Source: Fibrobacter succinogenes (GTDB lineage: Bacteria > Fibrobacterota > Fibrobacteria > Fibrobacterales > Fibrobacteraceae). Taken from it: DNA of 64,000 nucleotides. Positions 1-64,000 of the stretch are shown here, piece after piece. The stretch lies in the NCBI GenBank assembly GCA_902768715.1, contig CACXMH010000013.1, forward strand, positions 410-64,409. The letters run 5' to 3'. The notes below the pieces were generated by a model that did not search any database, had not been told where the DNA came from, and worked only from the letters and a program-made list of their open reading frames with translations. Each line of letters starts with the position of its first letter. Positions within the stretch are counted from its first letter, which is position 1. A program made the position numbers and the translations under genes.

Positions 1-1
1 T

Positions 2-832
2 CAGGCTGGCAAAACAGGGTTGACCCCGGGCCAGGCTCAAATGCCTACAGGAAGTGCTGCAGGGGATCCTCGTATGGGTGTTGCTGCGCAGTCTTTCCCT
101 GGAACCAACAAGGGTACATCTCCGGCAGTGCTTAATCCCTCGGCTTCCATTACCACTAGCATATTGGACAACCATATGCAATTGGCCATTACTAACTTGA
201 TGGGCGATGCTTCTACTGAAGTACTTGCCAGCCCCCAGGTTTCTACTTTGGATAACACCGAAGCACAGGTGTTTATGGGTGATAAGATTTCCATTCGCGT
301 TATTGATGATGACGGCGAGTCTTCCACCCAGTTGGTAGAAACGGGTATTAAGCTGACGGTGACGCCTCATGTTTCTGGCGATAACCGCATTTTGTTGGAC
401 TTGCATCCTGAAAATAACTCCTATGACTATGACTCTAAGGGAGAAGTTGTCATTAGTACCCAGGAAGCAAAGACCAAGGTGGTTGTGGCCGATGGTGAAA
501 CTGTGGTTATTGGTGGTTTGACCCGTAACGAGACTCAAGAGTCTGAAAGCGGTATTCCGTTCCTCAAGGATATCCCGCTGTTTGGCAACTTGTTCAAGTA
601 TTCTCGTAAGGCTTTGATTAAGAAGGATCTGGTGATTTTTGTGACGCCTCGCATTATCCGTAACTACATTGGCAATGTGGATATTTCTGAGCCCGCTTCT
701 GAAAAGTCTGCTGCTCCCGAAGCAAAGAAGGTGGAACAGAAGCCCGCTCCTGCAAAGCAGGCCGATAAGCCCGCCGCTTCTAAGGCTCCGGCCGCCCCCG
801 CTCCTGCAAAGAACGATAGCGACTGGGATTAA
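2..832 (+). CDS. Secretin (GspD/PilQ family), C-terminal part; the 5' end lies outside the window
   Basis: The frame is open from the window edge. Secretin-domain motifs are present (ETVVIGGL, SGIPFLKDIPLFGNLF, DLVIFVTPRII), followed by an Ala/Pro/Lys-rich tail. Confidence 0.85.
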   Translation, partial: QAGKTGLTPGQAQMPTGSAAGDPRMGVAAQSFPGTNKGTSPAVLNPSASITTSILDNHMQLAITNLMGDASTEVLASPQVSTLDNTEAQVFMGDKISIRVIDDDGESSTQLVETGIKLTVTPHVSGDNRILLDLHPENNSYDYDSKGEVVISTQEAKTKVVVADGETVVIGGLTRNETQESESGIPFLKDIPLFGNLFKYSRKALIKKDLVIFVTPRIIRNYIGNVDISEPASEKSAAPEAKKVEQKPAPAKQADKPAASKAPAAPAPAKNDSDWD

Positions 833-854
833 AACCCTATTTGATTTTACTAAA

Positions 855-886
855 GAAAAAAGCTCGGCGTTGTCCGAGCTTTTTTG
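855..886. terminator. Bidirectional intrinsic terminator between convergent genes
   Basis: Hairpin AGCTCGG cgttgt CCGAGCT (861-880), flanked by an A-run upstream and a T-run downstream. Confidence 0.7.
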
Positions 887-895
887 CGTTAGGTT

Positions 896-2959
896 TTATT
901 CTTCGTATTTGACATTAACGGCAATCAGCTTTATTTCGCCAACCGTTGGCGTAAGCGTCACGACTTTGGAGTCAAAACCTTTGCCTTCTAGGTATTCGCC
1001 GATGGCATTGATTTTACCTTCTGGCCCGCTTACTTCTAGCGTAAAGTTATGCTTGCGCATGAGCATGATGGCATCGTTCAGGGCGGTATAGCTCGATGCT
1101 ATAAGGCGGTTGGAGTTTTTGAAGAACTTGATTTCCTTGGCGATAGAGCTTAGGTTCTGCTTGGTATTTCGGGCGCAACCATTTTCGTCAACTTTGACTT
1201 TTGGGAGCGTAGCGGGGCATTTGTCCAGGTGGTCGGGCACTCCGTCAAAATCGGAATCCATGATGCAACCCGAAGAATCCACTACGGCTCCGACAGGAGT
1301 TTTGGAGCATTGGTCTATAGCGTCTGGGACTCCGTCTTTGTCGGTGTCCAACGGACAGCCGTTTTTATCTACGGGATAGTCCTTTGGGGTTTCTGTGCAG
1401 TTGTCGTGCAGGTCGGAAACGCCGTCGCCGTCGGAATCTACAGGGCAACCGTCCTTGTTGACCGTTTCTCCAAGCTCTGTTCCCGGGCAGCTATCTACTT
1501 CGTCGGGAATACCGTCCCGGTCTTCGTCCATGGGGCAGCCGAAGGGGTTGACCTTCCAGCCTTCGGGTGTACCTGGGCAGGCATCGTTTTCGTTTTGCAC
1601 GCCGTCGTGGTCTTCGTCCAGAGGGCAGCCTTTTGCATCTACGGGGTCGTCTTTACGGGTGTTCGGGCATTGGTCTGCGTTGTCGTCGATTCCGTCGGCA
1701 TCAGTGTCCAGTTTGCAGCCGCTTGCATCTACGGCCATACCGGCCGGAGTGTTCTCGCAGGTGTCCTTGTAGTCAGGCACGCCATCCATGTCCTGGTCCA
1801 GGGGGCATCCTGAATAGTCCACTCTAACACCTAGCGGTGTTCCTGGGCAATCATCGACGATGTTCAGCACTCCGTCTTGGTCTTCATCTACGGGGCATCC
1901 GCGGTTGTTTACCACCATGTCACGGGCTGATCCCGGACACATGTCCAGACGGTCGGGCACTCCGTCGCGGTCGGCATCTTTCCAGCTGAAGTCTATGGCC
2001 TTGCTGATGCCAAGCGTCATAGAAATTTTGGGGCTTCCAGAAACATAGTACGATATTTCTTCTCCAGCGTTGTCGCGCTTTACCAGGTGCCCATTGCTTG
2101 TCTTTGCGCCTCTGAAATAATCCAGGCCTATATCTACACCGAACAGGAGATTGAATTCTTGGGGTAGGTGCAGTTTAATTGCTGGCGAAAAGCGGAAGGA
2201 ATCGTTGATCAGGTGGTCGCTGATTTTTGTCTTGGTAATTTTGGTCTCCCCGGAAACTTCAAGAATGACAGAAATTAGTTTGTGTGGAAAAAGATTGAGG
2301 CCCGTTCCCCACATCACGTATTCTGTGCTGAAGTTTCCGATGTAGTTGTTCCATTGTACAATATTGAACAACTCTAGCGTTAAGAAAAGTGTGGTGGCGA
2401 AGGACCATTCGCCGTAGGTGTAGGCGTGGGTCTTGCCGTCCTTAATGTTCCAGATGCGCCTAGGACGGAATCCGGCGTCCTTGGCGCCTGTGGGTGCAAA
2501 CAGCTCCAGCGATACCGCAGGCCTTATCGGAAAATCCGTGGGGAGAGAGGCCTTGCCGTATATTTGCATATCCCCGATTCCGGAGGTCTCGAAATCGGTT
2601 CCTTTTACTTGCCCGTCGTAATAGAGGGGCTGGTAAATGCCAAATTCAAAGAAATCCAGGGGGGCGTATGTGGCCTGAAACGCTCCGCCGACAGACGGTA
2701 TGTTGCTTGGGACATCGTGCATATTCCCAGTTCTGGTATTTTCAAAGCCGCCAATGGCCATGGGGGAGCCGTCGCTCAGGTTCTCGAAATTCCCAGAAAA
2801 GAAGAAAAAGCCCTGACCTAGGGTGGTGGACGAGGGTACTCTGAAACCGTCGCCGTTGCGGATTGCCCCGGTGTGCGAAAATGCGTAAGTCGTTGCCAGA
2901 CAAAGACTTATGAGCAGTTTTCTAGTATTCATCGCAAAAAATTTAATTTTTTTTCGCAA
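896..2959 (-). CDS. Outer-membrane protein with thrombospondin type-3 repeats and a degenerate OmpA-like C-terminal domain
   Basis: Signal peptide and a beta-barrel-like N-terminal half. Nine DxDxDGxxDxxDxCP calcium-binding repeats. The C-terminal alpha/beta segment lacks the usual GHTD-type OmpA motif. Confidence 0.8.
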   Translation of the reverse strand: MRKKIKFFAMNTRKLLISLCLATTYAFSHTGAIRNGDGFRVPSSTTLGQGFFFFSGNFENLSDGSPMAIGGFENTRTGNMHDVPSNIPSVGGAFQATYAPLDFFEFGIYQPLYYDGQVKGTDFETSGIGDMQIYGKASLPTDFPIRPAVSLELFAPTGAKDAGFRPRRIWNIKDGKTHAYTYGEWSFATTLFLTLELFNIVQWNNYIGNFSTEYVMWGTGLNLFPHKLISVILEVSGETKITKTKISDHLINDSFRFSPAIKLHLPQEFNLLFGVDIGLDYFRGAKTSNGHLVKRDNAGEEISYYVSGSPKISMTLGISKAIDFSWKDADRDGVPDRLDMCPGSARDMVVNNRGCPVDEDQDGVLNIVDDCPGTPLGVRVDYSGCPLDQDMDGVPDYKDTCENTPAGMAVDASGCKLDTDADGIDDNADQCPNTRKDDPVDAKGCPLDEDHDGVQNENDACPGTPEGWKVNPFGCPMDEDRDGIPDEVDSCPGTELGETVNKDGCPVDSDGDGVSDLHDNCTETPKDYPVDKNGCPLDTDKDGVPDAIDQCSKTPVGAVVDSSGCIMDSDFDGVPDHLDKCPATLPKVKVDENGCARNTKQNLSSIAKEIKFFKNSNRLIASSYTALNDAIMLMRKHNFTLEVSGPEGKINAIGEYLEGKGFDSKVVTLTPTVGEIKLIAVNVKYEE

Positions 2960-2964
2960 AGGTA

Positions 2965-2992
2965 TTGACTTTTTAAAGTTTATGTATACATT
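2965..2992 (+). promoter_or_regulatory. Sigma70-like promoter candidate (TTGACT, 16 nt, TACATT) in a divergent intergenic region
   Basis: TTGACT at 2965-2970 and TACATT at 2987-2992. Promoter rules for this lineage are not known to me. Confidence 0.25.
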
Positions 2993-3168
2993 TCCACTCG
3001 TGGAACCGAACCGAGAGACTAAATCAGGGCTCCCTCCCTGGCACAGAAAGGCCCAAAAGGCCTATCGAGTCAATAGGATCATCATCGTGCTCCAGATAGT
3101 GGCGTCTTTGGTGATGAGCGGGGTAATCCTGGTTGGAATCAGTCGTGTCCTGCACTGAGGAGAATTCT

Positions 3169-3372
3169 ATGTTGAACTATGCGTACCATTGCGGCCGTAG
3201 GCCGAAGAGTGATTCTTTCGATAATTCACTTCCTTTTCCCAACGAGGAAATCGAAGAGGAAATCGAGGAGGAGGAAGAAGAACTGGACGAAGAAGTCGAT
3301 TTTGACCAGCCGTCCTTCAAGCGTGACCAGATTTGGTCCGACTACGCCGAAGACCTGGATTACGACCAGTGA
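3169..3372 (+). CDS. Small, highly acidic hypothetical protein (67 aa; the ORF track extends it to 3133)
   Basis: GAGGAG is 6 nt upstream of the ATG at 3169. There is an EEIEEEIEEEEEELDEE tract. The stop TGA overlaps a GTG start of the next gene (GTGA). Confidence 0.4.
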   Translation: MLNYAYHCGRRPKSDSFDNSLPFPNEEIEEEIEEEEEELDEEVDFDQPSFKRDQIWSDYAEDLDYDQ

Positions 3373-5561
3373 TATGCCTTTCTAGGCATATCGTAGTACT
3401 AGGAACTTTTCTTTCGGCTATTCTGCTAGCCGCCTGTGCTCCGGCTCAGGCTCCAGTTGCAAATGATGTTCCTTCGGGCGGTCCTGTCGGCAAGCCCGAT
3501 TCTTTGGTGTATTCCGAAGACGGCCAGGAATCCTTTGCCCAGGTGGCCCTCCGGGAAAAGGTCCACGATTCCCTGGCGGTAAGGCCTTCTTGGACTTATT
3601 ACCAGTATGCCCTGGAGGCCATGGATAACCAGGAATGGCTCTTGGCCAGGCATTACCTGGACGAATCCCTGCGGCAGTTCATTGCCGAAAAGCACGACAC
3701 CCTTTACCACAACGTTCCCGAATCCGTTGATTCCATATACCGGGCGCAGATGCCGCTCCGCATTGTGGATGCCCTGGACGAGGTTTACCCCAACATTTCT
3801 GAAATCGGTGTAGATGCAGGGGTGTTCGAGCAGAACGAAGTGTCTATCGAGGGCGTGGACGCCCTGGACGAAAGCGTTGCGGATAGCGCTGCCCTGCAGG
3901 TTATCGAAAACTTCTTGGATACCATAGACGTGGCTCAGTTTACGCTGCCCGTGGTGTTCAACGAAAGGGTGATGCAAGAAATTTTCTACATGAGTGGCGG
4001 GGCCCGGTCCTTTACCGAAGGCTCCCTTAACCGCAAGACCGCCTACGACTCGTTAGTTTATTCTAAACTCGACGAGATGGGCATGCCCCGCGACCTGATT
4101 TACCTCGCCCTGGTGGAATCCGGTTTCAAGCTGAAGGCCTATAGCCGTGCCAAGGCCAGCGGCATGTGGCAGTTCATTCCGGAGACGGGCAAGCGCTACG
4201 GTCTTCAAGTCGATTATTGGGTGGACATGCGCCGCAATCCGGAGATGGCCACCACGGCTGCCCTCAAGTATCTGTCGCGCCTGTACAACGAATTCAACGA
4301 CTGGCTGTTGGCCATGGCCGCCTACAACTGCGGCGAGGGCCGCGTGCGCCGCTTGGTCAAGGAGAAGATGGCCGATTCTACCTGGGACACCACCCAGGTG
4401 GTGACCTACTGGGATCTGGAACTGCCCAAGGAAACCATGCGCTATGTGCCTCGTATTTTGGCCGCCATGGTGATAGGCCATTATCCTGAACAGTACGACA
4501 TGAAAATCAATCGGCAGTACAGGCCCGACTTTGATACGGTGACGGTTTTTGACTCTTTCCCGCTGGAGGAAGTGGCCAAGGTTTTGAAGGTTCCCGAAGA
4601 CACCCTGCGGAGCCTGAACATGGAACTGGTCAAGTGGTGCACGCCGCCCAACAGGGATTCTTACCTGCTTCGCCTGCCGGTGGGCACCCGCAGCGCCTTT
4701 GTTGATGGTTACGACAAGATGGAAAAGAACAACTTTTCTAGCTGGCACCACCACAAGGTCAAGCGGGGTGAAAGCTTGGGCGTGATTTCGCGGCAGTACG
4801 GCATTTCGGTGAAGGAACTCCAGCAGGCCAACGACATGAAGGGCACCCGCATTCGTGCGGGGCAGACCCTGCTGATTCCCATCAAGGTCACGCCCAAGAA
4901 ATCTACGGGCAAGAAACCTGCGAAGGTCAAGACCTATGTGGCCAAGTTGGGCGACAACGTGGCTACGGTGGCTCGGCTCTTTGGCGTATCTCAAGAAAGC
5001 ATCCGGGTGTGGAATTCCATGAAAGAGGACCACGTGGTGAATCCGGGGGATACCTTGTTCGTGTCCAAGCCGGAACTGAAGCCCGTGGTGCCCCAGGCGA
5101 GTTCGGCTCCGAAGCTTGCCAAGGGCGAACGCTACGTAGTGGGCGAGGGAGACACCTACGCCGAAATCGCGAAGAAGTTCGGCGTGCCTGTGGTGATGCT
5201 TCTGGAGGCCAACGGCGGCTACAGCCATCGCCTTTCGGTAGGGGATTCCCTGGTGATTCCGGAGTTTACCCAGACCGTGGTAAAGAACGCCCCGAAATCT
5301 TCTGAAAAGCAGGCCAAGGCGGACAAGTCTTCTAGCGAAAAGCCATCGGCCAAGCCGGCAAAGACCGCCGATAAGCAGGCGGGCTCGGCTAGCGCAAAGT
5401 CGGAAAAGCCTGCCAAGGAGCGGGTCCATGTGGTCAAGAAGGGGGAGGGCCTGTGGGACATTTCCCGCCAGTACGGCGTGACCATTGAGGACATTGTCCG
5501 CTGGAACGACCTCAAGGACACCAAAATCCGGATTGGTGACAAGCTCATCATCCGAAAATAA
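3369..5561 (+). CDS. Membrane-bound lytic murein transglycosylase (MltD-like) with four LysM domains; lipoprotein
   Basis: SLT-domain motifs are present (ESGF, ASGMWQFIPETG, AYNCGEGRV), with four LysM repeats in the C-terminal half. Starting at GTG 3369 gives a lipobox (LLAAC). The track start at 3333 would overlap the upstream ORF. Confidence 0.85.
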   Translation: MICLSRHIVVLGTFLSAILLAACAPAQAPVANDVPSGGPVGKPDSLVYSEDGQESFAQVALREKVHDSLAVRPSWTYYQYALEAMDNQEWLLARHYLDESLRQFIAEKHDTLYHNVPESVDSIYRAQMPLRIVDALDEVYPNISEIGVDAGVFEQNEVSIEGVDALDESVADSAALQVIENFLDTIDVAQFTLPVVFNERVMQEIFYMSGGARSFTEGSLNRKTAYDSLVYSKLDEMGMPRDLIYLALVESGFKLKAYSRAKASGMWQFIPETGKRYGLQVDYWVDMRRNPEMATTAALKYLSRLYNEFNDWLLAMAAYNCGEGRVRRLVKEKMADSTWDTTQVVTYWDLELPKETMRYVPRILAAMVIGHYPEQYDMKINRQYRPDFDTVTVFDSFPLEEVAKVLKVPEDTLRSLNMELVKWCTPPNRDSYLLRLPVGTRSAFVDGYDKMEKNNFSSWHHHKVKRGESLGVISRQYGISVKELQQANDMKGTRIRAGQTLLIPIKVTPKKSTGKKPAKVKTYVAKLGDNVATVARLFGVSQESIRVWNSMKEDHVVNPGDTLFVSKPELKPVVPQASSAPKLAKGERYVVGEGDTYAEIAKKFGVPVVMLLEANGGYSHRLSVGDSLVIPEFTQTVVKNAPKSSEKQAKADKSSSEKPSAKPAKTADKQAGSASAKSEKPAKERVHVVKKGEGLWDISRQYGVTIEDIVRWNDLKDTKIRIGDKLIIRK

Positions 5562-5660
5562 TGCAAAAAATCGCTTTTTTTTGAAAAAAATGTGTATTTT
5601 CCCGAAAAAAAGTGTAATTTTAGTGACAGAAAACGAAAAAACTATTACGGAGCCCCGAAA

Positions 5661-6401
5661 ATGAACAAAAAAATCCTTGGATTGTGCGCTATGGGCCTGC
5701 TTGCTGCCGGCCTTACCGCCTGTAACGATACGATGGACCCTAACGATCCCCAGTCCGTGCGTAAGTACTTGACGAAGCAGAAAATCGCCTTTACGCCGAA
5801 CCAGTTCGTGTCTTATGCGGTGAACAGCGATACCGCCAAGATGACCTTGTTCTTGCAGGCTTCTATGGAAATTGACGCCGCCGCCGACAACGGCAACAAC
5901 GCCGTGGCCATTGCCGCCAACAAGGGCAACGTGATGGTGCTGAACTATTTGTTCGACCACGGTGCAAAGGCTAACGTTCGTAACGGCAACGGTGAACAGG
6001 TGATTGACAACGCCGTGATGATGGGCAACAAGGAAGTGGTGACCCTGCTTCTGGCCCAGCTCAAGAAAGAAGGCGTAGATGTGCAGAACCTGGGCACGGC
6101 CGTGACCATTGCCGCCAAGACCGGCAAGGTGGACATGCTGGAACTGCTGGCCGACGCTGGCGCCCCCCTCGAAGTCAAGAGCCCCGATGGTTATTACCCG
6201 ATTCACCTGACGGTGAAGGGCGGTCACTACGACGCCATGATGTTCCTCATCAAGAAGGGCGTAGATGTGAACGTGAAGTGCGGCCAGGGCTATTCCGTGA
6301 TGGACTGGGCCAAGAACGAAGGCTACACCCGCCTGATCAAGGAACTGAAGAAGGCCGGTGCCAAGAACACCGCCGCCTACACCAAGGAATTCGGAAAGTA
6401 A
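5661..6401 (+). CDS. Ankyrin-repeat lipoprotein
   Basis: MNKKILGLCAMGLLAAGLTAC is a lipoprotein signal. It is followed by about 5 ankyrin-like repeats (e.g. GNNAVAIAANKGNVMVLNYLFDHGAKANV). Confidence 0.75.
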   Translation: MNKKILGLCAMGLLAAGLTACNDTMDPNDPQSVRKYLTKQKIAFTPNQFVSYAVNSDTAKMTLFLQASMEIDAAADNGNNAVAIAANKGNVMVLNYLFDHGAKANVRNGNGEQVIDNAVMMGNKEVVTLLLAQLKKEGVDVQNLGTAVTIAAKTGKVDMLELLADAGAPLEVKSPDGYYPIHLTVKGGHYDAMMFLIKKGVDVNVKCGQGYSVMDWAKNEGYTRLIKELKKAGAKNTAAYTKEFGK

Positions 6402-6422
6402 TTCCTGTCGATGTTTAAAAGG

Positions 6423-6451
6423 AAAAGTCCCGCAGAATGCGGGACTTTTTC
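6423..6451. terminator. Bidirectional intrinsic terminator
   Basis: AGTCCCGC agaat GCGGGACT with a 5' A-run and a 3' T-run, between convergent genes. Confidence 0.7.
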
Positions 6452-6513
6452 GTTGTGGTGTATGGAGATGCCCGCCATGACGATTTAGGGGGTGGCGCGC
6501 CGTTTTCCCTTAA

Positions 6514-6566
6514 GCGGATCCTCGCCTTGGTTCGACGCAGCTCACCACAGGTCGCGAGGATGACGT
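6514..6566. repeat. GGATCCTCGC...GCGAGGATGAC hairpin repeat (long-loop variant)
   Basis: The arms GGATCCTCGC and GCGAGGATGAC are separated by about 27 nt. A near-identical copy lies at 22567-22617. Confidence 0.8.
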
Positions 6567-6586
6567 TACCCGAGCCTCGTGCCCCT

Positions 6587-8473
6587 TTACAGCAGTTCTT
6601 CCAGGGTCTGGTAAAGGGTTTCGGCTTCGATGGGCTTGCTCAGGTGGGCGTTGAGGCCTGCCTGCAGGCTGTTCTGCACGTCTTCGTCGAAGGCGTTTGC
6701 GGTGAGGGCGATGATGGGGATGGTTTTCGCGTCTTCCCGGTCCATGGCCCGTATGGCGGCGGTGGCCTGCAGTCCGTCCATTTCGGGCATGCGAACGTCC
6801 ATAAGGATGGCATCGTAGTAGCCTGGCTTATGGTCCCTGAACATTTCTACCGCAATGCGTCCGTTTTCGGCATGCTCCACGTTGATTTTCCGCATAGAAA
6901 GAATCATGGTGGTGATTTCGGCGTTTACGGCAACGTCTTCGGCAAGCAGGATTTTGCGGCCTTCAAGGTCAACCTTCGGTTTGTCCGTTCCGTCCCCGTT
7001 TGCCGCGCCCTGTCCACGCTGTCCGGATTCTTTGCGGAAACTCTTTTGCAGCGTAACGGTAACGGTGAACTTTGAACCGAGTCCCTTTTCGCTTTCCACA
7101 TCGATGTGTCCGTCCATAAGTTCCACGAGGCTCTTGGTAATGGGCAGTCCCAGGCCCGTGCTCCCGTACTTGCTGCTAAAGGATTCGTCTTCTTGGGCGA
7201 AAGTTTCGAATATACGGGGCAAGAAATCGGCAGCGATTCCGATACCCGTATCTTCAATGATAAAGCGGAGGGTGCATTTCTTGTTGCTGGCGGGCTCGCT
7301 TTCTACGGTCATCTTGATGCCGCCTCCTTCGGGGGTGAACTTGACGGAATTCCCGAGGATGTTAATCAAGATCTGGCGCAGCTTCGTCTCGTCGCCGATG
7401 TAGTTGCCCAAGGCTCCCTCTTTCACCTCGTAATGGTAAAGGATGTCCTTGCTCTCGCATTGCCCCTGGATGATGTAGTTTACCTGTTCCAGGATTTTCG
7501 AAAGGGAAAACTCTTCGTTCTTGAGGGTCATGCTGCCGGAATCGATACGGCTGATGTCCAGGATGTCGTTGATGATGCCCAGCAGGTGCTGCGCCGACGC
7601 GCCGATTTTTTCCAGATGGTCCTTGGTGGACTTGGGAATGTTCTTGTCGGTCAGGGCGATGCTGTTGAGCCCGATGATGGCGTTCATGGGGGTGCGGATC
7701 TCGTGGCTCATCTTGGAGAGGAATATGGTCTTTGCCTTGTTCGCCTTTTCGGCGGTCTCTAGGGCCTCTTTCAGGGCCTCGCGGCTAACTTCAAGCTTGT
7801 GACGGTATTCTTCCTTTTCGTCTTCTAGCACATAGCTGTGCAAGAAACTGATGCCAAGCATGTATCCCATGGCGTAGAAGGGCCACAGCGGAAAGAAAAC
7901 CTGGAATAGGAGGAACACCGCCATGGCAAGGCCGAATAGCCCGATGGTCAGGTGCCGCTGCCGGACAACCCCCTCGGTTTTGGTGGTGGTGTACAGGGTG
8001 TAAATGGATGTCGAAAGGAACATGAGGATTTGCAGGGCCAGCGCCACATGGCGCATGTAACCGGTGTGGTAGCTTCCGTCGCTTTCGAACCAGAAAAACA
8101 CGGGGTAGAAGAAATTGAAGATGATGCCGGCAAGAACCAGCCAGAAAATGATTTGCCCTACATGCAGGAGCCATCGCTCAAAGAAGTTCTTGCGGTCGAG
8201 ATAGGAAACCACGTAGTGGGTCCACAGCATGACTGTGGCAATCATGGCCACAAAATAAACGGTAGTGTCTGCAAACAGGAGCTTGATAAGGTGGTACTCG
8301 TCCAGGATACCCCACAGCATGTCGGTCACGTAATACACAAGTACGCCAAAAAGGAATCGCCGGTAATACTTTTTGGTAGGGGCGTTTTCCGCTCCGTCCT
8401 GCGGGCGCAACACGTCGCGGTTACCGATAAGCAGCAGGATTGTTGCCAGAATGCCTATGATGGAGTATGTCAT
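6587..8473 (-). CDS. Hybrid sensor histidine kinase with a polytopic (about 7TM) membrane sensor domain and a C-terminal receiver
   Basis: The first ~230 aa are a hydrophobic multi-helix region. H-box [13 protein letters not shown]; N/G boxes NILGNSVKFT, DTGIGI, GSTGLGL; receiver ILLAEDVAVN...ILMDVRMPEMDG...LSKP. Confidence 0.9.
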   Translation of the reverse strand: MTYSIIGILATILLLIGNRDVLRPQDGAENAPTKKYYRRFLFGVLVYYVTDMLWGILDEYHLIKLLFADTTVYFVAMIATVMLWTHYVVSYLDRKNFFERWLLHVGQIIFWLVLAGIIFNFFYPVFFWFESDGSYHTGYMRHVALALQILMFLSTSIYTLYTTTKTEGVVRQRHLTIGLFGLAMAVFLLFQVFFPLWPFYAMGYMLGISFLHSYVLEDEKEEYRHKLEVSREALKEALETAEKANKAKTIFLSKMSHEIRTPMNAIIGLNSIALTDKNIPKSTKDHLEKIGASAQHLLGIINDILDISRIDSGSMTLKNEEFSLSKILEQVNYIIQGQCESKDILYHYEVKEGALGNYIGDETKLRQILINILGNSVKFTPEGGGIKMTVESEPASNKKCTLRFIIEDTGIGIAADFLPRIFETFAQEDESFSSKYGSTGLGLPITKSLVELMDGHIDVESEKGLGSKFTVTVTLQKSFRKESGQRGQGAANGDGTDKPKVDLEGRKILLAEDVAVNAEITTMILSMRKINVEHAENGRIAVEMFRDHKPGYYDAILMDVRMPEMDGLQATAAIRAMDREDAKTIPIIALTANAFDEDVQNSLQAGLNAHLSKPIEAETLYQTLEELL

Positions 8474-11286
8474 GCTTTTCTCCCGTCCAGTACCCGTGCA
8501 AGCGTTTTGATCATCAGCTTCACATCTACGGGTTTTGCGATGTGGGCCTGCATGCCTGCGTCTTCGGCGGCCTTTACGTCTTCGGCAAAGGCGTTTGCGG
8601 TCATGGCCACGATGGGGATTTGTGCCAGGGCCTTGTTTTCAAGGAGCCGGATGTTCTTGGTGGCGGTATAGCCGTCCATGACGGGCATCTGGATGTCCAT
8701 GAGAATCAGGTCGTAGTAGCCGGGAGCGGACTTTTCCACCATCTCCACGGCGGTCTTTCCGTTTTCGGCGGTTTCTACGGCAAAGCCTGTCTGCAAAAGG
8801 ATCATCTTTGCGATTTCCAGGTTCACCAGGTTGTCTTCTACCAGAAGCGCGCGCTTGCCTGCAAAGGAAACTTCGCTGGATGCGCCTTCGTCGGATTCTT
8901 CGGGCTTGTCGCCGCCGAACTTGAGCAGGTCTTCTTCGGTGGCGAGCTTGAACTTGACCCGGATAATGATTTCGGTACCGTTCCCGAGGGAGGTGAGCAC
9001 CTCGATGGTACCGCCCATCATATCGACGATGCTCTTGGTGATGGCAAGGCCGAGCCCGGTTCCTTCGGTACGGCTGTTGGTGGAACTCCTTTCACGTTCG
9101 AAGGCGGTGAAAATCTTGCCTACAAAGTCCTTGGACATGCCGATGCCCGTGTCCTGGATTCGGATTTCGTAGAAGCCGTAGCCTTCTTCGCCTGCTCCAA
9201 CTTCCCATAGGGACACGTTGACGCTCCCCCTTTCGGGAGTAAACTTGAAGGCGTTGGAAAGCACGTTCAACAGCACCCGGTTCAGGTTTTTCTTGTCGCA
9301 CCAGACCAGGTTGTTCTTGACCTGCGATAGATGCAGCTTGAAATCGATTTTTTTCTGCTTCATTTGTTCGGCGAACAGGTCCCGGATGCTCTCGAAAATC
9401 TTGCACAGGTCTTCGGGTGAAAATTCCAGCTCTACCTTGCCGCTTTCGATACGGCTCATTTCCAGAATGTCGTTGATGAGGGTCAGCAGGTGCTGGCTTG
9501 ACATGTCAATCTTTTTCAGGTAGCTGTGCAGGTTTTCGGAGGCAGGCTCCTTCATGGCCAGGTTGGTATATCCGATAATGGCGTTCATGGGCGTGCGGAT
9601 ATCGTGGCTCATGTTGAACAGGAACTGGCTCTTGGCAAGGCTCCCTTCTACGGCGCGGATTTTTTCTCGTTCCACCAGTTCGTTCTTTTTGCGGACCTGG
9701 TTTTGCACATACAGCATAACGATTAGACCGATAAAGACAATGGCAAGGAGCACTATGCCGGTAAATACCAGCGTGTCACGGGAAGCATCGTCGGTTGCCC
9801 TTGCATACAGGAACTTTGCCACCCACATGATGGCGGAATACAGGAGCAGGGCAAACAGCACCACGCCCGAGATGGACATGCCGCTGTATTCGGCGAGGGA
9901 ACTCCGGCGAATGGTGCTCCAGTAAAAGACAAAGCCCAGCAGGCACCACAGCGACAGGAGCAAGAAGGCTGCAGAACTCATGGCTTCCATGGCGGCAAGC
10001 CTGGGCACAAGCTGCACCACCACGAGGATAATGGATATGATAGTGCCGATACCGCCGGCCACACGAACTTTGGAGTTGTTTTCGGTCTTTGCGATTTTCC
10101 AGGCCGCAGCCGATACATAGCCGAACCCTACAATGGCGCCGAAGGATGTCAGATCTACAAACCAGTTCAGCGTGTTTCGGCCCAAAAGCGCAAGCACAAT
10201 GGAAATGACCATGATGAACAGGATGCTGTTGGTGGTCTTCGAGAATCCGTCAGAAAGGATACGGTCTTCGGCCATGGTAGAAAGGATGCGCACGATGGCG
10301 CGGTAACCGCCTATAAGCCCGGTCAAGATGGCGGCAACGGCAGTGATTCCCAGGACCACAAGGCCAAAGGGTCCCATAATCTCTTTTACCCCGTAGAAAA
10401 CGGGCACGGAAACGACCCCTTGTAGCGTGCCGATTTTGGAGACATAGTCACTCCAGGAGCTGAATCCTTCTGGAACAACGGCCACTCCTACCAGTGCAAT
10501 CGATATGTACGAAATGGCGGCCAGGATAATGGCGATGGCGATAATCCACTTGGACTTTGAGGGCGCAAACTTGAAGCGGTAGGTCTCGAAGCAGGCTACG
10601 TCAAAGCCCACAAAGGCCCACGGGGCAAGAATTACCAGGCTGAAAATGCCGTAAAACGGGTTCAGCCCGGCCGTACCGAAAATGGGGCCGCTCGTGAGGG
10701 CGCCTGTAGCGATGGCCTTGGGCAGGCAGATAATCCCGATAATGACAATTCCTATGAACAGGATCAGTGCGAAGAGGGTTTGCAACTTGTGCAAGATTCC
10801 CTTCAGGAGCAAGAATAGGGTTCCGACCACGGCGAGGCTCGCCACAGATACCATGGCCTCGGTAAGGAAAACCTGGTGCCCCGCTACCGTATAGCTGTAG
10901 CCGACTTGCAGGGTGTCGCCCAACAGGAGTCTCGCCACGATAAAAAGCGCGGTCGCGTTCAGGAAAACGACGGTCAGGTAAGAAAGGCACAGGAACCAGG
11001 AACAGAGAAAGGCGTGGTCACGGCCGAAGGCTTCCTTGGCGTAGGCGTACACACCGCCGGGCTGGCCGTTTCGACCCATCAGGTAAGAAAAATTGTAGCC
11101 TATCACCAGCATGATAGCCATACCCACCAGCATGGCGATGAGGGTTCCCAACGGGCCTGCCACCGGAAGGAACGTGGTCCCCGGCATCACGAATATTCCC
11201 CATCCGACCATGACACCGAAAGCCATGCCCCAGACGTCTAGGCGCGAAATGTATTTTGAAATTGCTGAATCCTTGTCTTGCAGCAT
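8470..11286 (-). CDS. Amino-acid/polyamine (APC-family) permease-like domain fused to a hybrid histidine kinase with receiver
   Basis: The N-terminal ~470 aa look like a 12-TM APC permease (GMAFGVMVGWGIFVMPG...GGVYAYAKEAFG). Extra TM helices follow, then H-box [14 protein letters not shown], an HATPase domain (DTGIGM, GTGLGLAI) and receiver LLVEDNLVN...[12 protein letters not shown]...IAKP. Confidence 0.8.
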   Translation of the reverse strand: MLQDKDSAISKYISRLDVWGMAFGVMVGWGIFVMPGTTFLPVAGPLGTLIAMLVGMAIMLVIGYNFSYLMGRNGQPGGVYAYAKEAFGRDHAFLCSWFLCLSYLTVVFLNATALFIVARLLLGDTLQVGYSYTVAGHQVFLTEAMVSVASLAVVGTLFLLLKGILHKLQTLFALILFIGIVIIGIICLPKAIATGALTSGPIFGTAGLNPFYGIFSLVILAPWAFVGFDVACFETYRFKFAPSKSKWIIAIAIILAAISYISIALVGVAVVPEGFSSWSDYVSKIGTLQGVVSVPVFYGVKEIMGPFGLVVLGITAVAAILTGLIGGYRAIVRILSTMAEDRILSDGFSKTTNSILFIMVISIVLALLGRNTLNWFVDLTSFGAIVGFGYVSAAAWKIAKTENNSKVRVAGGIGTIISIILVVVQLVPRLAAMEAMSSAAFLLLSLWCLLGFVFYWSTIRRSSLAEYSGMSISGVVLFALLLYSAIMWVAKFLYARATDDASRDTLVFTGIVLLAIVFIGLIVMLYVQNQVRKKNELVEREKIRAVEGSLAKSQFLFNMSHDIRTPMNAIIGYTNLAMKEPASENLHSYLKKIDMSSQHLLTLINDILEMSRIESGKVELEFSPEDLCKIFESIRDLFAEQMKQKKIDFKLHLSQVKNNLVWCDKKNLNRVLLNVLSNAFKFTPERGSVNVSLWEVGAGEEGYGFYEIRIQDTGIGMSKDFVGKIFTAFERERSSTNSRTEGTGLGLAITKSIVDMMGGTIEVLTSLGNGTEIIIRVKFKLATEEDLLKFGGDKPEESDEGASSEVSFAGKRALLVEDNLVNLEIAKMILLQTGFAVETAENGKTAVEMVEKSAPGYYDLILMDIQMPVMDGYTATKNIRLLENKALAQIPIVAMTANAFAEDVKAAEDAGMQAHIAKPVDVKLMIKTLARVLDGRKA

Positions 11287-11288
11287 AC

Positions 11289-13754
11289 CTATTTCCTATT
11301 CTCCGCTGACCAGATGAGCTCTTCGAGAGTCTGGTACAGGTGTTCCGGTTCCACCGGTTTCGAAAGGTGCGCGTTCATGCCTACCTGCAGGGAACGCTGC
11401 ACGTCTTCGTCGAAGGCGTTTGCGGTCATGGCCACGATGGGCACCGTCCGGGCATCGCTCCGGTCCAGGGCGCGTATGGCCCGGGTCGCTTCCAGACCGT
11501 CCATTTCGGGCATGCGGATGTCCATCAAGATGGCATCGTAGTAATTTTCGTTGCTCTTGGCGAACATGTCCAGTGCAATCTGGCCGTTTCCGGCGTGATC
11601 GACAATGGCGTCTTTTACCGTCAACAGTTCCTTCATGATTTCGGCATTGATGAGGATGTCTTCGGCCAGCAGGATATGCCGCCCGGCGAGGCTTGCACGG
11701 CATTTTTTCTTGAAAAGGTTCATGTTGTTTCGACGGGCGATACGTTCGAACTCGTCGATGACGTTGCTTGCAAAGAGCGGTTTCGCAAGGAAACTGTCCA
11801 CCCCGATATGCAGCGCCTCGTCCATGATTTCGTCCCAGTTGTAGGCGGTAAGGATAATCACCGTAGTCTCGTTGTCGTAACGTTCACGGATCTTTGTCGC
11901 CACTTCCAGACCGTCCATGTTGGGCATTTTCCAGTCCAGGAGCACCAGGTTGTAGGGTTCGTGCTTGGCGTGCTTTACCTCCAGCATCTGCAGGGCTTCT
12001 TCGCCGCTGGTGCTGGTGTCCGCCTTGATGCCCGCCTCATCCAGCACGAACCGCGCGTGTTCGCAGGCGATGGGGTCGTCATCGACGACCAGCACGCTGA
12101 TGTCGCGCAGGTTCACGTGGCCTATCGACACTACCTCGTGGTCGCAGTTCTTGAGGGTCACCACCACCGTGAATACGGAACCTTCGCCTTTCTTTGACCT
12201 TACCGAGATAGAACCGTTCATCATTTCCACGATGTTCTTGGTAATCGCCATGCCAAGCCCTGTGGAGCCGAACTTGTTCTTGCGGCTGGAATCTTCCTGG
12301 GTAAAGGAATCGAACACCTTCGGGATAAAGGATTCGTCCATGCCGATACCCGTGTCTTTCACCTCGAATTTCAGGGTGCTCTGGTCTTCGAACTGGGCCA
12401 CCTTGGAAATGGTAAGGGTGATGCTCCCGGGGGCTTCGGTAAACTTGATGGCGTTGCTCAAGATGTTGATGAACACCTGCTTGAGCTTCATGTCGTCGCC
12501 GATAAAGTAGTCGTCAACATGGCCCTCGATATGGCATTCGAATTTGAGGCCCTTGTCCGAGCACTGGGACATGACCATGGTGTTGATCTGCTCTAGCATT
12601 CCGGCAAAGGAGAACTCCTCCTTGCGCATCACCAGCCTGCCGGATTCGATTCGGCTCATGTCCAGAATGTCGTTGATGAGCCCCAGCAGGTGCCGTGCAC
12701 TCCCGCCAATCTTTTCCAGGTATTCCCGGGTCCGCTCCGAAATGGCCGGGTCTCTCAGGGCGAGGCTGTTGAGGCCGATGATGGCGTTCATGGGCGTGCG
12801 GATTTCGTGGCTCATGTTCGAAAGGAAGGCGGTCTTTGCCTTGCTGGCCTCTTCCGCCGCATCCAGCGCTTCGCCCAGGGCCTGGTTCTTGGCCATGGAA
12901 TCCCGCATTTCGGCATCGATGATGGTAAGCCCCATGCCTACCGCATGCACCATGTGGTCCTTGCGGTCTTCGGGGTGATGCACCCCTGCCATGCGGATCA
13001 TTTCGTAGTATTCCTTGCCGTCCCGGCGGGCCAGGTAGCGGTAGGCGATCAGTTGTTCGTTCTGGAGCGCCTCGCGGATGTTCGCGGGCTCGATGAACTT
13101 CAAGAATCCTTCGCGGTATTTTTCCGTAACGCAGTTGTTGCCGTAGTCCCGGAACCGTTCCAGGTAAGGGAAATGCACTCCTTCGGCGTGCTGGTGGTGG
13201 TCTTCGGGGTCGCCGCGGTAACAGACGGCGTCGTCCTTGTCGAGGTCCACGTGATAGACGCTTCGGTAGTCCGAGGCCATGGCGGTAATCATGCTGTCCA
13301 GCTGCGCCCGCTGTTTTTGGCCTTCCAACAGCTTCTGTTCAATCTGTTCGTGCTTTTCGGTAATGTCCGAAATAAACACGTAGTAGAGCCCGCCGTAGTT
13401 TTCGCTGTCGGCGTAGTGTCCGTAATCATCTACCCAACGGAGCTTTCCGTCTTTGCGCTTGATGCGGTACTCGACATAGTCCAGTTTTTCGCTTGATTTT
13501 ACGATTTGCTTGTTGATAGAGGACTGAATTTTTTCGTAATCCTCGGTGTAAACCATGCCCTTGAAGGTGAAACCGGTCAGTGACTTGAATTCGTCCAGGT
13601 CACGGCACCCGAAAATATCGAACACCGTGTGGTTTGCGTAGAGCAGTTCTCCATCACCTTGTGCCTTGTAGATGAAGAATCCACCGGGCATGTAGCGCCC
13701 GATGTCTTCTACGATGGACATGTTCTTGTCGTTCAGCTTGAAATGGTTGAACAT
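11289..13754 (-). CDS. Cytoplasmic PAS-domain hybrid histidine kinase with two receiver domains
   Basis: No TM segments. The N-terminus is PAS-like. H-box [14 protein letters not shown] and an HATPase domain are present. REC1 is VLVVDDDP...[12 protein letters not shown] and REC2 is [10 protein letters not shown]...[12 protein letters not shown]. Confidence 0.9.
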
Positions 13755-13777
13755 GGTTGCACCTTTCGGTTAAGTGT

Positions 13778-14119
13778 TTATGCGCACAGTTCCGACAGTT
13801 TGTCCCTGAGGTTAAGCAGTTCCGACACCATGCCGCTGTAATCCATTGCGGTACGGTTACGCAGGGGTTCAGTAATCTTTACCGCCATGTCGAACATGGG
13901 CGTGAGGGCTAGGTTCCCAAGGACCCCTTTCAGGGCATGGACCGCGTCGAAGGCCTCGTCCAGGTTGTTGCTCTCGATAGACGTCTTGAGCTTGTCAAAG
14001 TTCTTTTCGGCGGGGATTGTGGCTACCAGCCGTAAGTACAGCGCCTCGTTTCCCATGCAGCGGCCAAGACCTTCTTCGGTATTGGCGCCGAAGGCTTTTA
14101 GTTTTTCGATAGTAATCAT
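13778..14119 (-). CDS. Histidine phosphotransfer (Hpt) protein
   Basis: 113-aa helical protein with the canonical Hpt motif AVHALKGVLGNLAL. Confidence 0.85.
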   Translation of the reverse strand: MITIEKLKAFGANTEEGLGRCMGNEALYLRLVATIPAEKNFDKLKTSIESNNLDEAFDAVHALKGVLGNLALTPMFDMAVKITEPLRNRTAMDYSGMVSELLNLRDKLSELCA

Positions 14120-15819
14120 GGGGCGTTTCTCCTATATTCAAGTTCTTTCTCTATAAACTTTTTGAATTCCTCGGGCGGGACCGGCTTCGAGAAGTAATAT
14201 CCCTGAATGATACCGCAACCCATTTGCTTCAGGGTTTTCAGCTGGGAGTCGGTCTCTACGCCTTCGGCCACCGTGGGCACGTTCAGGAACTTGGCGATGT
14301 CGATGACCAGTTCCACCAGCTTCATGTTCCGTTCGTCTTTTTCCATGTTGCGGATGAACGACATGTCGATTTTCAAAATATCGATGGGGAGGCTCGTAAT
14401 CATGTTGAGGGAGGAGTACCCGGAACCGAAATCGTCCATCTCGATACGGAATCCTTTCTTGCGCAGGTTCTCTACAACCTCGATGAGCCTTCTTGCATTT
14501 TCGGAGTAGGCGCTTTCGGTAATTTCCAGCATGTATTCGCTGGGAGAAAGGCCGTTTCCCTTGAGGATGTTGTCCAGCTTGGATTCGAGACTCGGGTCCA
14601 GAATGTCGATGCGGGAAACGTTCACCGAGACGGGGACGGTGATTCCGAACTGTTCCTTCCACTTGCGGATCTGGGCGGCGGCTTCGCTCCACACGAAGTT
14701 ATCCACCTTCTGGATAAGCCCGTTGGATTCGAAAAGTGGGACAAAGTCACTCGGGCTCACGAACCCGAGTTTCGGGTGGTTCCAGCGGATAAGCGCTTCG
14801 GCGCTGGTAAGTCTCGGCGTGTCGCCCTCTATGTTGTACTTGGGCTGGAAATAGACCACCAGGTCCTTGTTGGCGATGGCTTCGGGCAGGTCGCGGATGA
14901 GGGTTTCTTCAAAAACATGCCTTGCGTGAATTTCATTGTCGTAGCGGGCGAGGGTATGGGTGTAGTCGCCCCGAATCTGGTCGCAGGCGATTTTTGCCCG
15001 GTCAAACCAGGCCTCTACTTCTACGTCTTTGGACACGTTTTCCCAAAGGCCGCAACGCACGCGGATGTTGTTCATCTTGAAATCGTTCAGCACGTTCAAG
15101 ATGGCCACGTGCAGGTCTTCGTAGTCGTCCTGATGGGCGGCATAGACATAGAAGGTATCTGCGTTTGCTCGGCAGGCCATGGCGTTCATGGCCGGCAGCT
15201 CCCTTTCCAGGGTTTCCGCTATTTTCGAAAGTAGCAGGTCGCCAAAGGGCCTTCCGCAGAACTCGTTCACCAGGTGGAATCGCTCGATGTCAATGACCAG
15301 CACGTCGCGGCTGGTGTCTGCATCCCAGCGCTCGATCTGGCGGATGTATTCAAAGAAATAGTCGTGGGTGTAGAGCCCCGTGACGGAGTCCCTTTCGGTC
15401 TGCTTGATGAGGCTCTGGCCTTCGAACAGCTCGATAATGCGTTCGCAGCGGGCAAGCACCACCTCGGGCATGTCAAAGGGTTTCTTGATAAAGTCTTCTG
15501 CACCCAGTTTCAGGCTCCTGACTTCGGATTCTTTTTCCGAGGTCATCACGATGACGGGAATCCGCTTAAGGGATTCGTCTTCGCTCCGCTTCTGCAAGAA
15601 CTGGAAACCGTCCATGACAGGCATGAGCAGGTCCAGCAGCACCAGGGAATAGCTGGAATCCTGCCTTGCAAGTTTTTCCAGGGCGTCTTTCGCGTTGTCG
15701 GCATAGCTGACCGTATATTCCTGCGAAAGGATATTCCCGAGTATCTCGCGGTTGATCAGTTCGTCATCTACGATGAGGACGTTCCTCTTGATGGTCCTGT
15801 TCTGTCGAAACTTTTTCAT
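14116..15819 (-). CDS. Response regulator: REC, degenerate GGDEF, and EAL (predicted c-di-GMP phosphodiesterase)
   Basis: REC: LIVDDE, LLDLLMPVMDG, IKKP. In the GGDEF domain the GG(D/E)EF site reads NADTF. The EAL motifs are intact (EALIRW, EITES, DDFGSGYSSL, KIDMSF, AEGVET, QGYYFSKP). Confidence 0.9.
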   Translation of the reverse strand: MKKFRQNRTIKRNVLIVDDELINREILGNILSQEYTVSYADNAKDALEKLARQDSSYSLVLLDLLMPVMDGFQFLQKRSEDESLKRIPVIVMTSEKESEVRSLKLGAEDFIKKPFDMPEVVLARCERIIELFEGQSLIKQTERDSVTGLYTHDYFFEYIRQIERWDADTSRDVLVIDIERFHLVNEFCGRPFGDLLLSKIAETLERELPAMNAMACRANADTFYVYAAHQDDYEDLHVAILNVLNDFKMNNIRVRCGLWENVSKDVEVEAWFDRAKIACDQIRGDYTHTLARYDNEIHARHVFEETLIRDLPEAIANKDLVVYFQPKYNIEGDTPRLTSAEALIRWNHPKLGFVSPSDFVPLFESNGLIQKVDNFVWSEAAAQIRKWKEQFGITVPVSVNVSRIDILDPSLESKLDNILKGNGLSPSEYMLEITESAYSENARRLIEVVENLRKKGFRIEMDDFGSGYSSLNMITSLPIDILKIDMSFIRNMEKDERNMKLVELVIDIAKFLNVPTVAEGVETDSQLKTLKQMGCGIIQGYYFSKPVPPEEFKKFIEKELEYRRNAP

Positions 15820-15831
15820 CGGGAATCTCCG

Positions 15832-18441
15832 TTATGGAATCATCGTTTCCAGGGTTTCAAAGAGGGTTTCGGGCTGCACGGGCTTTGAAAGGTGGGCGTT
15901 GAGGCCCGCCTGCAGGCTCCGCTGCACGTCTTCGTCGAAGGCGTTGGCCGTAAGGGCGATAATCGGGATTTTCTTGGCGTCGGCCCGGTCCATCTTTCGG
16001 ATGGCCATGGTGGCCTGCAAGCCGTCCATTTCCGGCATGCGCATGTCCATGAGAATGGCGTCGTAATAGCCTTCGGGCTGCTTGCTGAACATCTCCACGG
16101 CAATCTTGCCGTTTACGGCGATGTCCGTTTTCATGCCGCGCATTTCCAGAACGTTTTCCATAATCTGGGCGTTGACTTCTACGTCTTCGGCAAGGAGTAT
16201 GTGCCTGCCCTTCAGTTCCGCCTTTTTGCGGGAAGACTGTTCTGCGCTCCGTTTTTTCTTGAGCACGGTCTTGAATTCGTCCAGCAGCGCTCCCGTAAAG
16301 ATTGGCTTTGCGATAAAGCTATCTACGCCGGCCTGGATGGCCTCGTCCAGGATGTCGTCCCAGTTGTAGGCGGTTAGGATAATGATTGCCGACTCGTCGC
16401 CGGTGGTGGCGCGTATCTGCCTTGCGGTCTCTACGCCGTCCATCTCGGGCATCTGCCAGTCCACGATAATCAGGTTGAAAGGCTCCCTGCGGGCGTGGCG
16501 CAGCTTGACCATCTCCACGGCCTCCTTTCCGGAATTGGCCGTTTCGGTGGCGATTCCCGCCAGCTCCAGCACCAGCTTTGCATGCTCCAGGGCCACCGGG
16601 TCGTCATCGACTACAAGCACGCTCAGTTCGTTCAGGTTGATGTCGATGTCTCCGTTGTCCTTCTCGTGCTTTTTCGTAGAATCTTGCAGGGTGACGGTAA
16701 TGGTAAAGGTGGTGCCCTTGCCCTTTTCGCTTTCTACCTCGATGTTGCCGTTCATCAGTTCCACGATACTCTTGGAAATGGCAAGGCCCAGGCCAGAACC
16801 GCCATACTTGCTGGAACTGCTGGTGTTTTCTTGGGTAAAGGTCTCGAACAGCTTGGGCAAGAATTCCTTGCTCATGCCGATACCCGTGTCCTTGATGGTA
16901 AACCGGAGGGTGGACTTGCTGTTGAACGAGGCTGTCTTCTGGACGCTGAAATCGATGCTCCCGCCCTTGTTGGTGAACTTGACGGCGTTTCCGAGGATGT
17001 TGATGAGCACCTGTCGGAGCTTCATGTCGTCGCCTACGAAGTATTCGTCTATGTTTCCGACAAAGTGGCAGTTGTACTGGATTCCCTTTTCTTGACACTG
17101 CACGCTGAACATGGTGTTCACCTGCTCCATAAGCTTGGAGAAGGGGAATTCTTCGTTTTTCAGGGCGAACTTGCCCGATTCGATGCGGGACATGTCCAGG
17201 ATTTCGTTGATGAGGTTCAGCAGGTGTTCGGCGGAGCCTCCGATTTTTTGCAGGTAGTCCTTGACCTTGTCCGAAAGTCCCGGTTCATGGAGGGCGAGGC
17301 TGTCCAGCCCGATGATGGCGTTCATTGGGGTGCGAATCTCGTGGCTCATGTTGGAGAGGAATATGGTCTTTGCCCTGTTGGATTCTTCTGCCACCTTCAG
17401 GGCCTCGGACAGGGCCTCCCGCTTGATACGGTCCTCGGCTTCCTGGATTTCGTGCTGGAGCGAAACCCTTGTGGTGCGCCGGACATGCAAGATGATAAAG
17501 ACGAACATGGCGACGAGCACAAAGGCCGTTACCGCCGAAAGGAACTGGCTCCGGACGATGATTCCCGAAGAGATGCTGCCAATCTGGTTGCTGATGACAC
17601 TTTCCCGGATGAGGTAGGTGAGCATCCAGTCCGTGTTGTGGATGGGCACGTAGTACAGGGTCTCGCGAATGTTGTTGTAGGTGAACGAGACTTCGCCTTC
17701 GATGTGTCCGTTGAAATCGTCCTTTACCTTTTCAAAGGAATAGCCCATGTCGTAATCGGCGTGACTGAGGGCATTCAGCAGGTTGTCTTCGCTGGCAAGG
17801 CCTCCCAGCACCATGTTGGTGAGGGCTTTCCCGTCTTTGGTGTAGATGTTACAGAAGGTGGAGTTGTTGTTGCCTCCCTGCAAGGAGAGCCCTTCTAGCA
17901 GGTTCGGGATACTCAATTCCATGAAGCACACCACCAGGACCCGGTCTTCTAGGGGTAGCCGGTCAACGGGGATGGCGATGATGATGGTCTTGTTTTCGGC
18001 GCTTACGTTCTTGATGGAAATTTCGGGTTTCTGGAGGTTGTTGTAGTCGATGTTGTACAGTTGGATGTCGGTGCGGGTTCCACGGGAGGTGTAGATAAGT
18101 CCCGTAGTGTCCACGAAGGCAAACTTTTCGAGCCCGTAGAGCTGTTTCATACGGGCCTGGTAGGCCTGGAGTTTTTCGATGCTCTTGAGGTCGTCTTTTT
18201 CGATAAGGCCTATGGCGATGTCCATGTCGCTGATAAAGTCCGCAAGCCTTGCGGAAACCACCTGCTCGCGACGTTCGGCCAGTTCGTTCAGGTAAAGGAG
18301 GCTCACGCTCCTGACAGCCTTTTCGGTGTCTGCGCCGGCGCTTTTGCCGTTCCAGAAAGAGCCTACAATCAGAATGGCCGCTACAACGATTGCCGCCGTG
18401 ATGGCGGCCCGCATAATGCTGGCCTGTTTTTTTGATTCCAT
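15832..18441 (-). CDS. Hybrid histidine kinase with a periplasmic Cache-like sensor domain and two receiver domains
   Basis: Two TM helices bracket a ~270-aa extracytoplasmic domain. H-box [14 protein letters not shown] and an HATPase domain are present. REC1 is VLVVDDDP...IIVDWQMPEMDG and REC2 is ILLAEDVEVN...ILMDMRMPEMDG. Confidence 0.9.
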   Translation of the reverse strand: MESKKQASIMRAAITAAIVVAAILIVGSFWNGKSAGADTEKAVRSVSLLYLNELAERREQVVSARLADFISDMDIAIGLIEKDDLKSIEKLQAYQARMKQLYGLEKFAFVDTTGLIYTSRGTRTDIQLYNIDYNNLQKPEISIKNVSAENKTIIIAIPVDRLPLEDRVLVVCFMELSIPNLLEGLSLQGGNNNSTFCNIYTKDGKALTNMVLGGLASEDNLLNALSHADYDMGYSFEKVKDDFNGHIEGEVSFTYNNIRETLYYVPIHNTDWMLTYLIRESVISNQIGSISSGIIVRSQFLSAVTAFVLVAMFVFIILHVRRTTRVSLQHEIQEAEDRIKREALSEALKVAEESNRAKTIFLSNMSHEIRTPMNAIIGLDSLALHEPGLSDKVKDYLQKIGGSAEHLLNLINEILDMSRIESGKFALKNEEFPFSKLMEQVNTMFSVQCQEKGIQYNCHFVGNIDEYFVGDDMKLRQVLINILGNAVKFTNKGGSIDFSVQKTASFNSKSTLRFTIKDTGIGMSKEFLPKLFETFTQENTSSSSKYGGSGLGLAISKSIVELMNGNIEVESEKGKGTTFTITVTLQDSTKKHEKDNGDIDINLNELSVLVVDDDPVALEHAKLVLELAGIATETANSGKEAVEMVKLRHARREPFNLIIVDWQMPEMDGVETARQIRATTGDESAIIILTAYNWDDILDEAIQAGVDSFIAKPIFTGALLDEFKTVLKKKRSAEQSSRKKAELKGRHILLAEDVEVNAQIMENVLEMRGMKTDIAVNGKIAVEMFSKQPEGYYDAILMDMRMPEMDGLQATMAIRKMDRADAKKIPIIALTANAFDEDVQRSLQAGLNAHLSKPVQPETLFETLETMIP

Positions 18442-18477
18442 ATGGATACCCCCGATAGAGATTTCCTATGGAAATTA

Positions 18478-18511
18478 TAATAAAAGGAAATGCCCGCTCG
18501 GTGGCGGGCAT
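18478..18511 (-). terminator. Hairpin ATGCCCGC...GCGGGCAT followed by a T-rich tract on the minus strand, downstream of ilvD
   Basis: The minus strand reads ATGCCCGCcaccgaGCGGGCATttcctttt. The same hairpin type occurs at 39324-39343. Confidence 0.5.
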
Positions 18512-18560
18512 GACAATCCTATGTGTGACATTGCCGTTTTTACCCGACGTTGTCCAGCGT

Positions 18561-18639
18561 TGTCATCCCCGCGCAGGCGGGCGGACAGCACTTAGCACTT
18601 TAGTGCTTAGTGCGCATGGCCACCAAGGTGGGGATCTCC
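18561..18639. repeat. Composite repeat: GTCATCCCC...GGGGATCTCC module with an internal near-perfect hairpin
   Basis: TGTCATCCCCGCGCAGGCGGGCGG ... GCACTTAGCACT tt AGTGCTTAGTGC (18587-18612) ... GGGGATCTCC. It ends directly against the ilvD stop codon. Confidence 0.75.
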
Positions 18640-20391
18640 TTACTTCACACCAATCAGAGACAGGTCCCGCACGGCACCCTTGTCAGCGCTGGAGGCCATC
18701 GCAGCATAAGCCTGCAGAGCCTTGGACACCACGCGGTCGCGGTTTTCCGGCTGCCATGCCTTGGCGCCACGGGCTTCCATTTCCTTGCGGCGTTCAGCCA
18801 GTTCGTCGTCGGTGAGCTGCACGTTGATGCTGCGGTTCGGGATGTCGATTTCGATGACGTCGCCCGTGTGCACGAGGCCGATGTTACCCTTGTTGGCGGC
18901 TTCCGGAGAAGCGTGGCCGATGGAGAGGCCGCTCGTACCGCCGGAGAAACGTCCGTCGGTGAGGAGGGCGCAGGACTTGCCGAGGTGACGGCTCTTGAGG
19001 TAAGAGGTCGGGTAGAGCATTTCCTGCATGCCGGGGCCACCCTTCGGGCCTTCGTAGCGGATAACGACCACGTCGCCAGCCTTCACCACGTTCGGGTCGA
19101 GAATGCCCTTCACGGCATCTTCCTGGCTTTCGAACACCACGGCAGGGCCGGTGAACTTGAAGATGGATTCATCGACGCCGGCGGTCTTCACGATGCAGCC
19201 ATCCACGGCGAGGTTACCGTAAAGAACAGCGAGGCCGCCGTCCTTGGTGTAGGCGTGTTCGCCGTCGCGGATAGCGCCTGTAGCGCGGTCGAGGTCGTGG
19301 TCGGGGTACATGAAATTCTGCGAGAAGGCGACCAGGTTGTACTTGCGGCCCGGGCCAGCGAGGTAGCGCTGCTTGGCTTCGGCGGTCGGGTTACGCTTGA
19401 GGTCGTTCACTTCGAGGGCTTCGCCCATCGTAGCGGCGTGAACGGTCTTTGCATTCTTGTGGATGAGGCCCATGCGGTCGAGTTCGCCCATGATACCCAT
19501 GATGCCACCGGCGCGGTTCACGTTTTCGACGTGGATGTTGTGGACCGTCGGGGCTACCTTGCAGATGCACGGCGTGTTGCGGGAGAGGCGGTCGATGTCC
19601 TTCATGGTGAAATCGACACCCGCTTCCTGGGCGACGGCGAGCAAGTGGAGCACGGTGTTGGAGGAACCGCCCATGGCGATGTCGAGGCGCATGGCGTTTT
19701 CAAAGGCGTCCTTCGTGGCGATGCTGCGCGGGAGGATGCTGTCGTCGTTCAAGTCGTAATACTGGTGGCAGAGTTCCACGATACGCTTACCGGCGGCTTC
19801 GAAGAGCTTCTTACGTTCGGCGTGGGTGGCAACAATCGTGCCGTTGCCCGGGAGGCTAAGGCCCAGGGCTTCGGTCAGGGAGTTCATGGAGTTTGCGGTG
19901 AACATGCCGGAGCAGGAGCCGCAAGTGGGGCAGGAGTTGGCTTCGATGGCGGCCACTTCTTCGTCGCTTACAGAGCTGTCGGCGGAATCGATCATGGCGT
20001 CAATCAGGTCGAGGGCGCGGTCCTTGCCGTCCTTCGTGGTCACGTGGCCAGCTTCCATCGGGCCACCAGAGACGAAGATTGCCGGAATGTTGAGGCGCAT
20101 GGCGGCCATGAGCATGCCCGGAGTCACCTTGTCGCAGTTGGAGATGCACACGAGGGCGTCGGCGCGGTGCATTTCCTTCGCGACACCGCCGGCGGCTTCG
20201 ATCGCGCGGGCGACAACCTGGCCCAAGTCCTTCAGGTGAACGTGGCCCGGAACAAACTGGGTATAGCTGTTCACCACGCAAATCACCGGCTTGCCAAAGT
20301 CTTCCACCTTGGTTCCTGTTGCGTGCCAAAGGGCGCGTGCACCGGCCATTTCACGGCCTTCCATAGTCTTGAGCGAACGAAGTTTCGGCAT
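18640..20391 (-). CDS. ilvD: Dihydroxy-acid dehydratase, E. coli-like, but missing the conserved [14 protein letters not shown]...segment
   Basis: Near-colinear with E. coli IlvD as I remember it (MPK.RS...[63 protein letters not shown]). About 36 residues are absent after GGVAKE. Confidence 0.85.
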
Positions 20392-20412
20392 AATAGTTCC
20401 TTGTGTTTAAAA

Positions 20413-20485
20413 GATGTCATCCTCGTGAGAGAATGTCATCCCCGCCCGTTCGGCTTGCTCAGGGCAGGCTCCGGCGGGGATCTCC
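20413..20485. repeat. GTCATCC-family repeats (two heads) with an ATCCCCGCC...GGCGGGGAT long hairpin and a GGGGATCTCC tail
   Basis: gatGTCATCCtcg... aatGTCATCCCCGCC cgttcggcttgctcagggcaggctcc GGCGGGGATCTCC. The loop shares gctcagggcaggct with 50966-51013. Confidence 0.75.
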
Positions 20486-20536
20486 TATACGTTGCGCAAT
20501 AATGTAGCAAAAAAGGGGAGGAACGCTCGAATACAA

Positions 20537-20566
20537 GAAAAAAACACCCGCCTTGCGGCAGGTGCT
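20537..20566 (-). terminator. Intrinsic terminator downstream of the GH45 gene
   Basis: The minus strand reads CACCTGCC gcaa GGCGGGTG followed by TTTTTTT. Confidence 0.7.
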
Positions 20567-20589
20567 TTATGGAGGTTAATGAAAAAGGA

Positions 20590-22320
20590 TTAGTACTTGG
20601 CAGTGAGTACCGATGGGCACTCGACTTCCCTATAGGTGTGGTTGGGATTACCGGCCGCTTCCATGAAGTTGGCCAAGAACAGGCAACCTTGCTTGGCTTG
20701 AGAGTCGCTGCCGAAGGACGTGTTGCACTTGTTGACCAAGCACTCCTTGCGCCTGGTATAAATTTCCTCTTCGGATCCGTTATATCCGGCTTCGTTTTCG
20801 CAGACGCTTAAAAGTCCGCCATAACGCTCGCCCATATTGCCACTCCAACCCATCAGGGAACTACAGCCGTCAAATGCACCATATCCACCGCCCGGAATCA
20901 TAATGTCGAATTGCTGGTGGCTCACATCGTAGCCAATGTTGGAGGCCATGACGATAAGTTTTTTGCCCTTGAGTTTCTTGTGATTCAGCGTGGTTTCGTA
21001 TTTGCCCTCGCCAGTAAAGGTAAGCTCAAAGCACCTACCGCAGGCGGCGTTTGTCGGAACGGCCGCGAAAGCAAAGCCGATATTTGAACAACCGTCAATG
21101 GTAAACGGAATCTGGCTAATGCAAGTTGCCATGGGACCGCCATCACAGACACTGGCAGCACCCCAGTCTGAAGACTTCGTTGTGCCCTTGTTCGAGCATT
21201 GGCTTGCGAGGTTTTGGGTGTTTGCTGCCCAGGAACAGCTGGGCTTGCAGCAGTCCCAATAACGGCTAGCAAAACCACTTCCCGAGTCACCACCCTTGGC
21301 AACGATGTTCGGGCAGCTTCCTGTCTGCTGGCTTGTAGAACTGGGAGTCTGCTGCTGGGAGTTGGAACTGGGAGTCTGCTGGGAGTTGGAACTCGGAGTC
21401 GGGTTAGGATTGGGATTCGGGTTCGGGTTAGGATTGGGATTCGGGTTCGAGACTGTGCCCACATCTGCGCAGTTATTTCCCGTTGGATCGTACCAGCATT
21501 GTAAAACGCAGGATGCATCATAAGAGTACTGTTCCTCATGGGCTCCTCTCAGACCATGCGCATAATGATCGACACATTGACTCGAAACACTGTCGTAGCA
21601 TTTGTTATCGCCGCAGTTATCCCCCGATGAAGCAGAGTTTTGCGTCTGGTTGCTTGCAGAGCTGGTCGTATTGTTGTTCTGGTTGTTGCTTCCGTTGCTT
21701 GCAGAGCTGGTCGTATTGTTGTTCTGGTTATTATTGCCACCGTTGCTTGCAGAACTGGTTGTGTTGTTGTTCTGGTTGTTGTTGCCGCCGTTGCTTGCAG
21801 AACTGGTCACCGTCTGCTGGTTGGCGTTGCTTGTGGGGTTGGAGGCTTCTGCAGAGGATTCTGTAGTCTTGTTCGGATTTTCGGCGATGATGTCGCCATT
21901 GTTGTCCACAATGTCGCCATTGTCATCTACTTTACCTACATCGTTACCTTCGGTATCCGTAACTTTGCCGTCGCCGTCAACCACCAGCTTCTGCCCGTCA
22001 TCAGTCGTGACGACTTTTACATCAGACAGATTTTCATCATCGATGTTTTCTACGATGGGGTTGCCGTCGTCATCAGTGATTTTGCGGTCGGCATAATGCC
22101 CAACGGCATTCCATTGTTCATCGAAGACACTTCCATCTTCTGTGATGTAGTATTTCTGTCCGTCTTGATCAAGAACCTGGACATTTTCGGCCATATTCGG
22201 AATGAGATTGGCCGGGTTTACGGTGGTGTTGTCGGTGCAGTTCCAGGCGAGCATGAGCGCACCCGCAACCAACATTGATTTGAAGAACGGAAATTTCATG
22301 GTACCTCTCTTTATACCCAT
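20590..22320 (-). CDS. Secreted endo-beta-1,4-glucanase, glycoside hydrolase family 45, with long low-complexity linkers
   Basis: The C-terminal domain carries GH45 signatures (SRYWDCCKPSCSWA, CGRCFELTFTG, KKLIVMASNIG, FDIMIPGGGYGAFDGC). A signal peptide, a D/G/N-rich region, N/S-rich tandem repeats and a (PN)n linker lie upstream. Confidence 0.85.
   Translation of the reverse strand: MGIKRGTMKFPFFKSMLVAGALMLAWNCTDNTTVNPANLIPNMAENVQVLDQDGQKYYITEDGSVFDEQWNAVGHYADRKITDDDGNPIVENIDDENLSDVKVVTTDDGQKLVVDGDGKVTDTEGNDVGKVDDNGDIVDNNGDIIAENPNKTTESSAEASNPTSNANQQTVTSSASNGGNNNQNNNTTSSASNGGNNNQNNNTTSSASNGSNNQNNNTTSSASNQTQNSASSGDNCGDNKCYDSVSSQCVDHYAHGLRGAHEEQYSYDASCVLQCWYDPTGNNCADVGTVSNPNPNPNPNPNPNPNPTPSSNSQQTPSSNSQQQTPSSTSQQTGSCPNIVAKGGDSGSGFASRYWDCCKPSCSWAANTQNLASQCSNKGTTKSSDWGAASVCDGGPMATCISQIPFTIDGCSNIGFAFAAVPTNAACGRCFELTFTGEGKYETTLNHKKLKGKKLIVMASNIGYDVSHQQFDIMIPGGGYGAFDGCSSLMGWSGNMGERYGGLLSVCENEAGYNGSEEEIYTRRKECLVNKCNTSFGSDSQAKQGCLFLANFMEAAGNPNHTYREVECPSVLTAKY
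21401..21448. repeat. Coding microsatellite-like (GGGTTN)n tract encoding a (PN)n linker
   Basis: gggttaggattgggattcgggttcgggttaggattgggattcgggttc; it translates on the minus strand to PNPNPNPNPNPNPNP. Confidence 0.9.
21650..21805. repeat. Coding tandem repeat, about 3.3 copies of 45-48 nt (SSASNGGNNNQNNNTT units)
   Basis: Repeated ttgcttgcaga(g/a)ctggt(c/t)gt(a/g)ttgttgttctggtt... units inside the GH45 gene. Confidence 0.9.
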
Positions 22321-22546
22321 TACCCGTTTAAAAAATATAATAAAGTGCTAAAATTGGCTTGTAAAAAAGAGTTTAGAGTGACGAAGGTCAATAAAATGGA
22401 CCGTTTTTTGGCCTGTTTTCGCTTACATTTTTGTGTTTTTAGGTAAAAGTAAGCGTTTTTTTACTAAAAGGCCTGGTTTCGGGGTGATTCCTTCGCCTGC
22501 GGCTCGGAACAGGTGTGGCTCGGAATGACGCCTCTTGCTACCGGCG

Positions 22547-22652
22547 ACCCTAATACCTACATCTAGCGGATCCTCGCCTTGGTTCGACTTCGCTTACCAC
22601 AGGTCGCGAGGATGACAATCCTAGCCCCTAGATCCTAGATCCTAACCCCTGG
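22547..22652. repeat. Composite repeat: 3 heptads, GGATCCTCGC...GCGAGGATGAC hairpin, then 5 CTAG-type heptads
   Basis: accctaa tacctac atctag, then the hairpin at 22567-22617, then atcctag cccctag atcctag atcctaa cccctgg. The last heptads contain the stop codon of the 22642-23646 gene. Confidence 0.8.
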
Positions 22653-23646
22653 CAACCAAACTGTCCAGGAACAGACGCTGGGCCTTGGAGTCGTACATGA
22701 CCACGTCGTAGAGCTCGCCCAACTTGCCGGTGCGGGATTCTACCATAAGCCCTGCCAGGGAGCCTTTTTCGGTGGGGAGGAACGCGCCCTTGCCGTCGGG
22801 AGATTCCTTGAATTCCAGGTAGCCTTCGGACACGAACCAATCGCGGATTACTTTGTAGTAAATGCGTTCCGTGTTGGGGCCAATCAGGGCATTGAGACGC
22901 CGTGCAATCTCGCTTACCGGTATGGGAGTTTCGTCGGCGGGGTAGTTGCTCAGTTCTTCTGCAGAAACATGAAATTTTTCACGAGTCTTGCGAAGTGAGT
23001 TCCCTTCTTCGGCACCGTCTTCGTCGGCATGGTTGGAACCGCGGTTTGCAAAGCGTTCGTTGGCGATGTCGATACACTTCTGGAGGTTGTCCAACACGTA
23101 CTGTTGGGCCTTTTCCCAGCATTGGGTATAGATGTTGTGGTGGCCCCGCAGGTCCGATTCGCCCTTCTCGAACCCGTAAGATTCTCCGAGTTCTGTGGGC
23201 AGGTTCGCTTCGGTTCCGTTTTCGGTCATCTGACGGGCGAGGATGCCCTGCTGAACCAAGAAGTTGGCCACGTCAGCGTAGAGCAGGTGGTTCATGTTCA
23301 CGCCAGCGGGGATAAGTTCGTTGATATTGCGGACCACCCGGGAAATGGAGACGGGGTAGTCGAAGAAACGGTATTTACTAACAGCTTCGGGGGCAATAGA
23401 AAGGGGCTGCTTGGGGGTCTTGGGCGCTTTAGGTGCGGGCTTGCGGGGAGCGCTCACCGGGGCCAACTGTTCGTGGTTCAGCTGTTGTTGCAACAGGGAA
23501 GCCACATAGGCGAGGCACTTGCTGATTCGTTCCTGTTTGCAGGAGTCCCCTTCGGGGAGGATTTCGTCGGTAAGAGGGTTGATGCCGCAAGACAATTTGC
23601 GCAGGTACATTTCGGCACGTTCGATAATTGCATTTTCAGAAGCCAT
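22642..23646 (-). CDS. Hypothetical protein with an internal duplication
   Basis: Long ORF with no overlapping alternative. Two similar ~70-aa segments (PVSISRVVRNINELIP...LPTELGESYG and PVSEIARRLNALIG...LPTEKGSLAG). I recognise no family. Confidence 0.5.
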   Translation of the reverse strand: MASENAIIERAEMYLRKLSCGINPLTDEILPEGDSCKQERISKCLAYVASLLQQQLNHEQLAPVSAPRKPAPKAPKTPKQPLSIAPEAVSKYRFFDYPVSISRVVRNINELIPAGVNMNHLLYADVANFLVQQGILARQMTENGTEANLPTELGESYGFEKGESDLRGHHNIYTQCWEKAQQYVLDNLQKCIDIANERFANRGSNHADEDGAEEGNSLRKTREKFHVSAEELSNYPADETPIPVSEIARRLNALIGPNTERIYYKVIRDWFVSEGYLEFKESPDGKGAFLPTEKGSLAGLMVESRTGKLGELYDVVMYDSKAQRLFLDSLVARG

Positions 23647-23789
23647 ATTTTACTCCTATTATCTCATTTTATTTAGGCGCGGCAAATATAAAAAAATATA
23701 GGAGTGGAGGTGTCGGCAAAAGCCTGTGTATATGAAAAAGACCGCATAGCACCATGTGCTGCGGTCAGGGGAAAAATGTCTAGAGTAGG

Positions 23790-24341
23790 CTACTTCTGGT
23801 TGGCCTTGTACTGGTCAAGGGCGGCTGCGGCGTTGTCCAGGTCAGCGTAACCCTTCATGGCGCGGGCGCGATCTACGTTGGCCTTTTGGGCGGCAAGGGC
23901 TGCTTCGAAGGCCTTCTTGAAGGCTTCGGTGTTCATGGCGGCAATGGCATAGACCTTGAACTTGCCTTCTTCGGTGACTTCCATGTCCATCTTGACCACG
24001 CTGACGCCGTTCTGCATGTCGGAAATGACGTTTTTCTTGACCGCTTCCTTGTGCTGGGTGAGTTCGTCACCTACTTCTTCTTGGTAGTTGCGGATAAGAG
24101 CTTCGACCTTGGATTCCAAGGAACGTGCCACGTCGGTGCGGGCATTCAGGTCGGCCTCGTCGTAGGCCAGCTGTTCGGACTTGGATTCGCCGATGCCGAT
24201 ACCGGCCACGACGCCCTTGTCGAGCAGTTCGTTCTTTTCTCTCTGCATCTTCATCATCTTGCTTGCGGACTGTTCCTGGGGGGTGCCTGCGCAACCGACA
24301 ATGAACAGGGCGAATGCCAGAAGGGCGATAATCTTTTTCAT
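23790..24341 (-). CDS. Lipoprotein, possibly LPP20-like
   Basis: Lipobox in MKKIIALLAFALFIVGCAG; helical, Ala/Glu/Lys-rich mature part. Confidence 0.5.
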   Translation of the reverse strand: MKKIIALLAFALFIVGCAGTPQEQSASKMMKMQREKNELLDKGVVAGIGIGESKSEQLAYDEADLNARTDVARSLESKVEALIRNYQEEVGDELTQHKEAVKKNVISDMQNGVSVVKMDMEVTEEGKFKVYAIAAMNTEAFKKAFEAALAAQKANVDRARAMKGYADLDNAAAALDQYKANQK

Positions 24342-24443
24342 GTTGTTTCTCCTGATTTTAGTTTACCCGTTCAATATAAGTTATTTTGGGGTGTTGTGTG
24401 CGAAAGTGGGCGAAAACAGGTCGAAAATGTTATATTTATCACT

Positions 24444-25184
24444 ATGAAGAATTTATCCAAGTGTCTTTGTGTGGCGGCTATCACATTTGCCGCGGCCTCT
24501 TCTGTCGCCTTTGCCGACGACAACATCCGTTTTGTTCCCGAACCTTACCCCATTGGCCAGGCTGACCAGGGGGAGGTGAAGCATGTGGTGCTCAAGGGCG
24601 CCAATGTCTCCGGAAAAGAAATCAACCTGGAAAGCGTCATGGGCCAGGGGGTTGGCATGTCCAACTTCAAGTTTCCCAAGAAGATTGCCAAAGGTGCTGC
24701 GGTTGCTATCGAGTTCGACATGGATTTTGCGGGCATGGACGGCCAGATCAACCCGGTGGTGGTAATGGTGGGCACCGACGGCACGCCTTACACGGCAACC
24801 CTGGACGGTTTTGTGAAGGCCCCCATCTTCTTTGGCGAAAAGCTCTTTGATACGGGTTTCTACGCCAAGGGCGAAAAGCGGTCATGGACGTTCTATGTGT
24901 GGGAGACCGACAAGAAGGAAAGGCCCGACCTGGCTCTGGACTCCGCCGCCCTGCGGGAGTTTTCCATGACGTCCAAGCCGGTGATGCTGAACGTGGACAA
25001 GCTGGACCAGATCAGGGAAGGGGGCAAGGTCCCGGGTCTCAAGGTGACTCTTACCACAAAGGGACTTTTGCGTGAAGGTCTGGAGCTAAAGCAGAGGAGC
25101 ATCCGCAAGATTGTGGGCTTCAAGAGTAAAAAGCACCCCAAGGCCACCCCTGAGGTGCTGATTGTGGGCTACTGGAAGGAGTAG
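24444..25184 (+). CDS. Secreted hypothetical protein
   Basis: Internal ATG at 24444 gives a signal peptide (MKNLSKCLCVAAITFAAASSVAFA). The upstream part of the track ORF overlaps the divergent lipoprotein gene. Confidence 0.55.
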   Translation: MKNLSKCLCVAAITFAAASSVAFADDNIRFVPEPYPIGQADQGEVKHVVLKGANVSGKEINLESVMGQGVGMSNFKFPKKIAKGAAVAIEFDMDFAGMDGQINPVVVMVGTDGTPYTATLDGFVKAPIFFGEKLFDTGFYAKGEKRSWTFYVWETDKKERPDLALDSAALREFSMTSKPVMLNVDKLDQIREGGKVPGLKVTLTTKGLLREGLELKQRSIRKIVGFKSKKHPKATPEVLIVGYWKE

Positions 25185-25279
25185 TCCGGTCTAAAAAGCG
25201 CGAAAAATTCTGTTTTTTCGCAATTTTGCCTTGAAAAAAGGGGAGACTTTAACTAACTTTGGTGCACTCGTAAGAGTCT

Positions 25280-25353
25280 CGGGATGTAGCTCAGCCTGGT
25301 AGAGCGCTTGAATGGGGTTCAAGAGGTCGCTGATTCGAATTCAGTCATCCCGA
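25280..25353 (+). tRNA. tRNA-Pro (anticodon GGG)
   Basis: Manual cloverleaf: acceptor CGGGATG/CATCCCG, D-arm GCTC-AGCCTGGTA-GAGC, anticodon arm CTTGA-ATGGGGT-TCAAG, T-arm GCTGA-TTCGAAT-TCAGT, discriminator A. Confidence 0.9.
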
Positions 25354-25355
25354 TA

Positions 25356-25386
25356 AAAAGGCCCGCTTTTGTAGCGGGTCTTTTCT
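25356..25386 (+). terminator. Intrinsic terminator after tRNA-Pro
   Basis: GCCCGC ttttgta GCGGGT followed by CTTTTCTATTTT. Confidence 0.6.
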
Positions 25387-25457
25387 ATTTTGTTGAAAAG
25401 GCGTTTCTTTGGTACGGAGCGCCGCGGAATATTTAAGGAGCAAGTTTAAGGAGTAGG

Positions 25458-27533
25458 GTGGCAAAACGCATACCAAAGACCGAGGCCCCTCTGGAGGTTG
25501 GCCGGAAGCGAAAGTCCCAGGAGCTGGAACTTTTTTGCGAGGTCTATATCCCGCTGGCCCCGTCGGTCTATACCTACGGCGTTCCCGAAGGCGCAAAAGT
25601 TGAACGGGGAAGCGTGGTCTGGGTGCAGTTCGCCACCCGCAAGAACCCCCTGCTGGCCCTGGTTTCCCGTGTAAGCCGGGAACGGCCCGCCTTTGACGTG
25701 CGGTGCGCCTACCCCCATGCTTCGGGCTATGTCTTTAACGAGCGGTACATGGACGCCCTGGAATGGGTGGCACGCTACTATATAAGTACTCCCATGAAGG
25801 CCCTGGACGTGTTCTGGCCCTCGGATTTCGGGAAGTATCTGGACGCTGTCGCTGCCGATGCTGGCACGGAAGTTGCGCCGGTTGGTACGGGTGAAACTTT
25901 GGCTGGTTCGGACGGTGTTGCATCGGGCATAAAAAGTGTCGCGCCCCTGACTGACGAGCAGCAGGTGGCGTTAAACGCCCTGGTGGCCCGCCTAAAAGGA
26001 AACGGTTTCCGTGGGGCGCTTTTGCACGGGGTCACCGGCAGCGGCAAGACCCGTGTCTATCAGGAACTGGCCCGCGTGGCTCTCAGCCGGGGGCTCAAGG
26101 TCTTGATTCTCGTGCCCGAAATAGGCCTCACGCCCCAGACGGCGGGGCGGTTCGAGAGTTTTCTGGGCGTGCCCGTGCAGGTGTTGCATTCTGCCCTTTC
26201 GGCCCCCAAGAAGCGTTCTGCCTACGTGTCCGTGCTGAAGGGGGAGGCCCGTGTGGTTCTCGGGACCCGGAGCGCCATCCTTGCGCCTTTCGACTTTGAC
26301 GTGGTGGTTCTGGACGAGGAGCACGACAGTTCCTTCAAGCAGCAGGACCCGGCCCCCCGCTACCACACGCGGGAACTGGCCTTTCACTTGGCCCACAAGT
26401 ACGGGGCCCTGGTGGTGCTTGGGTCTGCCACGCCGGCCCTGGAAACATTTTACAACGCGAACCAGGGCCACCTGGAACTGCTTTCCCTGAAAAAGCGGGC
26501 CACGGCGGCGCCCCTGCCCGATGTAAAGATTGTTGACATGGGGGAGGTTCGGCAGCAGAAGGGAATCCTTATGTCGCCGGAGTTGCGGGAGGCCTTGACG
26601 GAATGCGTTTCGGCGGGGGAACAGGCTATTGTGCTTATGAACCGTCGTGGTTATTCCAAGATTCGGGTGTGCAGCAGCTGCGGTGAGACGCTCTACTGCA
26701 AGCATTGCCACGTGCCCCTGGTTTACCACCGGCAGTACCGCGGGCTTCTGTGCCACTACTGCAACAGCATCTATCCGGAAAACACCTGCTGTCATTCCTG
26801 CGGGGCGGAGACCTACGAATACGTGGGTGGCGCCATCGAAAAGCTGGAAGAAGAAATTGTACAGTGGATTCCGGGGGCGAACGTGGTCCGTATGGACAGG
26901 GACACCACCCAAAACGTAGGTTCTGTGGAAAAAATTCTGGAGGCTTTCAGGAAACGGGAACACAACATTCTGCTGGGCACCCAGATGGTGGCCAAGGGCC
27001 ACGACTTTCCGGGAGTGCGTCTTGTTGGGATCGTCGGGGCCGACAGCGGGCTTGGCATTCCCGACTTTCGCGGGACGGAGCGGCTGTTCCAGCTGTTGAG
27101 CCAGACGGCAGGCCGTGCAGGCCGCGCCCAGGGCGGCGGCCGCGTCTTGATTCAGACCATGAATCCTGCGGAACCCATAATGCAGTTCGCCCTGAACCAC
27201 GACTATGCGGGTTTTGCCCGGAGTGAACTTTCGAACCGGAAAGCGGCGCTCTATCCGCCCTTCTGCAAGCTGGTGACTGTGTCGGTCGGGAGTCGTGACG
27301 AATCGGCCCTGAATGGGGCGCTGTCAAAGCTTGAGGCTTTGTGCAAAAAGGAAAAGTCCCTGATGGTGCTTGGGCCTGTGGAGGCCTTTGTGCCTGTGGT
27401 GCAGAACGTGCACTGGAGCAGGCTCTACCTGAAAACCCAGGAACTGAACGCCGTCCGCAGCGTGCTCGGGCCTGTGGTGAACAACCCCAAAGCCTTTGCC
27501 CCCGGGGTAGATGTGAAGGTGGAAATAGAGTAG
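25458..27533 (+). CDS. priA: Primosomal protein N' (replication restart helicase PriA)
   Basis: Walker A GVTGSGKTRVY, DEEHD box, and a Cys-rich zinc region (CSSCGE...CKHCHV...CHYCN...CHSCGA). GTG start preceded by AAGGAG. Confidence 0.9.
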   Translation: MAKRIPKTEAPLEVGRKRKSQELELFCEVYIPLAPSVYTYGVPEGAKVERGSVVWVQFATRKNPLLALVSRVSRERPAFDVRCAYPHASGYVFNERYMDALEWVARYYISTPMKALDVFWPSDFGKYLDAVAADAGTEVAPVGTGETLAGSDGVASGIKSVAPLTDEQQVALNALVARLKGNGFRGALLHGVTGSGKTRVYQELARVALSRGLKVLILVPEIGLTPQTAGRFESFLGVPVQVLHSALSAPKKRSAYVSVLKGEARVVLGTRSAILAPFDFDVVVLDEEHDSSFKQQDPAPRYHTRELAFHLAHKYGALVVLGSATPALETFYNANQGHLELLSLKKRATAAPLPDVKIVDMGEVRQQKGILMSPELREALTECVSAGEQAIVLMNRRGYSKIRVCSSCGETLYCKHCHVPLVYHRQYRGLLCHYCNSIYPENTCCHSCGAETYEYVGGAIEKLEEEIVQWIPGANVVRMDRDTTQNVGSVEKILEAFRKREHNILLGTQMVAKGHDFPGVRLVGIVGADSGLGIPDFRGTERLFQLLSQTAGRAGRAQGGGRVLIQTMNPAEPIMQFALNHDYAGFARSELSNRKAALYPPFCKLVTVSVGSRDESALNGALSKLEALCKKEKSLMVLGPVEAFVPVVQNVHWSRLYLKTQELNAVRSVLGPVVNNPKAFAPGVDVKVEIE

Positions 27534-28547
27534 CTACTCTTCTACAACCAGGTCCATGGCCCGTTGGAGCATTCCGGCGGCGTCTTTTGTTTTGGGGGCT
27601 TCTTGGCTCAAGACCTGACGGAATTTTCGGGCGCCGGGGAGTCCAGTGAACAGCCCGTAGAGGTGGCGTGTGAGGATGGTAGCTGGAGTCCCTTTGGAAA
27701 ATTCCTTTTCCACATAGGGCAGATAGGCTTCGAGAACCGCTTTGCGGGACGCGGGCTTCCCTTCTTTTGTCATTCCCGGCTTGGCCGGGAATCTCCCATC
27801 ACAGAATATTCTCTCGTCGGCATCCCGCAGGAACCAAGGATTCTCGTAGGCTTCGCGACCCACCATCACGCCGTCCAGGTCTTTCAGCTGTTCTTCTACC
27901 TGGTCCATGGTTTTGATGCCGCCGTTGATGGAAATGTTCAGCTGGGGCATCTCGGCCTTTAAATTGTGGACAAATTCATATTTCAACGGCGGAACTTCCC
28001 GGTTCTCCTTGGGACTGAGCCCCTTGAGCCAGGCCTTTCGGGCGTGTATAATGAAAATTCGGCAGCCTGCGTCGGCGATAGTCCCGACAAAGTTCCGGAA
28101 AAATTCCCAGCTGTCGAATTCATCTACGCCGATGCGGCACTTGATGGAAACGGGAATGGAGACGGCGTCTTGCATGGCCTTGAAACAGTCCGCCACCAGG
28201 TTCTTGTCCTTCATGAGGCAGGCACCGAAGTTTCCGTTCTGTACCCGGTCCGAAGGGCATCCGCAGTTCAGGTTCACTTCGCCAAAGCCTGCGCATTCCA
28301 CCATCTTGCTTGCCGCCGCAAGTTCTGCAGGGTCGCTTCCGCCCAGTTGCAGCACCGCGGGCATTTCGCAGTCTTCGTGGCCCAGGAACAGTTCCGGGTC
28401 CTTGCAGTGCAAAAGTCCTGTAGATACCACCATCTCGCTGTAGAGCAAGATGTTCTTGGAAATCAACCGCAAAAAATACCGCTCGTGACGGTCGGTGCAG
28501 TCCAGCATGGGGGCGATAGAAAGCCGTCGGTTGAAATCCAGGTCCAT
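27534..28547 (-). CDS. dusA: tRNA-dihydrouridine synthase A
   Basis: N-terminal RLSIAPMLDCTDRHERYFLRL and a TIM-barrel Dus pattern (NLNCGCPS, IKCRIG, IIHARKA). Confidence 0.85.
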   Translation of the reverse strand: MDLDFNRRLSIAPMLDCTDRHERYFLRLISKNILLYSEMVVSTGLLHCKDPELFLGHEDCEMPAVLQLGGSDPAELAAASKMVECAGFGEVNLNCGCPSDRVQNGNFGACLMKDKNLVADCFKAMQDAVSIPVSIKCRIGVDEFDSWEFFRNFVGTIADAGCRIFIIHARKAWLKGLSPKENREVPPLKYEFVHNLKAEMPQLNISINGGIKTMDQVEEQLKDLDGVMVGREAYENPWFLRDADERIFCDGRFPAKPGMTKEGKPASRKAVLEAYLPYVEKEFSKGTPATILTRHLYGLFTGLPGARKFRQVLSQEAPKTKDAAGMLQRAMDLVVEE

Positions 28548-28562
28548 GGGGGGAAAGATAGT

Positions 28563-28711
28563 AATTAGGGGTTAGGTATTAGGTAATAGGTTGTAGGTAT
28601 TAGGGGTGCAGGTTTCAAGAAGCGTCATCCTGAGGAGTGTAGCGACGAAGGATCCAGTCTGTAGGAATAGGTAAACTGTGGTTTTGGGTCGCTTCGCTTT
28701 GAGGAGTGAGG
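28563..28711 (-). repeat. ~150-nt composite intergenic element (heptad array, GTCATCC...GGATCC hairpin, conserved flank); inverted copy of 41989-42137
   Basis: The reverse complement aligns by eye almost base-for-base with 41989-42137 (ctcaaagc.aa.cgacc.aaaccacagtttacctattcctac.gactggatccttcgtcgct.cactcctcaggatgac.cttcttg.aacctgcaccccta...). Confidence 0.85.
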
Positions 28712-28734
28712 TTCGAGGCGCGAGGTTTGGGAAA

Positions 28735-28763
28735 TGTCATCCTCGCGAAGGCGAGGATCCGCC
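28735..28763. repeat. GTCATCCTCGC gaag GCGAGGATCC hairpin repeat (short-loop variant)
   Basis: Perfect ATCCTCGC/GCGAGGAT stem. The same unit occurs at 53013-53040. Confidence 0.85.
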
Positions 28764-28785
28764 AAACACTAGCCATTTTTCTATA

Positions 28786-29706
28786 ATGCTTACCATGAGC
28801 CTGATTAAAAACATTGTCGTAGCGGGCGGGACCCATGGAAACGAGCGGACAGGTGTCCGCCTGGTGGAAAAGTGGATGGAATACCCCGAATGCTACAGCT
28901 CCTGTTGCCCAAGCGCCAAGGTGGAACTGGTGCTTTCGAACCCGGAGGCGGTCCGGCAGAACAGGCGGTACCGCGACCACGACCTGAACAGGGCTTTTTC
29001 ACAGGTGTGCCTGGACATGAGCGCAGAACCCCAGGAATACGAGTTCCGCCGTGCACGGGAACTGAACCGCATCTACGGCCCCAAGGGAACCGGCACAAAG
29101 ACAGACCTGTTGCTGGACGTGCACAATACGGGAGCCAACATGGGGCTGTGCCTGATCCTTTCGGCGCGGGACCCTTTCACTATGAAAGCCTCCGCCGTGC
29201 TGACCCAGGAATTCAAGGACGCCTGGATTTATTACCAACCCGAAGAGCGGAGCATGTCGCCTTACTTTGGCACGGTGGCCAAGGCGGACGTGTGCATCGA
29301 GATTGGCCCCCAGCAGCACGGCACCCTGGATGCACGCCTGTTCGAGGAATCGGAAAGTCTTGTGAAGCGTTACCTGGAACTTGCGGAGGAATGGAACCGT
29401 GGGGAACTCCAGAAGCGTGCCCCTATTCAGGTGGAAGTGTTTACGCAACTTCGGGACTTGGGTTACCCCAAGGCCTGGACGGGAGCGCCCATCGAGGCCA
29501 TGATTCATCCCGATTTGTTGGGCCGTGACTTTGGCGAACTGAAAAAGGGCGACAAGTTGTTCCGCACCTTCGACGGCAAGGACATTCTGTACCAGGGCGA
29601 GGCTGACGGACGCGAGAGCGTGTGGCCCATCTTTATCAACGAACCCGCCTACTACGAGAAGGACATCGCCATGAGCCTTACGGTAAGGACCGTGGAGGAG
29701 TGGTGA
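28786..29706 (+). CDS. Aspartoacylase / succinylglutamate desuccinylase family zinc hydrolase
   Basis: N-terminal IVVAGGTHGNERTG motif and DLNRAF. The start is placed at the ATG at 28786 (or 28795), because the upstream part of the track ORF lies in repeats. Confidence 0.75.
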   Translation: MLTMSLIKNIVVAGGTHGNERTGVRLVEKWMEYPECYSSCCPSAKVELVLSNPEAVRQNRRYRDHDLNRAFSQVCLDMSAEPQEYEFRRARELNRIYGPKGTGTKTDLLLDVHNTGANMGLCLILSARDPFTMKASAVLTQEFKDAWIYYQPEERSMSPYFGTVAKADVCIEIGPQQHGTLDARLFEESESLVKRYLELAEEWNRGELQKRAPIQVEVFTQLRDLGYPKAWTGAPIEAMIHPDLLGRDFGELKKGDKLFRTFDGKDILYQGEADGRESVWPIFINEPAYYEKDIAMSLTVRTVEEW

Positions 29707-29725
29707 TTACAGACGAGAGATTTAT

Positions 29726-30388
29726 ATGGCTGAATTTGATGAAAAAAGCGTGCCCAGTGCAGAACTTTCCATGGTTCCGGGGGAAGAACGTCTGAAAAAT
29801 TTCATGGAACTGGTCCAGGCCGAAAAGACCAAGCCCTGGGAGTCCCGCCTTCAGGACATTCTGGATTCTTTCGAGGATTTTTTGACCCTGCGTCCGGAAC
29901 CGCCCCAGTCCTGGCTGGACAACTACGCCGCCAGCGGTAAAAAGTTCGACTACCATCAGGTGGTGCTGCCCCAGGATTTCCAGGACCCCTACGAAGACGA
30001 CCTGGGGAACATCCGCAGGCTCCGCGGTGAATTCGAACGTGTGCCCAGCACCATGGCCCTGGAGCACGAACTGATTAGCCGCAATTACTTTATCTACGAG
30101 AACGGACACGCCGACCCCATCGCAGCCCCGCGCCCTATGCTCATGCTAGAAAGCAAGGACCGGGACGACGACCAGGAGGAGGAAGAAGGAGACATCACCT
30201 GGGACTGCTGTATCTCCATTTTCCCCGACGGAAGCTACACTTCTTACAACCTGGACCACGATGACGAAGAGGTTTTGGGGGAGGATTTCAAGGCCGTTTT
30301 CGAAAAACACATCGAAACTCTGTCCAAAATGCAGCTGGTGATTCCCGTAGAGGGCAGGGATTATGGTATATTGAGGAGTGATGCGTAG
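29726..30388 (+). CDS. Acidic hypothetical protein
   Basis: 220-aa ORF with good coding appearance and no recognised domain. It overlaps the next gene by 11 nt. Confidence 0.5.
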   Translation: MAEFDEKSVPSAELSMVPGEERLKNFMELVQAEKTKPWESRLQDILDSFEDFLTLRPEPPQSWLDNYAASGKKFDYHQVVLPQDFQDPYEDDLGNIRRLRGEFERVPSTMALEHELISRNYFIYENGHADPIAAPRPMLMLESKDRDDDQEEEEGDITWDCCISIFPDGSYTSYNLDHDDEEVLGEDFKAVFEKHIETLSKMQLVIPVEGRDYGILRSDA

Positions 30389-31664
30389 GCTCTTGACAAA
30401 GGTAATGCTCGGAATGTCCCTGCTTTGCAGCGGGGCTTTTGCGGCCTTTATCCAGAGCCCCATACCGCCCAGCACTCAGCAGAACTTTGTGCGAGATACC
30501 GACGGCGATGGCCGCATGGACCAGATGGAAATCCGTTTCCTGGGGAACCTGACCAAGGAATACGTGTCCTCCATGCTGGACAGCCTCACTTTTGAATGGA
30601 TTGATTCTTCGGGAGCGGCCAAGCATTACGGCGTGGCTGCAGGCAAGTTCCAGCTGAACCCGGCCAACAAGCGCAGCCTCGTAGTTGACCTGAAAGGGAT
30701 GCAGAAAAGTTTCCGCCTGCTGACGGCCCTTTCTACCATGGAGTTTTCTGCCGCCATCTACGGTTCGGCGCTTTTGTACCTGCGGGACGGTTCCATGTAT
30801 CCCGTGGCCCTGAAAGACGCCATGGCGCCAGCCATCATGTCGGCCTACCTGAGAAACATGCGGGGCAAGTCCAAAGACTCCCTGACGGTGCTGTTTTCGG
30901 AAACTGTCCGAACGGTTCCCGGCTGCCCGGCGCTGCTGGAATACAAGAGCGCAAAAGACGGCAAGGTCCGCAAACTCAAGACAGACGAAATCCGCTGGAA
31001 TTTCTGGATGAATTCCGCCGTGTTCGTTCTGGACAAGAAGGCCTCTGCCGATGCGCTGAATTTCCGGGATTCCTTGCGGTTGGTGAACGGCTGCGTCGAA
31101 GATACCAGCGGGAATGCGGTGTCGAAGGTCTCCCAGTTCTCGTCGCTGACAGGATATTCTCCTTTCGAGGTGGTAGTGCCCTCCATGGCGGTGGACAGCG
31201 TCTCTAGGCATGGCGCAGGTGCCGAAGGTGCGGGCCTTCCGATTTTCCAACTGAATTTCCAGCCTCTGCCTGTAGAATCCGCACGGGATACGGCCTGGGG
31301 CGTCTATATGGACGTGCTGGGTGAAGAATTCGAAAACGCCCTCCGTGAAATTTTGAAGATGGACGAAAAGACTCCTGTTAGTTTGTCAAAACTGAAGGTC
31401 CGCTTCGACATCCGCATCTACACGAACCTGGGCGCCTATGTGGTGGGAACCCGCGCCGATATCGCCGGAAGCGACGAACGCCTGGGCGGCAAGCCCACGC
31501 AGCTTTCTCTCCGCTGGAACTTTATGGACAGTCACGGTCGCCGTGTTTCTACGGGCGTCTATATCGCAAACGTGACCGCCGTGGTGGAATACGACGGCAA
31601 GGCCGTGTTCCGGAACGGAACGGACGCCACGGCATCCTACGTGTTCGGGGTGGTCCGCCGCTAG
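30378..31664 (+). CDS. Secreted hypothetical protein
   Basis: Signal peptide (LGMSLLCSGAFAAF), a DTDGDGRMD calcium-binding-like motif, and a beta-rich C-terminus. No family recognised. Confidence 0.55.
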   Translation: MMRRLLTKVMLGMSLLCSGAFAAFIQSPIPPSTQQNFVRDTDGDGRMDQMEIRFLGNLTKEYVSSMLDSLTFEWIDSSGAAKHYGVAAGKFQLNPANKRSLVVDLKGMQKSFRLLTALSTMEFSAAIYGSALLYLRDGSMYPVALKDAMAPAIMSAYLRNMRGKSKDSLTVLFSETVRTVPGCPALLEYKSAKDGKVRKLKTDEIRWNFWMNSAVFVLDKKASADALNFRDSLRLVNGCVEDTSGNAVSKVSQFSSLTGYSPFEVVVPSMAVDSVSRHGAGAEGAGLPIFQLNFQPLPVESARDTAWGVYMDVLGEEFENALREILKMDEKTPVSLSKLKVRFDIRIYTNLGAYVVGTRADIAGSDERLGGKPTQLSLRWNFMDSHGRRVSTGVYIANVTAVVEYDGKAVFRNGTDATASYVFGVVRR

Positions 31665-31678
31665 GGCCTGCTTTTCCC

Positions 31679-32641
31679 ATGGACTTGGAAGAGACGAAAA
31701 TCTATAAAGGGTACCAATCCTTTATAGAGCTTTCCTTGCCTGAATCGAAGTTAGGGGCAGAACCTTGTCAAGTTACTTTGTCTGAAATCCTGGACGGCTA
31801 TGACGCCTTCTGTTTCGATGGTTACGGGACGCTATACAACCGCGGGGATTTTGTTTACCCCGGAGCCATGGAGTGGTACCGCACTTTGCGGGCGGCGGGC
31901 AAGCACTTGCGACTGGTGACCAATGCGGCCTCCAACACCGACGAGTTCCTTGCGGCAGACGCCGGGGCCCGGGGCTTTGATTTTACGGCAGAAGAGACTA
32001 TTTCCTCGGGCGGATTGCTTGCGGACCTGTCTCGGGGTGAGCCCGTGGGTGTTTTTGATTTTGTGGGGTTTTCTGGGCAGAAACGCGGGCCGGTTGAGGG
32101 ACTGAAAATCGGGGAACCTCTGGAAAGAAACGTCCGTGAAGTTTATTACATCGGTCGGGACACCGGCGTGAACGTGCTTGCCCAGGCGGGAATGGCTGTT
32201 GCCGAAAATCCGGTGGACCCGGTGGTGGCGGTATCGTCTTACACGGCAACCTCCGAGATGTTCGAGCGGGCGGTAGAGATATTGCGGCGCCCCGACGGCT
32301 TGCTGCTGGTGCTGAATCCCGACGCCTGGGCGCCCAAGATAGACGGCAGCCGGAGCGCCGTGTCCGGCACGCTGGCGGAACGCTTGCGGGTAGCCTCCGG
32401 CTGCAAGACGTGTTATTTGGGTAAACCGTTTCCTGCCATCTGGGAAAAGGTCCGTCGTTCGCTCCCTGCGGGTGCGCGGGTGCTGATGATAGGCGATACC
32501 ATCGGGACGGATGTTTACGGTGCAAAGATTGCAGGCTTTGATGCCGCCCTGGTGGTAGGTCGCAACGTTCCTGCAGAAAGCCTTGCTGCAGACGAAGCCG
32601 CCTTAGGCGTGCGGCCCGACTACTACTTGGTGCCGGGCTGA
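31679..32641 (+). CDS. HAD-superfamily hydrolase, subfamily IIA-like
   Basis: Motif I FCFDGYGTLY, motif II VTNAAS, motif III GKP, motif IV GDTIGTDVYGA. Confidence 0.75.
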   Translation: MDLEETKIYKGYQSFIELSLPESKLGAEPCQVTLSEILDGYDAFCFDGYGTLYNRGDFVYPGAMEWYRTLRAAGKHLRLVTNAASNTDEFLAADAGARGFDFTAEETISSGGLLADLSRGEPVGVFDFVGFSGQKRGPVEGLKIGEPLERNVREVYYIGRDTGVNVLAQAGMAVAENPVDPVVAVSSYTATSEMFERAVEILRRPDGLLLVLNPDAWAPKIDGSRSAVSGTLAERLRVASGCKTCYLGKPFPAIWEKVRRSLPAGARVLMIGDTIGTDVYGAKIAGFDAALVVGRNVPAESLAADEAALGVRPDYYLVPG

Positions 32642-33198
32642 ACGCTGGCGGAGTCCGGCGCTGTGGGCGCGGAAGGTACAGCCGTCGAATCCTGAACTTT
32701 CGCGCTGGTCGCGGAATCTACGGCTGGTGTGACAAGTGCCGAGCCATCTGCTTTCTTGTCGGCCACAATCACATAGAGGGTGTCGTGAACGACGTCGTGG
32801 ACGACTACAGTATCCCGCACAAAGACGGTATCGGTCTTGCAGGTTGGAACAGCACCCTGTGGTGCCGCCGCTGAACTGGACGGTTGTGGCGGGTTCTTCC
32901 GGATTTGTTCTTCCAGGGCGGCCCGTTCGGTTTTGAGGGCATCCAGTTCTTTCTTGATGTTGGCTTTGTTGTTCGGCCTGCGTTCCCGGGAGTATTTGCC
33001 TTCTAGGGTGTTGATTCTCTTGTCCAGCTCCCGGAGCTTGTCGTATTCCGGGCCTTCGCCCTCGACGGTGGGCATGGGGGAGAAAAAGTCCTTGAACTTT
33101 TGCCACAGGGATTTTTCTTCGGCATGGGAAAGGGAGGCAAGCCCGAGGGCGAGCAGGGTTGCGGGCAGAATGGCTCGTGTAAAGCGGGAAATAACCAT
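32623..33198 (-). CDS. Secreted coiled-coil hypothetical protein
   Basis: Signal peptide (AILPATLLALGLASLSHA), a charged coiled-coil segment and a Ser/Ala/Pro-rich tail. Preferred over the 32603-33586 ORF, which runs through tRNA-Gly. Confidence 0.55.
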   Translation of the reverse strand: MVISRFTRAILPATLLALGLASLSHAEEKSLWQKFKDFFSPMPTVEGEGPEYDKLRELDKRINTLEGKYSRERRPNNKANIKKELDALKTERAALEEQIRKNPPQPSSSAAAPQGAVPTCKTDTVFVRDTVVVHDVVHDTLYVIVADKKADGSALVTPAVDSATSAKVQDSTAVPSAPTAPDSASVQPGTK

Positions 33199-33279
33199 GC
33201 CCCAATGATAGAAAAAATATCTTTGGCGGGGCGAATCCCTTTACAGGGTGCGTTTTTTTATTAAATTTGGAAAACTCTC

Positions 33280-33352
33280 GCGGGAGTAGCTCAGTTGGTA
33301 GAGCGCGACCTTCCCAAGGTCGATGTCGAGGGTTCGAACCCCTTTTCCCGCT
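33280..33352 (+). tRNA. tRNA-Gly (anticodon CCC)
   Basis: Manual cloverleaf: acceptor GCGGGAG/TTCCCGC, D-arm GCTC-AGTTGGTA-GAGC, anticodon arm CGACC-TTCCCAA-GGTCG, T-arm GAGGG-TTCGAAC-CCCTT, discriminator T. Confidence 0.9.
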
Positions 33353-33356
33353 CGAA

Positions 33357-33390
33357 AAACAAAAAGACGCCACCAGGCGTCTTTTTGTTT
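33357..33390 (+). terminator. Intrinsic terminator after tRNA-Gly
   Basis: AAAAAGACGCC acca GGCGTCTTTTT followed by GTTTTT. Confidence 0.75.
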
Positions 33391-33550
33391 TTATGGCGGG
33401 TGTTAGAAGGGATGAGAACCCTCGAAGAGGGTTTGACACAAAATTGCCGTGGGCACAAAGTTGCCCATGAAATAGGCAATTTTTGAGCTTAACGCGAGTG
33501 TACGAGCGTTGAGCCCGTAAGGGTTGGCAATCAGCCGCGAAGCGGTGTCT

Positions 33551-33639
33551 GATTGTCAACAACCCCTTTTCCCGCTCGAAAAACAAGACGAGCCCTTTTG
33601 GGCTCGCCTTGTTTTTTGTAGAGGGAAGTTAGAAGGGGT
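33551..33639 (+). repeat. Duplicated tRNA-Gly 3' end (26 nt), second terminator hairpin, and GTTAGAAGGGRTGAGAACCCT box
   Basis: aaccccttttcccgctcgaaaaacaa at 33551-33576 is identical to 33337-33362. CGAGCCC tttt GGGCTCG plus a T-run follows. The box at 33618-33639 matches 33392-33413. Confidence 0.85.
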
Positions 33640-33654
33640 GAGAACCCTTCTCCT

Positions 33655-33737
33655 GTCATCCTGGAGCGCGTAGCGCGATAGGATCCACCCCAATTTGTCA
33701 TGCCCCGTCATCCTGGAGCGAAGCGACGGGATCCAGT
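33655..33737. repeat. Two GTCATCCTGGAGCG...GGATCC hairpin repeats
   Basis: gtcatcctggagcgcgtagcgcgataggatcc and gtcatcctggagcgaagcgacgggatccagtc. The second resembles 28623-28658 and 42047-42078. Confidence 0.8.
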
Positions 33738-33974
33738 CTTTTTATAACAAATCTTTCCCTCGATGTGTGTTCCCTCGCTCGCAGATTCATTTCATTCGAC
33801 TGTTCTCTCGGGAAGCACACATCTCGGTCAAAAAACAAGCGTTGGTTTTGGCATACAAGTGCTTTTTCGGGCAAGAACATTTACTACAGGTGAGAAACAT
33901 TACCGCAGGAGGAAACTCTTGTGACTGTTAGTCCCTGCGAGTTTCCTCCGAGATGTCTTCCCCGCATCCTTCCT

Positions 33975-34004
33975 TGTCATCCCCGACTTGGTCGGGGATC
34001 TCCC
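33975..34004. repeat. TGTCATCCCCGAC ttg GTCGGGGATCTCC hairpin repeat
   Basis: Perfect ATCCCCGAC/GTCGGGGAT stem with the GGGGATCTCC tail also seen at 18630-18639 and 20476-20485. Confidence 0.8.
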
Positions 34005-34015
34005 TTCCTTTCCCC

Positions 34016-34690
34016 TTACTTCACGCTCCAGTCGATAGGCTCGATTCCCTTGCTTACAAGGAATGCATTTGCCTTGCTGAAATGCCTGCAGCCGAAAAAT
34101 CCCCGGTAGGCCGACAGTGGGCTGGGGTGTGGGGCGGTGAGAATCAGGTGTCCGCGGTTTGGCGCCACCAGGGCCTGTTTCTTGATGGCGAAACTGCCCC
34201 ACAGCAGAAACACCAGGTTTTCCCGTACCTGCGAGAGCCTCTGGATAATGGTGTCGGTAAAGGTCTGCCAGCCGATTCCTGCGTGGCTTGCGGCCATGTG
34301 GGCCCGCACCGTCAGGGAGGCGTTCAGGAGCAAGATCCCCTGCTTGGCCCAGCATTCCAGGTTCCCGTGGGGCGGGGGCGTAATGCCCAGGTCGTCGTGG
34401 AGTTCCTGGAAGATGTTGATGAGGGAAGGCGGCGGGTCGATTCCGTTGGGCACCGAGAAGCAGAGCCCGTGGGCCTGTCCCGGATTGTGATAAGGGTCTT
34501 GCCCGATGATGACCGCCTTTACCTTGCCCACAGGGCAAAAGTCCAGGGCCGCAAAGATTTTCGGTCCCGGCGGATACACCACATGGTGTTCCGCCTTCTC
34601 CTTCAGGAGAGTTTCCTTTATTTTCTGGAAATAGGGCTGCTCGAACTGGTCGCCCAGGAGTTTTAGCCAGGATTCTTCCAACTTGACCAT
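34016..34690 (-). CDS. ung: Uracil-DNA glycosylase (family 1)
   Basis: GQDPYHNPGQAHGLCFSV catalytic motif, and HPSPLSA near the C-terminus. Confidence 0.92.
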   Translation of the reverse strand: MVKLEESWLKLLGDQFEQPYFQKIKETLLKEKAEHHVVYPPGPKIFAALDFCPVGKVKAVIIGQDPYHNPGQAHGLCFSVPNGIDPPPSLINIFQELHDDLGITPPPHGNLECWAKQGILLLNASLTVRAHMAASHAGIGWQTFTDTIIQRLSQVRENLVFLLWGSFAIKKQALVAPNRGHLILTAPHPSPLSAYRGFFGCRHFSKANAFLVSKGIEPIDWSVK

Positions 34691-34818
34691 AGTGCCCCGA
34701 AATTAGCAATTTTTATCTCTCAAAAAGGGAAATCGGCCATTTGTCTTGAAAAAAATTGCCACCCTTTTGTTTTTTTTTCCTATCATTAAGAATACATGGT
34801 TTACGAAAGGAGAGTCCT

Positions 34819-36963
34819 ATGAAAACAAGAATCTCACTCCGTTTTTTGATGGCAGCGTTTGTTGCCGTTGTCTTTAGTGCATGTGGCAGTTCTTCCAGCG
34901 GCCCTTCGGAAAATGCGGAAGAACAAGAAAGCAGCGCTTCCAAGGAAACGGGAACCCTTGAAGATTTAGGGAAATGCAGGGCTTCCAACGAAGGAAAGGT
35001 GAGGTTCGTTGAAGAAGAGGGCATGGAATTTATCTGTGAGGATGGGGAATGGGTTCCTGTTGAAGACGACCCTCCGCAATCAGGAGATTCGAAGAAATCG
35101 TCCTCTTCTGGAAAAAAGACCGATTCCTCTGCTTCTGAGAACCCGTCGGGTAACTCATCGGGTAGCTCGTCAGGTAGTTCATCCGATTCGGGAACGTCAT
35201 CGCCAGCATCCAGTGCTGTGGAAATTTCCAGTTCCAGCACTCCCGGAACTAACGATTCTATTCCTACGAAGCCCATATCCAAGGCGTTTTCCGGGGTCGC
35301 AGAAAAAGGTCCTTTCGTAAGCGGTTCTACCATGAAAATATGGGAAATGGATGATGAATTGAGTTTGACGGGTACAAAGTTTGAATGGGAAGTCTCCACT
35401 TCTCTGGGAGAGTATTCTTCGCCCAAGGTGAATCTGACCACCCAGTACGCTCTCTTGCAGGCTACGGGGGCGTTTTACAACGAAGTGTCAGGGACTTCGG
35501 CAACGGGTGATTTTACCTTGAAGGGCTTGGTGAATCTGGACGGTCGCGACAAGGTGAACCTGAATATCCTGTCCCATCTGTCATACAACAGGGCAATGGC
35601 CTTGTACGCCAGCGGAGACTATAAAAATGTTCCCGCTGCTAAGGCGAAGGCGGAACAAGAAGTGATGTCTGCTTTTTACATGAATTCGTCCGATTCTCCA
35701 TTGCGCCATTCTTTCGAAGATTTGAGCATTTTCGGATCGTCCGATGACGATGCGAAACTTCTGGCCATCTCCATCTTGCTTACCCGGACCCTCAATGTAA
35801 CCGGACTCACCTCCACCTTGGCTGAACTTTCGGCAGATTTCAAGGATGACGGTAAGTGGAATGGGAGTGTCTCTTCTACATCGCAGGTGACAATTGCGGA
35901 CTGGGCGTTTAACATCAGGGCCAATTTCTCCAAATATCGCACAAATCTGCAGGCGTTGAAAACCCCTGTTCCTGATTTCGAAAAGTGGATTTATCGGTTT
36001 ATTGAATCGGTTTACTCGATTCCATGTAACGAAAAACTTGATGGAAACATGGAGCAGGTAGCTGTAGTCGGAAGCCAGTTCAATGGAAAAACCCTGGTGT
36101 GCGACGGTGGAAAGCTTCGCGTCATGTCAACCCTGGATAGTCTTATCGGGTATGCGTGCACGGCAACAAGGGATGGCGCTATTAAGAGCTATACATCCTA
36201 TTCGACAGAATACACGAAGATATGCGATTCCGGTTCTTGGAGAGATATTGGCATTTATGACTATTCCAAGGAGGATTTCTTCAGCGAGACTGCCAATTAT
36301 GGCACGCTCAAGGATAGCCGCGATAACAAGACATACAAAACCATAAAAATCGGTGCCCAGACCTGGATGGCGGAAAACTTGAACTATTCCGATAGTGTGA
36401 AGACGCCGCTGTTGGCTGGTAATTCCTGGTGTTTCAATAACCGGGCAAAGAATTGCGAGATGGCTGGACGCCTCTACACCTGGACTGCAGCCATGAATCT
36501 GGCGGAATTCTACCTAGAAGAAAGTGCGGCAGATGTGATTGCTGAAAATCATCAGGGAATTTGCCCCAGTGGCTGGCACATTCCTACATCGTCGGAGTGG
36601 AACGATCTCATGGAATATGTGGAAGTTCTGGGTCTAAAAGGATATGCCGGGAGAGACTTGAAGTCGCAAACGGGATGGTCTTATTACAGTGCGGCAATAC
36701 CTACTGACGAATATGGATTTTCGGCAATTCCCACGGGAGCTTATTACGGGATGTATGCGGAAACGGGCAATACCTACAGCGCCTACACCTTTGATGACGA
36801 AGGATACTTTACCAACTTCTGGTCGGCATCGGAAGCTGCGGGAACCTACTCTGCCACAAGGGCGATTTATTGGTTCTTAGATTATCGTTATGATTATTTC
36901 AAGGAGAGCACCGACTATAACCAGAAGGGCCGCGGTTTTGCCGTGCGATGCTTGAAAAACTAG
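34819..36963 (+). CDS. Lipoprotein with a C-terminal Fibrobacter succinogenes major paralogous (FISUMP, TIGR02145-like) domain
   Basis: The ATG at 34819 is preceded by AAAGGAGAG, and the lipobox is VVFSACGSS. The C-terminus has KIGAQTWMAENLNY, GRLYTWTAA, CPSGWHIPTSSEWNDL, FWSASE, GFAVRCLKN. Confidence 0.8.
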   Translation: MKTRISLRFLMAAFVAVVFSACGSSSSGPSENAEEQESSASKETGTLEDLGKCRASNEGKVRFVEEEGMEFICEDGEWVPVEDDPPQSGDSKKSSSSGKKTDSSASENPSGNSSGSSSGSSSDSGTSSPASSAVEISSSSTPGTNDSIPTKPISKAFSGVAEKGPFVSGSTMKIWEMDDELSLTGTKFEWEVSTSLGEYSSPKVNLTTQYALLQATGAFYNEVSGTSATGDFTLKGLVNLDGRDKVNLNILSHLSYNRAMALYASGDYKNVPAAKAKAEQEVMSAFYMNSSDSPLRHSFEDLSIFGSSDDDAKLLAISILLTRTLNVTGLTSTLAELSADFKDDGKWNGSVSSTSQVTIADWAFNIRANFSKYRTNLQALKTPVPDFEKWIYRFIESVYSIPCNEKLDGNMEQVAVVGSQFNGKTLVCDGGKLRVMSTLDSLIGYACTATRDGAIKSYTSYSTEYTKICDSGSWRDIGIYDYSKEDFFSETANYGTLKDSRDNKTYKTIKIGAQTWMAENLNYSDSVKTPLLAGNSWCFNNRAKNCEMAGRLYTWTAAMNLAEFYLEESAADVIAENHQGICPSGWHIPTSSEWNDLMEYVEVLGLKGYAGRDLKSQTGWSYYSAAIPTDEYGFSAIPTGAYYGMYAETGNTYSAYTFDDEGYFTNFWSASEAAGTYSATRAIYWFLDYRYDYFKESTDYNQKGRGFAVRCLKN

Positions 36964-36985
36964 TTTGAAAAGCCGGCAATAGACC

Positions 36986-38479
36986 ATGACGGAACTGTCG
37001 TCAGCGTTGATTTATTTGGGAAGCGCCTTGATGCTTCTCAACATTGTCCGCTACATTCTGCTGGAACGGGTTGTTCTCAGGTCAAACTACTGGGACAAGG
37101 GCCGCGGTCCTCTCCACATTCCTTTGGCGCTGTTGGTCCTGTTCCTTCTGGGTTACCTTGCAGTGGGGTACGTGGGAACTCACGACAACGTGGTCCCATC
37201 CATCCTCTTTGGCGGGAGCCTTTTTGTGTTCCTGATTCTCTCCCTGATGAAGATTGTCCTTAAAAAAGTGGAAGAGGGGGAGGAACGTATCGGGGCGGTC
37301 CACAAGGACCTGAATGCGGAAAAGAAGGAACACGAGGCCAAGTCCGCATTCCTTTCTAACATCGGTCACGATATCCGCACCCCCATGAACGCGATTATGG
37401 GCTGTGTCGCCCTTTGCAAAAGGGAAGACGCCACCTTGCCCGAAATCAGGGAGAATGCGGCCAAGATAGAGCGCTCCTGCCAGCATCTGCTGTCGCTGGT
37501 GAACGACGTGCTGGAAATGAGCCGCCTGGAAAGCGGAAAAATCGAGGCGGAAGAATCCGCCCTGGACTTAAGGGAAATGGTGTCCGGCTGGCAAGAAACC
37601 TTTGCTCCCCGGATGCAGGAGAAGAACATCGACTTCACGGTGGATTGCGCCAGCATAAAAGATTCCCAGGTCATTTGTTCCCGCCAGGGCTTCAACCGGG
37701 TCGTCATGAACCTCTTGAGTAACGCCTGCAAGTTTACGCCCGATGGTGGAAAGGTTTCCTTGAAACTTTCCGAAAAGCCGTCGGAAAGGGAAGGCTTCGG
37801 CCTGTATGAATTGCGGGTGAAGGACAACGGAATCGGCATGACCGAAAGCCTTGTGAGCCGCCTGTTCGACGCCTTTGAAATGGAACGTTCCTCTTCGTTG
37901 AGCGGTGTCCAGGGCGTGGGTCTTGGAATGGCCATCACCAAGCGTATCGTGGACCAGATGGACGGAAAAATCCAGGTGCAGAGCCAGTCCGGAAAGGGGA
38001 CGGAGTTCGTGGTGACACTCCCCATGCGCCTGCAGTCGGCCATGCAAGCCCAGTGGGGTTCCGATTTGCCGAACTGTCCGGTGAATTTTGCGGGCAAGAG
38101 AATCCTTCTGGTGGAGGACATGGTTGTCAATCGGGAGGTGACCGGATTGATTCTGAAAAACATGGGCTTCGAAGTGGAATTTGCGGCGAATGGGGAAGAG
38201 GCGGTCTACAAGCTGTCCAGTGCCCATCCCGGCTACTACGACATGGTCCTGATGGATATCCAGATGCCCGTCATGGATGGTTACGAGGCCACCCGCCGGA
38301 TCCGCCGTCTCGGCAATGTGGAGCAGGCCTATGTCCCCATCGTGGCCATGACGGCCAATGCCTTTAGCGCAGATATGGAAAAGGCCATGGAGGCGGGAAT
38401 GAACGCCTACGTGGCCAAGCCTATCGATGTAGCTGTTCTTGAAAAGACCCTGGCAGGAATTTTCGGGAAGAAAACTTAG
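36986..38479 (+). CDS. Hybrid sensor histidine kinase (2 TM, HisKA, HATPase, receiver), orphan
   Basis: H-box [13 protein letters not shown]; [24 protein letters not shown]; receiver [10 protein letters not shown]...[12 protein letters not shown]...VAKP. Confidence 0.9.
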
Positions 38480-39258
38480 TCTCGCAGGAATCCCGTTAGC
38501 GGGTCGGAGGCGGAAGCCCCGCGCGTGAGCACGCGCCCAAGGCCTGCCAGGTAGGCCTTGCGACCCGCCTCTATCGCAAGCTTGAAACTTTCCGCCATGA
38601 GCGTCAGGTCGCCTGCCGTCGCGAGGGCGGTATTCGCCATGATGGCCGCCGCCCCCATCTCCATGGCGGCACAGGCTTCGGAAGGTTTCCCGATTCCCGC
38701 GTCCACGATGATGGGCAAGTCGATTTCGTCAATCAGAATCTGGATGAATTCCCGAGTGGAAAGCCCCTTGTTGGACCCGATGGGGGCGGCAAGTGGCATC
38801 ACTGCGGCGGCTCCAGCGTTCACCAGGTCCCGTGCCACGTTCAGGTCCGGGTACATGTAGGGCATCACCACGAAACCTTCCTTTGCCAAGGTCTCCGTGG
38901 CCTTTACCGTTTCGTAGTTGTCGGGCAGCAAGTACTTGGTGTCCCGCATGATTTCGATCTTCACGAAGTCGCCACAGCCCAGTTCTCTGGAAAGTCGTGC
39001 GATACGCACCGCCTCGTCGGCATTCCGCGCACCCGAGGTGTTTGGGAGCAGCGTCACACCCTTGGGAATGTAGTCCAGAATGTTCTCGTGGTCCTTGGTG
39101 TTGGCACGGCGCACAGCAAGCGTTACGATCTGTGCTCCGGCGTCACGTACCGCCGCCTCGATGAGTTTCAGCGAGTACTTGCCGGAACCAAGAATAAAAC
39201 GGGAACTGAATTCGTGTCCGCCGATAACGAGAGAATCTTTAACCTGAGAGTCTGCCAT
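38476..39258 (-). CDS. thiG: Thiazole synthase
   Basis: [19 protein letters not shown] at the N-terminus, LLPNTSG, and [13 protein letters not shown]. The start is placed at MADSQ (39258), because the upstream part of the track ORF lies in repeats. Confidence 0.9.
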
Positions 39259-39323
39259 AAAGCCTTCTTGTTGTGGCGGAATATAGAAAAATCCGCCCGA
39301 AATATGGACGAGGTGAAAAGGAG

Positions 39324-39343
39324 ATGCCCGCCTTCGCGGGCAT
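39324..39343. repeat. ATGCCCGC cttc GCGGGCAT hairpin repeat
   Basis: Perfect 8-bp stem. A related copy is at 18490-18511 and a half-copy at 6468-6480. Confidence 0.75.
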
Positions 39344-39368
39344 GACAAATCGAAGAAAGGACGGTCGT

Positions 39369-39461
39369 CCGTGAGCAACAAAGCCCCTGGTATTAACCAG
39401 GGGCGGTTGCGAGAGTGAGCGCAGTCCGGAGAATTTGCTCCTGACTTTGGCGCGAACGGTC
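39369..39461 (-). repeat. Conserved ~95-nt two-hairpin element immediately 3' of ilvN (copy A)
   Basis: The minus strand reads TAAgc GACCGTTCGCGCCAAAGTCAGGAGCAAATTCTCCGGACTGCGCTCACTCTCGCAACC GCCCCTGG ttaata CCAGGGGC TTTGTTGCTCAC. It matches 55852-56041. Confidence 0.85.
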
Positions 39462-39463
39462 GC

Positions 39464-39964
39464 TTAAGTTTTGTCTTCGCCGCGGAGCATGATGACCTTG
39501 CCCGTGCGGATGTATTCCACGATTTCGAATTTCTGGAGCAGACTCTTCAGGTTGTCCACCTTGTCGCTGCTTCCGGTAATCTGGATAATCATGGACTTTT
39601 CGGTCATATCTACGGTATGGGCCTTGAAGTGGTCGCAGAGCTGCAGCACTTCGGTTCTCTGGTCCGGAGTGCAGCGCACCTTGATGAGGGCCAGTTCCTT
39701 TTCCACTGCGTTGGTATCGGTGTGGTCCTTGGCCTGCACCACGTCCACCAGCTTTTCCAGCTGCTTGATAATCTGCATCAGGATTTCGGGATTGCCGTGG
39801 GCGATGATATTCATGCGGCTGAAATTCGGGTCCAAGGTGGGGGAGACCACCAGGGAATCGATGTTGTAGCCACGACGGGAGAACACTAGCGCGATACGCA
39901 CCAGCACGCCGGGGCGGTTCGCAACCAACAAACTAATAGAATGTGCCTTATCAATCATCTTCAA
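39464..39964 (-). CDS. ilvN: Acetolactate synthase small (regulatory) subunit
   Basis: 166 aa with an ACT-domain start ([31 protein letters not shown]), immediately downstream of ilvB. Confidence 0.9.
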
Positions 39965-39973
39965 ATCCTCCTA

Positions 39974-41692
39974 TTAGGTCGATCCCGTGGGCTTTTCAAG
40001 CTGGGCCTTGGGCTGTTCAACAATCATGCTGGTAATGGGGGCACCGGCAGGAATCATGGGGAACACGTTGTCTTCCTTCTCGCATTCACAATGGATAAGG
40101 ATGGGGCCGTCCTTGTAGTCCAGGGCCTTCTGGATCACGCGTTCGGCATCGGCGGCGCGCTTGATACGCAGTCCTGGAATGCCGTAGGCCTCGGCGAGTT
40201 TTACGAAGTCGGGGTTGCCCTGCATGTCCACGCTAGAGTAGCGGTGCTCGTAGAAGAGTTCCTGCCACTGGCGCACCATGCCCAGGTACTTGTTGTCCAT
40301 CACGAAAATCTTGATGGGCAGCTTGTGGATAGCGGCTGTGGCCAGTTCCGCTTCGGTCATCTGGAATCCACCGTCGCCGCTGAAGCTGAGCACCGGCCAG
40401 CCGGTCTCGTTGCCGAAGGAGGCGCCGATGGCGGCGGGGAACCCAAAGCCCATAGTGCCGGCGCCGCCGCTGGAGTGCAGCTGGCGGGGGTAGTTGATGT
40501 CGAAGAACTGCGCGACCCACATCTGATGCTGGCCCACGTCGGTAGTGACGATGGCCTTGCCCTGGGTGAGCTTGCTTGCTGTGGCAATCACGTGCTGCAT
40601 GCGGAGCCCGCCCTGCTTGGGGTAGGTGAGGGGGAACTTCTTTTTCCAGCTCTGGCAAGTTTTAACCCAGTCGGCGGTGTCCAGCTTGTTTACCATGGGC
40701 AAAAGCTGTTCCAGCACGAGCTTGGCGTCGCCGCAGAGGAACACGTCGGGCTGCAGCACCTTGCCCTCTTCGGCGGGGTCGATGTCCAGGTGCATCTTGA
40801 CGGCGTCCTTGCAGAACACGTCCAGCTTGCCGGTGATACGGTCGTCCCAGCGGCTACCGATGGAGAAAATCAAATCGCAGTCCAGCACCGCCTTGTTGGC
40901 GTAAACCGTACCGTGCATGCCCAGCATGCCCAGAGAAAGCTCGTGGTCGGTGGGGAAGGCGCCGAGGCCCAGCATGGTGCAGCACACAGGGGCGTTCAGC
41001 TTTTCGGCCAGTTCGCGCACCTGGCGGCTAGCTCCAGAAATCATGGCGCCGTGGCCTACCAGCAAGAGGGGCTTCTTGGACTTTTTCAGGAATTCTGCTG
41101 CCTTCTCAACTGCCTGGATGGGGGCGTGGGTGGGAATCTTGTAACCCGGCAGGTCCATCTTGTCGGTGAAGGGGGCGGTGCAGGGGCCGGCGGTCACGTC
41201 TTTGGGCAGGTCAATCAGCACGGGGCCCGGTCGGCCGCTGCGCGCGATGTGGAAGGCTTCTTTCATAATGCGGGGAAGGTCGTTGGAATCCTTCACCAGG
41301 TAGGAATGCTTGACAGCAGCGAAAGTCATACCGCTGGTGTCGCATTCCTGGAAGGCGTCCTTGCCCAGGTTCGGCGTGGTGGTCTGGGCGGCCAGCACCA
41401 CGATGGGGCTAGAATCCATAAGGGCGGTATAAATACCCGTAAAGGTGTTGGTGGCGCCCGGACCGCTGGTCACCAGGGCAACGCCCACCTTTCCGGTCTG
41501 GCGGGCGTATCCGTCGGCCATGTGGGTGGCCCCCTGCTCGTGGCGGGTCAGCACTACCTTAATATTAGAATCGAGAATCGCGTCGAACATGGGGATTGCA
41601 GATCCGCCAGGGTACCCGAAAATGGTATCGACGCCCTCTCTTTTGAGGCACTCGATAATCACTTCGGCTCCACTTAATGTCTTGTTTGCCAT
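39974..41692 (-). CDS. ilvB: Acetolactate synthase large (catalytic) subunit, ThDP/FAD-dependent
   Basis: [23 protein letters not shown], the HEQGA motif, and the ThDP motif GDGGFQM...N. Confidence 0.92.
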
Positions 41693-41988
41693 AAAATACC
41701 TGAGTTAGAGTTTGAAATTTTATAAAAAGTTGACGAAAAATTAGCAGATTTTATTGGGAACGGCAAGATGTAGTTCCTGAATTTGTTGAAAATTTTTGAA
41801 TTTTTTAATAAAAAATGAATTTTTTTGAGCTTTCAATTGCTAAAAATTGTGAAAAAATGACAAAGTTGCGGAAAATTTTGGTTTTGTTGATTTGAAAAAA
41901 GCTGATTTGTTGTAAAAGTTTGATAAATGAACTATATTTTGATAGAAAAATTTTAAACTTTTGACTGAAAGATGTGAATTTTGTACTG
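41693..41988 (-). promoter_or_regulatory. Strongly AT-rich ~300-bp region upstream of ilvB with repeated TTTTTGA/TTGAAAA words
   Basis: Visibly AT-rich compared with its surroundings. It contains many copies of ttgaaa / tttttga / aaaattt. No ORF or leader peptide was recognised. Confidence 0.4.
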
Positions 41989-42137
41989 CCTCACACTTCA
42001 AAGCAAAACGACCTCAAACCACAGTTTACCTATTCCTACGGACTGGATCCTTCGTCGCTGCACTCCTCAGGATGACACTTCTTGTAACCTGCACCCCTAC
42101 AACCTACAACCTACAACCTAACCACTAGCCCCTAACC
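41989..42137 (+). repeat. ~150-nt composite intergenic element, inverted copy of 28563-28711, ending at the rnhB ATG
   Basis: The modules are a conserved flank, the hairpin GGATCCTTCGTCGCTGCACTCCTCAGGATGAC, then the heptads cctgcac ccctaca acctaca acctaca acctaac cactagc ccctaac. Confidence 0.85.
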
Positions 42138-42857
42138 ATGAAATACAAGAATCCCGACTTTATGTCAGCCGTCACCACTCCTATTGAGGGTGAAATTGCC
42201 TTCCGCAACTACGCCGAATCTACTTTTGGCCCTAATTATATTATAGTAGGTATCGACGAAGTTGGCCGCGGCCCGTTGGCGGGCCCTGTGGTGGCTTGTG
42301 CCGCCGTGCTCAAATCTGCCGATATTTTGTCCGTATTGAACGATTCGAAAAAGTTCACTCGACCCAAGCGAGAAGCTATTTACGACAAAGTAAAAGATGC
42401 CTGTGAATGCTATGCCATCGCCAGCGCCAGCGTTGAGGAAATTGACCGCCTGAACATCTTGGAAGCCGATTTCTTGGCCATGCGGCGGGCATTGCAGGCG
42501 TTGGGTATGACGGAAATCACGGAAAAACAGCCCGAACTACCCGTGGAGGTCCGGGGACATTTTAAGCCGGGTGCGACCGTTCTAGTAGCGGTGGATGGAA
42601 ATTTGAAAATTCGCGGTTTGGACCAGGAGTGCCAGTTCCCCGTGATAAAAGGGGACGGTTTGGTGGCCTCTATTTCTGCGGCATCAATCCTTGCTAAGGT
42701 CTTCCGTGATCGCTATATGGACCGCCTGGCTCAGGAATATCCGGGTTACGGCTTTGAAAAACATGCTGGCTACGGCACTAAGGCACACCTGGCCGCCATT
42801 CGCAAGCAGGGCTTTTCGCCGGTGCACCGCAAGACGTTCCATCCGAAAGGACTGTAG
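42138..42857 (+). CDS. rnhB: Ribonuclease HII
   Basis: IVGIDEVGRGPLAGPVV catalytic motif, DSKK, and a C-terminal HR.TF motif. Confidence 0.9.
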   Translation: MKYKNPDFMSAVTTPIEGEIAFRNYAESTFGPNYIIVGIDEVGRGPLAGPVVACAAVLKSADILSVLNDSKKFTRPKREAIYDKVKDACECYAIASASVEEIDRLNILEADFLAMRRALQALGMTEITEKQPELPVEVRGHFKPGATVLVAVDGNLKIRGLDQECQFPVIKGDGLVASISAASILAKVFRDRYMDRLAQEYPGYGFEKHAGYGTKAHLAAIRKQGFSPVHRKTFHPKGL

Positions 42858-42860
42858 AAA

Positions 42861-42936
42861 ATGAGTAATGAGTTGCGAGTTGTGAGTCGTGAGTAGTGGG
42901 AAATTACACCCCTCACACCCCACACTTCACATCTAG
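42861..42936. repeat. Dyad-symmetric heptad array (11 units)
   Basis: atgagta atgagtt gcgagtt gtgagtc gtgagta gtgggaa attacac ccctcac accccac acttcac atctag. The left-arm GTGAG units face right-arm CTCAC units. Confidence 0.85.
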
Positions 42937-43062
42937 AAAACGCTCTGGGAACAGAAAAATGCCCATTTTGGGGCGTTTCTTAGAAAAAACTTGCACGAAT
43001 GGGTTATTCTTTATATATTTCCCCGTGATTTTAATGCAAACTCTTTTATGAATGGAGAATCT

Positions 43063-44115
43063 ATGAAGAAACTTGCAATGGTTGTTTTCCTTGCCTCTAT
43101 GGTGGGCGGGGCTTATGCTCAGGCTCCTGCTGCACCCGCTCCCGCACCGGCTCCTGCGGCCGCACCGGCTCCTGCCGCTGCTCCTGCACCAGCCCCCGCT
43201 GCACAGCCTGCCCCTGCCGCACAACCGGTAGCCGCAGCCCCTGCTGCTGAAGCGGCTCCTGCTGCACCTGTAGCCGAAGCCCCTGCCGCAGATCCCTGCG
43301 CTGTCGATTCCCTGGGTCAGCCGATTAACGCTGACGCTTGCGCCGCCGAACAGGCTCGCCAGCAGGCGGTAGCCGATTCTATCGCTGCCGCCGAAGAAGC
43401 TGCCCGTCAGCAGGCAATTGCGGACTCCATCGCCGCCGAACAGGCTCGCCAGCAGGCTATAGCTGATTCTATCGCCGCTGCCGAAGAAGCCCGCAAGCAG
43501 GCCGAGGCCGATTCTATTGCCGCCGCTGAAGCTGCCCAGAAGGCCGAAGCCGACAAGGCTGCCGCAGCAGGTCGCCTTGCTCTTGGTATTACCGGGTCGG
43601 CGGGCTTCGGTATGTTTAATGTCAAGTACGACGACAACCACTTTAAGGACTTCCCCTTTACTTTTGGGGTGAGCGGACTTTTCACTAAGGGTATGTTCGG
43701 CGCTCGCTTGGCCGGAACCATGCAGTACAATCGCCTCTATGTGGGTGAATCCCGCAACCGTACCGTAAACGAAGGTTACTGGCGCGCTGGTGCCGGCCTC
43801 TACGGACGTTTTATGCCCAACCAGAAAGAGGACGGACTTATTGTTGAACTGGGCGTTTCCGGTGCATGGGTCACTTCCAATGACATCGTTCTGTACCCCA
43901 ATGCTTCCAAGCACGCCTCTGTGGTTTACAAGCCCCAAGCCCAATATGATGTTGAACTGGGATTCGGTTACGGGATCAATTTTGCCGGTATGGCCGGTGA
44001 ACTGGGTGCTTATGCCGCCTATGACATCCTTGAGACTATGGAATTCACCAGCGACACAGATGGCCGTGCTTGGCATGTCGGTGCTCGTGCCACATTCTGG
44101 CTTCTTAATCTTTAA
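43063..44115 (+). CDS. Secreted/outer-membrane protein with (AP)n and AEQARQQAIADSIAA repeats and a beta-barrel-like C-terminal half
   Basis: Signal peptide MKKLAMVVFLASMVGGAYAQ, an Ala/Pro-rich tract, about 4 copies of the A(E/Q)ARQQA(I/V)ADSIAA repeat, and alternating aromatic beta-strand patterns. Confidence 0.6.
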   Translation: MKKLAMVVFLASMVGGAYAQAPAAPAPAPAPAAAPAPAAAPAPAPAAQPAPAAQPVAAAPAAEAAPAAPVAEAPAADPCAVDSLGQPINADACAAEQARQQAVADSIAAAEEAARQQAIADSIAAEQARQQAIADSIAAAEEARKQAEADSIAAAEAAQKAEADKAAAAGRLALGITGSAGFGMFNVKYDDNHFKDFPFTFGVSGLFTKGMFGARLAGTMQYNRLYVGESRNRTVNEGYWRAGAGLYGRFMPNQKEDGLIVELGVSGAWVTSNDIVLYPNASKHASVVYKPQAQYDVELGFGYGINFAGMAGELGAYAAYDILETMEFTSDTDGRAWHVGARATFWLLNL

Positions 44116-44166
44116 CAGACAAGTTTATTTACAAAAAAACATAAAATACAATCACAAGGAGAATGT

Positions 44167-46068
44167 ATGAAACATAAACTCTTGACCCTCGCCTCGGCTG
44201 CGGCTCTGCTCGCTGCTTGTAGCGACTCCTCGGTTTCCGATGCCAATGACGAAATCAAGGACAAGGCCACCGTGACCTTTATGGTCGTGGACAACAATAC
44301 CAACCTCCCGTTGGAAAATGTTGAGGTCTATTTCCGTCCGACCGATAAGACCAAGTACACTGACTCTGCAGGTACCAGCGTCTGGAAAGATGTGGAATAC
44401 GGTGAAGATATTTACTGGGATTTCAAGCTTGATGGCTATGCTATGAAGCGTTTCAAGTACACCTTTACGGATGATATCGCCAATGACGTGGCCCGTGTAA
44501 AGGATAAGCACCCCAGGATTGACATGTACAAGACGGGTGTGACTGTCAAGGGTAAGTTCTATTACACCGACGTGGAAACGGGTAACTACCTTCCTGCCGC
44601 CAAGGTGAAGGTCTATGCCAAGTACACCGGTGATGCCGAAATCTATCCTAACGAAGTTTATACCACCACCGCGGAAGACGGTTCTTATGAATTCAAGAAC
44701 ATGGCTGCCGACGTGCAAATCACTGTAAGTGGTGAACGCTTCATCCTGGAAGGCACCAACATCGTCTATGACGAGACTGTCATTGACTCCTTTGCTCAGC
44801 GCAAGGGCGAAGCCAAGGAAGTGGTCAAGGAACTTGACCCCAAGGCCGCTCCGGTGCTTGGCCTTACTCCGGTGCTCCTCTCCAGCAACCTGAAGAAGAT
44901 TGACTCCACCACTGCCCTGCAGCTGGAGTTCTCTGAAGACCTGGAAAAGGATTCCGTGAAGACGGAACATGTCTATGTCCAAAACGCTGCAGGTAAGAGA
45001 GTTGCCGTGGTGGTGTCTTACAATGCCGACAACAAGACCGTGACCGTGAAGCCCGCTTCTGGCAAGTGGGTCGATGGCAACGACTACAAGGTCAATTTCG
45101 GTGTTTGGACCAAGACCGCTATCAAGGATCAGGATGCTGATGGTGGCGTTCGTGACTTCTCCGTGGGTACCGTGAAGATTCCGGGTAAGGCCGAAAATGT
45201 GAAGCTTGACACAGCCAAGAACAAGGACGTGGTGATTAGCTTCTACGGTGAACGCACCTATGCCACCCGTAACGACTCAATTGGTTACAATGCCATCATC
45301 AGCCTGATTTGGAAGGAAGTGTCCAAGGGTGTCAAGGGCTACAATGTCTATGTGAAGGGCGACAATGCTGAAAATGCTGACTTTGTCAAGGTTCAGGAAT
45401 TGGGCGCCAGTGCCCATGCAACTTCCATTGACGTTGCTTCGTTCTTGAACGACGACAACAATATGAAATATCCTGTTAGCGCCAAGGAAGTGAAGACCGT
45501 CCAGGTTATCGTGCTGCCCTTCAGCTCTGCTGGTGAATCCGACGCTTCTAAGGCCGATGTGATTACGGTCAAGGTGGCTGATAAGGCCAAGGCCAAGATG
45601 GACACTTATGAAAAAGCCTCTGTTAAGAGCGTGGAAACCCTTAAGGCTTCTGCGGGTTACGCTTGCACGGGTGAAAATGTGACTACTTGCCCAGTCTCGG
45701 CATCTACCGAAGCCGAAGTTCTTGCTGCTGATTATTTCGCTCTTGACTACGTTATCGACTTTACCCCTGTTGAAAAGGATGGTGCTGCCGGTTACCTCGT
45801 GTACTTCAAGAATGGTAACACTTGGGTAGAAGTGGCTTCTACGACTGCGGCTGCTACCAAGATTACCGTAACGCACAACTCCGTTGAGAATGGTCCCTTC
45901 TGGGAGAAGGCGCTGCAGAACAAGTCTTCTGTCACCAATAATGATGCGGAATTTGCCGTGGTGCCGTACTTCCTTTCTGCAACTAGTGAGAAGATTGCTT
46001 CTACCTCGCTCGGCAAGACCGGAACGCAGTCTCGTAAGATTGCCTCGATTATTGACGACCTTGAGTAA
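44167..46068 (+). CDS. Large lipoprotein with carboxypeptidase-regulatory-like and Ig-like (SbsA-type) domains
   Basis: Lipobox LLAACSDS. There are beta-sandwich-like repeats and a segment TALQLEFSEDLEKDSV...VTVKPAS that is typical of Big_5-type domains. Confidence 0.55.
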   Translation: MKHKLLTLASAAALLAACSDSSVSDANDEIKDKATVTFMVVDNNTNLPLENVEVYFRPTDKTKYTDSAGTSVWKDVEYGEDIYWDFKLDGYAMKRFKYTFTDDIANDVARVKDKHPRIDMYKTGVTVKGKFYYTDVETGNYLPAAKVKVYAKYTGDAEIYPNEVYTTTAEDGSYEFKNMAADVQITVSGERFILEGTNIVYDETVIDSFAQRKGEAKEVVKELDPKAAPVLGLTPVLLSSNLKKIDSTTALQLEFSEDLEKDSVKTEHVYVQNAAGKRVAVVVSYNADNKTVTVKPASGKWVDGNDYKVNFGVWTKTAIKDQDADGGVRDFSVGTVKIPGKAENVKLDTAKNKDVVISFYGERTYATRNDSIGYNAIISLIWKEVSKGVKGYNVYVKGDNAENADFVKVQELGASAHATSIDVASFLNDDNNMKYPVSAKEVKTVQVIVLPFSSAGESDASKADVITVKVADKAKAKMDTYEKASVKSVETLKASAGYACTGENVTTCPVSASTEAEVLAADYFALDYVIDFTPVEKDGAAGYLVYFKNGNTWVEVASTTAAATKITVTHNSVENGPFWEKALQNKSSVTNNDAEFAVVPYFLSATSEKIASTSLGKTGTQSRKIASIIDDLE

Positions 46069-46093
46069 TCGACAATCTTAATCGATGTCTTTC

Positions 46094-46127
46094 AAAAGAC
46101 CGTGTCCTTCGGGGCATGGTCTTTTTT
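46094..46127 (+). terminator. Imperfect hairpin plus T-run
   Basis: AAAAGACCGTGTCC ttcg GGGCATGGTC TTTTTT. Confidence 0.55.
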
Positions 46128-46163
46128 CTATATTGTCTCTAGCGATTTTAACCGGAGGTTCTT

Positions 46164-46856
46164 TTGAACAATTCCATTCCTTTGGTGCAAATGGTGTTGC
46201 AGTCCGATATTGCAACCATCGTTGTCCTTTGCATATTGGCGATTATGTCTCTGGGATCCTGGGGCATCATCATTGTCAAGTACATTACCTACCTCAAGAA
46301 CAAGCACGCCAATGCCGAATTTTTCCGCAAGTTCAATACGGTGACCCAGTTCGTGGAACTTCAGGAATTGTGCGAAAAGGCCGAAGACAGTGCGCTTCGC
46401 CGCCTTACCGCCGAAGTTTTGAAAGAGGCTTCCAAGTTCAGTAACTTCGTAAGTTACGACTCTATCCAGCACAGAGCCTCCCTTCTGGAAGATACCATCC
46501 AGCGCTCTATCGAGGGCCTTCGCCTTACCGAAGACAAGTACCTGAGCTTTTTGGCCACCAGTTCCAATCTGGCTCCCTTCTTTGGACTTTTGGGAACTGT
46601 TTGGGGAATCATGATTGCCTTTTTCCAGATTGGCCAGCACGGTTCTGCCGACCTTTCTGTGGTAGCTCCTGGTATCGCCATGGCCTTGATTACTACGGTA
46701 GGCGGCCTGGTGGTGGCAATTCCTGCCTCTGCGGGCTACAACTACTTTACCAGCTGTAACGGCCAGAACGAGATTTCTTATTTCAACTTTGGTTCCCAGG
46801 TGCTGAGCTTGTTCAAACGCGGTGACCTGCTGGCTCTCGAAGAAGTGGCGGGCTAG
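46164..46856 (+). CDS. tolQ: MotA/TolQ/ExbB proton-channel protein (TolQ by context)
   Basis: Three TM helices and the LGLLGTVWGIMIAF motif. It is the first gene of a tol-pal-like cluster. Confidence 0.85.
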   Translation: MNNSIPLVQMVLQSDIATIVVLCILAIMSLGSWGIIIVKYITYLKNKHANAEFFRKFNTVTQFVELQELCEKAEDSALRRLTAEVLKEASKFSNFVSYDSIQHRASLLEDTIQRSIEGLRLTEDKYLSFLATSSNLAPFFGLLGTVWGIMIAFFQIGQHGSADLSVVAPGIAMALITTVGGLVVAIPASAGYNYFTSCNGQNEISYFNFGSQVLSLFKRGDLLALEEVAG

Positions 46857-46865
46857 GAGGCCTAG

Positions 46866-47273
46866 GTGAAGCGTAGCCGCGGAAAAGAACTGAAGCAGGA
46901 GATGAACCTCACGAACATGATTGATATCGTGTTCTCGATTCTGATTGTGTTCATCATTTCTGCCCCCCTTATGAGCCAGGGCGTCAAGGTGGACTTGCCC
47001 AAGGCCGAAGCTCCTACCATGGAGCAGGAAAAACTTTTGAAGGTGTCTATCACCAAGGACGATGAAATCTACATCGCCGATATGATGGTGGATTTCGACA
47101 GCTTCAATAGCGTGTTTCAGTCCCTCTGGAATGGTGAGATGGCGGTGGTCATCAACTCCGACGAATCTGTTCGTTATGGTCTGGTAATGCAGGTGGTGAC
47201 CCAGGTGCAAAAGCTGGGTGTGACCAAGCTTGGATTCTTGACCATGAACCCCAAAGAAACTCCGGGTAAATGA
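46866..47273 (+). CDS. tolR: ExbD/TolR protein
   Basis: 135 aa with an N-terminal TM (NLTNMIDIVFSILIVFII) and a periplasmic ExbD fold pattern. Confidence 0.85.
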   Translation: MKRSRGKELKQEMNLTNMIDIVFSILIVFIISAPLMSQGVKVDLPKAEAPTMEQEKLLKVSITKDDEIYIADMMVDFDSFNSVFQSLWNGEMAVVINSDESVRYGLVMQVVTQVQKLGVTKLGFLTMNPKETPGK

Positions 47274-47983
47274 AGAAGTTTCAAGACAGGATACAGTATT
47301 TCGCTTCCGATGTAGATTCTACATTGGTAAAGATTATCGTGTGCGCCGTGGTGTTCCACCTGGCCATTGTCGGAATCTGTATCGCTTTCCACTACGTGAA
47401 CGTGAAGCCTGAACCGGAGCCCATTCCCGTGTTCGAGATGGTGCAGGTATCACAACCGAAACCGCCTGCTCCGCCCAGGACGCAGCCGCCTCCGCCCAAG
47501 CCCAAGCCCAAACCGAAGGTCAACAAGAGGTTGCCGCCGGATATCAAGCCCGAACCAGAGGAAAAGCCGGAGGTGGTAGATGAAGATCCGAAACCGCCCG
47601 AGCCTGAGCCGGAACCGGTGGATGATTTCCCCATGGACGATATGGACTTGCCCGTTGCCATGGAAGCACCGAGTCTAGACCCGGTGGGTTCTGTGGATAT
47701 GGACCCTCTGATGCAGGTGTACCTGGAACAGCTCAAGAAGATTATCATGAGTAATTTCAGACCGCCCAAAGATCTTAAGGTTGGTAGGGATGCCAAGACT
47801 ACGGTGCAGTTTACCGTGGACCGATTCGGGAAAATTACGGCTGTCATACTCAAGAAGTCTTCGGGTAACAAGGCCTGGGATCACCTTTCGGTGCGTGCTA
47901 TCCAGATTTCCAAGGTGCCAGAATTGCCTTTCAATTACCGTGCCCCGAATCTGGTGCTGAATTTCAACTTTACGCCTAACTGA
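47270..47983 (+). CDS. TonB-C-domain protein occupying the TolA position
   Basis: N-terminal TM, a Pro/Lys/Glu-rich spacer (PPPPKPKPKPK, EPEPEP) and a C-terminal TonB_C-like domain. Confidence 0.7.
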   Translation: MKKFQDRIQYFASDVDSTLVKIIVCAVVFHLAIVGICIAFHYVNVKPEPEPIPVFEMVQVSQPKPPAPPRTQPPPPKPKPKPKVNKRLPPDIKPEPEEKPEVVDEDPKPPEPEPEPVDDFPMDDMDLPVAMEAPSLDPVGSVDMDPLMQVYLEQLKKIIMSNFRPPKDLKVGRDAKTTVQFTVDRFGKITAVILKKSSGNKAWDHLSVRAIQISKVPELPFNYRAPNLVLNFNFTPN

Positions 47984-48015
47984 TTTTGTATAATTGTAAG
48001 AGAGTATTTTTAAGA

Positions 48016-49323
48016 ATGAGAGAAAATTTGAAAAGGTTTGTTTGGGGACTTGTCCTTGCCTTGGCCTGTGTTTTCCCGCAGGGAGTGTTTGCCTCTATCG
48101 ATACCATTGCCGTAGATGTGGGTATTTCTGTTTTCAAGACTACGCCCATAGGCATTGTCCCCTTTGAAGAAAAACCGGGTATTGACTGGATCGAGGAAAA
48201 ACCCCATCAGATTTTGACTCGCGATGCGAACCTTTCGGGACGCTTTGATGTGGTGGCTTCTGAAAAGTTTAACTTGGCCCTGTTCAGCCGCTCCAAGGCG
48301 AAGCATTACATGACGGGGAAGGTTGAACCTACAAGCGATGGCCGCCTTGCCGTAGATTGTTACTTGTATGTGTCCCAGTCCAAGGACTTGCTCCTTGGTG
48401 AACGCTATACGGTGCCTCAGAAGGAACTCCGCCGTGCCATGCACGCCTTCTTTGACAAGGTGATTTACCAGCTGTGGGGTGAGCGCGGCGTGGCCAGCAC
48501 CCGCATTGCATACGTTTCGAAGATTGACGGTGTGAAGCAGGTGGTGGTGTCCGATTATGATGGTTTCCACCGCTCCCAGATTACCAGGGATTCCACTATA
48601 AGCATGATGCCGGTGTGGACCCGAAACAACAAGGGTCTTGTGTATGTGAACTTCAAGACCAACCGCCCGAGACTCTACACCAAGAACTTTGGCAGGCCCG
48701 AAAAGCCCTTGTTCGAACAGTTCGACCAGACCTACAGCCCTGCGGTGAATCCCGTGAATGGGGAACTTTTATTCTCCTCTTCTAAGGACGGCAAGACGGA
48801 CTTGTATATCGGAAACATGGAGACGGGCAAGGCCCGCAAGTTTGCCTACCTGAAGAGCAACCAGACCAGCCCCGCTTGGAGCCCGTATGCTACCGAAGTC
48901 TTGTTTACCAGCGACCGTGGTGGTGGCCCGCAGATTTTTGTGATGGGCAAGGACGGAAGCGACCTGCGTCGAGTGACCTTTATGGGCCGTTACAATGAAC
49001 GCGCCAGCTGGTCACCCGAAGGAGACCGCATTGCCTACACCTCCATGGACAACGGCAAGATGAACATTTACACCTGCGCCCTGGACGGTAGCGACATTGT
49101 GCAGCTCACCAACAACGCAGGTAATAATGAACACCCCACCTGGTCGCCGGATGGCAAGCTTATTGCTTTTTCTAGCAACCGGAGCGGCACCTACCAGATT
49201 TACATTATGCGGAAAGACGGAAGCAACGTGACCCGCATTACCCAGGCCGGCGAAAATACTGCGCCTACATGGTCCTGGTTCTACGAAGAAAATAAACCAC
49301 AACCTAAAGAAGGATCCAAATGA
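48016..49323 (+). CDS. tolB: Tol-Pal system beta-propeller protein TolB
   Basis: Signal peptide after the ATG at 48016. Repeated WD40-like PD40 motifs (P.WSPDG..IAF.S.R.G). The track start at 47986 is a TTG. Confidence 0.85.
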   Translation: MRENLKRFVWGLVLALACVFPQGVFASIDTIAVDVGISVFKTTPIGIVPFEEKPGIDWIEEKPHQILTRDANLSGRFDVVASEKFNLALFSRSKAKHYMTGKVEPTSDGRLAVDCYLYVSQSKDLLLGERYTVPQKELRRAMHAFFDKVIYQLWGERGVASTRIAYVSKIDGVKQVVVSDYDGFHRSQITRDSTISMMPVWTRNNKGLVYVNFKTNRPRLYTKNFGRPEKPLFEQFDQTYSPAVNPVNGELLFSSSKDGKTDLYIGNMETGKARKFAYLKSNQTSPAWSPYATEVLFTSDRGGGPQIFVMGKDGSDLRRVTFMGRYNERASWSPEGDRIAYTSMDNGKMNIYTCALDGSDIVQLTNNAGNNEHPTWSPDGKLIAFSSNRSGTYQIYIMRKDGSNVTRITQAGENTAPTWSWFYEENKPQPKEGSK

Positions 49324-49904
49324 AAAACATCGTCAAGATTGCATTGATTTCTAGCGCTGCCTGCCTTGCATTGGTGGCGTGTGCCAAGAAGCAGCAACCC
49401 CAGACTGACCCTGCTGCCGAAGCTACTCCTGCCGCTGCCGCAGGCCAGGAAGCAGCTCCTGCCATGACTCAGGCCCAGGCTGATTCCCTGGCTGCCGAAC
49501 AGGCCCGCCTAGAGGCGGAACGCCTGGAAGCAGAACGCGCCCGTCTGGAAGCGCTTATTAACCAGATTATGTCTGAAGACGTTTACTTTGACTTTGACCG
49601 TTCGGAACTCACAGAAAAGGCCAAGGAACTGCTGGCCCAAGTGGGCGAACTGTTGCTCAAGGAACAGCGCTTCACCATCACCATCGAAGGCCACACCGAT
49701 GCCCGCGGTACAGAAGACTATAACTTTACTTTGGGTGCAAAGCGCGCCATGAAGGTGAAGGAATTCCTGGCCGCCTATGGTATCGAGAACAGCCGTATGG
49801 AATCGGTGAGTTACGGTAAGGAAGCCCCGAAGGCCGCTGGTGAAACGGAAGAAGCCTATTCCCAGAACCGCCGTGCCAACTTCCGCGTGAATATCAAGCA
49901 GTAA
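49320..49904 (+). CDS. pal: Peptidoglycan-associated lipoprotein (OmpA family)
   Basis: Lipobox LALVACAK. The OmpA_C domain has VYFDFDRSELT, IEGHTDARGTEDYNFTLGAKRA and NRRANF. Confidence 0.88.
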   Translation: MKNIVKIALISSAACLALVACAKKQQPQTDPAAEATPAAAAGQEAAPAMTQAQADSLAAEQARLEAERLEAERARLEALINQIMSEDVYFDFDRSELTEKAKELLAQVGELLLKEQRFTITIEGHTDARGTEDYNFTLGAKRAMKVKEFLAAYGIENSRMESVSYGKEAPKAAGETEEAYSQNRRANFRVNIKQ

Positions 49905-49988
49905 TTATAGGTTTTAGGTTATAGGTATTAGGTTTTAGGTAGTAGGTATTAGGTCCGAGGCCCTAGCCCCTAGATCCTAGCCCCTAAA
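49905..49988. repeat. Dyad-symmetric heptad array (12 units) between pal and ybgF
   Basis: ttatagg ttttagg ttatagg tattagg ttttagg tagtagg tattagg tccgagg ccctagc ccctaga tcctagc ccctaaa. Confidence 0.9.
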
Positions 49989-50024
49989 TTCCAACAATCT
50001 ATTCATTCTTCAACAATTACGAAT

Positions 50025-50960
50025 ATGAAACGTTTATCGATTTGTATTGCTGCAACGCTTATAGCCCTTACGGGCTGTTCCAAGATTACCATGCTCCGTA
50101 CCGAGGAGATGAAGGCTGTGGGTAGCGATGTGCAGACGGGTATGCAGCAGGGTCTGGATTCTGCCGTGCTGAAACTTTCTGCAGAGAACGATTCCCTGCG
50201 TGCGGAGATGGATAGTCTGAAGGCTCAACTGGAGGCTTCTGCCCTGGTGCAAAAACGCATGATGGCCGAAGTCACCATGCTGTCGCGCCGTATGGGTGAT
50301 GAATCGGAAAGGAACGATTCCAGGCAAGAAGAAATCATCTACCGCTTGGATATGCTGCTGGGCAAGAGCGACAAGATTCTGGCCAAGAAGGTTGTGGTCA
50401 GCGGTGCTCCTGCGGCTCCCATTTCTATGGACAGCCTGGAGCGTGAAGCCGAAAAGCTGGTGGAAGCCGAAGCCATGTTCAATACGGCCCGTTCCGACTA
50501 CCATCGCGGTGAATACAAGCTTGCCTACGCCGGTTTCAAGCAGGTCTATGAACAGATGAAGACCGGTGAACTTGGGGAGAATTCCCTTTATTGGATGGCG
50601 CTGTGCCTGATTGACGCCAACCAGGTGGAAAAGGCGAAGAAGGTGTTTGTGAGCCTCGCGGACGCTTTCCCCGAAGGCCAGAAGGTCTGCACTACCATGT
50701 TCAAGCTGGCGGCTATCTACAGCACCGAAGGCAACATCGATATGCAGAAGCAGTACCTGCAGAAAATTCTGAATAGCAAGACTTGCTCTACTTCGGGAGA
50801 ATTCGAACAGGCGGCAGAAATCTTGCAAGAGATTCTGGAACAGGAAACTCAGACGGGTCCCAAGACTGCCGAACCATCGAATGGTCCTGAGGCCGCCGCA
50901 CCTGCGACGGATGCCCCTGCGACAGAAGCTCAGCCTGCCGCACCAGCGCCTGCTCCGTGA
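50025..50960 (+). CDS. Tol-Pal system protein YbgF/CpoB-like (coiled coil plus TPR)
   Basis: Lipoprotein-like signal (LIALTGCS), an N-terminal coiled coil, C-terminal TPR-like repeats, and its position after pal. Confidence 0.7.
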   Translation: MKRLSICIAATLIALTGCSKITMLRTEEMKAVGSDVQTGMQQGLDSAVLKLSAENDSLRAEMDSLKAQLEASALVQKRMMAEVTMLSRRMGDESERNDSRQEEIIYRLDMLLGKSDKILAKKVVVSGAPAAPISMDSLEREAEKLVEAEAMFNTARSDYHRGEYKLAYAGFKQVYEQMKTGELGENSLYWMALCLIDANQVEKAKKVFVSLADAFPEGQKVCTTMFKLAAIYSTEGNIDMQKQYLQKILNSKTCSTSGEFEQAAEILQEILEQETQTGPKTAEPSNGPEAAAPATDAPATEAQPAAPAPAP

Positions 50961-50965
50961 TTCTA

Positions 50966-51013
50966 GATGGCGGCTCCCCTCGACTGCGCTCAGGGCAGGC
51001 TGACCGCCATGAC
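50966..51013. repeat. ATGGCGG...CCGCCATGAC hairpin repeat with a gctcagggcaggct loop
   Basis: gATGGCGGctcccctcgactgcgctcagggcaggctgaCCGCCATgac. The loop is shared with 20447-20470. Confidence 0.7.
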
Positions 51014-51018
51014 GAAAT

Positions 51019-51054
51019 AAAAAAGGCGAGTCAGATGACTCGCCCTTTCTTTAT
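51019..51054. terminator. Bidirectional intrinsic terminator
   Basis: AAAAAA GGCGAGTC agat GACTCGCC CTTTCTTT between convergent genes. Confidence 0.75.
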
Positions 51055-51061
51055 ACTTTGA

Positions 51062-52156
51062 TTACTTGATGGTACTGGTCAGGCGGAAGGCGAGACCGAC
51101 GTCGCTGACTTCGTTTTCGCTATAGACGCTGAACTGCAGCTTGGACTTGCCGATGTTACGGACCAGGGCCACCGTCCATGCCCAGTCATCCATTTCGGCC
51201 TTGCTGCCTGCCATAATCTGCCTGTCGTTGATGTATTCCCCTTCTACCATAAGGTTGGAAAGGAGCACGTTCAGTCCAGGAACCAGGCTGACGGGAAGTT
51301 CCAGGCCGACATATGTGGGCTGGTAGTAAATTCCCGGCTGGAAATATTTGGATTCCGGAGCGATATAGTTGGAAGCTTCGGTATCGAGGTCATCATCCTG
51401 TGTGTAGATGCAGGCGTATTCACCATAGAGACGCAGGTTCGGGATAATGGAGTAGCTTGCGTAGGCGGCTACACGGTGGGTGAGGTAGGCGGTGTTCTGT
51501 ACCACGTCGATGAGGTTTCCGCGGTAGGCCACTTTCACATCCAGCGGGAAGGTAAATTTCATGTCGTCTTCTACACGGAGGTAGCCCTGGTTGGCATTGC
51601 CGTCTTTGGTGGCGAGCATGGCGTTCAGTTGGTTGTTCTGGTGCTTCCAGCCCAGTTCAATGGCGTTGTGGCTGTAGTCGCGCATCCAGAGACCGCGCTT
51701 GGTCAGGTCCTTGTCGATATAGGTACCGTAGTGAGTCGATTGGGACCAGTCCGTTTTCCAGCGGCCGATTTTCAGGTTCACCTGGTCAAGGTCTGTAACC
51801 TTCCACTTGTAGTTTGCCCAGTAGAGGTCAGCGAGAATCTTGTCTTGTGCGGACTTGGTGGCCTTGGCGTTGCCATTTTCATCGGTGGCTACATCCGTTA
51901 CGTTCTTGTTGCCGAATTCCGGAGCGAAAATGCGGAGCATGATGGTTCCGTCCAGGTTGTCGCTTTTGTACTGACCGCCCACGTTGGCGCGAATCCATCC
52001 GCTGCTGAAATTATGGTCATCGTCATTGATGGACTTGGTGACCTGGGTTTGCACATTTCCCTTGAGGGTCATATTGTCGGTAACGCTGGCTGCGTCTGCG
52101 GCATAGGCGGCAATGCCTGTGGCGAGAATAGCTGCACCGAAGATTCCGTAATTCAT
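51062..52156 (-). CDS. Outer-membrane beta-barrel (porin-like) hypothetical protein
   Basis: Signal peptide (ILATGIAAYAADA). Alternating hydrophobic/aromatic beta-strand pattern throughout. Confidence 0.6.
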   Translation of the reverse strand: MNYGIFGAAILATGIAAYAADAASVTDNMTLKGNVQTQVTKSINDDDHNFSSGWIRANVGGQYKSDNLDGTIMLRIFAPEFGNKNVTDVATDENGNAKATKSAQDKILADLYWANYKWKVTDLDQVNLKIGRWKTDWSQSTHYGTYIDKDLTKRGLWMRDYSHNAIELGWKHQNNQLNAMLATKDGNANQGYLRVEDDMKFTFPLDVKVAYRGNLIDVVQNTAYLTHRVAAYASYSIIPNLRLYGEYACIYTQDDDLDTEASNYIAPESKYFQPGIYYQPTYVGLELPVSLVPGLNVLLSNLMVEGEYINDRQIMAGSKAEMDDWAWTVALVRNIGKSKLQFSVYSENEVSDVGLAFRLTSTIK

Positions 52157-52241
52157 AGGGTGAAACTCCTGTTACATTTGTACGGGACAAATTTAGTTTT
52201 TTTAATGTTATTTTGTTAAATTGAGGTAAAAAGAGGTTGTT

Positions 52242-52787
52242 ATGCAAATACTTTTTTTGATGGCCGACGGTTTCGAGGAAACCGAATTCGTCACACCTTT
52301 CGACTACCTGCAGCGGGCGGGTTTTGAGGTTGCTCTCGCAAGCGTTTCCGGTAAGGCCGAAGTGGTAGGATCCCATGGCCTTAAAATCCAGACGGATTTT
52401 GCACTTTCGGGAGCCGATACCGCAAAGTTCGGCGCCGTCCTTTTGCCGGGTGGTGGGACGGGCGTCAGGAACCTGAAGGCCTCCGCCGATGTAGAGAAGG
52501 TCATCTGCGATTTCAACGATCAGGACAAGTGGATTCTTGCCATCTGCGCCGCTCCTTTGGTACTGAGCAAGGCGGGAATCCTGGTGGATAGAACCGTTAC
52601 TTGTTTCCCGGGCTGCGAAGCGGAGCTGGTCTGCAACAAGTTTCTGGAAGATCGTGTAGTGGTGGACGGCAACATTGTCACCAGTCGCGGCGCGGGCACC
52701 GCCGAAGAATTTGCCTTCGAGTGCATCGCTCAGCTGGGCAGCCGCGACCTTGCGGAAAAAATCCGCAAGCAGGTGGTAGCGCGGTAG
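52242..52787 (+). CDS. DJ-1/PfpI/ThiJ-family protein
   Basis: LLPGG, the nucleophile elbow AICAAP, and VTSRGAGTA. Confidence 0.85.
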   Translation: MQILFLMADGFEETEFVTPFDYLQRAGFEVALASVSGKAEVVGSHGLKIQTDFALSGADTAKFGAVLLPGGGTGVRNLKASADVEKVICDFNDQDKWILAICAAPLVLSKAGILVDRTVTCFPGCEAELVCNKFLEDRVVVDGNIVTSRGAGTAEEFAFECIAQLGSRDLAEKIRKQVVAR

Positions 52788-52962
52788 ATGTGAGGTCGGG
52801 GCTTCGCCCCTTTGAGGTATGGGGTATGAGGTGTGGTCCTTCAGGTCAAGCAATGTGGAATGTGTAGTGAATCATGAGTTGTGAGTTGTGAGGTGTGGGT
52901 CGTGAGTAGTGTGTAATGTGTAGTGTGGAGTGTGGAGTGTGGGATGAATAATGAACGATGAT
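52788..52962 (+). repeat. Heptad array, about 25 consecutive 7-nt units of type NNNTGNG
   Basis: In register from 52788: ...caatgtg gaatgtg tagtgaa tcatgag ttgtgag ttgtgag gtgtggg tcgtgag tagtgtg taatgtg tagtgtg gagtgtg gagtgtg ggatgaa taatgaa cgatgat. Confidence 0.9.
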
Positions 52963-52970
52963 TCCATCTT

Positions 52971-53099
52971 CGTCATGTTCGCGAAGGCGAACATCTGCTA
53001 GCTGTTATCAAGCGGATCCTCGCCTTCGCGAGGATGACGTTCCTCAAAGCGAAGCGACCTCAAACCCCTAGCCCCTAGATCCTAGCCCCTAGCCCCTAA
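52971..53099. repeat. Two hairpin repeats, the conserved flank module, and 5 CCCCTAG-type heptads
   Basis: GTTCGC gaag GCGAAC; GGATCCTCGC cttc GCGAGGATGAC; cctcaaagcgaagcgacctcaaacc (the same flank as in 28563-28711 and 41989-42137); cccctag cccctag atcctag cccctag cccctaa. Confidence 0.85.
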
Positions 53100-53106
53100 T
53101 CTCTAT

Positions 53107-54204
53107 CTATTTCTCGATAATTGCCGAGGCCACGATGCCGTCGCCGGCGTAGAGCACCATGATTTGCCCGGGGGTGGCGGCGAATTGCGGCGTGTCGAAC
53201 CGGATAGAAATTCGGTTGTCTGTAAGTTCGGTAATGCTTGCTTCGGCGAAGGTGTGACCCAGCCGGATTTTTGCCTGGAGTTTCTGCTGCAGCAGGGGAG
53301 AATCCTTGGAAACCATCAGGTTCAGCTGGCTCCCGCTGACTTCGCTGCATTGCAACAGACTGCGAGGGCCGAGCACCACTTGATTCTTCTTGACGTCGAT
53401 GGCAATCACGAAAAGGGGCTCCGGCTGTCCGCCGATGTTCAGCCCTTTCCTTTGCCCGATGGTGTAATGGATGAACCCTTTGTGCTGCCCTAGGACTTTG
53501 CCGTTTACATCTACGAAGTCCCCGGGAACGTTGTCGCTTTCGTCAAAGAGCACGGAGTAGTCGCCGCATTCCAGAAAATCCTGGCTTTCTTTTTTGGAGG
53601 CAAAATCTTCCCAGCCGATTTTACGGGCCAGTTCCTTGACCTCTTCCTTGTGCATCTCGCCCAGCGGGAACAGCACCGACGAAAGCTGGTCTTCGGTTAG
53701 CCTGGAAAGGAAATAGGACTGGTCCTTGAAAGAGTCCCGGGCTTTCCACAGGAATGGTTCTTCGGGGCTTCTGAAATCCAGGCGGGCGTAGTGCCCCGTG
53801 GCAAAGTAGTCAAAATCTACGCCCATCTTGCGGACGGCGTGGAGCATGGCTCCGAACTTGATGGACTGGTTACAGCGTACACATGGGTTAGGCGTGCGGC
53901 CCGCCCGGTATTCGGCGCGGAAATAGTCCAGCACGTTTTTCTTGTATTCCTCTACCACGGAAACCACATGGAAGGGAATAGACAGGCGCTTGGCCACATT
54001 CTCGGCGGCTTCGATGCTTTCCCCTTCGTTGGGGCCGAAACATCCGGAGCGGCCCTCCACGATGGGCATGTCGATGGAACCGTCCCAGAGGGCCATGGTG
54101 ATGCCTATGACGTTGTAGCCCTTCTGCTGCAAGGTCCAGGCGGTAAGGGCGGAATCTACGCCTCCCGAAAGACCGACTGCTACTGTTTTGTTGCCTAGTT
54201 CCAT
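53107..54204 (-). CDS. mnmA: tRNA-specific 2-thiouridylase
   Basis: PP-loop VAVGLSGGVDSA, the CN..IKF motif, ATGHYA, and overall length. Confidence 0.92.
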   Translation of the reverse strand: MELGNKTVAVGLSGGVDSALTAWTLQQKGYNVIGITMALWDGSIDMPIVEGRSGCFGPNEGESIEAAENVAKRLSIPFHVVSVVEEYKKNVLDYFRAEYRAGRTPNPCVRCNQSIKFGAMLHAVRKMGVDFDYFATGHYARLDFRSPEEPFLWKARDSFKDQSYFLSRLTEDQLSSVLFPLGEMHKEEVKELARKIGWEDFASKKESQDFLECGDYSVLFDESDNVPGDFVDVNGKVLGQHKGFIHYTIGQRKGLNIGGQPEPLFVIAIDVKKNQVVLGPRSLLQCSEVSGSQLNLMVSKDSPLLQQKLQAKIRLGHTFAEASITELTDNRISIRFDTPQFAATPGQIMVLYAGDGIVASAIIEK

Positions 54205-54251
54205 AATACTAGTGAAAATATAGGAAAATGGAGTCTTGAGACCACTAGCCC

Positions 54252-55226
54252 CTAAACCGGAGTCTTGCTTTTTTCGCCAGCGATTTCCCGGACGAGTTTC
54301 GGTACTAAGTAGCCTGGCAACTTGGTGCGGATTTCTGCAATCAATTCACGCGCCCGCTCGTCGGGAACTTCAAAGTGGGCGACCCCGTTGGCGTGATCCA
54401 GCTGGTGCAGATAGTAGGGGAGAACACCCTGTTCAAAAAGCTTGCGACAGAGAGCTGTTAATTTGTCTGGACTATCGTTTATACCTTTCAAAAGGACGCT
54501 CTGGTTGAGCAGGGTCCAGCCGCAAATTTTGAAGTGGGCAAACAGGGTGGCCGATTCATTGTCCAGTTCGTCGGCATGGTTCACGTGTGACACAAGAACG
54601 CAGTGGAATCGGGTGGGCAGTTCCCGCAGCAGTTCAAAGTGCTGCATTACAAGGTCCGGACGCATTACGGGGAGTCTTGTGTGGATGCGAAGCGTAGTGA
54701 CTGACGGGTGGACTGCGATGGATTCCACCAGGTCGCGGAAGGCTCCGGGCGAAAGCGTGAGTGGGTCGCCGCCGGAGAGAATGACCTCCCATACGTCGCT
54801 GTGGGTGTCGATCCAGTTGCTGACTTCGCGGGCCACGTCGGGTATATTCTGGAAGGGATAGTTCTTGCGGAAGCAGAAGCGGCAACGGACACCGCAGGTG
54901 GCGGTCGAGACAATTAGGGCGCGTCCGTCGTATTTCTGGATAACGCAGTCGGATTTGCTTGCAGGCAGGTCTCCTACGGGGTCGTCAACGAATCCGGGAA
55001 CGTTTTCGCGCTCGGCAACATGCGGCAGGATTTCGCTTAATAGGGCGGTGGGGTCGCTAGATTTCTTGATCAGGTCGGCGAAGTGCCTGGAACATAGGAA
55101 TGGAAACTTGGGTGTAGGGTTCAGGTTCGCAAGGGCCTCTGATTTAGCGAAGTTGGTCGCAAAATCACTTCCCAAATAGTCTAAAAAGTCTGAAATTTGT
55201 GTAAAAACAGTCCCTGGATTTTCCAT
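54252..55226 (-). CDS. epmB: EF-P beta-lysylation protein EpmB (lysine 2,3-aminomutase family radical SAM)
   Basis: CGVRCRFCFR radical-SAM cluster motif and SGGDPL. It is divergent from efp. Confidence 0.8.
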   Translation of the reverse strand: MENPGTVFTQISDFLDYLGSDFATNFAKSEALANLNPTPKFPFLCSRHFADLIKKSSDPTALLSEILPHVAERENVPGFVDDPVGDLPASKSDCVIQKYDGRALIVSTATCGVRCRFCFRKNYPFQNIPDVAREVSNWIDTHSDVWEVILSGGDPLTLSPGAFRDLVESIAVHPSVTTLRIHTRLPVMRPDLVMQHFELLRELPTRFHCVLVSHVNHADELDNESATLFAHFKICGWTLLNQSVLLKGINDSPDKLTALCRKLFEQGVLPYYLHQLDHANGVAHFEVPDERARELIAEIRTKLPGYLVPKLVREIAGEKSKTPV

Positions 55227-55266
55227 TATATACTAAATTTAGCTTCAAAATCAACAAGAGGATAAT

Positions 55267-55851
55267 ATGGGTACTGTAAGCACCAACGAATTCCGCAAGA
55301 AACTTAAAATCATGGTTGATGATCAGCCGTACGAAATCATCGAAAACCAGTTCGTGAAGCCGGGTAAGGGCCAGGCCTTCAACCGTGTTCGTATCAAGAA
55401 CCTGGTGACCGGCCGCACTCTGGAACGCACCTGGAAGAGTGGCGATACGGTGGAAGAAGCCGATGTGACCTTCACCGAAATGACCTACCTCTACAATGAC
55501 GGTTCTACTTGGTATTTCTTGAACAACGAATCCCAGGAAACCGAAGAAATTTCCAAGGAAGCTCTGAACGGCTGCGAAGTCTGGCTCCTGGACGGTGCTA
55601 CCGTAGAAGTGACCTGGTGGAAGGACCCGAAGTCCGGCGCTACGCTTCCTATCGAAGTGATTCCGCCTACCTTCGTTGACCTGATGATCGTAGATGCACC
55701 TCCGGCAGTGCAGGGCAACACCAGCGGCAACGTGATGCGTGAAGCCATTCTCGAAACCGGTGCCAAGGTGATGATCCCGCTGTTCATCGAGAACAACACC
55801 AAGATCCGCGTGGACACCCGCGACGGTTCTTACCTCGAAAGAGCGAAATAA
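55267..55851 (+). CDS. efp: Translation elongation factor P
   Basis: KPGKGQAF loop with the modifiable Lys. Colinear with E. coli EF-P apart from one short insertion. Confidence 0.92.
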   Translation: MGTVSTNEFRKKLKIMVDDQPYEIIENQFVKPGKGQAFNRVRIKNLVTGRTLERTWKSGDTVEEADVTFTEMTYLYNDGSTWYFLNNESQETEEISKEALNGCEVWLLDGATVEVTWWKDPKSGATLPIEVIPPTFVDLMIVDAPPAVQGNTSGNVMREAILETGAKVMIPLFIENNTKIRVDTRDGSYLERAK

Positions 55852-55946
55852 GACCGTTCGTGCTAAAAGCCGGAGCAAATTCTCCGGCCGGCACTCACTC
55901 TCACAACCACGCTCGGTTAATACCGAGCGTTTGTTGTTCACAATAA
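55852..55946 (+). repeat. Conserved 95-nt two-hairpin element, copy B (directly after the efp TAA)
   Basis: GACCGTTCGTGCTAAAAG CCGGAG caaatt CTCCGG CCGGCACTCACTCTCACAACC ACGCTCGG ttaata CCGAGCGT TTGTTGTTCACAATAA. Confidence 0.9.
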
Positions 55947-56041
55947 GACCGTTCGTGCTAAAAGCCGGAGCAAATTCTCCGGACTGCACTCACTCTCGCA
56001 ACCGCCCCAGTTTAATAACTGGGGCTTTGTTGCTCACGTAG
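55947..56041 (+). repeat. Conserved 95-nt two-hairpin element, copy C (tandem to copy B)
   Basis: The same element, with the second stem changed to GCCCCAG tttaataa CTGGGGC. Confidence 0.9.
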
Positions 56042-56087
56042 AAATTTTTAGTGGCTCCAATCGTTTTTTCATATTAGGGGCACAAGA

Positions 56088-56825
56088 TCAGTGTGATAAC
56101 CTAAAGGTTAAGCCGAAGGTGTGGCTTTTATGGGATATTCTGTCTGCGCTTTTTCTTACCTTGGTGTAACTGTAGTGCTCGTTTTTATCGCGGAGCCAAC
56201 TGATAGTATAATTTAAAGCGAAACCGTAATTCCAGAGTCTGTTCATCCTCCATTCTTTACCAATTTCGAATTTACAAAATAGGTTTATGAATCCAGTCAC
56301 CATCGATGAGTCCCTGTATACTTGGTTAAAGTCATATGCGGTTACTTTAAAGTAGTCGAGTTCAAAACCTGCATTGACACCAATGAAAGTTCCGTACATC
56401 AGGCCAGTTATGTCTTGAACTGGGTAGATTTCTAAGCCTCCGCCCGAAGATACCCTGAAAGTGCCGTCATCATCATCCTTGATAGTTACTTTATTGATCT
56501 CATTTCCATTCTCTTTGGTTATGTATTCTCCTTTGAATGAGCCTTCTCCCATACCTAAACCAAGTACCGCGTAAAGTGAAGCCATATTGGAAAAAAATCT
56601 GCCAATTCGGAATTCGACTAAGTGTAAAAAGCCAGAAAATTTTTCTGATTCGATTTCACTTACGTCATATGAGACTTTTCTGCGTTCTGTCGTATAGGCG
56701 AATCCTGGATTGGCTGAAAAATATATCCCCTTATGCTCTTGAATCGGAGGAGAGATGCTCCTTGTTTCGTATTGTGCGAATGCACAGGATGTAATCAATA
56801 GGAGTGGAACGATGAATAATTTCAT
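56088..56825 (-). CDS. Small outer-membrane beta-barrel hypothetical protein in a low-GC islet
   Basis: Signal peptide MKLFIVPLLLITSCAFAQ and an alternating beta-strand pattern. The gene and its flanks are visibly more AT-rich than their neighbours. Confidence 0.55.
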   Translation of the reverse strand: MKLFIVPLLLITSCAFAQYETRSISPPIQEHKGIYFSANPGFAYTTERRKVSYDVSEIESEKFSGFLHLVEFRIGRFFSNMASLYAVLGLGMGEGSFKGEYITKENGNEINKVTIKDDDDGTFRVSSGGGLEIYPVQDITGLMYGTFIGVNAGFELDYFKVTAYDFNQVYRDSSMVTGFINLFCKFEIGKEWRMNRLWNYGFALNYTISWLRDKNEHYSYTKVRKSADRISHKSHTFGLTFRLSH

Positions 56826-56886
56826 TAATTATATCGAAATGACAAAAGGAGTATATTGCCAATAGAAAAAAGAAATAATATGTGTT

Positions 56887-57861
56887 TTATTTCAATGATT
56901 TTCTAAAGACCCGGGCGACTTCGTCCGGGTCGTCGCTTTTTAGCCAGCTGAGGGTCTCGGTACCGCGGTAGCTCCAGGCGAAAATATTGTCGATGCCAGC
57001 CTTGCGGCTTTCGGCTACGGCAATGGCCAGGTCGTTTTCGCGGCCCGCTTCGATCTGGTAGGCCTTAATCCACATTTGCACGGCCTTGCCGTATTTGGCG
57101 GCCACGGTCACGAGTTTGTGGGCGGTCTCGGCGTACTTTTCGCGAACCCATTCTTCGGTGGCGCCCCGTTCCCAGTAAGGATCGCTGGCGATTTCATCTA
57201 CGCTATCCATGGATGCCACGCGGCCCCAGTCGTTGAGGCCTGCCGGAAACCAGGGCGGCAACATGCACACGCAGTTACGCTTGCCACGGGCGTGAACATC
57301 TTCCGTCATTTCCTTCAAAAAGTCGATAAGCGAATCTTCGCGGAACTTCAACACGTCTTCGGTGAGTTCGGCGGGCATCTCGTAACCGAATTGCGCGCAG
57401 AACTTTTCGCGACATTTCTCACAACGGCAGCTCCAGTTCTGGAGTCCGCCCTTCTCAAAGTAAAAATGAGGTTCATCCCAGAAGATGGTGCTTACTTTGG
57501 TCGCACAGACGGATTCAATCCAGCGGTGCATGTAGGCCCGGAATTCCGGATGGTTGGGGCAGGCGGCCACCTTAGGCTTGCCGTCCAGTGCCACCTGGCA
57601 CAGGTCGTGGTTACGGGCGGTAAGTTCGGAATAGGCTTCTCCGCCGAATACGCGGCCCACTCCCCAGGGGTTCACATAGACTGTTAGACCTAGCTCGGCG
57701 GTCCGGTCCACGATTTCAGCCATGGTGTCGTAGTAATACTGCTGGTCTTCTTCGCTCCAAGTGTGGAGCACGGCGTTGAAACCTGCCGCCTTGATGTCTT
57801 GCATGTCGGTTAACGCATGCTTTGGCGTGCGTACGCCGAAATAACTGACGCCTTTAATCAT
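56887..57861 (-). CDS. Hypothetical TIM-barrel, glycoside-hydrolase-like protein
   Basis: Alternating beta/alpha pattern (GVSYFGV, GFNAVLHTW, GLTVYVNPWG, IFWDEPHF) plus a CRCEKCREKFC cluster. The family assignment is uncertain. Confidence 0.35.
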   Translation of the reverse strand: MIKGVSYFGVRTPKHALTDMQDIKAAGFNAVLHTWSEEDQQYYYDTMAEIVDRTAELGLTVYVNPWGVGRVFGGEAYSELTARNHDLCQVALDGKPKVAACPNHPEFRAYMHRWIESVCATKVSTIFWDEPHFYFEKGGLQNWSCRCEKCREKFCAQFGYEMPAELTEDVLKFREDSLIDFLKEMTEDVHARGKRNCVCMLPPWFPAGLNDWGRVASMDSVDEIASDPYWERGATEEWVREKYAETAHKLVTVAAKYGKAVQMWIKAYQIEAGRENDLAIAVAESRKAGIDNIFAWSYRGTETLSWLKSDDPDEVARVFRKSLK

Positions 57862-57883
57862 ACAGGCTCAATATAGAACTTAG

Positions 57884-57967
57884 GAGTAATGTGTAGTGTG
57901 TAATGTGTAATGAGAGGTGTACAATGTATAATCAGTCATTTCACATTATACATTCCACATCTCACAC
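57884..57967. repeat. Dyad-symmetric heptad array (12 units) containing a perfect 10-bp inverted repeat
   Basis: gagtaat gtgtagt gtgtaat gtgtaat gagaggt gtacaat gtataat cagtcat ttcacat tatacat tccacat ctcacac. AATGTATAAT (57923-57932) pairs with ATTATACATT (57945-57954). Confidence 0.9.
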
Positions 57968-57980
57968 CGCCGTGTAGCGG

Positions 57981-58400
57981 CTAGTTTTCTGCCCACTGTG
58001 GCGTAGGGGTTTTCCGCAGTACCTGGTCCAGGGTCTCCCGCCACTCGTCTTCGGTAAGTGGCCTGCGAATCCAGTACAGGCCCTCATCTTCTTTTTCGAT
58101 GGGCATGGTGTCCGGGACGATTTCTATGATCCAGGATTCGGGAATGCTGTTGCGGAGCCTCTTGCTGAAGGCGATGTTCATATCGGTGGGCCTGTCGGCG
58201 TGGTCAAAGATGATAAGCGCCGGGGAATCTCCCGTAATGAGCGCCGTCTCCAGGATGTTCGCCGCCTCTTCGATGGTATTGCAGGTGTACATGGTGGAAT
58301 CTTCGGCCATGTCGTTTTCTAGAAGCCAGCGGAGAGTCCACTGGCTCAGGCGGTCCAAGCTGCCCGGCGAAGAAGGGGCTATGAAGAATATGTGTCCCAC
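57981..58400 (-). CDS. Hypothetical protein, possibly a receiver-like (pseudo-receiver) fold
   Basis: 139 aa with a beta/alpha pattern that loosely resembles CheY (IFFIAPS, LIIFDHAD). The acidic pocket is not canonical. Confidence 0.3.
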   Translation of the reverse strand: MGHIFFIAPSSPGSLDRLSQWTLRWLLENDMAEDSTMYTCNTIEEAANILETALITGDSPALIIFDHADRPTDMNIAFSKRLRNSIPESWIIEIVPDTMPIEKEDEGLYWIRRPLTEDEWRETLDQVLRKTPTPQWAEN

Positions 58401-58521
58401 GGGCTAAAGTATAGAAAGATTGAAAGCCCTTTTTTAGGGGAAAAAAGGGCAATTTTGGAGCGAAATCTATTATTTTTGAGATAGGAAAAGTCTATCAAAC
58501 ATTAATCAACAATTAACGCAC

Positions 58522-59499
58522 ATGTTTCCCGACCTAGGCGAATTCAGACTGATAAACGGCATCCTGGAAAAGTCGTTGCCCCTAAAAAAAGGTGCCCCCG
58601 AATTTCGGGACTGGCTTCCCGTAGGCGACGATGCCGCCGAGTTTGACGGTTGGCTAGCCACCAAGGATTTGTCTGTAGAAGGAACCCACTTCCGCCTGGA
58701 CTGGTCCACGCCGGAACAGGCGGTAGAAAAGCACATTGTTTCCAACGTCTCGGACATTTCCGCCATGGGAGGGAGGCCTCGGCTGGCCCTGTTCGGCCTG
58801 TGCGTCGGTAAAAGCTGGAGCGAAGACACGGTGCGTCGGGTGTCCGCTGCGGTGGCGGAAGGCTTTGCCAAAAGGAACATCGCCCTTATCGGGGGCGATA
58901 CCGTCTCCGGTGAAGTGGGAATGTTTTCTACGACCCTCATAGGCGAACAGGTGTCCAAGACCCGCCTGCTCCGGAGTGGCGCTAGGGCGGGCGACAGGCT
59001 GTTCGTCTCGGGAACACTCGGGCGCTCTGCCGCAGGGCTCTGGCTGTTGCAGAACCGCCCCGCCGGTTTCGAGGACTTTCAGGACTTGATTCAGTACCAC
59101 CTGTGTCCGGAAATTCGGGAGAATATGGGGTCGGATTTGGCCTCTACGGGTGCATGCCGTTGCGCGTTGGACATCAGCGATGGCCTTTCTTCGGAGCTTA
59201 ACCATTTGGCCTTGTCGTCGGGAGTTTCCCTGGAGGTGAATGCCGATAGGATTCCTATAGACCCCAAGGTTTCAGAAATGTGTGGCCGATATGGCCTAAA
59301 TCCTATGGATTTTGCGATGGATGGCGGTGAAGAATACGTGCTTTTGTTTACCGCTTTTGCCAAAAATGATATATTTTCAAGTGATAGGACTCTTTGGAAT
59401 GTACACGAGATTGGCTCCGTCGGGGAAGGCTCCGGCGTTTACATGGTCAAAGAGGGGAAAAGAAGGATTGTTAAAGCACAGGCTTGGTCACATTTATGA
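58522..59499 (+). CDS. thiL: Thiamine-monophosphate kinase
   Basis: AIR-synthase-like N-terminus (VGDDAAEF, EGTHF), GGDT, and the DISDGL motif. Confidence 0.88.
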   Translation: MFPDLGEFRLINGILEKSLPLKKGAPEFRDWLPVGDDAAEFDGWLATKDLSVEGTHFRLDWSTPEQAVEKHIVSNVSDISAMGGRPRLALFGLCVGKSWSEDTVRRVSAAVAEGFAKRNIALIGGDTVSGEVGMFSTTLIGEQVSKTRLLRSGARAGDRLFVSGTLGRSAAGLWLLQNRPAGFEDFQDLIQYHLCPEIRENMGSDLASTGACRCALDISDGLSSELNHLALSSGVSLEVNADRIPIDPKVSEMCGRYGLNPMDFAMDGGEEYVLLFTAFAKNDIFSSDRTLWNVHEIGSVGEGSGVYMVKEGKRRIVKAQAWSHL

Positions 59500-61433
59500 T
59501 TAGTAACGTGAAAATGAACTTGGGCCAACTGTTGATTCGTCAGGGCGTCCTGGACGAAGACCAGCTGGCTCACGCTACCTCGGAACACAAGCGTACTGGA
59601 ATCCCTCTGGCGAAGATTCTCATTCGTCTGGGAATGGTCAGCGAAGATACCCTCACGAGCATCTTGGGTGTGCAGATGCAATCTACCACCAAGATGCGTA
59701 TCGGTGAGATGTTGCTCGCCCAGAAGTACATTACCCAGGAACAGCTGGACCAGGCTCTAGAAGAACAGAAGAAGACCGGTAAGCGTCTGGGCCGTACTTT
59801 GGTGGACCTGAAGTTCATGCCCGAAGAACGCCTGGTCGAAATTCTCTCCAAGCAGTTCGAAGTTCCTTACGTAAAACTTGAAAATTTTGCCATTGACCCC
59901 GAAGCCTATACTTACCTGCCCGAAGACTTGTGCAGGACTTACAAGGTGGTGCCCCTGTTTGTTTCCAAGGGCGAAGATGACCGCCGTGTCCAGCGTGAAG
60001 CCCTGACCATCGCGATGACCGACCCCACCAACATGCGTGTGATCAACATCGTGAAGTTCAAGGTAAAGATGGAAGTGGACATCGTCATGGCCTCCGACGC
60101 AGATGTGGTCAAGACTATCGACCGCGTGTTCGCGGGGCGTAGCACTTCCGAAGAATCCTTGGCGGAGCTGATTGGTGAGACCAAGGAAGGCGAAGAACTG
60201 GAGACCGTGGAACGGGGTCAGGGCGGTAACGACGAACCGGAACTGACCGACGAAGAAGGCCGCCAGGTGGTGCGAATCGTGACCACGCTGATTCACGAAG
60301 CCATTGCCCGTCACGCATCCGATATTCACCTGGAACCGCAAGAAACTTTCCTCAAACTCCGTTACCGTATCGATGGTGACCTGCAGGTCATGTCCCCGAT
60401 TCCGGCCCGTCTGATGCCGCAGATTCTTTCTCGTATCAAACTGCTTTCCAAGATGGACATCGCCGAAAAGCGTAAGCCCTTGGATGGTCGTTTTACGGTG
60501 CGTTACAAGGGAAGCGAAGTGGACCTTCGTGTGAGCTCCTTCCCGATTTCGCTCCGTAAGCGTGGCGTCTGCGAAAAGATCGTTATGCGTATTTTGGACC
60601 CGAACTCGGGTCAGTTCCCACTTCGCGAAATGGGTTTTGATGCACGAGTGCTCAAACAGTTTCTGGATGCCATCAACCTACCTAACGGAATTATCCTGGT
60701 TACCGGTCCTACGGGTTCTGGTAAATCTACCACGCTTTACGCTTCTATTCGAGAAATTCTGGATTCCACAATCAACATCTCTACGATGGAAGACCCTGTG
60801 GAACTTAATATTGACGGTGTGAACCAAGGTCAAATCAACAACGCGGCGGGCTTTACCTTCGCCGCGGGCATTCGCGCCCTGCTCCGTCAGGACCCGGATG
60901 TGATTATGATCGGTGAAATGCGTGACCAGGAGACGTCGTCCATGGCTATTGAAGCCGCTCTGACGGGTCACTTGGTCTTCAGTACGCTCCATACCAACGA
61001 TGCTGCTGGCGCATTCCCTCGTCTATTGGAAATGGGCCTGGAACCCTTCCTTGTGTCAACTGCCATCAAGGGCGTGCTTGCCCAGCGTTTGGTACGCCGT
61101 ATTTGTAAGTACTGTAAGGAACCTGTAGAAATTTCGGCATCCCTGCGCGAAGAACTCCACCTGTCTCCCGACATGCAGTTCTACCACGGTAAGGGTTGCG
61201 AAAAGTGTGACGGCTCGGGCTACAAGGGTCGTTGCGGTATCTACGAGTTCTTGGTGCCCAACGAAACCGTGCGTAACTTGATCATCAAGCGTTCTTCCGG
61301 TGATGTAATCAAACGCGCCGCCATGCAGGAATGCGACATGATTACGCTCCGTATGGATGGTATCCAGAAGGCCTTGGACGGTCATACCACGCTGGAACAG
61401 GCTATCAGCGCCTCCGCTGCTGACGACGTCTAA
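59484..61433 (+). CDS. Type II secretion / type IV pilus assembly ATPase (GspE/PilB family) with two N-terminal MshEN-like modules
   Basis: Walker A GPTGSGKSTTLYA, Asp box, Walker B MIGEMRD, His box, and tetracysteine CKYC...CEKC. The N-terminus carries four 24-aa xLGxxLLxxGxxxxxxLxxxLxxQ-type motifs in two pairs with 5-aa spacers. Confidence 0.9.
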   Translation: MVTFMISNVKMNLGQLLIRQGVLDEDQLAHATSEHKRTGIPLAKILIRLGMVSEDTLTSILGVQMQSTTKMRIGEMLLAQKYITQEQLDQALEEQKKTGKRLGRTLVDLKFMPEERLVEILSKQFEVPYVKLENFAIDPEAYTYLPEDLCRTYKVVPLFVSKGEDDRRVQREALTIAMTDPTNMRVINIVKFKVKMEVDIVMASDADVVKTIDRVFAGRSTSEESLAELIGETKEGEELETVERGQGGNDEPELTDEEGRQVVRIVTTLIHEAIARHASDIHLEPQETFLKLRYRIDGDLQVMSPIPARLMPQILSRIKLLSKMDIAEKRKPLDGRFTVRYKGSEVDLRVSSFPISLRKRGVCEKIVMRILDPNSGQFPLREMGFDARVLKQFLDAINLPNGIILVTGPTGSGKSTTLYASIREILDSTINISTMEDPVELNIDGVNQGQINNAAGFTFAAGIRALLRQDPDVIMIGEMRDQETSSMAIEAALTGHLVFSTLHTNDAAGAFPRLLEMGLEPFLVSTAIKGVLAQRLVRRICKYCKEPVEISASLREELHLSPDMQFYHGKGCEKCDGSGYKGRCGIYEFLVPNETVRNLIIKRSSGDVIKRAAMQECDMITLRMDGIQKALDGHTTLEQAISASAADDV

Positions 61434-61461
61434 TTTGTCGTAAAGGTTATTTCTGAAATCT

Positions 61462-62751
61462 CTAGAGCCTTTCGCCTATAAGGGCGAAGGGCTCTGTTTT
61501 TGTAATGCGCACTTGTAGAGCTTTGCCTGCCGGGATGTTCCCCTGCAGGGCCACGGGGCGGTAGGCGCAGTTACGTGCGATGGTGGTGCCTGCCCGGTGG
61601 CCTTGTTTTTCGGTCACGACCGTGCAGGTCTTGCCAACCCAGCGCTGGTTGTTTTCTTGGGCGATTTGCTGGAAGGCGTCGAACAGCTTTGCGGAGCGTT
61701 CGTGCTTTACGCTGTCGGGAACGGCAGGCGTGTCGTCGGCGTTTGCTTTTTCTATGCGGGCGGCAACGGTCCCTTTGCGGGCCACGAACCGCGTAATGTT
61801 ACAGACGGTGGGGCGGGTCTCCTTCAGCAGGTCAATGGTCTCTTGAAAGTCGGCATCTGTTTCTCCAGGGAAACCCACAATCAGGTCTGTACTGAGGGTG
61901 AACAGCGGGAACTTTTCTTGCAACTCCAGCGCAAAGTTACGGAAATTCTCCACGGAGTGCTTGCGGTTCATGAGCTGCAGAACGCGTTCGCTCCCGCTCT
62001 GGACAGGAACGTGCAAGAACTGGTAGAGCCGTTCGTCTTGGAAACATTCCAGCAGGGCGTCTTTATAGCCGAGGATGTGCCTCGGGTTTCCCATGCCCAG
62101 CCGGATCTTGTAGTTTCCGGGAACTTGGACGAGAATTTTTTGCGTGAGGTTTGCAAGGTTCGTGCCGGTGTCAAAACCGTAGCAGGCGCAGTCCTGCCCG
62201 CTGAGCTGAATCTCCAGGCATCCGTCTTCTACTAGGCGACGGACCTGTTCTACGATGGCGTCTTCGGGTTCGCTCCGGAGCTTGCCTTTGACCAGCTTTG
62301 TGGAGCAGAAGGCACAGGCGTCCAGGCAGCCTTCCTCGATGTTAACGATGCCTACGAAGGGGGACTGCCGGAGGATTCGCATGTCATTCTGGAGCCCCTC
62401 CGGGGCGATAGAATCCAAGGACTCTATCGCTTTCAAACTCGTGAACGATACCTTGTCCGAAATCTTGCGGGCTTCTTCCTGGAAATCCTTGGGAGCGCAT
62501 CCTGTTATAAAGATAGGTGCCTGCGGAAAAGCCGATACCGCCTGCTGCAAAAGTTTCAGGGCGGATCCGTTTCCTTTGACGGTGCACACGTTCAGGTAAA
62601 AGGCAAAAGGCTGCTCTGTCGGGAATTCAAAAGAGATGGAACAGTCCGGATGTTGTGCGGACAGCGCCCGGGCGATTTTTTCCCCGTCGCCGAAGTTGGC
62701 GGCACAGCCCTGGCTGAGAACTGCAATGACAGGCGAGGTGGCGGAACTCAT
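61462..62751 (-). CDS. Radical-SAM methylthiotransferase (MiaB/MtaB family) with a TRAM domain
   Basis: The N-terminal UPF0004 Cys pattern (QGCAAN, NVCTV, ITGC), the radical-SAM site EEGCLDACAFCS, and a C-terminal TRAM-like domain. ATG 62751 overlaps the upstream stop (ATGA). Confidence 0.8.
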   Translation of the reverse strand: MSSATSPVIAVLSQGCAANFGDGEKIARALSAQHPDCSISFEFPTEQPFAFYLNVCTVKGNGSALKLLQQAVSAFPQAPIFITGCAPKDFQEEARKISDKVSFTSLKAIESLDSIAPEGLQNDMRILRQSPFVGIVNIEEGCLDACAFCSTKLVKGKLRSEPEDAIVEQVRRLVEDGCLEIQLSGQDCACYGFDTGTNLANLTQKILVQVPGNYKIRLGMGNPRHILGYKDALLECFQDERLYQFLHVPVQSGSERVLQLMNRKHSVENFRNFALELQEKFPLFTLSTDLIVGFPGETDADFQETIDLLKETRPTVCNITRFVARKGTVAARIEKANADDTPAVPDSVKHERSAKLFDAFQQIAQENNQRWVGKTCTVVTEKQGHRAGTTIARNCAYRPVALQGNIPAGKALQVRITKTEPFALIGERL

Positions 62752-63998
62752 CTTTCGAACCGCTCCAGGGTGATTCCCGGATAGTAATGGCTCAGGATTT
62801 CGATGTAGCTCTGACCCGCCTGGGCCCGGGCTCGCACGCCCATCTGGCACATGCCTACGCCGTGGCCGAATCCCTTACCTTCGAGAATCCACTTGCTGCC
62901 CTCTTTCTTGACGGTAAAGAAACTGGAGGGGAGGATTGTACCGCCTTTGCGGAAAAGCCAACGGACCTTGTCGCCGCGGACTTCGAAGGTTCCCGCGTCC
63001 GTAGTGACCGCAAGTGTCAAGATGCGTCCGCTTTTGAGCGTATCCTTGACGGTAATGTCCTTGACTTTCTTGAAGGGGGCGACTTTCGCCTTGGAATCTT
63101 TGGCGTTCTGGACAAAGAGTTTCACCAGTTCGTCGCTCTCGAAGGTCCGCTCCCACTTGCTGTAGCTGGACTCCTTGCACCAGGGCGTTCCATCGCTTCG
63201 CAGGTCCGGCTTGCTCTTGAGGTAGGGAAGGTTCGGCTTTTCCCAGGTGTCCAGCGTCTCGGACATGCCTCCGCAGGTGGAGTGGTAGTAGGCGGTAATG
63301 AACTCGCCATTATACATCATGACCTCGCCCTTGGTCTCCTTGACGGCGCGGTCTGTCAGGGCCGTAGCGCTCTGGAGGCCCTTATACACCTGGTCCTTAG
63401 TGTCGGCGAACACGTCAAATCCCAAGGACTCCCGGCTCCCGAAATGCTTGTAGGCGTAGGTGCGGGCGGCTACCGCCTGGGCCTTCAGCGCCTCGAATCG
63501 GCTGCTGTCCAGCTGTCCGATTTCGTAAGGGATCACGCCCCGCAGGTAGTCTTCCATGTCCACCGTATTGACGGCGTTGATTTTCCCGTTGTTGTAGGAG
63601 ATGGTGAAAAATCCCGGATAGCAGGAACTAGCAAGTTGTTTTTGGGTCGGTGCGATAGAGACGCACTTGCCGTCATCAATGTCCTTTTTAACGGCGGTAA
63701 AGGAATTTTCCTTCCCCTGGAATTTCAACTCCTTGCCCTTGACGGTAACATGGATGACCTCTCCGCCTTTTGAAAGGTACAGTTCCTTGACGTCGGTATA
63801 GACCCCTACACGAAGAGGCCTATTCAAGTTCGTCGGTATCTTTTCCGCTTGAACTCGGGCCAAAGTATCTCCGGATACCGTCTTGATTTGCGTGGACGCA
63901 GGGGCTTCCCTCGGGCCTTTCGCCTGGACGTCGGAAACGTTCGTCGCTTCGATGGGCCTGAAATCTACAATCTCGGGCTCTTCGACGCTGGAGTCTTT
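62748..63998 (-). CDS. SpoIID/LytB-domain protein; the frame stays open to the window edge, so the 5' end may lie outside
   Basis: AVAARTYA and YHSTCGGMSE motifs. There is no stop in frame between 63864 and 63998, and the track start at 63863 is only a TTG. Confidence 0.75.
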   Translation of the reverse strand, partial: KDSSVEEPEIVDFRPIEATNVSDVQAKGPREAPASTQIKTVSGDTLARVQAEKIPTNLNRPLRVGVYTDVKELYLSKGGEVIHVTVKGKELKFQGKENSFTAVKKDIDDGKCVSIAPTQKQLASSCYPGFFTISYNNGKINAVNTVDMEDYLRGVIPYEIGQLDSSRFEALKAQAVAARTYAYKHFGSRESLGFDVFADTKDQVYKGLQSATALTDRAVKETKGEVMMYNGEFITAYYHSTCGGMSETLDTWEKPNLPYLKSKPDLRSDGTPWCKESSYSKWERTFESDELVKLFVQNAKDSKAKVAPFKKVKDITVKDTLKSGRILTLAVTTDAGTFEVRGDKVRWLFRKGGTILPSSFFTVKKEGSKWILEGKGFGHGVGMCQMGVRARAQAGQSYIEILSHYYPGITLERFER

Positions 63999-64000
63999 TT

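What the first reader, a model, noticed from the sequence alone, without database searches (positions are those of the whole stretch)
49905..49988. Dyad-symmetric heptad array inserted inside the tol-pal cluster, between pal and ybgF
Twelve perfect-register heptads start 1 nt after the pal stop. There are eight NNNTAGG units (ttatagg ttttagg ttatagg tattagg ttttagg tagtagg tattagg tccgagg), followed by four units of the complementary type (ccctagc ccctaga tcctagc ccctaaa).

The two halves are inverted relative to each other, so the RNA or DNA could fold into a long imperfect hairpin centred near 49958.

The CTAG-containing units put stop codons in all six frames, because CTAG is its own reverse complement and the period is 7.

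In E. coli, pal and ybgF/cpoB are co-transcribed. An 84-nt structured insert here could therefore uncouple or attenuate ybgF expression.
Basis: partly seen in the sequence, partly recalled or inferred. Interest (0 to 1): 0.7.

Follow-up and report, generated by a model that had tools for sequence, protein, structure and literature searches.

The report
Paired heptamer repeats between pal and ybgF
Two opposite-facing runs of 7-base repeats sit between two cell-envelope genes; they are one copy of a common, fast-changing kind of bacterial intergenic repeat already described in other phyla, and nothing here shows they act as a special regulatory switch.

Summary
Eight NNNTAGG heptads (49905-49960) start directly after the pal stop codon. 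Four CCTAG-type heptads follow in the same register (49961-49988), and all six frames carry stops.

It is not a one-off insert. Period 7 is the only enriched tandem period in the window, and at least seven intergenic regions carry such arrays. TAGG heptad arrays also occur in many phyla. Across phyla the G-rich strand abuts the ORF on its 5' side (67 of 79, p=2e-10). Often a TAG of the array serves as the gene's stop codon. The complementary array, when present, always lies downstream (10 versus 0). These are the rules published for heptameric repeats in Xanthomonas and Nostoc (Rehm 2015).

The proposed hairpin folds no better than shuffled sequence (RNA z=-0.26, DNA z=0.16) and has no U-tract. 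A canonical terminator follows ybgF instead. Strains with an identical Pal protein carry a different heptad array with no dyad. Other lineages have an 18-20 nt junction or unrelated dyads.

Best reading: a heptamer-repeat pair generated by replication slippage, filtered for orientation and dispensable. It is a new member of a known kind. A mild REP-like effect on the mRNA cannot be excluded.

The parts
49320..49904 (+). pal-like gene (OmpA-domain lipoprotein); its TAA stop (49902-49904) directly abuts the array
   Evidence: ORF. The best NCBIfam hit is TIGR02802 Pal, 119 bits, just below the cut-off of 125. Pfam OmpA was found on identical proteins.
49905..49960 (+). G-arm: eight heptads T-N-N-T-A-G-G. 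It has no C until the last unit and carries TAG in all three frames of the sense strand.
   Evidence: Columns 1 and 4-7 are nearly invariant and columns 2-3 vary. A 21-nt higher-order period gives 92% matches.
49961..49988 (+). C-arm: four heptads of CCCTAG/CCCTAA type, the reverse-complement type of the G-arm. This arm varies in unit number between strains.
   Evidence: L003 has about three more units and L129 one more.
49989..50024 (+). Leader of the ybgF-like gene with almost no G and no Shine-Dalgarno-like sequence
   Evidence: Read directly. It contains no G until the GAAT directly before the ATG.
50025..50960 (+). ybgF/cpoB-like gene (lipoprotein signal, coiled coil, TPR)
   Evidence: ORF. 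The best NCBIfam hit is TIGR02795 tol_pal_ybgF, 48.9 bits, below the cut-off of 90.1.
51025..51044 (+). Canonical intrinsic-terminator-like hairpin plus T-run after ybgF, the likely end of the operon
   Evidence: 8-pair stem with 6 G-C pairs and tail CTTTCTTTAT.
22618..22651 (-). Family member: TAGG heptads on the minus strand. The stop codon of the minus-strand ORF 22642-23646 is a TAG of the array. A GTCATCC..GGATC hairpin module abuts it.
28559..28604 (+). Family member: six TAGG heptads, 16 nt from the start of the minus-strand ORF 27534-28547. It is part of a 147-nt composite repeat.
42096..42134 (-). Family member: CCTA heptads on the + strand, ending 3 nt before the ATG at 42138. It is the inverted copy of the 147-nt composite.
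42859..42934 (+). Family member of another unit type: GAGT-type heptads starting 1 nt after the stop at 42857, then a CACACCC-type complementary arm
   Evidence: fold z = -1.44
52867..52948 (+). Family member: GTGAGTT/GTGTGTA heptads downstream of the DJ-1-like gene
53060..53105 (-). Family member: TAGGGGC heptads on the minus strand, directly after the stop of the mnmA-like ORF 53107-54204
57878..57966 (+). Family member: GTAATGT heptads followed by their complement. This dyad folds far better than chance.
   Evidence: fold -32 kcal/mol, z = -4.88

Best explanation
The feature is a convergent pair of heptanucleotide simple-sequence-repeat arrays. It belongs to a class of intergenic 7-nt tandem repeats that is common in this genome and in many bacterial phyla.

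**Shown**
- The arrays are period-7 specific.
- They sit with the G-rich, C-poor strand running 5'->3' away from the nearest ORF. That strand carries stop codons.
- When paired, the order is always G-arm then C-arm.
- They gain and lose whole units, and are replaced or absent in close relatives.

**Inferred: origin.** The arrays arise and change by replication slippage of 7-nt units, as Mrazek 2007 proposed. Here 14- and 21-nt blocks also duplicate. Recombination between alleles adds further change.

**Inferred: orientation filter.**
- An arm that carries TAG in all three frames can abut or overlap a gene end without ever extending the protein.
- An arm without G contains no ATG, GTG or TTG and no Shine-Dalgarno-like run, so it can sit in front of a start codon.

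**Inferred: effect.** At pal-ybgF the array is probably transcribed as part of the tol-pal mRNA. It forms only short 4-6 bp helices separated by 3-nt loops, and it does not terminate transcription. Its effect on ybgF is therefore expected to be small. At most it would be a weak barrier to 3'-exonucleases, like a REP element.
For: **Family in the window**
- Of periods 3-15, only 7 and 14 (plus a trace at period 6) give arrays.
- Seven of about 22 intergenic regions of at least 60 nt hold heptads, in co-directional, convergent and divergent contexts.

**Spread across phyla**
- Hits came from Cyanobacteria, Planctomycetota, Bacteroidota, Acidobacteriota, Proteobacteria, Firmicutes, Fibrobacter MAGs and others.

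**Orientation and pairing**
- 67 of 79 arrays lie closer to the ORF on the 5' side of the G strand: median 7 nt versus 117 nt, p = 2e-10.
- 28 of 56 same-strand ORFs of at least 150 aa end on a TAG of the array.
- A CCTA x3 partner within 250 nt was found downstream 10 times and upstream 0 times.
- All 12 Fibrobacter-type arrays scored obey the rule; one case is near-tied, 56 versus 58 nt.

**Independence from unit sequence**
- In the cross-phylum loci, 62 non-TAGG arrays have period 7. No other period from 4 to 15 has more than 5.

**Turnover**
- Identical-Pal strains carry the window allele (four contigs), a longer C-arm (L003), or an AATTCGG array (L002, L005).
- 45 related loci have junctions of 18-195 nt with many different dyads.
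- The 319-nt DJ-1/mnmA spacer full of heptads is 3 nt long in L002 and L005.

**No terminator and no special fold**
-.
- In Fibrobacter MAG locus L082 a similar dyad is followed by a separate canonical terminator.

**Literature**
- Rehm et al. 2015 (PMC4692102) report the same position and strand rule, overlap with stop codons, convergent pairs and length variation.
- Heptamers are the most abundant long repeat class, and the polymerase-slippage idea is cited there and in PMC4679880.
Against: - **Concentrated variation.** Units differ mainly at 2-3 of the 7 positions while TAGG(T) is kept. This is not what uniform decay of a slippage product predicts.
- **A conserved left arm.** Between the window and L129, pal third codon positions differ by 15.5%. 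The left arm shows 0-1 substitution in about 50 nt. That hints at constraint, although local recombination blocks confound the comparison.
- **Strong hairpins elsewhere.** Other dyads at this same junction or in this window fold far better than chance, z = -4.7 to -5.7. Pairing may be selected in the class even if this copy is weak.
- **Recurrence.** Different dyads recur at the pal-ybgF junction in many lineages. This could reflect selection rather than mere permissiveness.
- **Untested steps.** Slippage, and the reason for a 7-nt unit, are hypotheses from the literature and were not tested here.
Confidence: 0.6

Rival explanations
1. **Intercistronic hairpin acting like a REP/BIME element.** The G-arm and C-arm pair in the tol-pal mRNA and block 3'->5' exonucleases. 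The pal-proximal transcript would then outlast the ybgF part, or read-through would be attenuated. This would set a high Pal to low YbgF ratio.
For: - Dyads with heptad arms and often a central GC hairpin recur at this junction in many lineages.
- Several fold strongly: L139 z = -4.74, L149 z = -5.30, L151 z = -5.69. The L003 allele of the focal array reaches z = -2.27.
- The array abuts the pal stop codon.
- REP-like GTCATCC..GGATC hairpins occupy the same junction in other lineages.
Against: - The focal allele folds no better than shuffles.
- Conspecific strains carry an array with no dyad, and several lineages have an 18-20 nt junction. A hairpin is therefore not required.
- Single arms without partners are common.
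- No expression data are available.
Confidence: 0.17
2. **Binding array for a single-strand nucleic-acid-binding protein.** Candidates are a cold-shock-domain protein, ribosomal protein S1 or another 7-nt-footprint binder. It would coat the UAGGU-NN repeats, or the C-rich complement, to tune translation or stability. MacGregor 2015 proposed this for TAACTGA heptamers.
For: - The core TAGG(T) is conserved with 2-3 variable positions per unit.
- The left arm is substitution-poor between lineages.
- C-rich arms lie within a few nt of start codons that lack a Shine-Dalgarno sequence.
- The hypothesis appears in the literature (PMC4679880).
Against: - Heptad arrays of many unrelated unit sequences coexist in the same genomes and obey the same rules. 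This argues against a sequence-specific binder.
- Arrays are dispensable in close relatives.
- No candidate protein was identified or tested.
Confidence: 0.08
3. **Small mobile or copied mosaic element.** On this reading the element is MITE- or BIME-like. The dyad arms would be its inverted ends, and the whole unit was inserted at the pal stop codon.
For: - A 147-nt composite of heptads plus a GTCATCC hairpin occurs twice in inverted orientation at 88% identity (28565-28711 and 41989-42135).
- Modules recur in different combinations in several spacers.
- Different modules occupy the same junction in different lineages.
Against: - The focal array has no non-heptad core and no clear target-site duplication. 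No second copy of the whole 84-nt unit exists in the window.
- Variation between alleles is by whole heptads, which is typical of slippage.
- Rehm et al. found no association with mobile elements.
Confidence: 0.1
4. **Non-B DNA or RNA element.** A G-quadruplex on the G-rich strand, or an i-motif on the C-rich strand, would modulate transcription. Rehm et al. proposed this for GGGAATC repeats.
For: - The antisense strand of the C-arm reads GGGG..GG..GGGG..GGG.
- The same CTAGGGG unit occurs in Pseudoxanthomonas and Thiobacillus arrays.
- The strand and position rule is the same as for the quadruplex-forming repeats.
Against: - The eight-unit left arm has only GG doublets.
- The C-arm complement has three, not four, runs of at least 3 G.
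- Other heptad types in the window (GTAATGT, GAGT-type) cannot form quadruplexes, yet they behave alike.
Confidence: 0.05

Closest known systems
G-rich heptameric simple sequence repeats of Xanthomonas (GGGAATC) and Nostoc (GGGGA(C/T)T), Rehm et al. 2015, PMC4692102
   Same: - 7-nt tandem unit, intergenic.
- G-rich strand on the coding strand within 50 bp of, or overlapping, the stop codon, or on the non-coding strand upstream of an ORF.
- Convergent inverted pairs.
- Unit number differs between relatives.
- No association with particular gene functions.
   Different: - The unit here is T-N-N-T-A-G-G with only GG, so a canonical quadruplex is not possible in the left arm.
- Units are more degenerate (82% matches).
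- The phylum is different (Fibrobacter-like).
- The arrays are often joined to GTCATCC..GGATC hairpin modules.
Long simple sequence repeats with 7-nt units (Mrazek, Guo and Shah 2007), including the STRR heptamers of heterocystous cyanobacteria (Mazel 1990; from my own knowledge and as cited in PMC4692102)
   Same: - Excess of period 7 over other periods.
- Non-coding location.
- Scattered phylogenetic distribution.
- Slippage proposed as the origin.
   Different: Those surveys scored near-perfect repeats. They did not describe the dyad arrangement or the use of array TAGs as stop codons.
TAACTGA heptamer repeats of marine Beggiatoaceae (MacGregor 2015, PMC4679880)
   Same: Heptamer arrays lie a few nt upstream of start codons that lack Shine-Dalgarno sequences, and the unit contains stop codons.
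   Different: - A single dominant unit sequence.
- Mostly 2-6 copies.
- No paired inverted arrays.
- Proposed as a translational regulon.
REP/BIME elements of enterobacteria
   Same: - Intergenic, often intercistronic or after stop codons.
- Palindromic, and mosaic with other motifs.
- Variable between strains.
- Can stabilise upstream mRNA.
   Different: REPs are about 35-nt imperfect palindromes without 7-nt periodicity, and they are linked to RAYT transposases. Neither the REP sequence nor a RAYT was looked for or found here.
Rho-independent terminator
   Same: An inverted repeat downstream of a gene.
   Different: The junction has no G+C-rich continuous stem and no U-tract. A canonical terminator lies after ybgF instead.

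Membership tests
Bacterial intergenic heptanucleotide repeat arrays (long SSRs, 7-nt unit) | Head-to-tail copies of a 7-nt unit, more than chance gives | tested here: met
   TRF reports period 7 with 6.7 copies, plus 3.7 copies for the second arm. The five-unit pattern gives 16 matches against 0 expected.
Bacterial intergenic heptanucleotide repeat arrays (long SSRs, 7-nt unit) | Period 7 over-represented relative to other periods in the same genome | tested here: met
   Window: 22 positions score at period 7, 13 at period 14, 3 at period 6 and 0 at other periods from 3 to 15. Cross-phylum loci: 62 further period-7 arrays against at most 5 for any other period. Only 64 kb of this genome was available.
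Bacterial intergenic heptanucleotide repeat arrays (long SSRs, 7-nt unit) | Non-coding location | tested here: met
   The array lies between ORFs 49320-49904 and 50025-50960, with stops in all six frames.
Bacterial intergenic heptanucleotide repeat arrays (long SSRs, 7-nt unit) | Unit-number polymorphism among close relatives | tested here: met
   L003 has about three extra C-arm units. L129 has one fewer G-arm unit and one more C-arm unit.
Rehm-type G-rich heptamer repeats | G-rich strand on the coding strand within 50 bp after the stop codon, and C-rich strand on the coding strand upstream of the next ORF | tested here: met
   The G-arm is 0 nt from the pal stop and the C-arm is 36 nt from the ybgF start. 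The rule holds for 12 of 12 Fibrobacter-type arrays (one near-tied) and for 67 of 79 cross-phylum arrays.
Rehm-type G-rich heptamer repeats | Convergent inverted pairs (G-arm then C-arm) | tested here: met
   The focal array shows this order. Partners were found downstream 10 times and upstream 0 times in 94 arrays.
Rehm-type G-rich heptamer repeats | At least four runs of 3 or more G, able to form a G-quadruplex | tested here: not met
   The left arm has GG only. The complement of the right arm has three runs of 3 or more G (read).
Rho-independent terminator | G+C-rich stem-loop followed by a U-tract | tested here: not met
   No terminator-like site lies in 49905-50024, and one lies at 51025-51044 after ybgF. 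Fold z = -0.26.
REP/BIME-type intercistronic stabiliser hairpin | Stable stem-loop in the transcript that is conserved at the site | tested here: not met
   The focal fold equals that of shuffles. The dyad is absent in strains with an identical Pal protein. Other lineages do have stable dyads here, so a working resemblance cannot be excluded for the class.
REP/BIME-type intercistronic stabiliser hairpin | Effect on the half-life of upstream mRNA | not testable with these tools
   This needs RNA decay or 3'-end data.
Known structured RNA families (Rfam 15) | Match to a covariance model | tested here: not met
   No match for 49700-50200 at E <= 1. In the whole window only two tRNAs match.
TRAP-type (G/U)AG repeat binding site | About 9-11 (G/U)AG triplets separated by 2-3 nt | tested here: not met
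   The UAG triplets here are separated by 4 nt (period 7). The TRAP spacing is from my own knowledge. No TRAP gene was sought.

The most novel reading that the evidence does not exclude
Heptad arrays would be a selected, cross-phylum 'gene-boundary' element rather than slippage debris. Three observations leave this open.
- The G/T-rich arm gives a gene end an all-frame stop. In about half of the cases scored, a TAG of the array is the stop codon itself.
- The G-free arm gives the next gene a leader with no start codons and little structure.
- The pair always has the order G-arm then C-arm, so C-rich RNA emerges only when its partner is already present.

Such a pair could act as a hairpin that protects mRNA. 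It could also control where Rho can load on sense and antisense transcripts. On this reading, the repeated and independent appearance of different heptad dyads at the pal-ybgF junction of many Fibrobacter lineages reflects selection to set the Pal:YbgF ratio.
Probability: 0.12. Interest if true: 0.6.

Novelty: new member of a known kind. Interest (0 to 1): 0.3.

Why it matters
**For this locus, little.** The array is one dispensable copy of a common repeat. It should not be annotated as a regulatory element of tol-pal without expression data.

**More generally:**
- The heptamer-repeat phenomenon described for Xanthomonas and Nostoc extends to Fibrobacter-like rumen bacteria and, for TAGG-type units, to many phyla.
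- The same strand and position rules hold throughout, and arrays frequently supply the stop codon.
- The function of this class, and the reason for a 7-nt unit, have been open since 1990-2007. The natural allele series at pal-ybgF offers a simple test system: TAGG dyad, AATTCGG array, strong dyads and an 18-nt junction.

Tried and rejected
- **Known RNA family.** Rfam gave nothing at gathering thresholds for the window, and nothing at E <= 1 for 49700-50200.
- **Terminator or attenuator.** No terminator-like site lies in the junction, and the sigma-70-type promoter scan also found nothing.
- **Stable RNA hairpin or DNA cruciform.** z-scores were -0.47, -0.26, -0.77 (RNA) and 0.16 (DNA). The minus strand gave z = -0.84.
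- **G-quadruplex.** The G runs are too short in the left arm.
- **TRAP-like triplet array.** The spacing is wrong.
- **Conservation as evidence of function.**
  - The left arm is substitution-poor between the window and L129.
  - Divergence along the locus is patchy, at 0-13 substitutions per 100 nt, which indicates recombination blocks. I do not treat this as proof of constraint. The AATTCGG allele comparison is confounded in the same way.
- **Literature on Fibrobacter heptads.** Two searches found none. One search failed on syntax, as did one DNA pattern.
- **Organism.** It was not determined directly.
  - The identical Pal protein occurs on metagenome contigs.
  - Three GTDB Fibrobacter MAG contigs show the same array and module architecture.
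  - 'Fibrobacter' is therefore plausible but inferred.
- **Caveat on ORF calling.** ORFs in the statistics were called by a simple longest-ORF rule. An ORF reading into a TAG-rich array must stop there, which could inflate the 'stop inside the array' counts. Restricting to ORFs of at least 150 aa kept the pattern.

Full report
**1. The observation**

The sequence is as described. The pal-like ORF ends with TAA at 49902-49904. Twelve heptads in one register follow from 49905 to 49988. Eight are of the type T-N-N-T-A-G-G and four are of the complementary CCCTAG type. The ybgF-like ORF starts at 50025.

Tandem Repeats Finder reports period 7 for both halves. For the left half it also reports periods 14 and 21 with higher identity, 89% and 92%. 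A five-unit TAGGNNN pattern never occurs in shuffled versions of the window. All six reading frames are closed.

The gene names are reasonable. The neighbours are tolQ/R-like, a TonB/TolA-like gene and tolB. The best family hits are Pal, YbgF and TolB, although each falls below NCBI's curated cut-off.

**2. The hairpin**

The pairing consists of 4-6 bp blocks separated by 3-nt internal loops.

| Molecule folded | Energy or result | z-score |
|---|---|---|
| RNA, 91 nt | -23.0 kcal/mol; 79 of 200 shuffles fold at least as well | -0.26 |
| RNA with flanks | not better than shuffles | -0.47 and -0.77 |
| DNA | -7.2 kcal/mol | 0.16 |

The pattern scan finds no terminator-like site in the junction. 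It finds a canonical stem plus T-run 65 nt after the ybgF stop, at 51025-51044. Several other spacers in the window also end in classical terminators. This organism therefore uses ordinary terminators, and the array is not one of them. Rfam has no match.

**3. It is one of a family**

Among periods 3-15, only period 7 and its multiple 14 give arrays in the window, apart from a trace at period 6. Heptad arrays occur in seven intergenic regions:
- TAGG/CCTA type at 22618, 28559, 42096, 49905 and 53060.
- GAGT/GTGT type at 42859, 52867 and 57878, some with a CA-rich complementary arm.

Some arrays are fused to GTCATCC..GGATC hairpin modules, of which the window has seven copies. A 147-nt composite of heptads plus such a module is present twice in inverted orientation at 88% identity.

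In every case the G-rich, C-poor strand runs 5'->3' away from the nearest ORF. It lies on the sense strand after stop codons. Its G-poor complement lies on the sense strand before start codons. At 22642 the gene's stop codon is a TAG of the array itself.

**4. The same junction in relatives**

Contigs encoding the identical Pal protein fall into three junction types:
- The window allele (four contigs).
- The same left arm with a longer right arm (L003).
- A 63-nt junction carrying AATTCGG heptads with no complementary arm (L002, L005). Flanking genes are 94-98% identical. This replacement also covers the first ~65 nt of ybgF.

Forty-five Fibrobacter-like metagenome loci have junctions of 18 to 195 nt:
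- Several lineages have a compact TAA-TTCGAGGT...-ATG junction of 18-20 nt. This is probably the ancestral state.
- Others carry quite different heptad dyads, often around a short GC hairpin.
- Others carry GTCATCC..GGATC modules.

Several of those other dyads fold far better than chance, with z = -4.7 to -5.7, as does the window's own dyad at 57875-57970 with z = -4.9.

The 319-nt heptad-rich spacer between the DJ-1-like and mnmA-like genes is 3 nt long in L002 and L005. These elements are therefore dispensable. They turn over by whole-unit gains and losses and by allele replacement.

At the substitution level they are not hypervariable. Between the window and L129, pal third codon positions differ by 15.5%, yet the left arm has 0-1 substitution in about 50 nt. 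Divergence along the locus is patchy, which points to recombination, so I treat this only as a hint of constraint.

**5. Beyond this genus**

Hits came from Cyanobacteria, Planctomycetota, Bacteroidota, Acidobacteriota, Alpha-, Beta- and Gammaproteobacteria, Firmicutes, Verrucomicrobia, candidate phyla, two archaeal MAGs and three Fibrobacter MAGs.

I oriented all arrays on the TAGG strand and used simple ORF calls:
- 67 of 79 arrays lie closer to the ORF on the 5' side. The median distance is 7 nt versus 117 nt, p = 2e-10.
- With ORFs of at least 150 aa, 28 of 56 same-strand ORFs end on a TAG of the array, and 43 of 56 end within 10 nt of it.
- A CCTA x3 partner within 250 nt was found downstream in 10 arrays and upstream in none.
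- The same loci contain 62 further period-7 arrays of other unit sequences. No other period has more than 5.

The Fibrobacter MAG loci show the same architecture as the window. In L082 a dyad is followed by a separate canonical terminator.

**6. What is known**

Rehm et al. 2015 (PMC4692102) described GGGAATC and GGGGA(C/T)T heptamer repeats in Xanthomonas and Nostoc:
- They are intergenic.
[quoted passage not shown] Alternatively it lies on the non-coding strand upstream of an ORF.
- There are 70-75 convergent inverted pairs per Xanthomonas genome.
- Lengths differ between species.
- They are mostly transcribed, and the function is unresolved.

That paper and MacGregor 2015 (PMC4679880) summarise Mrazek et al. 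2007. Heptanucleotide units are the most abundant long repeat class, perhaps because 7 nt matches the stretch held by the DNA polymerase and so favours slippage. MacGregor describes TAACTGA heptamers just upstream of start codons and proposes S1, Csp or CsrA-like binders. I found no paper describing such repeats in Fibrobacter.

**7. Interpretation**

The feature is a new member of this known class. The classification rests on defining features that were tested: period, location, excess of period 7, the strand and position rule, convergent pairing and unit-number polymorphism. The quadruplex criterion is not met.

The mechanism is inferred:
- Arrays arise by slippage, and here also by duplication of 14- and 21-nt blocks.
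- Selection then filters orientation. All three stop codons lack C, and all three start codons contain G. A C-free arm can therefore abut or overlap a gene end in any frame. A G-free arm can precede a start codon without creating false starts.

The array is most likely co-transcribed and has little effect on ybgF.

The main rival is a REP-like role for the pair as an intercistronic hairpin. Strong dyads recur at this junction in other lineages, which keeps this reading alive for the class. The focal allele is weak, and conspecific strains do without any dyad.

A sequence-specific binding protein is unlikely, because many unit sequences behave alike. The conserved core of the units remains unexplained.

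**8. Verdict**

- The 'insert' and 'dyad' parts of the interpretation are supported.
- The 'structured attenuator of ybgF' part is not supported.
- Interest is modest: a clear, previously undescribed Fibrobacter instance of an old and still unexplained repeat class, with a useful natural allele series for testing it.

Noticed in passing
window 6517-6564, 22569-22616, 28624-28654, 28736-28759, 33655-33685, 42046-42076, 53015-53038: Seven copies of a hairpin module GTCATCCT...AGGATC with variable inner sequence, against 0 expected by chance. They lie in intergenic regions, often next to heptad arrays. The same module type sits in the pal-ybgF junction of other lineages (L145, L147, L148, L155, L158) and in Fibrobacter MAG loci L082 and L089. 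It looks like a REP-like dispersed repeat family.
   Followed up: partly
window 28565-28711 and 41989-42135: A 147-nt composite of TAGG heptads, a spacer, a GTCATCC hairpin and more is present twice in inverted orientation at 88% identity. Each copy lies upstream of a gene start. Heptad arrays can therefore be copied as part of larger units.
   Followed up: partly
window 52788-53106 versus L002 and L005 about 6400-6404: The convergent spacer between the DJ-1-like and mnmA-like genes is 319 nt of heptads and hairpin modules in the window. In L002 and L005 (about 94-95% identical genes) only 3 nt (GGG) separate the two stop codons.
   Followed up: yes
L008-L127 (cross-phylum loci): In 28 of 56 cases with an ORF of at least 150 aa on the same strand, the ORF's stop codon is a TAG of the heptad array (offsets -3, -10, -17, -24). 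Gene ends frequently run into these arrays. The simple ORF calling used could inflate this count.
   Followed up: partly
window 49905-50090 versus L002 3586-3715: The alternative junction allele (AATTCGG heptads) also replaces the first ~65 nt of ybgF, so the lipoprotein signal peptide differs (MKRLSICIAATLIALTGC versus MKKLAIGIVSIAFALVGC). The rest of ybgF is 97.9% identical. The recombination block therefore spans the junction plus the signal-peptide coding sequence.
   Followed up: partly
L011 4-84 and 2997-3035 (Rhodothermales MAG contig): The contig begins with 12 perfect TTTAGGG units, which is the plant-type telomere repeat, and has 6 more units 3 kb further in. This may be a contig-end artefact, contamination or another heptamer array.
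   Followed up: no
window 39370-39461, 55852-55924, 55947-56038: A repeat of about 90 nt (GACCGTTCGTGCTAAAAGCCGGAGCAAATTCTCCGG...) is present twice in tandem at 55852-56038 and once inverted at 39370-39461, at 82-89% identity. Each copy ends in a terminator-like hairpin. It may be a small RNA gene family or a 3' UTR module.
   Followed up: no
window 6599-7779, 11322-12883, 15847-17417: Three paralogous gene segments lie 4.5-5.1 kb apart at 60-78% nucleotide identity (repeat families D1-D3 and D5-D9). This indicates a tandem set of three related large minus-strand genes.
   Followed up: no
window 1208-1990: Eight copies of a 90-nt coding repeat lie within the minus-strand ORF 896-2959.
   Followed up: no
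window 57875-57970: The GTAATGT/complement heptad dyad upstream of the minus-strand ORF 56887-57861 folds at -32 kcal/mol with z = -4.88. It is the strongest hairpin among the window's heptad dyads, unlike the focal array.
   Followed up: partly

Follow-up and report, generated by a model that had tools for sequence, protein, structure and literature searches.

The spacer between the stop codons of the convergent DJ-1/PfpI and mnmA genes (positions 52788-53106 of the window, the 64-kb stretch of Fibrobacter DNA analysed here) consists of repeat modules over all of its 319 nt, as an earlier note on this DNA had claimed. We judge it probable, at about 60%, that this tract is a minus-strand copy of a lineage-specific dispersed mosaic of the Fibrobacter clade that is BIME-like, selfish or neutral, and grown by slippage. 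The element is made of two known kinds of non-coding repeat, heptameric tandem arrays and REP/BIME-like palindromes. Its modules follow the order G-rich TAGGGG/TAGGAT heptads, flank module TTTGAGGTCGCTTCGCTTTGAGGA, inverted GTCAT...ATC pair and C/A-rich CTCACAA/CACACTA heptads. The class of bacterial heptamer repeat is known; its occurrence in the phylum Fibrobacterota is new.

Modular structure of the spacer

The borders and parts of the spacer are listed in Table 1. The DJ-1/PfpI gene ends with a TAG stop codon at 52785-52787. The main heptad array (45 G, 36 T, 27 A and 4 C) comprises 16 uninterrupted in-phase units, not the approximately 25 consecutive units that the earlier note had counted, and in the register starting at 52788 TG occupies positions 4-5 in 17 of 25 units, where about 20 had been given. 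No complementary partner arm for this array was found in the spacer, and the fold of the whole spacer was only moderately better than that of shuffled sequences (z -2.2 on the plus strand, -3.95 on the minus strand). The doublet at 52971-53040 folded with -43.5 kcal/mol (z -7.8) on the plus strand and -40.3 kcal/mol (z -6.6) on the minus strand. Its two short-loop hairpins, which the earlier note had listed, are inverted copies of one unit, 83% complementary, that fold into one long hairpin. The hairpin at 53015-53038(-) has an identical copy at 28736-28759(+).

Table 1. Features of the DJ-1/PfpI-mnmA spacer, of its borders and of other repeat mosaics in the window
Feature	Positions	Strand	Evidence or remark
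DJ-1/PfpI family gene, left border	52242-52787	+	ORF; PF01965 DJ-1_PfpI on identical protein in metagenome contigs
Small hairpin module TGTGAGGTC-GGGGC-TTC-GCCCC-TTTGAGG, TGAGG heptads on either side	52789-52817	+	Sequence
About 3.7 TGRGG heptads (TTTGAGG TATGGGG TATGAGG TGTGG)	52811-52836	+	Phase differs from main array
Main heptad array, 16 in-phase NNNTGNN units, TG invariant in 16/16	52851-52962	+	TRF, lag-7 scans, unit-register count
REPIN/BIME-like doublet; both inverted hairpin units pair into one ~25-bp stem	52971-53040		Fold energies
REP-like hairpin GTCAT-GTTCGC-GAAG-GCGAAC-ATC	52972-52995	+	Regex match; family stem covariation
REP-like hairpin GTCAT-CCTCGC-GAAG-GCGAGG-ATC, inverted partner of 52972-52995	53015-53038	-	Regex match
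Flank module TTTGAGGTCGCTTCGCTTTGAGGA (24 nt), between two TTTGAGG heptads	53041-53064	-	Repeated elsewhere in the window; 19-nt probe
Five CTAGGGG/CTAGGAT heptads (CCCCTAG on the plus strand)	53065-53099	-	TRF and lag-7 scan
mnmA gene, right border	53107-54204	-	ORF; Pfam PF03054 tRNA_Me_trans, PF20259, PF20258
Half-element: G-rich TAGGGG/TAGGAT heptads, then GTCAT REP-like hairpin	22569-22650	-	
Second mosaic: TTAGGKN heptads, GTCAT hairpin, flank module, NNNGAGG heptads, GTCAT hairpin, in this order	28565-28759	+	
Inverted copy (88%) of 28565-28711; CCTACAA/CCCCTAA array at its end, directly next to the start codon at 42138	41989-42137	-	
GTGAGTN array, then complementary CAC-type arm, between convergent genes	42860-42930	+	
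TAGGTNT array (7 units), then CCCTAGN array (4 units), at the start of a tandem-gene spacer	49905-49987	+	
Foldback of heptad arms: (TGTAATG)n, loop, (CATTNCA)n	57886-57966	+	-39.1 kcal/mol, z -5.1

The small hairpin at the left end belongs to a module type, TGAGGTC-stem-loop-stem-TTTGAGG, that was also present in the loci L004, L045, L056, L057, L059, L062 and L076. The flank module looks like a collapsed form of this small hairpin module. The claim that the flank module also occurs at two other places in the window was correct; the copies lie at 28680-28705 and within 41989-42135. The five CCCCTAG heptads reported for the right end are likewise there and begin 7 nt past the mnmA stop. On the minus strand they carry four GGGG tracts with loops of 3, 10 and 3 nt (GGGG-3-GGGG-10-GGGG-3-GGGG). 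This is the only G-quadruplex motif (at least four G3-4 tracts), and the 16-unit TG array is without one.

Several other identities of the tract were rejected. In agreement with the earlier note it is not a CRISPR array, as its units are 7 nt long and contiguous rather than direct repeats of 23-47 nt with unique spacers, and unit length and arrangement rule out an ordinary microsatellite of 1-6 nt units. The statement that it is not REP applies to the heptad arrays but not to the hairpins: these are palindromes of REP-like type whose stems covary, and they form an inverted doublet. A scan of 52000-54000 revealed no canonical intrinsic terminator or promoter in the spacer, and the GGGGC-TTC-GCCCC hairpin is trailed by TTT only, with no U tract. 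At gathering thresholds, Rfam identified only two tRNAs in the whole window, and the best match of a permissive scan of 52700-53200 scored 24 bits against a threshold of 66. A coding reading was also rejected, since the sole ORFs that extend into the tract are chance ones of 40-88 aa and stops occur in all six frames. The rotation of stop triplets through the three plus-strand frames was confirmed, with 4-8 stop triplets per frame in all three frames of both strands.

Strength and specificity of the period-7 signal

The fraction of lag-7 matches peaked at 0.81 (63-nt window) in the spacer region compared to a mean of 0.244 across the 64-kb stretch, and TRF detected period-7 arrays at 52875-52911, 52902-52941 and 53065-53098. 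In a diagonal scoring scan of the whole window, six lag-7 segments were found against none in 20 dinucleotide shuffles. Other lags from 4 to 15 gave 0-1 segments each, except for lag 14, twice 7, which gave two. At a laxer threshold, the window contained 8 arrays compared to 0.16 in block shuffles. These 8 scored arrays, or approximately 12 array segments, lie in 7 spacers. Where the earlier note had the same architecture recurring at least ten times in the window, the full composite occurs only 1-3 times there.

The signal extends beyond the window. In 576 kb of Fibrobacter DNA we detected 65 lag-7 arrays (33 in 308 kb and 32 in 268 kb), while each other lag from 4 to 12 gave 0-3 arrays; none at lag 7 was found in 131 kb and 52 kb of non-Fibrobacter control loci. 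Almost all of the lag-7 arrays were outside long ORFs. They had 3-17 copies of at least 20 canonical unit types, some common to many arrays: AACTCAC-type units were found in 11 arrays, and TAGGGG, TAGGAT and TAACTAG types recurred. The multi-locus survey of arrays covered approximately 0.9 Mb of sampled DNA, not a whole genome.

Not all pairs of arrays form strong foldbacks, as shown by the weak folds at 42850-42940 and 49900-49995 (z -0.25 to -2.6). At the site of the 57886-57966 foldback (Table 1), L003 has other units and still folds (-49.9 kcal/mol, z -6.8).

Dispersal of the composite and its REP-like palindromes

A 19-nt probe from the flank module matched 28 Fibrobacter-like metagenome loci. 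The ordered composite of G-rich heptads, flank module, hairpins and C-rich heptads was present in at least 8 other gene contexts, lying beside different genes in L045, L048, L049, L052, L057, L064, L067, L070, L071 and L075, and its left array usually had 5 units. Related composites were found in dozens of contigs from other projects. As judged from these sequence matches, the block is not an array peculiar to its locus; it is one copy of a mosaic element that is dispersed.

GTCAT...ATC hairpins occur by the dozen in the sampled Fibrobacter DNA. In this family the 8-bp stem is 96% paired, compensatory changes are seen in 4 of the 8 pairs and the 5' GTC tail is invariant. The family thus shows what defines REP/BIME/REPIN sequences, namely an imperfect palindrome with a conserved tail, many extragenic copies, inverted doublets and mosaics. 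Arrays lay 5' of the GTCAT end of a REP-like hairpin in 8 cases and on its 3' side in 2. A strict coupling between arrays and REP-like hairpins was rejected, as most of 75 candidate hairpins had no adjoining array. No transposase or other enzyme for the spread was identified; a tblastn search of 870 kb for an IS200/RAYT-like transposase, a weak test with an IS200 TnpA query, gave nothing below E = 2.5.

Comparison of strains and species

At the DJ-1/mnmA site, the two stop codons are parted by only 3 nt (TAA-GAA-CTA) in L003, L005 and L007 and by 17-18 nt in L008 and L013. In L004 and L006 this interval is 194 nt, filled with other heptads and hairpins, and in L001 it is approximately 400 nt and made of yet other modules. 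The MnmA proteins of L001, L003-L008 and L013 are 95-98% identical to that of the window. Since the sister species with 3 nt at this site have a 98%-identical MnmA, the block arose by insertion or expansion. When the empty site (GTAG-TTC-TTACC) was compared with filled sites, neither a target-site duplication nor terminal inverted repeats, the marks of a MITE, were recognisable, and the outer arrays of the element are not reverse complements of each other.

Eleven independent metagenome contigs of different samples contained the identical 319-nt spacer, so the tract is not an assembly artefact, a possibility that the earlier note had named as a refutation. Three variant alleles differ from it by discrete indels. 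Comparison of orthologous spacers for gain and loss of units, which that note had proposed, revealed exact 7-nt indels. L035 and L039 are short of a single CCCCTAG unit (7 nt), L057 has one CACCTCA unit more than L004, and the left arm has 12 units in L071 and 5 in the orthologous L045. At 49905-49987 both arms have other unit numbers in L001 than in the window, and ATTCGGA units take their place in L006. Overall, orthologous spacers differed by 1 to 7 units. Whole modules are exchanged as well: L067 and the window at 28547-28796 have common edges and swapped middle modules, and the DJ-1/mnmA spacers of L001 and the window similarly agree at the edges and differ in the middle. Some contigs, such as L002, end inside such repeats.

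Polarity and composition

The G-rich (G/T) strand reads outward from the closest gene in 33 of 37 arrays, or in approximately 25 of 28 when orthologous copies are removed (one-sided binomial, ~1e-5). Among adjoining array pairs, G-rich was followed by C-rich in 7 and the reverse order was seen in none. The polarity was obeyed in all convergent spacers (7/7), where no 5' UTR is at stake. The G-rich strand is close to a three-letter sequence with 5% C, and the C-rich strand has approximately 5% G. On either strand, stop triplets were more numerous than composition predicts (288 against 186 expected, and 137 against 80), which hints at some constraint. A depletion of start codons on the C-rich strand (5 observed against ~20 expected) was discounted as largely a by-product of its poverty in G.

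Relation to known repeats

The earlier note knew of no description of such arrays, but tandem heptanucleotide arrays in intergenic DNA have been published as a class. They include the STRR of Calothrix (Mazel 1990, as cited in PMC4692102), the GGGAATC arrays of Xanthomonas and GGGGAYT arrays of Nostoc (Rehm et al. 2015, PMC4692102), and TAACTGA and mixed heptamers of Beggiatoaceae, cyanobacteria and five Bacteroidetes (MacGregor 2015, PMC4679880). Heptamers are the most abundant class of long SSR (Mrazek 2007, as quoted in PMC4692102 and PMC4679880). Also on record are relatives free of the repeats and indels that come in multiples of 7 nt (PMC4679880), as well as inverted pairs and an identical strand polarity (PMC4692102). 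The claim of novelty thus went too far. No description of such repeats in Fibrobacter was found in the literature searched.

The STRR1-3 units, CCCCAGT, TTGGTCA and CAACAGT, were absent from our unit census, which places the Fibrobacter arrays in the same class but in another sequence family. So far as STRR and long SSRs are characterised in PMC4692102 and PMC4679880, the Fibrobacter arrays resemble them in that 7-nt units stand head to tail with a strong preference for intergenic DNA, that a genome has several unit types at many loci, that abundance depends on the lineage, and that length variation is attributed to slippage. They differ from STRR in phylum and in units (TGAGTTG, TGTGTAG, TAGGTAT, TAGGGGC), and in being degenerate and built into a recurrent composite with palindromes. 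The Xanthomonas and Nostoc repeats share with them intergenic heptamers, inverted pairs between convergent genes, wide variation in length and sequence among close species, and polarity (PMC4692102). That study selected one G-quadruplex-capable unit type per organism, with four units preferred (PMC4692102). In Fibrobacter, only the CTAGGGG arrays are predicted to be G-quadruplex-capable, most units are not, and the arrays are combined with REP-like hairpins.

Like the arrays described by MacGregor (PMC4679880), those of Fibrobacter mix heptamers within a spacer, abut start or stop codons, differ between strains in 7-nt increments, have close relatives with shorter repeat-free spacers and break contigs. 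TAACTGA and TAACTAG units are present in L003, L004 and L007, and the DJ-1/mnmA spacer has no TAACTGA. In Maribeggiatoa the arrays are mostly 2-6 perfect copies directly upstream of start codons in one orientation (PMC4679880), whereas in Fibrobacter they are degenerate and of greater length, flank genes on either side and frequently come as inverted arm pairs. The hairpins match proteobacterial REP/BIME/REPIN sequences in being short imperfect palindromes with a conserved unpaired tail, in high extragenic copy, with inverted doublets that fold into a long hairpin and mosaics with short motifs that vary among strains (PMC2817692, PMC3116915). They differ in their sequence family (GTCAT-stem-GNNG-stem-ATC) and in that the weak tblastn test on 870 kb identified no RAYT transposase. 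Heptad arrays as outer modules are not a BIME feature. In 2008, Elhai et al. reportedly described the small dispersed repeats (SDR) of Nostoc, tiny modules that form hairpins, in a genome where tandem heptamers also abound. The TGAGGTC-hairpin-TTTGAGG set between TGAGG heptads in Fibrobacter recalls these, although the sequences are unrelated.

Origin and maintenance of the element

The comparisons reveal filled sites against a 3-nt site, exact gain and loss of 7-nt units, module swapping and the composite in many unrelated contexts. For a BIME-like mosaic, arrays would lengthen by replication slippage in a 7-nt register, and template switching in quasi-palindromes, or else selection for pairing, may keep inverted arms alike. 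Modules may spread through ectopic recombination or a REP-type (RAYT-like) enzyme. Elements would persist because they are tolerated, and the DJ-1/mnmA locus would not need its block. As a quasi-palindrome, the composite would in either orientation turn its stop-rich G/T strand to the 3' end of a gene, and its G-poor strand, almost without start codons, would face the 5' end of a gene. Given this stop-rich and start-poor presentation in both orientations, the composite would be harmless in any spacer. A strong RNA/DNA hairpin block that divides two convergent transcription units is a likely side effect. Slippage alone does not explain the exclusivity of period 7 or the polarity in convergent spacers. 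The arms remain complementary while their units turn over at a fixed locus, and selection for structure would also yield this result.

We regard as unlikely the proposal that the composite is a selected transcription insulator or RNA 3'-end element, kept to stop or buffer convergent and read-through transcription. A transcript in either direction would present a stop-rich G/U array, a very stable hairpin as a possible exonuclease block or pause site, and a G-poor C/A array as a candidate Rho loading site. The strand-symmetric polarity, the very stable hairpins (z -5 to -8), the low G content of the C-rich strand and the lack of a canonical terminator otherwise in the spacer are consistent with this, as are the 57886-57966 hairpin, kept across species despite sequence turnover, and the transcription of most Xanthomonas heptamer repeats (PMC4692102). 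However, sister species with 98%-identical genes do with a 3-nt spacer, canonical stem and T-run terminators exist in this genome (e.g. in spacers 46068-46128 and 50960-51062), and arrays also occur upstream of genes and in divergent spacers. Moreover, the heptad hairpins have no U tract, and the C-rich arm would be unavailable to Rho where arms pair. B. subtilis HutP binds UAG-N4-UAG-N4-UAG, and the G-rich strand carries UAG, UGA or GAG triplets at exact 7-nt spacing, which would suit a platform for a multimeric RNA- or DNA-binding protein; a regulatory (CTAGGGG)n G-quadruplex would be a related function, and the pair of them is scarcely probable. MacGregor proposed S1, Csp or CsrA-type binders for TAACTGA arrays, and some Fibrobacter arrays abut start codons, as in Beggiatoaceae (PMC4679880). 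The four GGGG tracts at 53065-53099(-) and the in vitro G-quadruplex formation of the related GGGAATC and GGGGAYT (PMC4692102) also speak for a regulatory role. Against it, most of the coexisting unit types (at least 20) are unable to form a G-quadruplex, unrelated units take over the same locus in sister species, copy number runs from 3 to 17, the arrays show no tie to a particular gene class and Rehm et al. saw no regulatory role (PMC4692102).

Assembly or sequencing error in low-complexity DNA is practically negligible as an explanation: some contigs stop within such repeats, a problem also noted by MacGregor (PMC4679880), but one identical spacer from independent contigs, discrete variant alleles and related composites from other projects argue against it. 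We consider it very improbable that arrays are actively added to 3' ends at breaks, nicks or hairpin tips by reiterative copying of a short template (telomere-healing-like or hairpin-primed) or by a lineage-specific enzyme. The G/T-rich strand would then always run 5'->3' from either border to the spacer centre, much like two telomeres fused head to head. The 5'-[G/T-rich]...[C/A-rich]-3' polarity on both strands, whatever the gene orientation, fits such synthesis, and so do arms that are often of the same unit, the near three-letter G-rich strand, the one preferred unit length and the preference of arrays for the 5' side of the GTCAT hairpin end. We know of no enzyme or template for such array synthesis, and neither was found here; many unit sequences would imply many templates, and three arrays are exceptions to the polarity. 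In addition, exact 7-nt indels between strains fit ordinary slippage, and a quasi-palindromic mobile element together with selection can also give polarity.

Implications

It is distinctly improbable, in our estimation, that the arrays are the trace of an active directional process of this clade, possibly common to cyanobacteria and Xanthomonas, that could add 7-nt units to 3' ends by reiterative templated synthesis or by a dedicated enzyme linked to the GTCAT palindromes. If true, it would cover the single unit length, the near C-free strand, the centre-pointing polarity and the inverted arms of the same unit. Blocks of this kind break metagenome assemblies and inflate the intergenic length differences among close MAGs. 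Heptamer arrays are the commonest long simple repeat of many bacteria, and the Fibrobacter clade is an unusually clean comparative system for them, with empty and filled sites, 98%-identical flanking proteins and gain and loss of units between strains. It also shows unit turnover with arms that are still complementary, and a composite that ties the arrays to REP-like palindromes. Slippage, a selected insulator and active synthesis would be directly testable in this clade if a cultured member is available.

Composition of the spacer between DJ-1/PfpI and mnmA

The tract at 52788-53106 makes up the whole spacer between the convergent genes for the DJ-1/PfpI protein and MnmA. The match of the sequence to itself at an offset of 7 nt (lag 7) peaks at 0.81 in the tract against a window mean of 0.244, and TRF also calls the arrays of heptads (7-nt tandem units). 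A diagonal scoring scan of the window returned six lag-7 segments and none in 20 dinucleotide shuffles, with 0-1 segments at each remaining lag from 4 to 15 except lag 14. At a looser threshold, the window held eight arrays versus 0.16 in block shuffles. This confirms that the period-7 signal of the tract is statistically strong and above chance.

The interpretation in the earlier note was partly right. The period-7 tract is real and, as stated there, is neither CRISPR nor an ordinary microsatellite, but the contiguous array comprises 16 units rather than about 25, and TG was counted at positions 4-5 in 17 of 25 units rather than about 20. Within this main array TG is invariant and C accounts for 4 of the 112 nt. 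The two short-loop hairpins described are inverted copies of one unit and jointly fold into a ~25-bp stem (-43.5 kcal/mol, z -7.8).

Coordinates of features in the window and in compared loci (L numbers: loci or contigs from the MnmA scan and metagenome searches)
Feature	Position	Strand or reading
DJ-1/PfpI protein ORF	52242-52787	+
Small module TGTGAGGTC-GGGGC-TTC-GCCCC-TTTGAGG, then ~3.7 TGRGG heptads	52789-52836	read on +
Main array, 16 in-phase heptads NNNTGNN, uninterrupted	52851-52962	read on +
Palindrome, 24 nt, GTCAT-GTTCGC-GAAG-GCGAAC-ATC	52972-52995	+
Palindrome, 24 nt, GTCAT-CCTCGC-GAAG-GCGAGG-ATC	53015-53038	-
Flank module, 24 nt, TTTGAGGTCGCTTCGCTTTGAGGA (minus-strand reading)	53041-53064	-
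Five CCCCTAG units, 7 nt short of mnmA stop	53065-53099	read on +
MnmA ORF	53107-54204	-
GTCAT palindrome sites, window	6517-6564, 20435-20482, 22569-22616, 28624-28654, 28736-28759, 33655-33733, 33976-34000, 39323-39346, 42046-42076	
GTCAT palindrome sites, L015	17617-17641, 18070-18094	
TAACTAG and TAACTGA heptads	L003 11833-11856; L004 12050-12073, 15824-15841; L007 11866-11889, 15613-15630	
~92-nt repeat, three copies	55852-55924, 55947-56038, 39370-39461	+, +, -
Large paralogous genes (6437-18441), ORFs	6587-8473, 8470-11286, 11289-13754, 15832-18441	-
63-nt segment, eight copies (ORF 896-2959)	1208-1990	-
Coding tandem repeats (ORF 42913-44076)	43110-43535	-

Alleles of the spacer

The unchanged spacer was found in 11 independent metagenome contigs, so the tract is not an assembly artefact, a possibility that the earlier note had allowed. 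Three variant alleles were also found, with exactly one CCCCTAG unit fewer (L035, L039), with 9 nt missing from the CCCCTAG array (L029), or with an 80-nt deletion that takes out one half each of the TG array and hairpin 1 (L044). An MnmA scan of species-representative genomes yielded 13 Fibrobacter loci at 94-98% identity and three at 73-74%, among which the spacer at this site is highly variable. Between the two stop codons lie 3 nt in L003, L005 and L007 (TAA-GAA-CTA) and 17-18 nt in L008 and L013. The 194 nt of L004 and L006 comprise seven TGAGTTG units, small hairpins, the flank module also seen in the window, and five CCCTAA-type units. The ~400-nt spacer of L001 has its first ~95 nt and last heptads as in the window and a different middle, and the L002 contig terminates within the repeat. 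Both coding sequences end alike in filled and empty alleles (…QVVAR* and …IEK*); the block is therefore a dispensable insertion or expansion, with intact genes on either side. The 3-nt convergent junction of the sister species L003, L005 and L007 has no terminator, and to judge from its sequence transcription of mnmA and of DJ-1/PfpI must collide at that point.

Heptad arrays across the Fibrobacter clade

A period-7 search beyond the tract found 33 lag-7 arrays in 308 kb of Fibrobacter loci (0-3 at each other lag from 4 to 12) and none in the 131 kb of non-Fibrobacter loci that the same MnmA scan had returned. Another 268 kb of metagenome loci resembling Fibrobacter added 32 arrays (other lags 0-1). 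Nearly all of the arrays are outside long ORFs, many start close to a stop or start codon, at a distance of 0-4 nt, and heptad-only spacers exist (e.g. L005 7678-7800). They are common in the window, L001 and L003-L007, with the exception of L002, L006 and L012 (short loci or loci cut off at a contig end), and are rare in the 73-95% identity group. Heptad arrays are a clade-wide property. TAACTAG and TAACTGA heptads, which also occur in the L003 spacer orthologous to window 57861-57981, are similar or identical to the TAACTGA units of Beggiatoaceae, cyanobacteria and Bacteroidetes (PMC4679880).

Of 37 non-coding arrays, 33 have the G-rich strand pointing away from the gene closest to them (~25 of 28 without orthologous copies), and the same holds for convergent spacers (7 of 7). 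On the plus strand, neighbouring arrays run G-rich then C-rich seven times and never the reverse. The polarity can be written as a rule that is symmetric for the two strands, 5'-[G/T-rich]...[C/A-rich]-3', regardless of gene orientation; the same polarity was reported for Xanthomonas and Nostoc heptamer repeats by Rehm et al. (PMC4692102). C makes up 5% of the G-rich strand, which carries 288 stop triplets versus 186 expected by composition, and start triplets on the C-rich strand number 5 versus ~20 expected.

At spacer 57861-57981, the window and L001 carry (TGTAATG)n-loop-(CATTNCA)n and L003, within the same flanks, (GTGAGTN)n-loop-(TAACTSA)n, folding strongly (window -41.8, L003 -49.9 kcal/mol); the site holds ATTCCGA units in L010 and nothing in L009. 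This co-variation of the arms fits both a selected hairpin and homogenisation by template switching in quasi-palindromes, an established mutational mechanism.

A dispersed composite and its palindromes

A 19-nt stretch of the flank module, used as a probe, matched 33 metagenome loci, 28 of them Fibrobacter-like. A common order of parts recurs in at least eight gene contexts (L045/L071, L048, L049, L052, L057, L064, L067, L070, L075): ~5 TAGGGGN/TAGGATN units; the flank module TTTGAGGTCGCTTCGCTTTGAGGA; small hairpins in type A, or GTCAT...ATC palindromes as an inverted pair in type B; and 5-17 units of CTCACAA type. The window tract belongs to type B and is oriented along the minus strand. L067, the ortholog of window spacer 28547-28796, keeps the edges and flank module with different modules between. 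Unit gain and loss between strains, a comparison that had also been suggested, is seen in L035 and L039 and in the orthologous L045 and L071, where one array differs by seven units. The mosaic therefore alters in two ways, through the length of its arrays and through the replacement of modules.

GTCAT-stem-loop-stem-(G)ATC palindromes are scattered over window spacers. In an alignment of ten short-loop copies (GTCAT-N6-GNNG-N6-ATC), the stem is 96% paired, four of eight pairs show compensatory changes, and the covariation score is unmatched by any shuffle and collapses in slid controls. This pattern is characteristic of a REP-like family. Arrays are located 5' of the GTCAT end in eight cases and 3' of the hairpin in two, and the majority of hairpins have no neighbouring array. 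Long-loop variants occur (e.g. 6517-6564 and 22569-22616: GTCATCCTCGCGACCTGTGG...AAGGCGAGGATC). A motif of the same shape, GTCATGCCGGACTTGATCCGGCATC, is present in a Sphingopyxis control locus, and thus the motif class crosses phyla.

Other features of the window

The ~92-nt copies (82-89% identical, two in tandem directly after efp) fold as hairpin 1, unpaired ACUCACUCUC(A/G)CAACC, hairpin 2 with compensatory changes between copies, and a U-rich tail (-39.5 to -46 kcal/mol, z -5 to -6.4). Rfam gave a weak Yfr1 match (27 bits vs gathering score 38, E 0.0014), and the copies are candidate multi-copy sRNA genes of Yfr1-like layout. A TTTTTCTATAAT/TATATT box, just upstream of which mosaic elements end, is conserved and ends ~6-8 nt before the downstream gene's ATG (window 28770-28798, L067, L070), suggesting that this Fibrobacter clade has a -10-like promoter element here and a leader that is very short or missing.

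The paralogous genes share 100-300-nt segments, 60-80% identical, at matching positions (families D1-D3, D5-D9, D12-D13) and resemble a tandem cluster encoding multidomain signalling proteins that are related to each other. The 63-nt segment recurs at exact 90-nt spacing (180 nt across one gap), a 30-residue protein repeat within a 687-aa ORF. The coding tandem repeats (periods 12, 45 and 90 nt) are rich in Ala/Pro-type codons, and the final few codons of their ORF overlap the C-rich heptad arm 42906-42930.

Origin of the mosaic

Intergenic heptamer arrays have been described (Rehm et al. 2015, PMC4692102; MacGregor 2015, PMC4679880), with mixed unit types, strain differences of 7-nt indels, repeat-free relatives, convergent genes flanking inverted pairs, assemblies that break within repeats, and no established function. 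The earlier claim of no known description was therefore wrong for the class; in the literature searched, none was found for Fibrobacter, where the claim appears to hold. As cited in these two papers, Mrazek et al. 2007 found heptamers to be the most abundant long-SSR class and proposed that the DNA-polymerase footprint may favour 7-nt slippage. The palindromes and mosaics parallel REP, BIME and REPIN elements (PMC2817692, PMC3116915).

We favour, at a probability of about 0.6, a BIME-like mosaic whose repeats are selfish or neutral. Arrays would expand by slippage in 7-nt register and the mosaic also by module exchange, and it would be tolerated because its quasi-palindromic design does no harm in any spacer. 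That the block was selected as an insulator or for a role at 3' ends is less likely, and more exotic origins are more doubtful still. With empty and filled alleles, a composite architecture and strict polarity, these repeats offer a system in which experiments can approach the old question of why seven and why this polarity.

Follow-up and report, generated by a model that had tools for sequence, protein, structure and literature searches.

The window that we analyzed is a stretch of 64,000 nucleotides from Fibrobacter succinogenes (contig CACXMH010000013.1), and it carries three copies of a small two-hairpin element immediately behind protein-coding genes. Copies B and C form a tandem pair, with AATAA in between, and the onset of copy B is the base directly 3' of the efp TAA (55849-55851). 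Copy A begins at 39461, 2 nt (GC) past the TAA of ilvN (39464-39466). Downstream of copy A lies a separate terminator-like hairpin whose arms span 39343-39324 and are followed by a T-run, which places copy A inside the ilvN 3'UTR. The features are listed in Table 1.

Table 1. Coordinates of the element copies, their helices and the adjoining genes in the window
Feature	Position	Strand	Basis or remark
efp, stop codon abutting copy B	55267..55851	+	Pfam EFP domains on identical protein
Copy B core (GACCG...GTTCAC)	55852..55941	+	R1, 100.7 bits; alignment; sequence
Copy B helix P1	55856-55864 / 55890-55898 (span 55856..55898)	+	MFE fold; family covariation
Copy B variable tip hp1, inside P1	55869-55875 / 55882-55888	+	MFE fold
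Copy B helix P2	span 55903..55937; lower stem 55903-55907 / 55933-55937	+	
Copy B P2, upper stem	55909-55916 / 55923-55930	+	loop TTAATA
Spacer/leader AATAA between B and C	55942..55946	+	same AATAA also precedes B
Copy C core, then purine-rich tail GTAGAAA	55947..56037	+	R1, 94.8 bits
ilvN (acetolactate synthase small subunit), stop precedes copy A	39464..39964	-	Pfam ACT/ALS_ss_C, identical protein
Copy A core	39371..39461	-	R1, 96.9 bits
Truncated onset of a further unit (GACCGTCC), 4 nt past copy A	39359..39366	-	sequence
Terminator-like canonical hairpin (ATGCCCGCGAAGGCGGGCAT) and T-run	39314..39343	-	between copy A and thiG

An earlier note on this DNA had described a 95-nt element in three copies, each with two hairpins, compensatory changes in the second stem and a tight junction with a stop codon. 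All three copies were recovered exactly at the places given, by sequence, by alignment and with our covariance model R1. The three second-stem variants match those quoted in the note, that of copy C being an 8-bp stem (GCCCCAGT/ACTGGGGC). The two hairpins, the pattern of compensatory change and the tight junction (0 nt at efp and 2 nt at ilvN) also hold throughout the family described below. The length has to be corrected to 90-91 nt for the conserved core; the 95 nt given in the note correspond to the tandem period, spacer included. The mean column identity of the three-way alignment was 79%, and the alignment contained the conserved blocks that the note had quoted. The 37-nt conserved core pattern occurred three times in the window, compared with no expected occurrence in 100 shuffles, and the MFE folds of the three copies yielded z-scores of -5.0 to -5.9 relative to their own shuffles. 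When R1 was run over the whole window with filters off, the three copies scored 94.8-100.7 bits and the next-best hit scored 10.4 bits; a fourth copy was not found in the window.

We searched one genome per bacterial or archaeal species with a degenerate pattern in which GACCGTTCGNGC is followed, 15-45 nt further on, by GCNCTCACTC. At least 117 stretches in these species-representative genomes matched. Approximately 30 of them, located in high-G+C actinobacteria and other phyla, had no profile match and are chance matches, as expected for a 20-base pattern; the others came from F. succinogenes, F. intestinalis ATCC 43854, many Fibrobacter MAGs and one 'Fibrobacterales' MAG. Profile searches were performed on 128 sources, namely 127 loci and the window. 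With nhmmer, 94 of the 128 sources matched, every one a Fibrobacter or Fibrobacterales record, and the sources without a match include the pattern-matching loci of other phyla. The nonredundant nhmmer matches numbered at least 137, of which 99 were full length. R1 identified at least 124 matches across 100 loci, among which a single one, marginal at 25.9 bits, lay outside Fibrobacter. Several MAGs contributed six or seven separate loci each among the matches listed, and all copy numbers per genome are lower bounds.

The covariance-model search and the Rfam comparison proposed in the earlier note were both performed, the former revealing more copies in Fibrobacter loci. At the gathering threshold, Rfam 15 returned two tRNAs only for the window, and permissive scans returned nothing credible apart from Yfr1 (RF01116), which reached 27 bits compared with a gathering score of 38. 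The element was not found in plasmid and phage records by blastn; a pattern scan of viral contigs yielded two chance matches alone, in high-G+C phage coding sequence. Neither the element sequence nor a description of it was found in the searchable literature. The copies are members of a previously undescribed, genus-wide family of small structured repeats in Fibrobacter.

An alignment of 100 distinct short copies (96 columns) was used for defining the unit, the core of which measures 83-94 nt (median, 90). A unit consists, in this order, of an AT-rich leader, GACC, helix P1 with the tip hp1, UCUCGC, helix P2 with a UUAAUA loop, and GCUCAC. Near-invariant parts of the alignment are the 5' GACCG (mostly GACCGTTCGCGC), the middle GCGCTCAC-TCTCGC and the 3' end GCTCAC; the P2 loop reads TTAATA in 61 and TTGATA in 11 of the 100 copies. 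P1 is formed by the 5' GTTCGCGC paired with GCGCTCAC, and most copies contain two pyrimidine-pyrimidine mismatches in it, copy B showing the usual U/C-U/C mismatches. Sub-families swap the entire P1 for unrelated perfect duplexes (GCACAAGTC/GACTTGTGC, GAATCC/GGATTC and GCAAAATTC/GAATTTTGC). The tip hp1, which is closed by P1, is hypervariable and forms no hairpin in some copies. P2 is built of two stems, with a bulged C and a UUU loop between the lower one and the upper one of 8 bp. Lower stems read GCAAC/GTTGC, GCCAC/GTGGC, GCCAA/TTGGC or GCCGT/ACGGC, and the upper stem has approximately 10 discrete sequence alleles. The upper stem is paired in 94% and the lower stem in 91%, with many double changes.

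Longer versions of the unit were also observed. A long form of approximately 144 nt, present in approximately 15 loci, adds a 54-nt two-hairpin module that is always located between CTCACTC and TCGC and was not found outside the element. An even longer form contains approximately 80 nt more between TCGC and P2, and one copy carries a foreign insert of approximately 75 nt inside the P2 loop. None of the long forms seen was 'autonomous', with an ORF separating its 5' and 3' halves; they are extended by extra hairpin modules.

The named structure was paired in 78% of cells, compared with 65% in shuffles, and contained 353 double-change cells compared with 116. Its covariation score was 0.32, compared with 0.12 in shuffles and 0.05-0.10 in slid controls, and RNAalifold independently identified P1 and the upper P2. 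The strand test, in which G-U pairs were compared with A-C mismatches and sense with antisense MFE, gave mixed results. G-U exceeded A-C by 31:9 in P1 and by 99:52 in hp1 (individual folds), and this excess favors folding of the sense strand. In P2, however, the ratio was 9:29, wobble intermediates were nearly absent, and the MFE of the whole element was -35.4 kcal/mol for the antisense strand and -33.4 kcal/mol for the sense strand. The earlier note had taken the compensatory changes for a classic signature of selection on RNA structure. The constraint on the hairpins is borne out, but a clean RNA signature is not, given that G-U is rarer than A-C in P2 and that, over the whole element, folding is slightly more favorable for the antisense strand. 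Discrete stem alleles can arise by arm-templated correction in quasi-palindromes. Stem alleles without intermediates are the pattern shown by mobile DNA hairpins, which fits as well as RNA selection does. The discrete alleles and the mixed strand signals together indicate that the covariation proves a hairpin constraint, not an RNA function.

These data bear on the alternative that the element is a host-selected RNA module, that is, a 3'-UTR-derived or processed small RNA or a protein-binding 3'-UTR element for which spread is secondary. The single-stranded UCUCGC, UUAAUA and UCAC may then bind a common RNA or protein partner. The nucleotides outside the helices are invariant while the helix sequences are free to vary, the optional domains are orderly and have their own covariation and fixed junctions, and the copies are mostly in the sense orientation relative to the upstream gene, all of which, with the sense-strand G-U enrichment in P1 and hp1, agree with such a module. 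The element also bears a weak architectural likeness to Yfr1, a two-hairpin cyanobacterial sRNA, with which it shares a hairpin, a C/U-rich linker of the CUCAC type and a terminator-like hairpin. However, the linker is partly paired in P1 in our element, copy number, context and taxon differ, and the score of 27 bits is below the gathering score. P2 has no sense G-U preference, and the antisense strand folds equally well or better. The strain differences and antisense copies described below also speak against this alternative, which we regard as unlikely overall; a dedicated sRNA role, for which the architecture is the sole argument, is unsupported. The strong conservation of the unpaired GACC, UCUCGC, UUAAUA loop and UCAC and the orderly arrangement of the optional domains seem less typical of a selfish repeat than of an RNA that binds a ligand or protein, and we counted both against the explanation that we favor.

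We then considered an array stop-adjacent if it started between -6 and +15 nt from the stop codon of an ORF that is on the same strand and has 80 codons or more. By this definition, 49 of the 72 nonredundant evaluable arrays were stop-adjacent, and a convergent gene end lay within 150 nt of the array 3' end in 51 of the 72. Between abutting convergent genes, the element is often the whole intergenic sequence. A stop triplet was present within 8 nt upstream of 69 of the 81 first copies (85%) and of 24 of the 34 inner copies, against a background of 22%; the inner copies have no ORF there to terminate. TAA was enriched 8.4-fold upstream of the copies, and TAA was the most frequent leader triplet, followed by TGA and then TAG. 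The junction consists of the stop triplet and 0-3 variable nucleotides, with A or C at position -1, and some stop codons use the first bases of the element itself (ttTAG/ACCG and cTGA/CC, with a slash after the stop codon). Leaders with a stop triplet also precede antisense intragenic copies (TATGAC in FrdB, GATGAC at PFOR site 2 and TATAGC in HrpA), the leader (T/G)ATGAC being common to unrelated intragenic sites, and the stop-triplet leader is missing from the empty FrdB site. Because stop triplets accompany inner and intragenic copies and are missing at the empty site, we infer that the short AT-rich leader with its stop triplet belongs to the unit.

The second hairpin had been read as an intrinsic terminator with a U-rich tail, and a terminator consensus scan flagged P2 and the tail in all three window copies. 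Across the family, the 8 nt that follow the upper stem contained at least five T residues in 53 of the 100 copies. These observations and the placement of copies at gene 3' ends conform to ordinary Rho-independent terminators that are alike through shared ancestry or local duplication. However, approximately 55 conserved nucleotides lie upstream of P2 and P1 covaries, so the earlier objection that a plain terminator is insufficient stands. The description of the tail, by contrast, has to be revised. The tail forms the 3' side of the lower helix, which covaries (GCAAC/GTTGC, GCCAC/GTGGC and others), and pairs with the upstream CAAC; it reads GUGG, ACGG or CCGG in sub-families, is U-rich in approximately half of the copies and has three T residues or fewer in 28 of the 100. 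Separate canonical terminators often lie downstream of the element, and some copies are intragenic. Ordinary terminators are thus a highly improbable account of the family. A separate canonical terminator was located within 110 nt downstream in 19 of the 72 arrays, including copy A, suggesting that the element is transcribed as 3'UTR in these arrays. Between abutting convergent genes, it probably serves both transcripts, as a structure or as a leaky terminator, and the analogy with REP, ERIC, BOX and SPRITE suggests a role as a 3'-UTR stabilizer or terminator (PMC3049150; PMC10969869).

The earlier note had located the copies behind efp and ilvN, and the comparison of strains revealed that the element is not tied to these genes. 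Among the 10 places listed with an identical EF-P, five (L001, L002, L005, L006 and L008) had no copy; some of these sites hold other small hairpins, and in L001 no base separates the efp TAA from the TTA of the convergent gene. One place (L003) had a single copy of another sub-type, three (L004, L007 and L009) had the same two copies as the window, and one (L010) had two copies, the first being a long form. The order of units at the efp site was B-C in the window, X-B in L125 and long-C in L010. Similarly, L130 encodes an identical IlvN and is without the element, and L038, from a different species, carries it at the same TTAAGC junction of ilvN. Such presence and absence next to identical neighboring proteins argues against a host-selected RNA module. 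The 72 nonredundant arrays, which are always head-to-tail, comprised 53 with one unit, 11 with two and two with three. By an eye count without a script, approximately 28 of the 72 listed array 3' flanks contain a GACCGTTCGCGC stub behind the last copy, the window example being the truncated onset beyond copy A, and decayed 3' ends precede the first copy in some arrays.

Several copies were located inside genes. In L016 and L022, which represent two species, one of two FrdB paralogs contains a 93-nt antisense insertion that is read in frame and adds 31 residues to the 4Fe-4S dicluster region. With 284 aa, the ORF is intact, and it shows Fer2_3 together with a Fer4 dicluster domain across the insert. 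The second paralog at the same locus provides the empty site, and a comparison of empty (CAGG/GCAA/GGTCGAG) with filled (CAGG/CT..element..AG/GGTCGAG) revealed no duplicated flank and hence no target-site duplication at FrdB. An HrpA-like helicase in L028 carries an in-frame antisense copy in an ORF that takes up 1283 aa of the contig; in-frame intragenic copies constitute a minority. In F. intestinalis, a duplicated C-terminal PFOR fragment contains three copies in both orientations, and the fragment is a pseudogene, given that its TPP motif is deleted and the inserts contain stops. L034 supplies the empty sites for two PFOR copies (net +94 and +95 nt, with ambiguous flanks), and the net gain in the three filled/empty comparisons of FrdB and PFOR was +93 to +95 nt. 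We also considered intron-like or bypass elements and rejected them, since the PFOR fragment is truncated and duplicated in addition to the defects above and the reading frames of FrdB and HrpA simply continue across their inserts. Antisense copies inside ORFs and both orientations in a pseudogene likewise disagree with a host-selected RNA module. These findings reveal gain, loss and exchange of units among closely related strains, head-to-tail growth and decay of arrays, and insertion of units into coding sequences.

The way in which the stop triplet travels raises the alternative that a whole 3'UTR unit is copied to other stops through an RNA or rolling-circle intermediate, or that the element is a self-processing RNA. 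This alternative would explain why the element carries a stop triplet, why copies occur in tandem and why a truncated further unit is present at the ends of arrays. The triplet, which can be any of the three, travels along even at antisense intragenic sites, the 3' terminus is a hairpin with a U-rich stretch, partial GACCGTTCGCGC follows the last copy in the flanks counted above, and neither terminal inverted repeats nor target-site duplications were seen. However, neither a reverse transcriptase nor a rolling-circle Rep nor a ribozyme signature was found, Rfam gave no ribozyme match even at E<=10, and the spacer from the stop triplet to GACCG varies. Moreover, 3' fragments are also present upstream of arrays, and simple deletion decay therefore explains the partial units. 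We consider copying of this type improbable.

A further alternative, in which the element is an integron-type attC or another site-specific recombination cassette boundary, draws on the imperfect palindromes directly after stops, the variable sequence with retained structure and the arrays. The positions that would form the AAC/GTT core nevertheless covary freely (AU 61, CG 25 and others), and attC identity was rejected on this ground. The neighbors are housekeeping genes (efp, ilvBN and thiG) and not cassettes, the arrays contain no ORFs, and no integrase appears in the gene lists of the inspected loci. This alternative is scarcely credible and close to refuted.

No mobilizing gene that adjoins the element or shares its ends was found in approximately 0.9 Mb of Fibrobacter DNA. 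A tblastn search of these loci with IS200 and IS608 TnpA queries detected a single IS200 (F. intestinalis L033, 313-735), the ends of which are unrelated to the element and which is not flanked by element copies; an inverted pair in L043 merely reflects copies that follow two different genes. Terminal inverted repeats were not found, the 5' end GACCGTTCG pairing with the middle of the element (P1) and not with the 3' GCTCAC. A MITE of the TIR type (Correia, ERIC or RUP) was rejected on this ground and on the lack of a target-site duplication at FrdB. The anatomy is closest to single-strand (HUH/Y1) transposition, with hairpins at the ends, neither terminal inverted repeats nor target-site duplications, oriented insertion and arrays in the same orientation. 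IS200/IS605 PATEs share hairpins near both ends, the lack of both types of repeat and an oriented insertion beside a short motif, and same-orientation tandem insertion of the PATE type is conceivable if the element end resembles the target. However, the end hairpins of the Fibrobacter element are dissimilar, its stems vary freely and its target motif is loose, with no conserved tetra- or pentanucleotide target and no ends shared with a resident tnpA-bearing IS. Given the loose target and the dissimilar end hairpins, the element falls outside the definition of an IS200/IS605 derivative.

The REP/BIME elements of Enterobacteria and Pseudomonas, which are mobilized by RAYT, are likewise extragenic structured 3'UTR repeats that are often clustered and exhibit compensatory hairpins. 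REP elements have known roles as exonuclease barriers, and Liang, Rudd and Deutscher reportedly observed in 2015 that a REP within approximately 15 nt of the stop codon modulates translation termination. The Fibrobacter element differs in having neither a GTAG-type head nor a single palindrome of 20-40 nt, and its arrays are direct and on one strand, whereas REPIN/BIME arrays are inverted. A RAYT gene flanked by copies was not found in the approximately 0.9 Mb searched by tblastn with IS200 and IS608 TnpA. Membership in REP/BIME/REPIN was rejected because there is no GTAG-like head and the arrays are not built as inverted pairs.

SPRITE, BOX and RUP elements are modular, lie near 3' ends and are enriched between convergent genes (PMC3049150). 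The Fibrobacter family resembles the SPRITE and BOX elements of pneumococci in consisting of interspersed repeats of approximately 100 nt that are restricted to one genus or species group, are predicted to fold on transcription, lie near the 3' ends of coding sequences and are enriched between convergent genes, as the array counts confirm (49 of 72 stop-adjacent and 51 of 72 with a convergent gene end within 150 nt). BOX and the Fibrobacter element both have modular length variants; for both SPRITE/BOX and our family, no cognate transposase is known, and co-option as terminators or effects on co-transcribed genes have been suggested. The two groups, compared by description, belong to different phyla, and no sequence relationship between them is expected. 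Unlike SPRITE/BOX, the element of Fibrobacter has a high G+C content and a fold of two helical domains whose junction nucleotides are invariant, and it lacks terminal inverted repeats, A4/T4 or otherwise. Further differences are its distance of 0-8 nt from the stop, the stop triplet in its leader and its head-to-tail arrays. Rickettsia palindromic elements (RPE) insert in frame into genes (PMC10969869), where they are translated as an extra peptide, as the copies in FrdB (31 aa) and the HrpA-like helicase are. The Fibrobacter copies are mostly extragenic and stop-adjacent, however, and are unrelated to RPE in fold and sequence. The family works like SPRITE/BOX and REP/BIME, with occasional RPE-like intragenic copies, and is a member of none of them. 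Its distinctive features are the two-domain fold, the invariant junction nucleotides, the fixed optional domains, the element-borne stop and the position within the ribosome footprint of the stop codon.

The explanation that we favor, and hold to be reasonably probable, is that the family is a genus-wide, non-autonomous interspersed repeat of the non-TIR type that is mobile, is transcribed together with the upstream gene and works as a structure at the 3' end or as a leaky terminator. Of the candidate roles named in the earlier note (a 3'-UTR-derived sRNA, a stability or processing element, or a mobile terminator cassette), the last fits best, termination itself being putative. Units would spread as DNA by a hairpin-dependent route without terminal inverted repeats or an obvious target duplication, and the leading guess for the mobilizing enzyme is a host transposase of the HUH/Y1 type. 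Copies would persist mainly where they are harmless, at the very end of genes and usually between convergent genes, and the stop triplet of the leader would coincide with or replace the stop codon of the host gene. Resident copies are presumed to be co-transcribed with the upstream gene, and the two stable helices would then form a 3'-UTR structure that serves as a barrier to 3'-5' exonucleases and as a leaky, partly bidirectional terminator or insulator.

A bolder version of this explanation treats the element as a portable gene end, with its own stop, a structured body and a terminator-like hairpin, that homes or is copied onto stop codons by a new mechanism. Candidate mechanisms would be an RNA or rolling-circle intermediate that gives copies of greater than unit length, or a recognition linked to the terminating ribosome, and the invariant junction nucleotides would represent a recognition or catalytic core. 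We give this version only a slight chance of being correct.

Fibrobacter species are major fiber degraders of the rumen and hindgut, and to our knowledge their non-coding genome is nearly unexplored. The element family constitutes a genus-specific marker. It explains strain-level intergenic variation and some odd gene calls, among them ORFs that run on into repeats and the 31-aa insert in a fumarate reductase subunit, and it offers a tractable case of a repeat within the ribosome footprint of the stop codon. If stop targeting and the element-borne stop reflect a real mechanism, this could be a new way for small mobile DNA to pick harmless sites, and the element could serve in the engineering of Fibrobacter and its relatives as a portable 3'-end module of natural origin.

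Element copies are found within coding sequences as well as beside them. The fumarate reductase/succinate dehydrogenase Fe-S subunit FrdB is encoded by two tandem paralogs in each of the comparison loci L016 and L022, and in one of the two an antisense element copy encodes a 31-aa in-frame insert, which does not differ between the two species. An antisense element was likewise inserted in-frame within the C-terminal extension of an HrpA-type DEAH helicase, and its insert peptide shares AVS...GESER with that of FrdB. In Fibrobacter intestinalis, three to four element copies in both orientations are scattered through a C-terminal piece of pyruvate:ferredoxin oxidoreductase (PFOR) that has been duplicated and has its TPP-binding motif deleted; an apparently intact PFOR C-terminus ends at position ~55 of the same locus, L033. 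This locus also carries an IS200-type Y1 transposase gene, the product of which is ~64% identical to Salmonella IS200 TnpA. The end hairpins of this gene are unrelated to the element family.

Coordinates of the features discussed
Feature	Locus	Position	Strand	Remark
thiG, mechanical ORF	window	38476-39381	-	TTG start
245-aa ORF	window	56088-56825	-	between copy C and 324-aa convergent gene
Unrelated hairpin cassettes	L002/L005/L008	~10586-10625		
Unrelated hairpin cassette	L006	~10586-10680		
Unrelated hairpin cassette	L130	~2002-2100		
FrdB paralogs	L016	2897-3751 and 5622-6380	-	
FrdB paralogs	L022	5257-6108 and 2168-2926	+	
PFOR C-terminal fragment, duplicated	L033	5292-6430		F. intestinalis ATCC 43854, NZ_FUWU01000007.1
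PFOR fragment, further locus	L034	390-2200		
HrpA-type helicase ORF with element insertion	L028	503-4354	-	insert at residues ~931-963
IS200-type Y1 transposase gene	L033	313-735	+	
Element copy with foreign insert	L074	1274-1442	+	

The mechanical ORF of thiG runs upstream across copy A, beginning at a TTG codon. The true start is the ATG at 39258, matching the calls in L128 and L129. Repeats of this family can make ORF calls too long.

The element itself carries a stop triplet (TAA, TAG or TGA) at positions 13-15 in 60 of the 100 copies of alignment A2, corresponding to 55864-55866 in copy B, and this triplet shares its frame with GAC CGT TCG CGC. Where the element starts directly 3' of a stop codon, this triplet supplies a second in-frame stop five codons on. 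The L074 copy holds ~75 nt of foreign DNA exactly at the P2 loop TTAATA; the insert may be another small element that targets TA-rich loops.

The intergenic region 3' of efp is a hotspot at the strain level. Among the contigs that resemble the window, L004 and L007 contain the 245-aa ORF, which had no match in Pfam (L009 stops short of its position). The ORF is absent from L001, L002, L003, L005, L006, and L008, all with identical EF-P. Where a strain has no element copy at its efp or ilvN site, unrelated small hairpin cassettes occupy the same place, for example TTTCCGGCTTGACCGGAAA, the AGGGAGGGC...GCCCTCCCT hairpin, which occurs in L044 too, and GCGAGTGCAAAGCACTCGC. These cassettes may represent additional repeat families.
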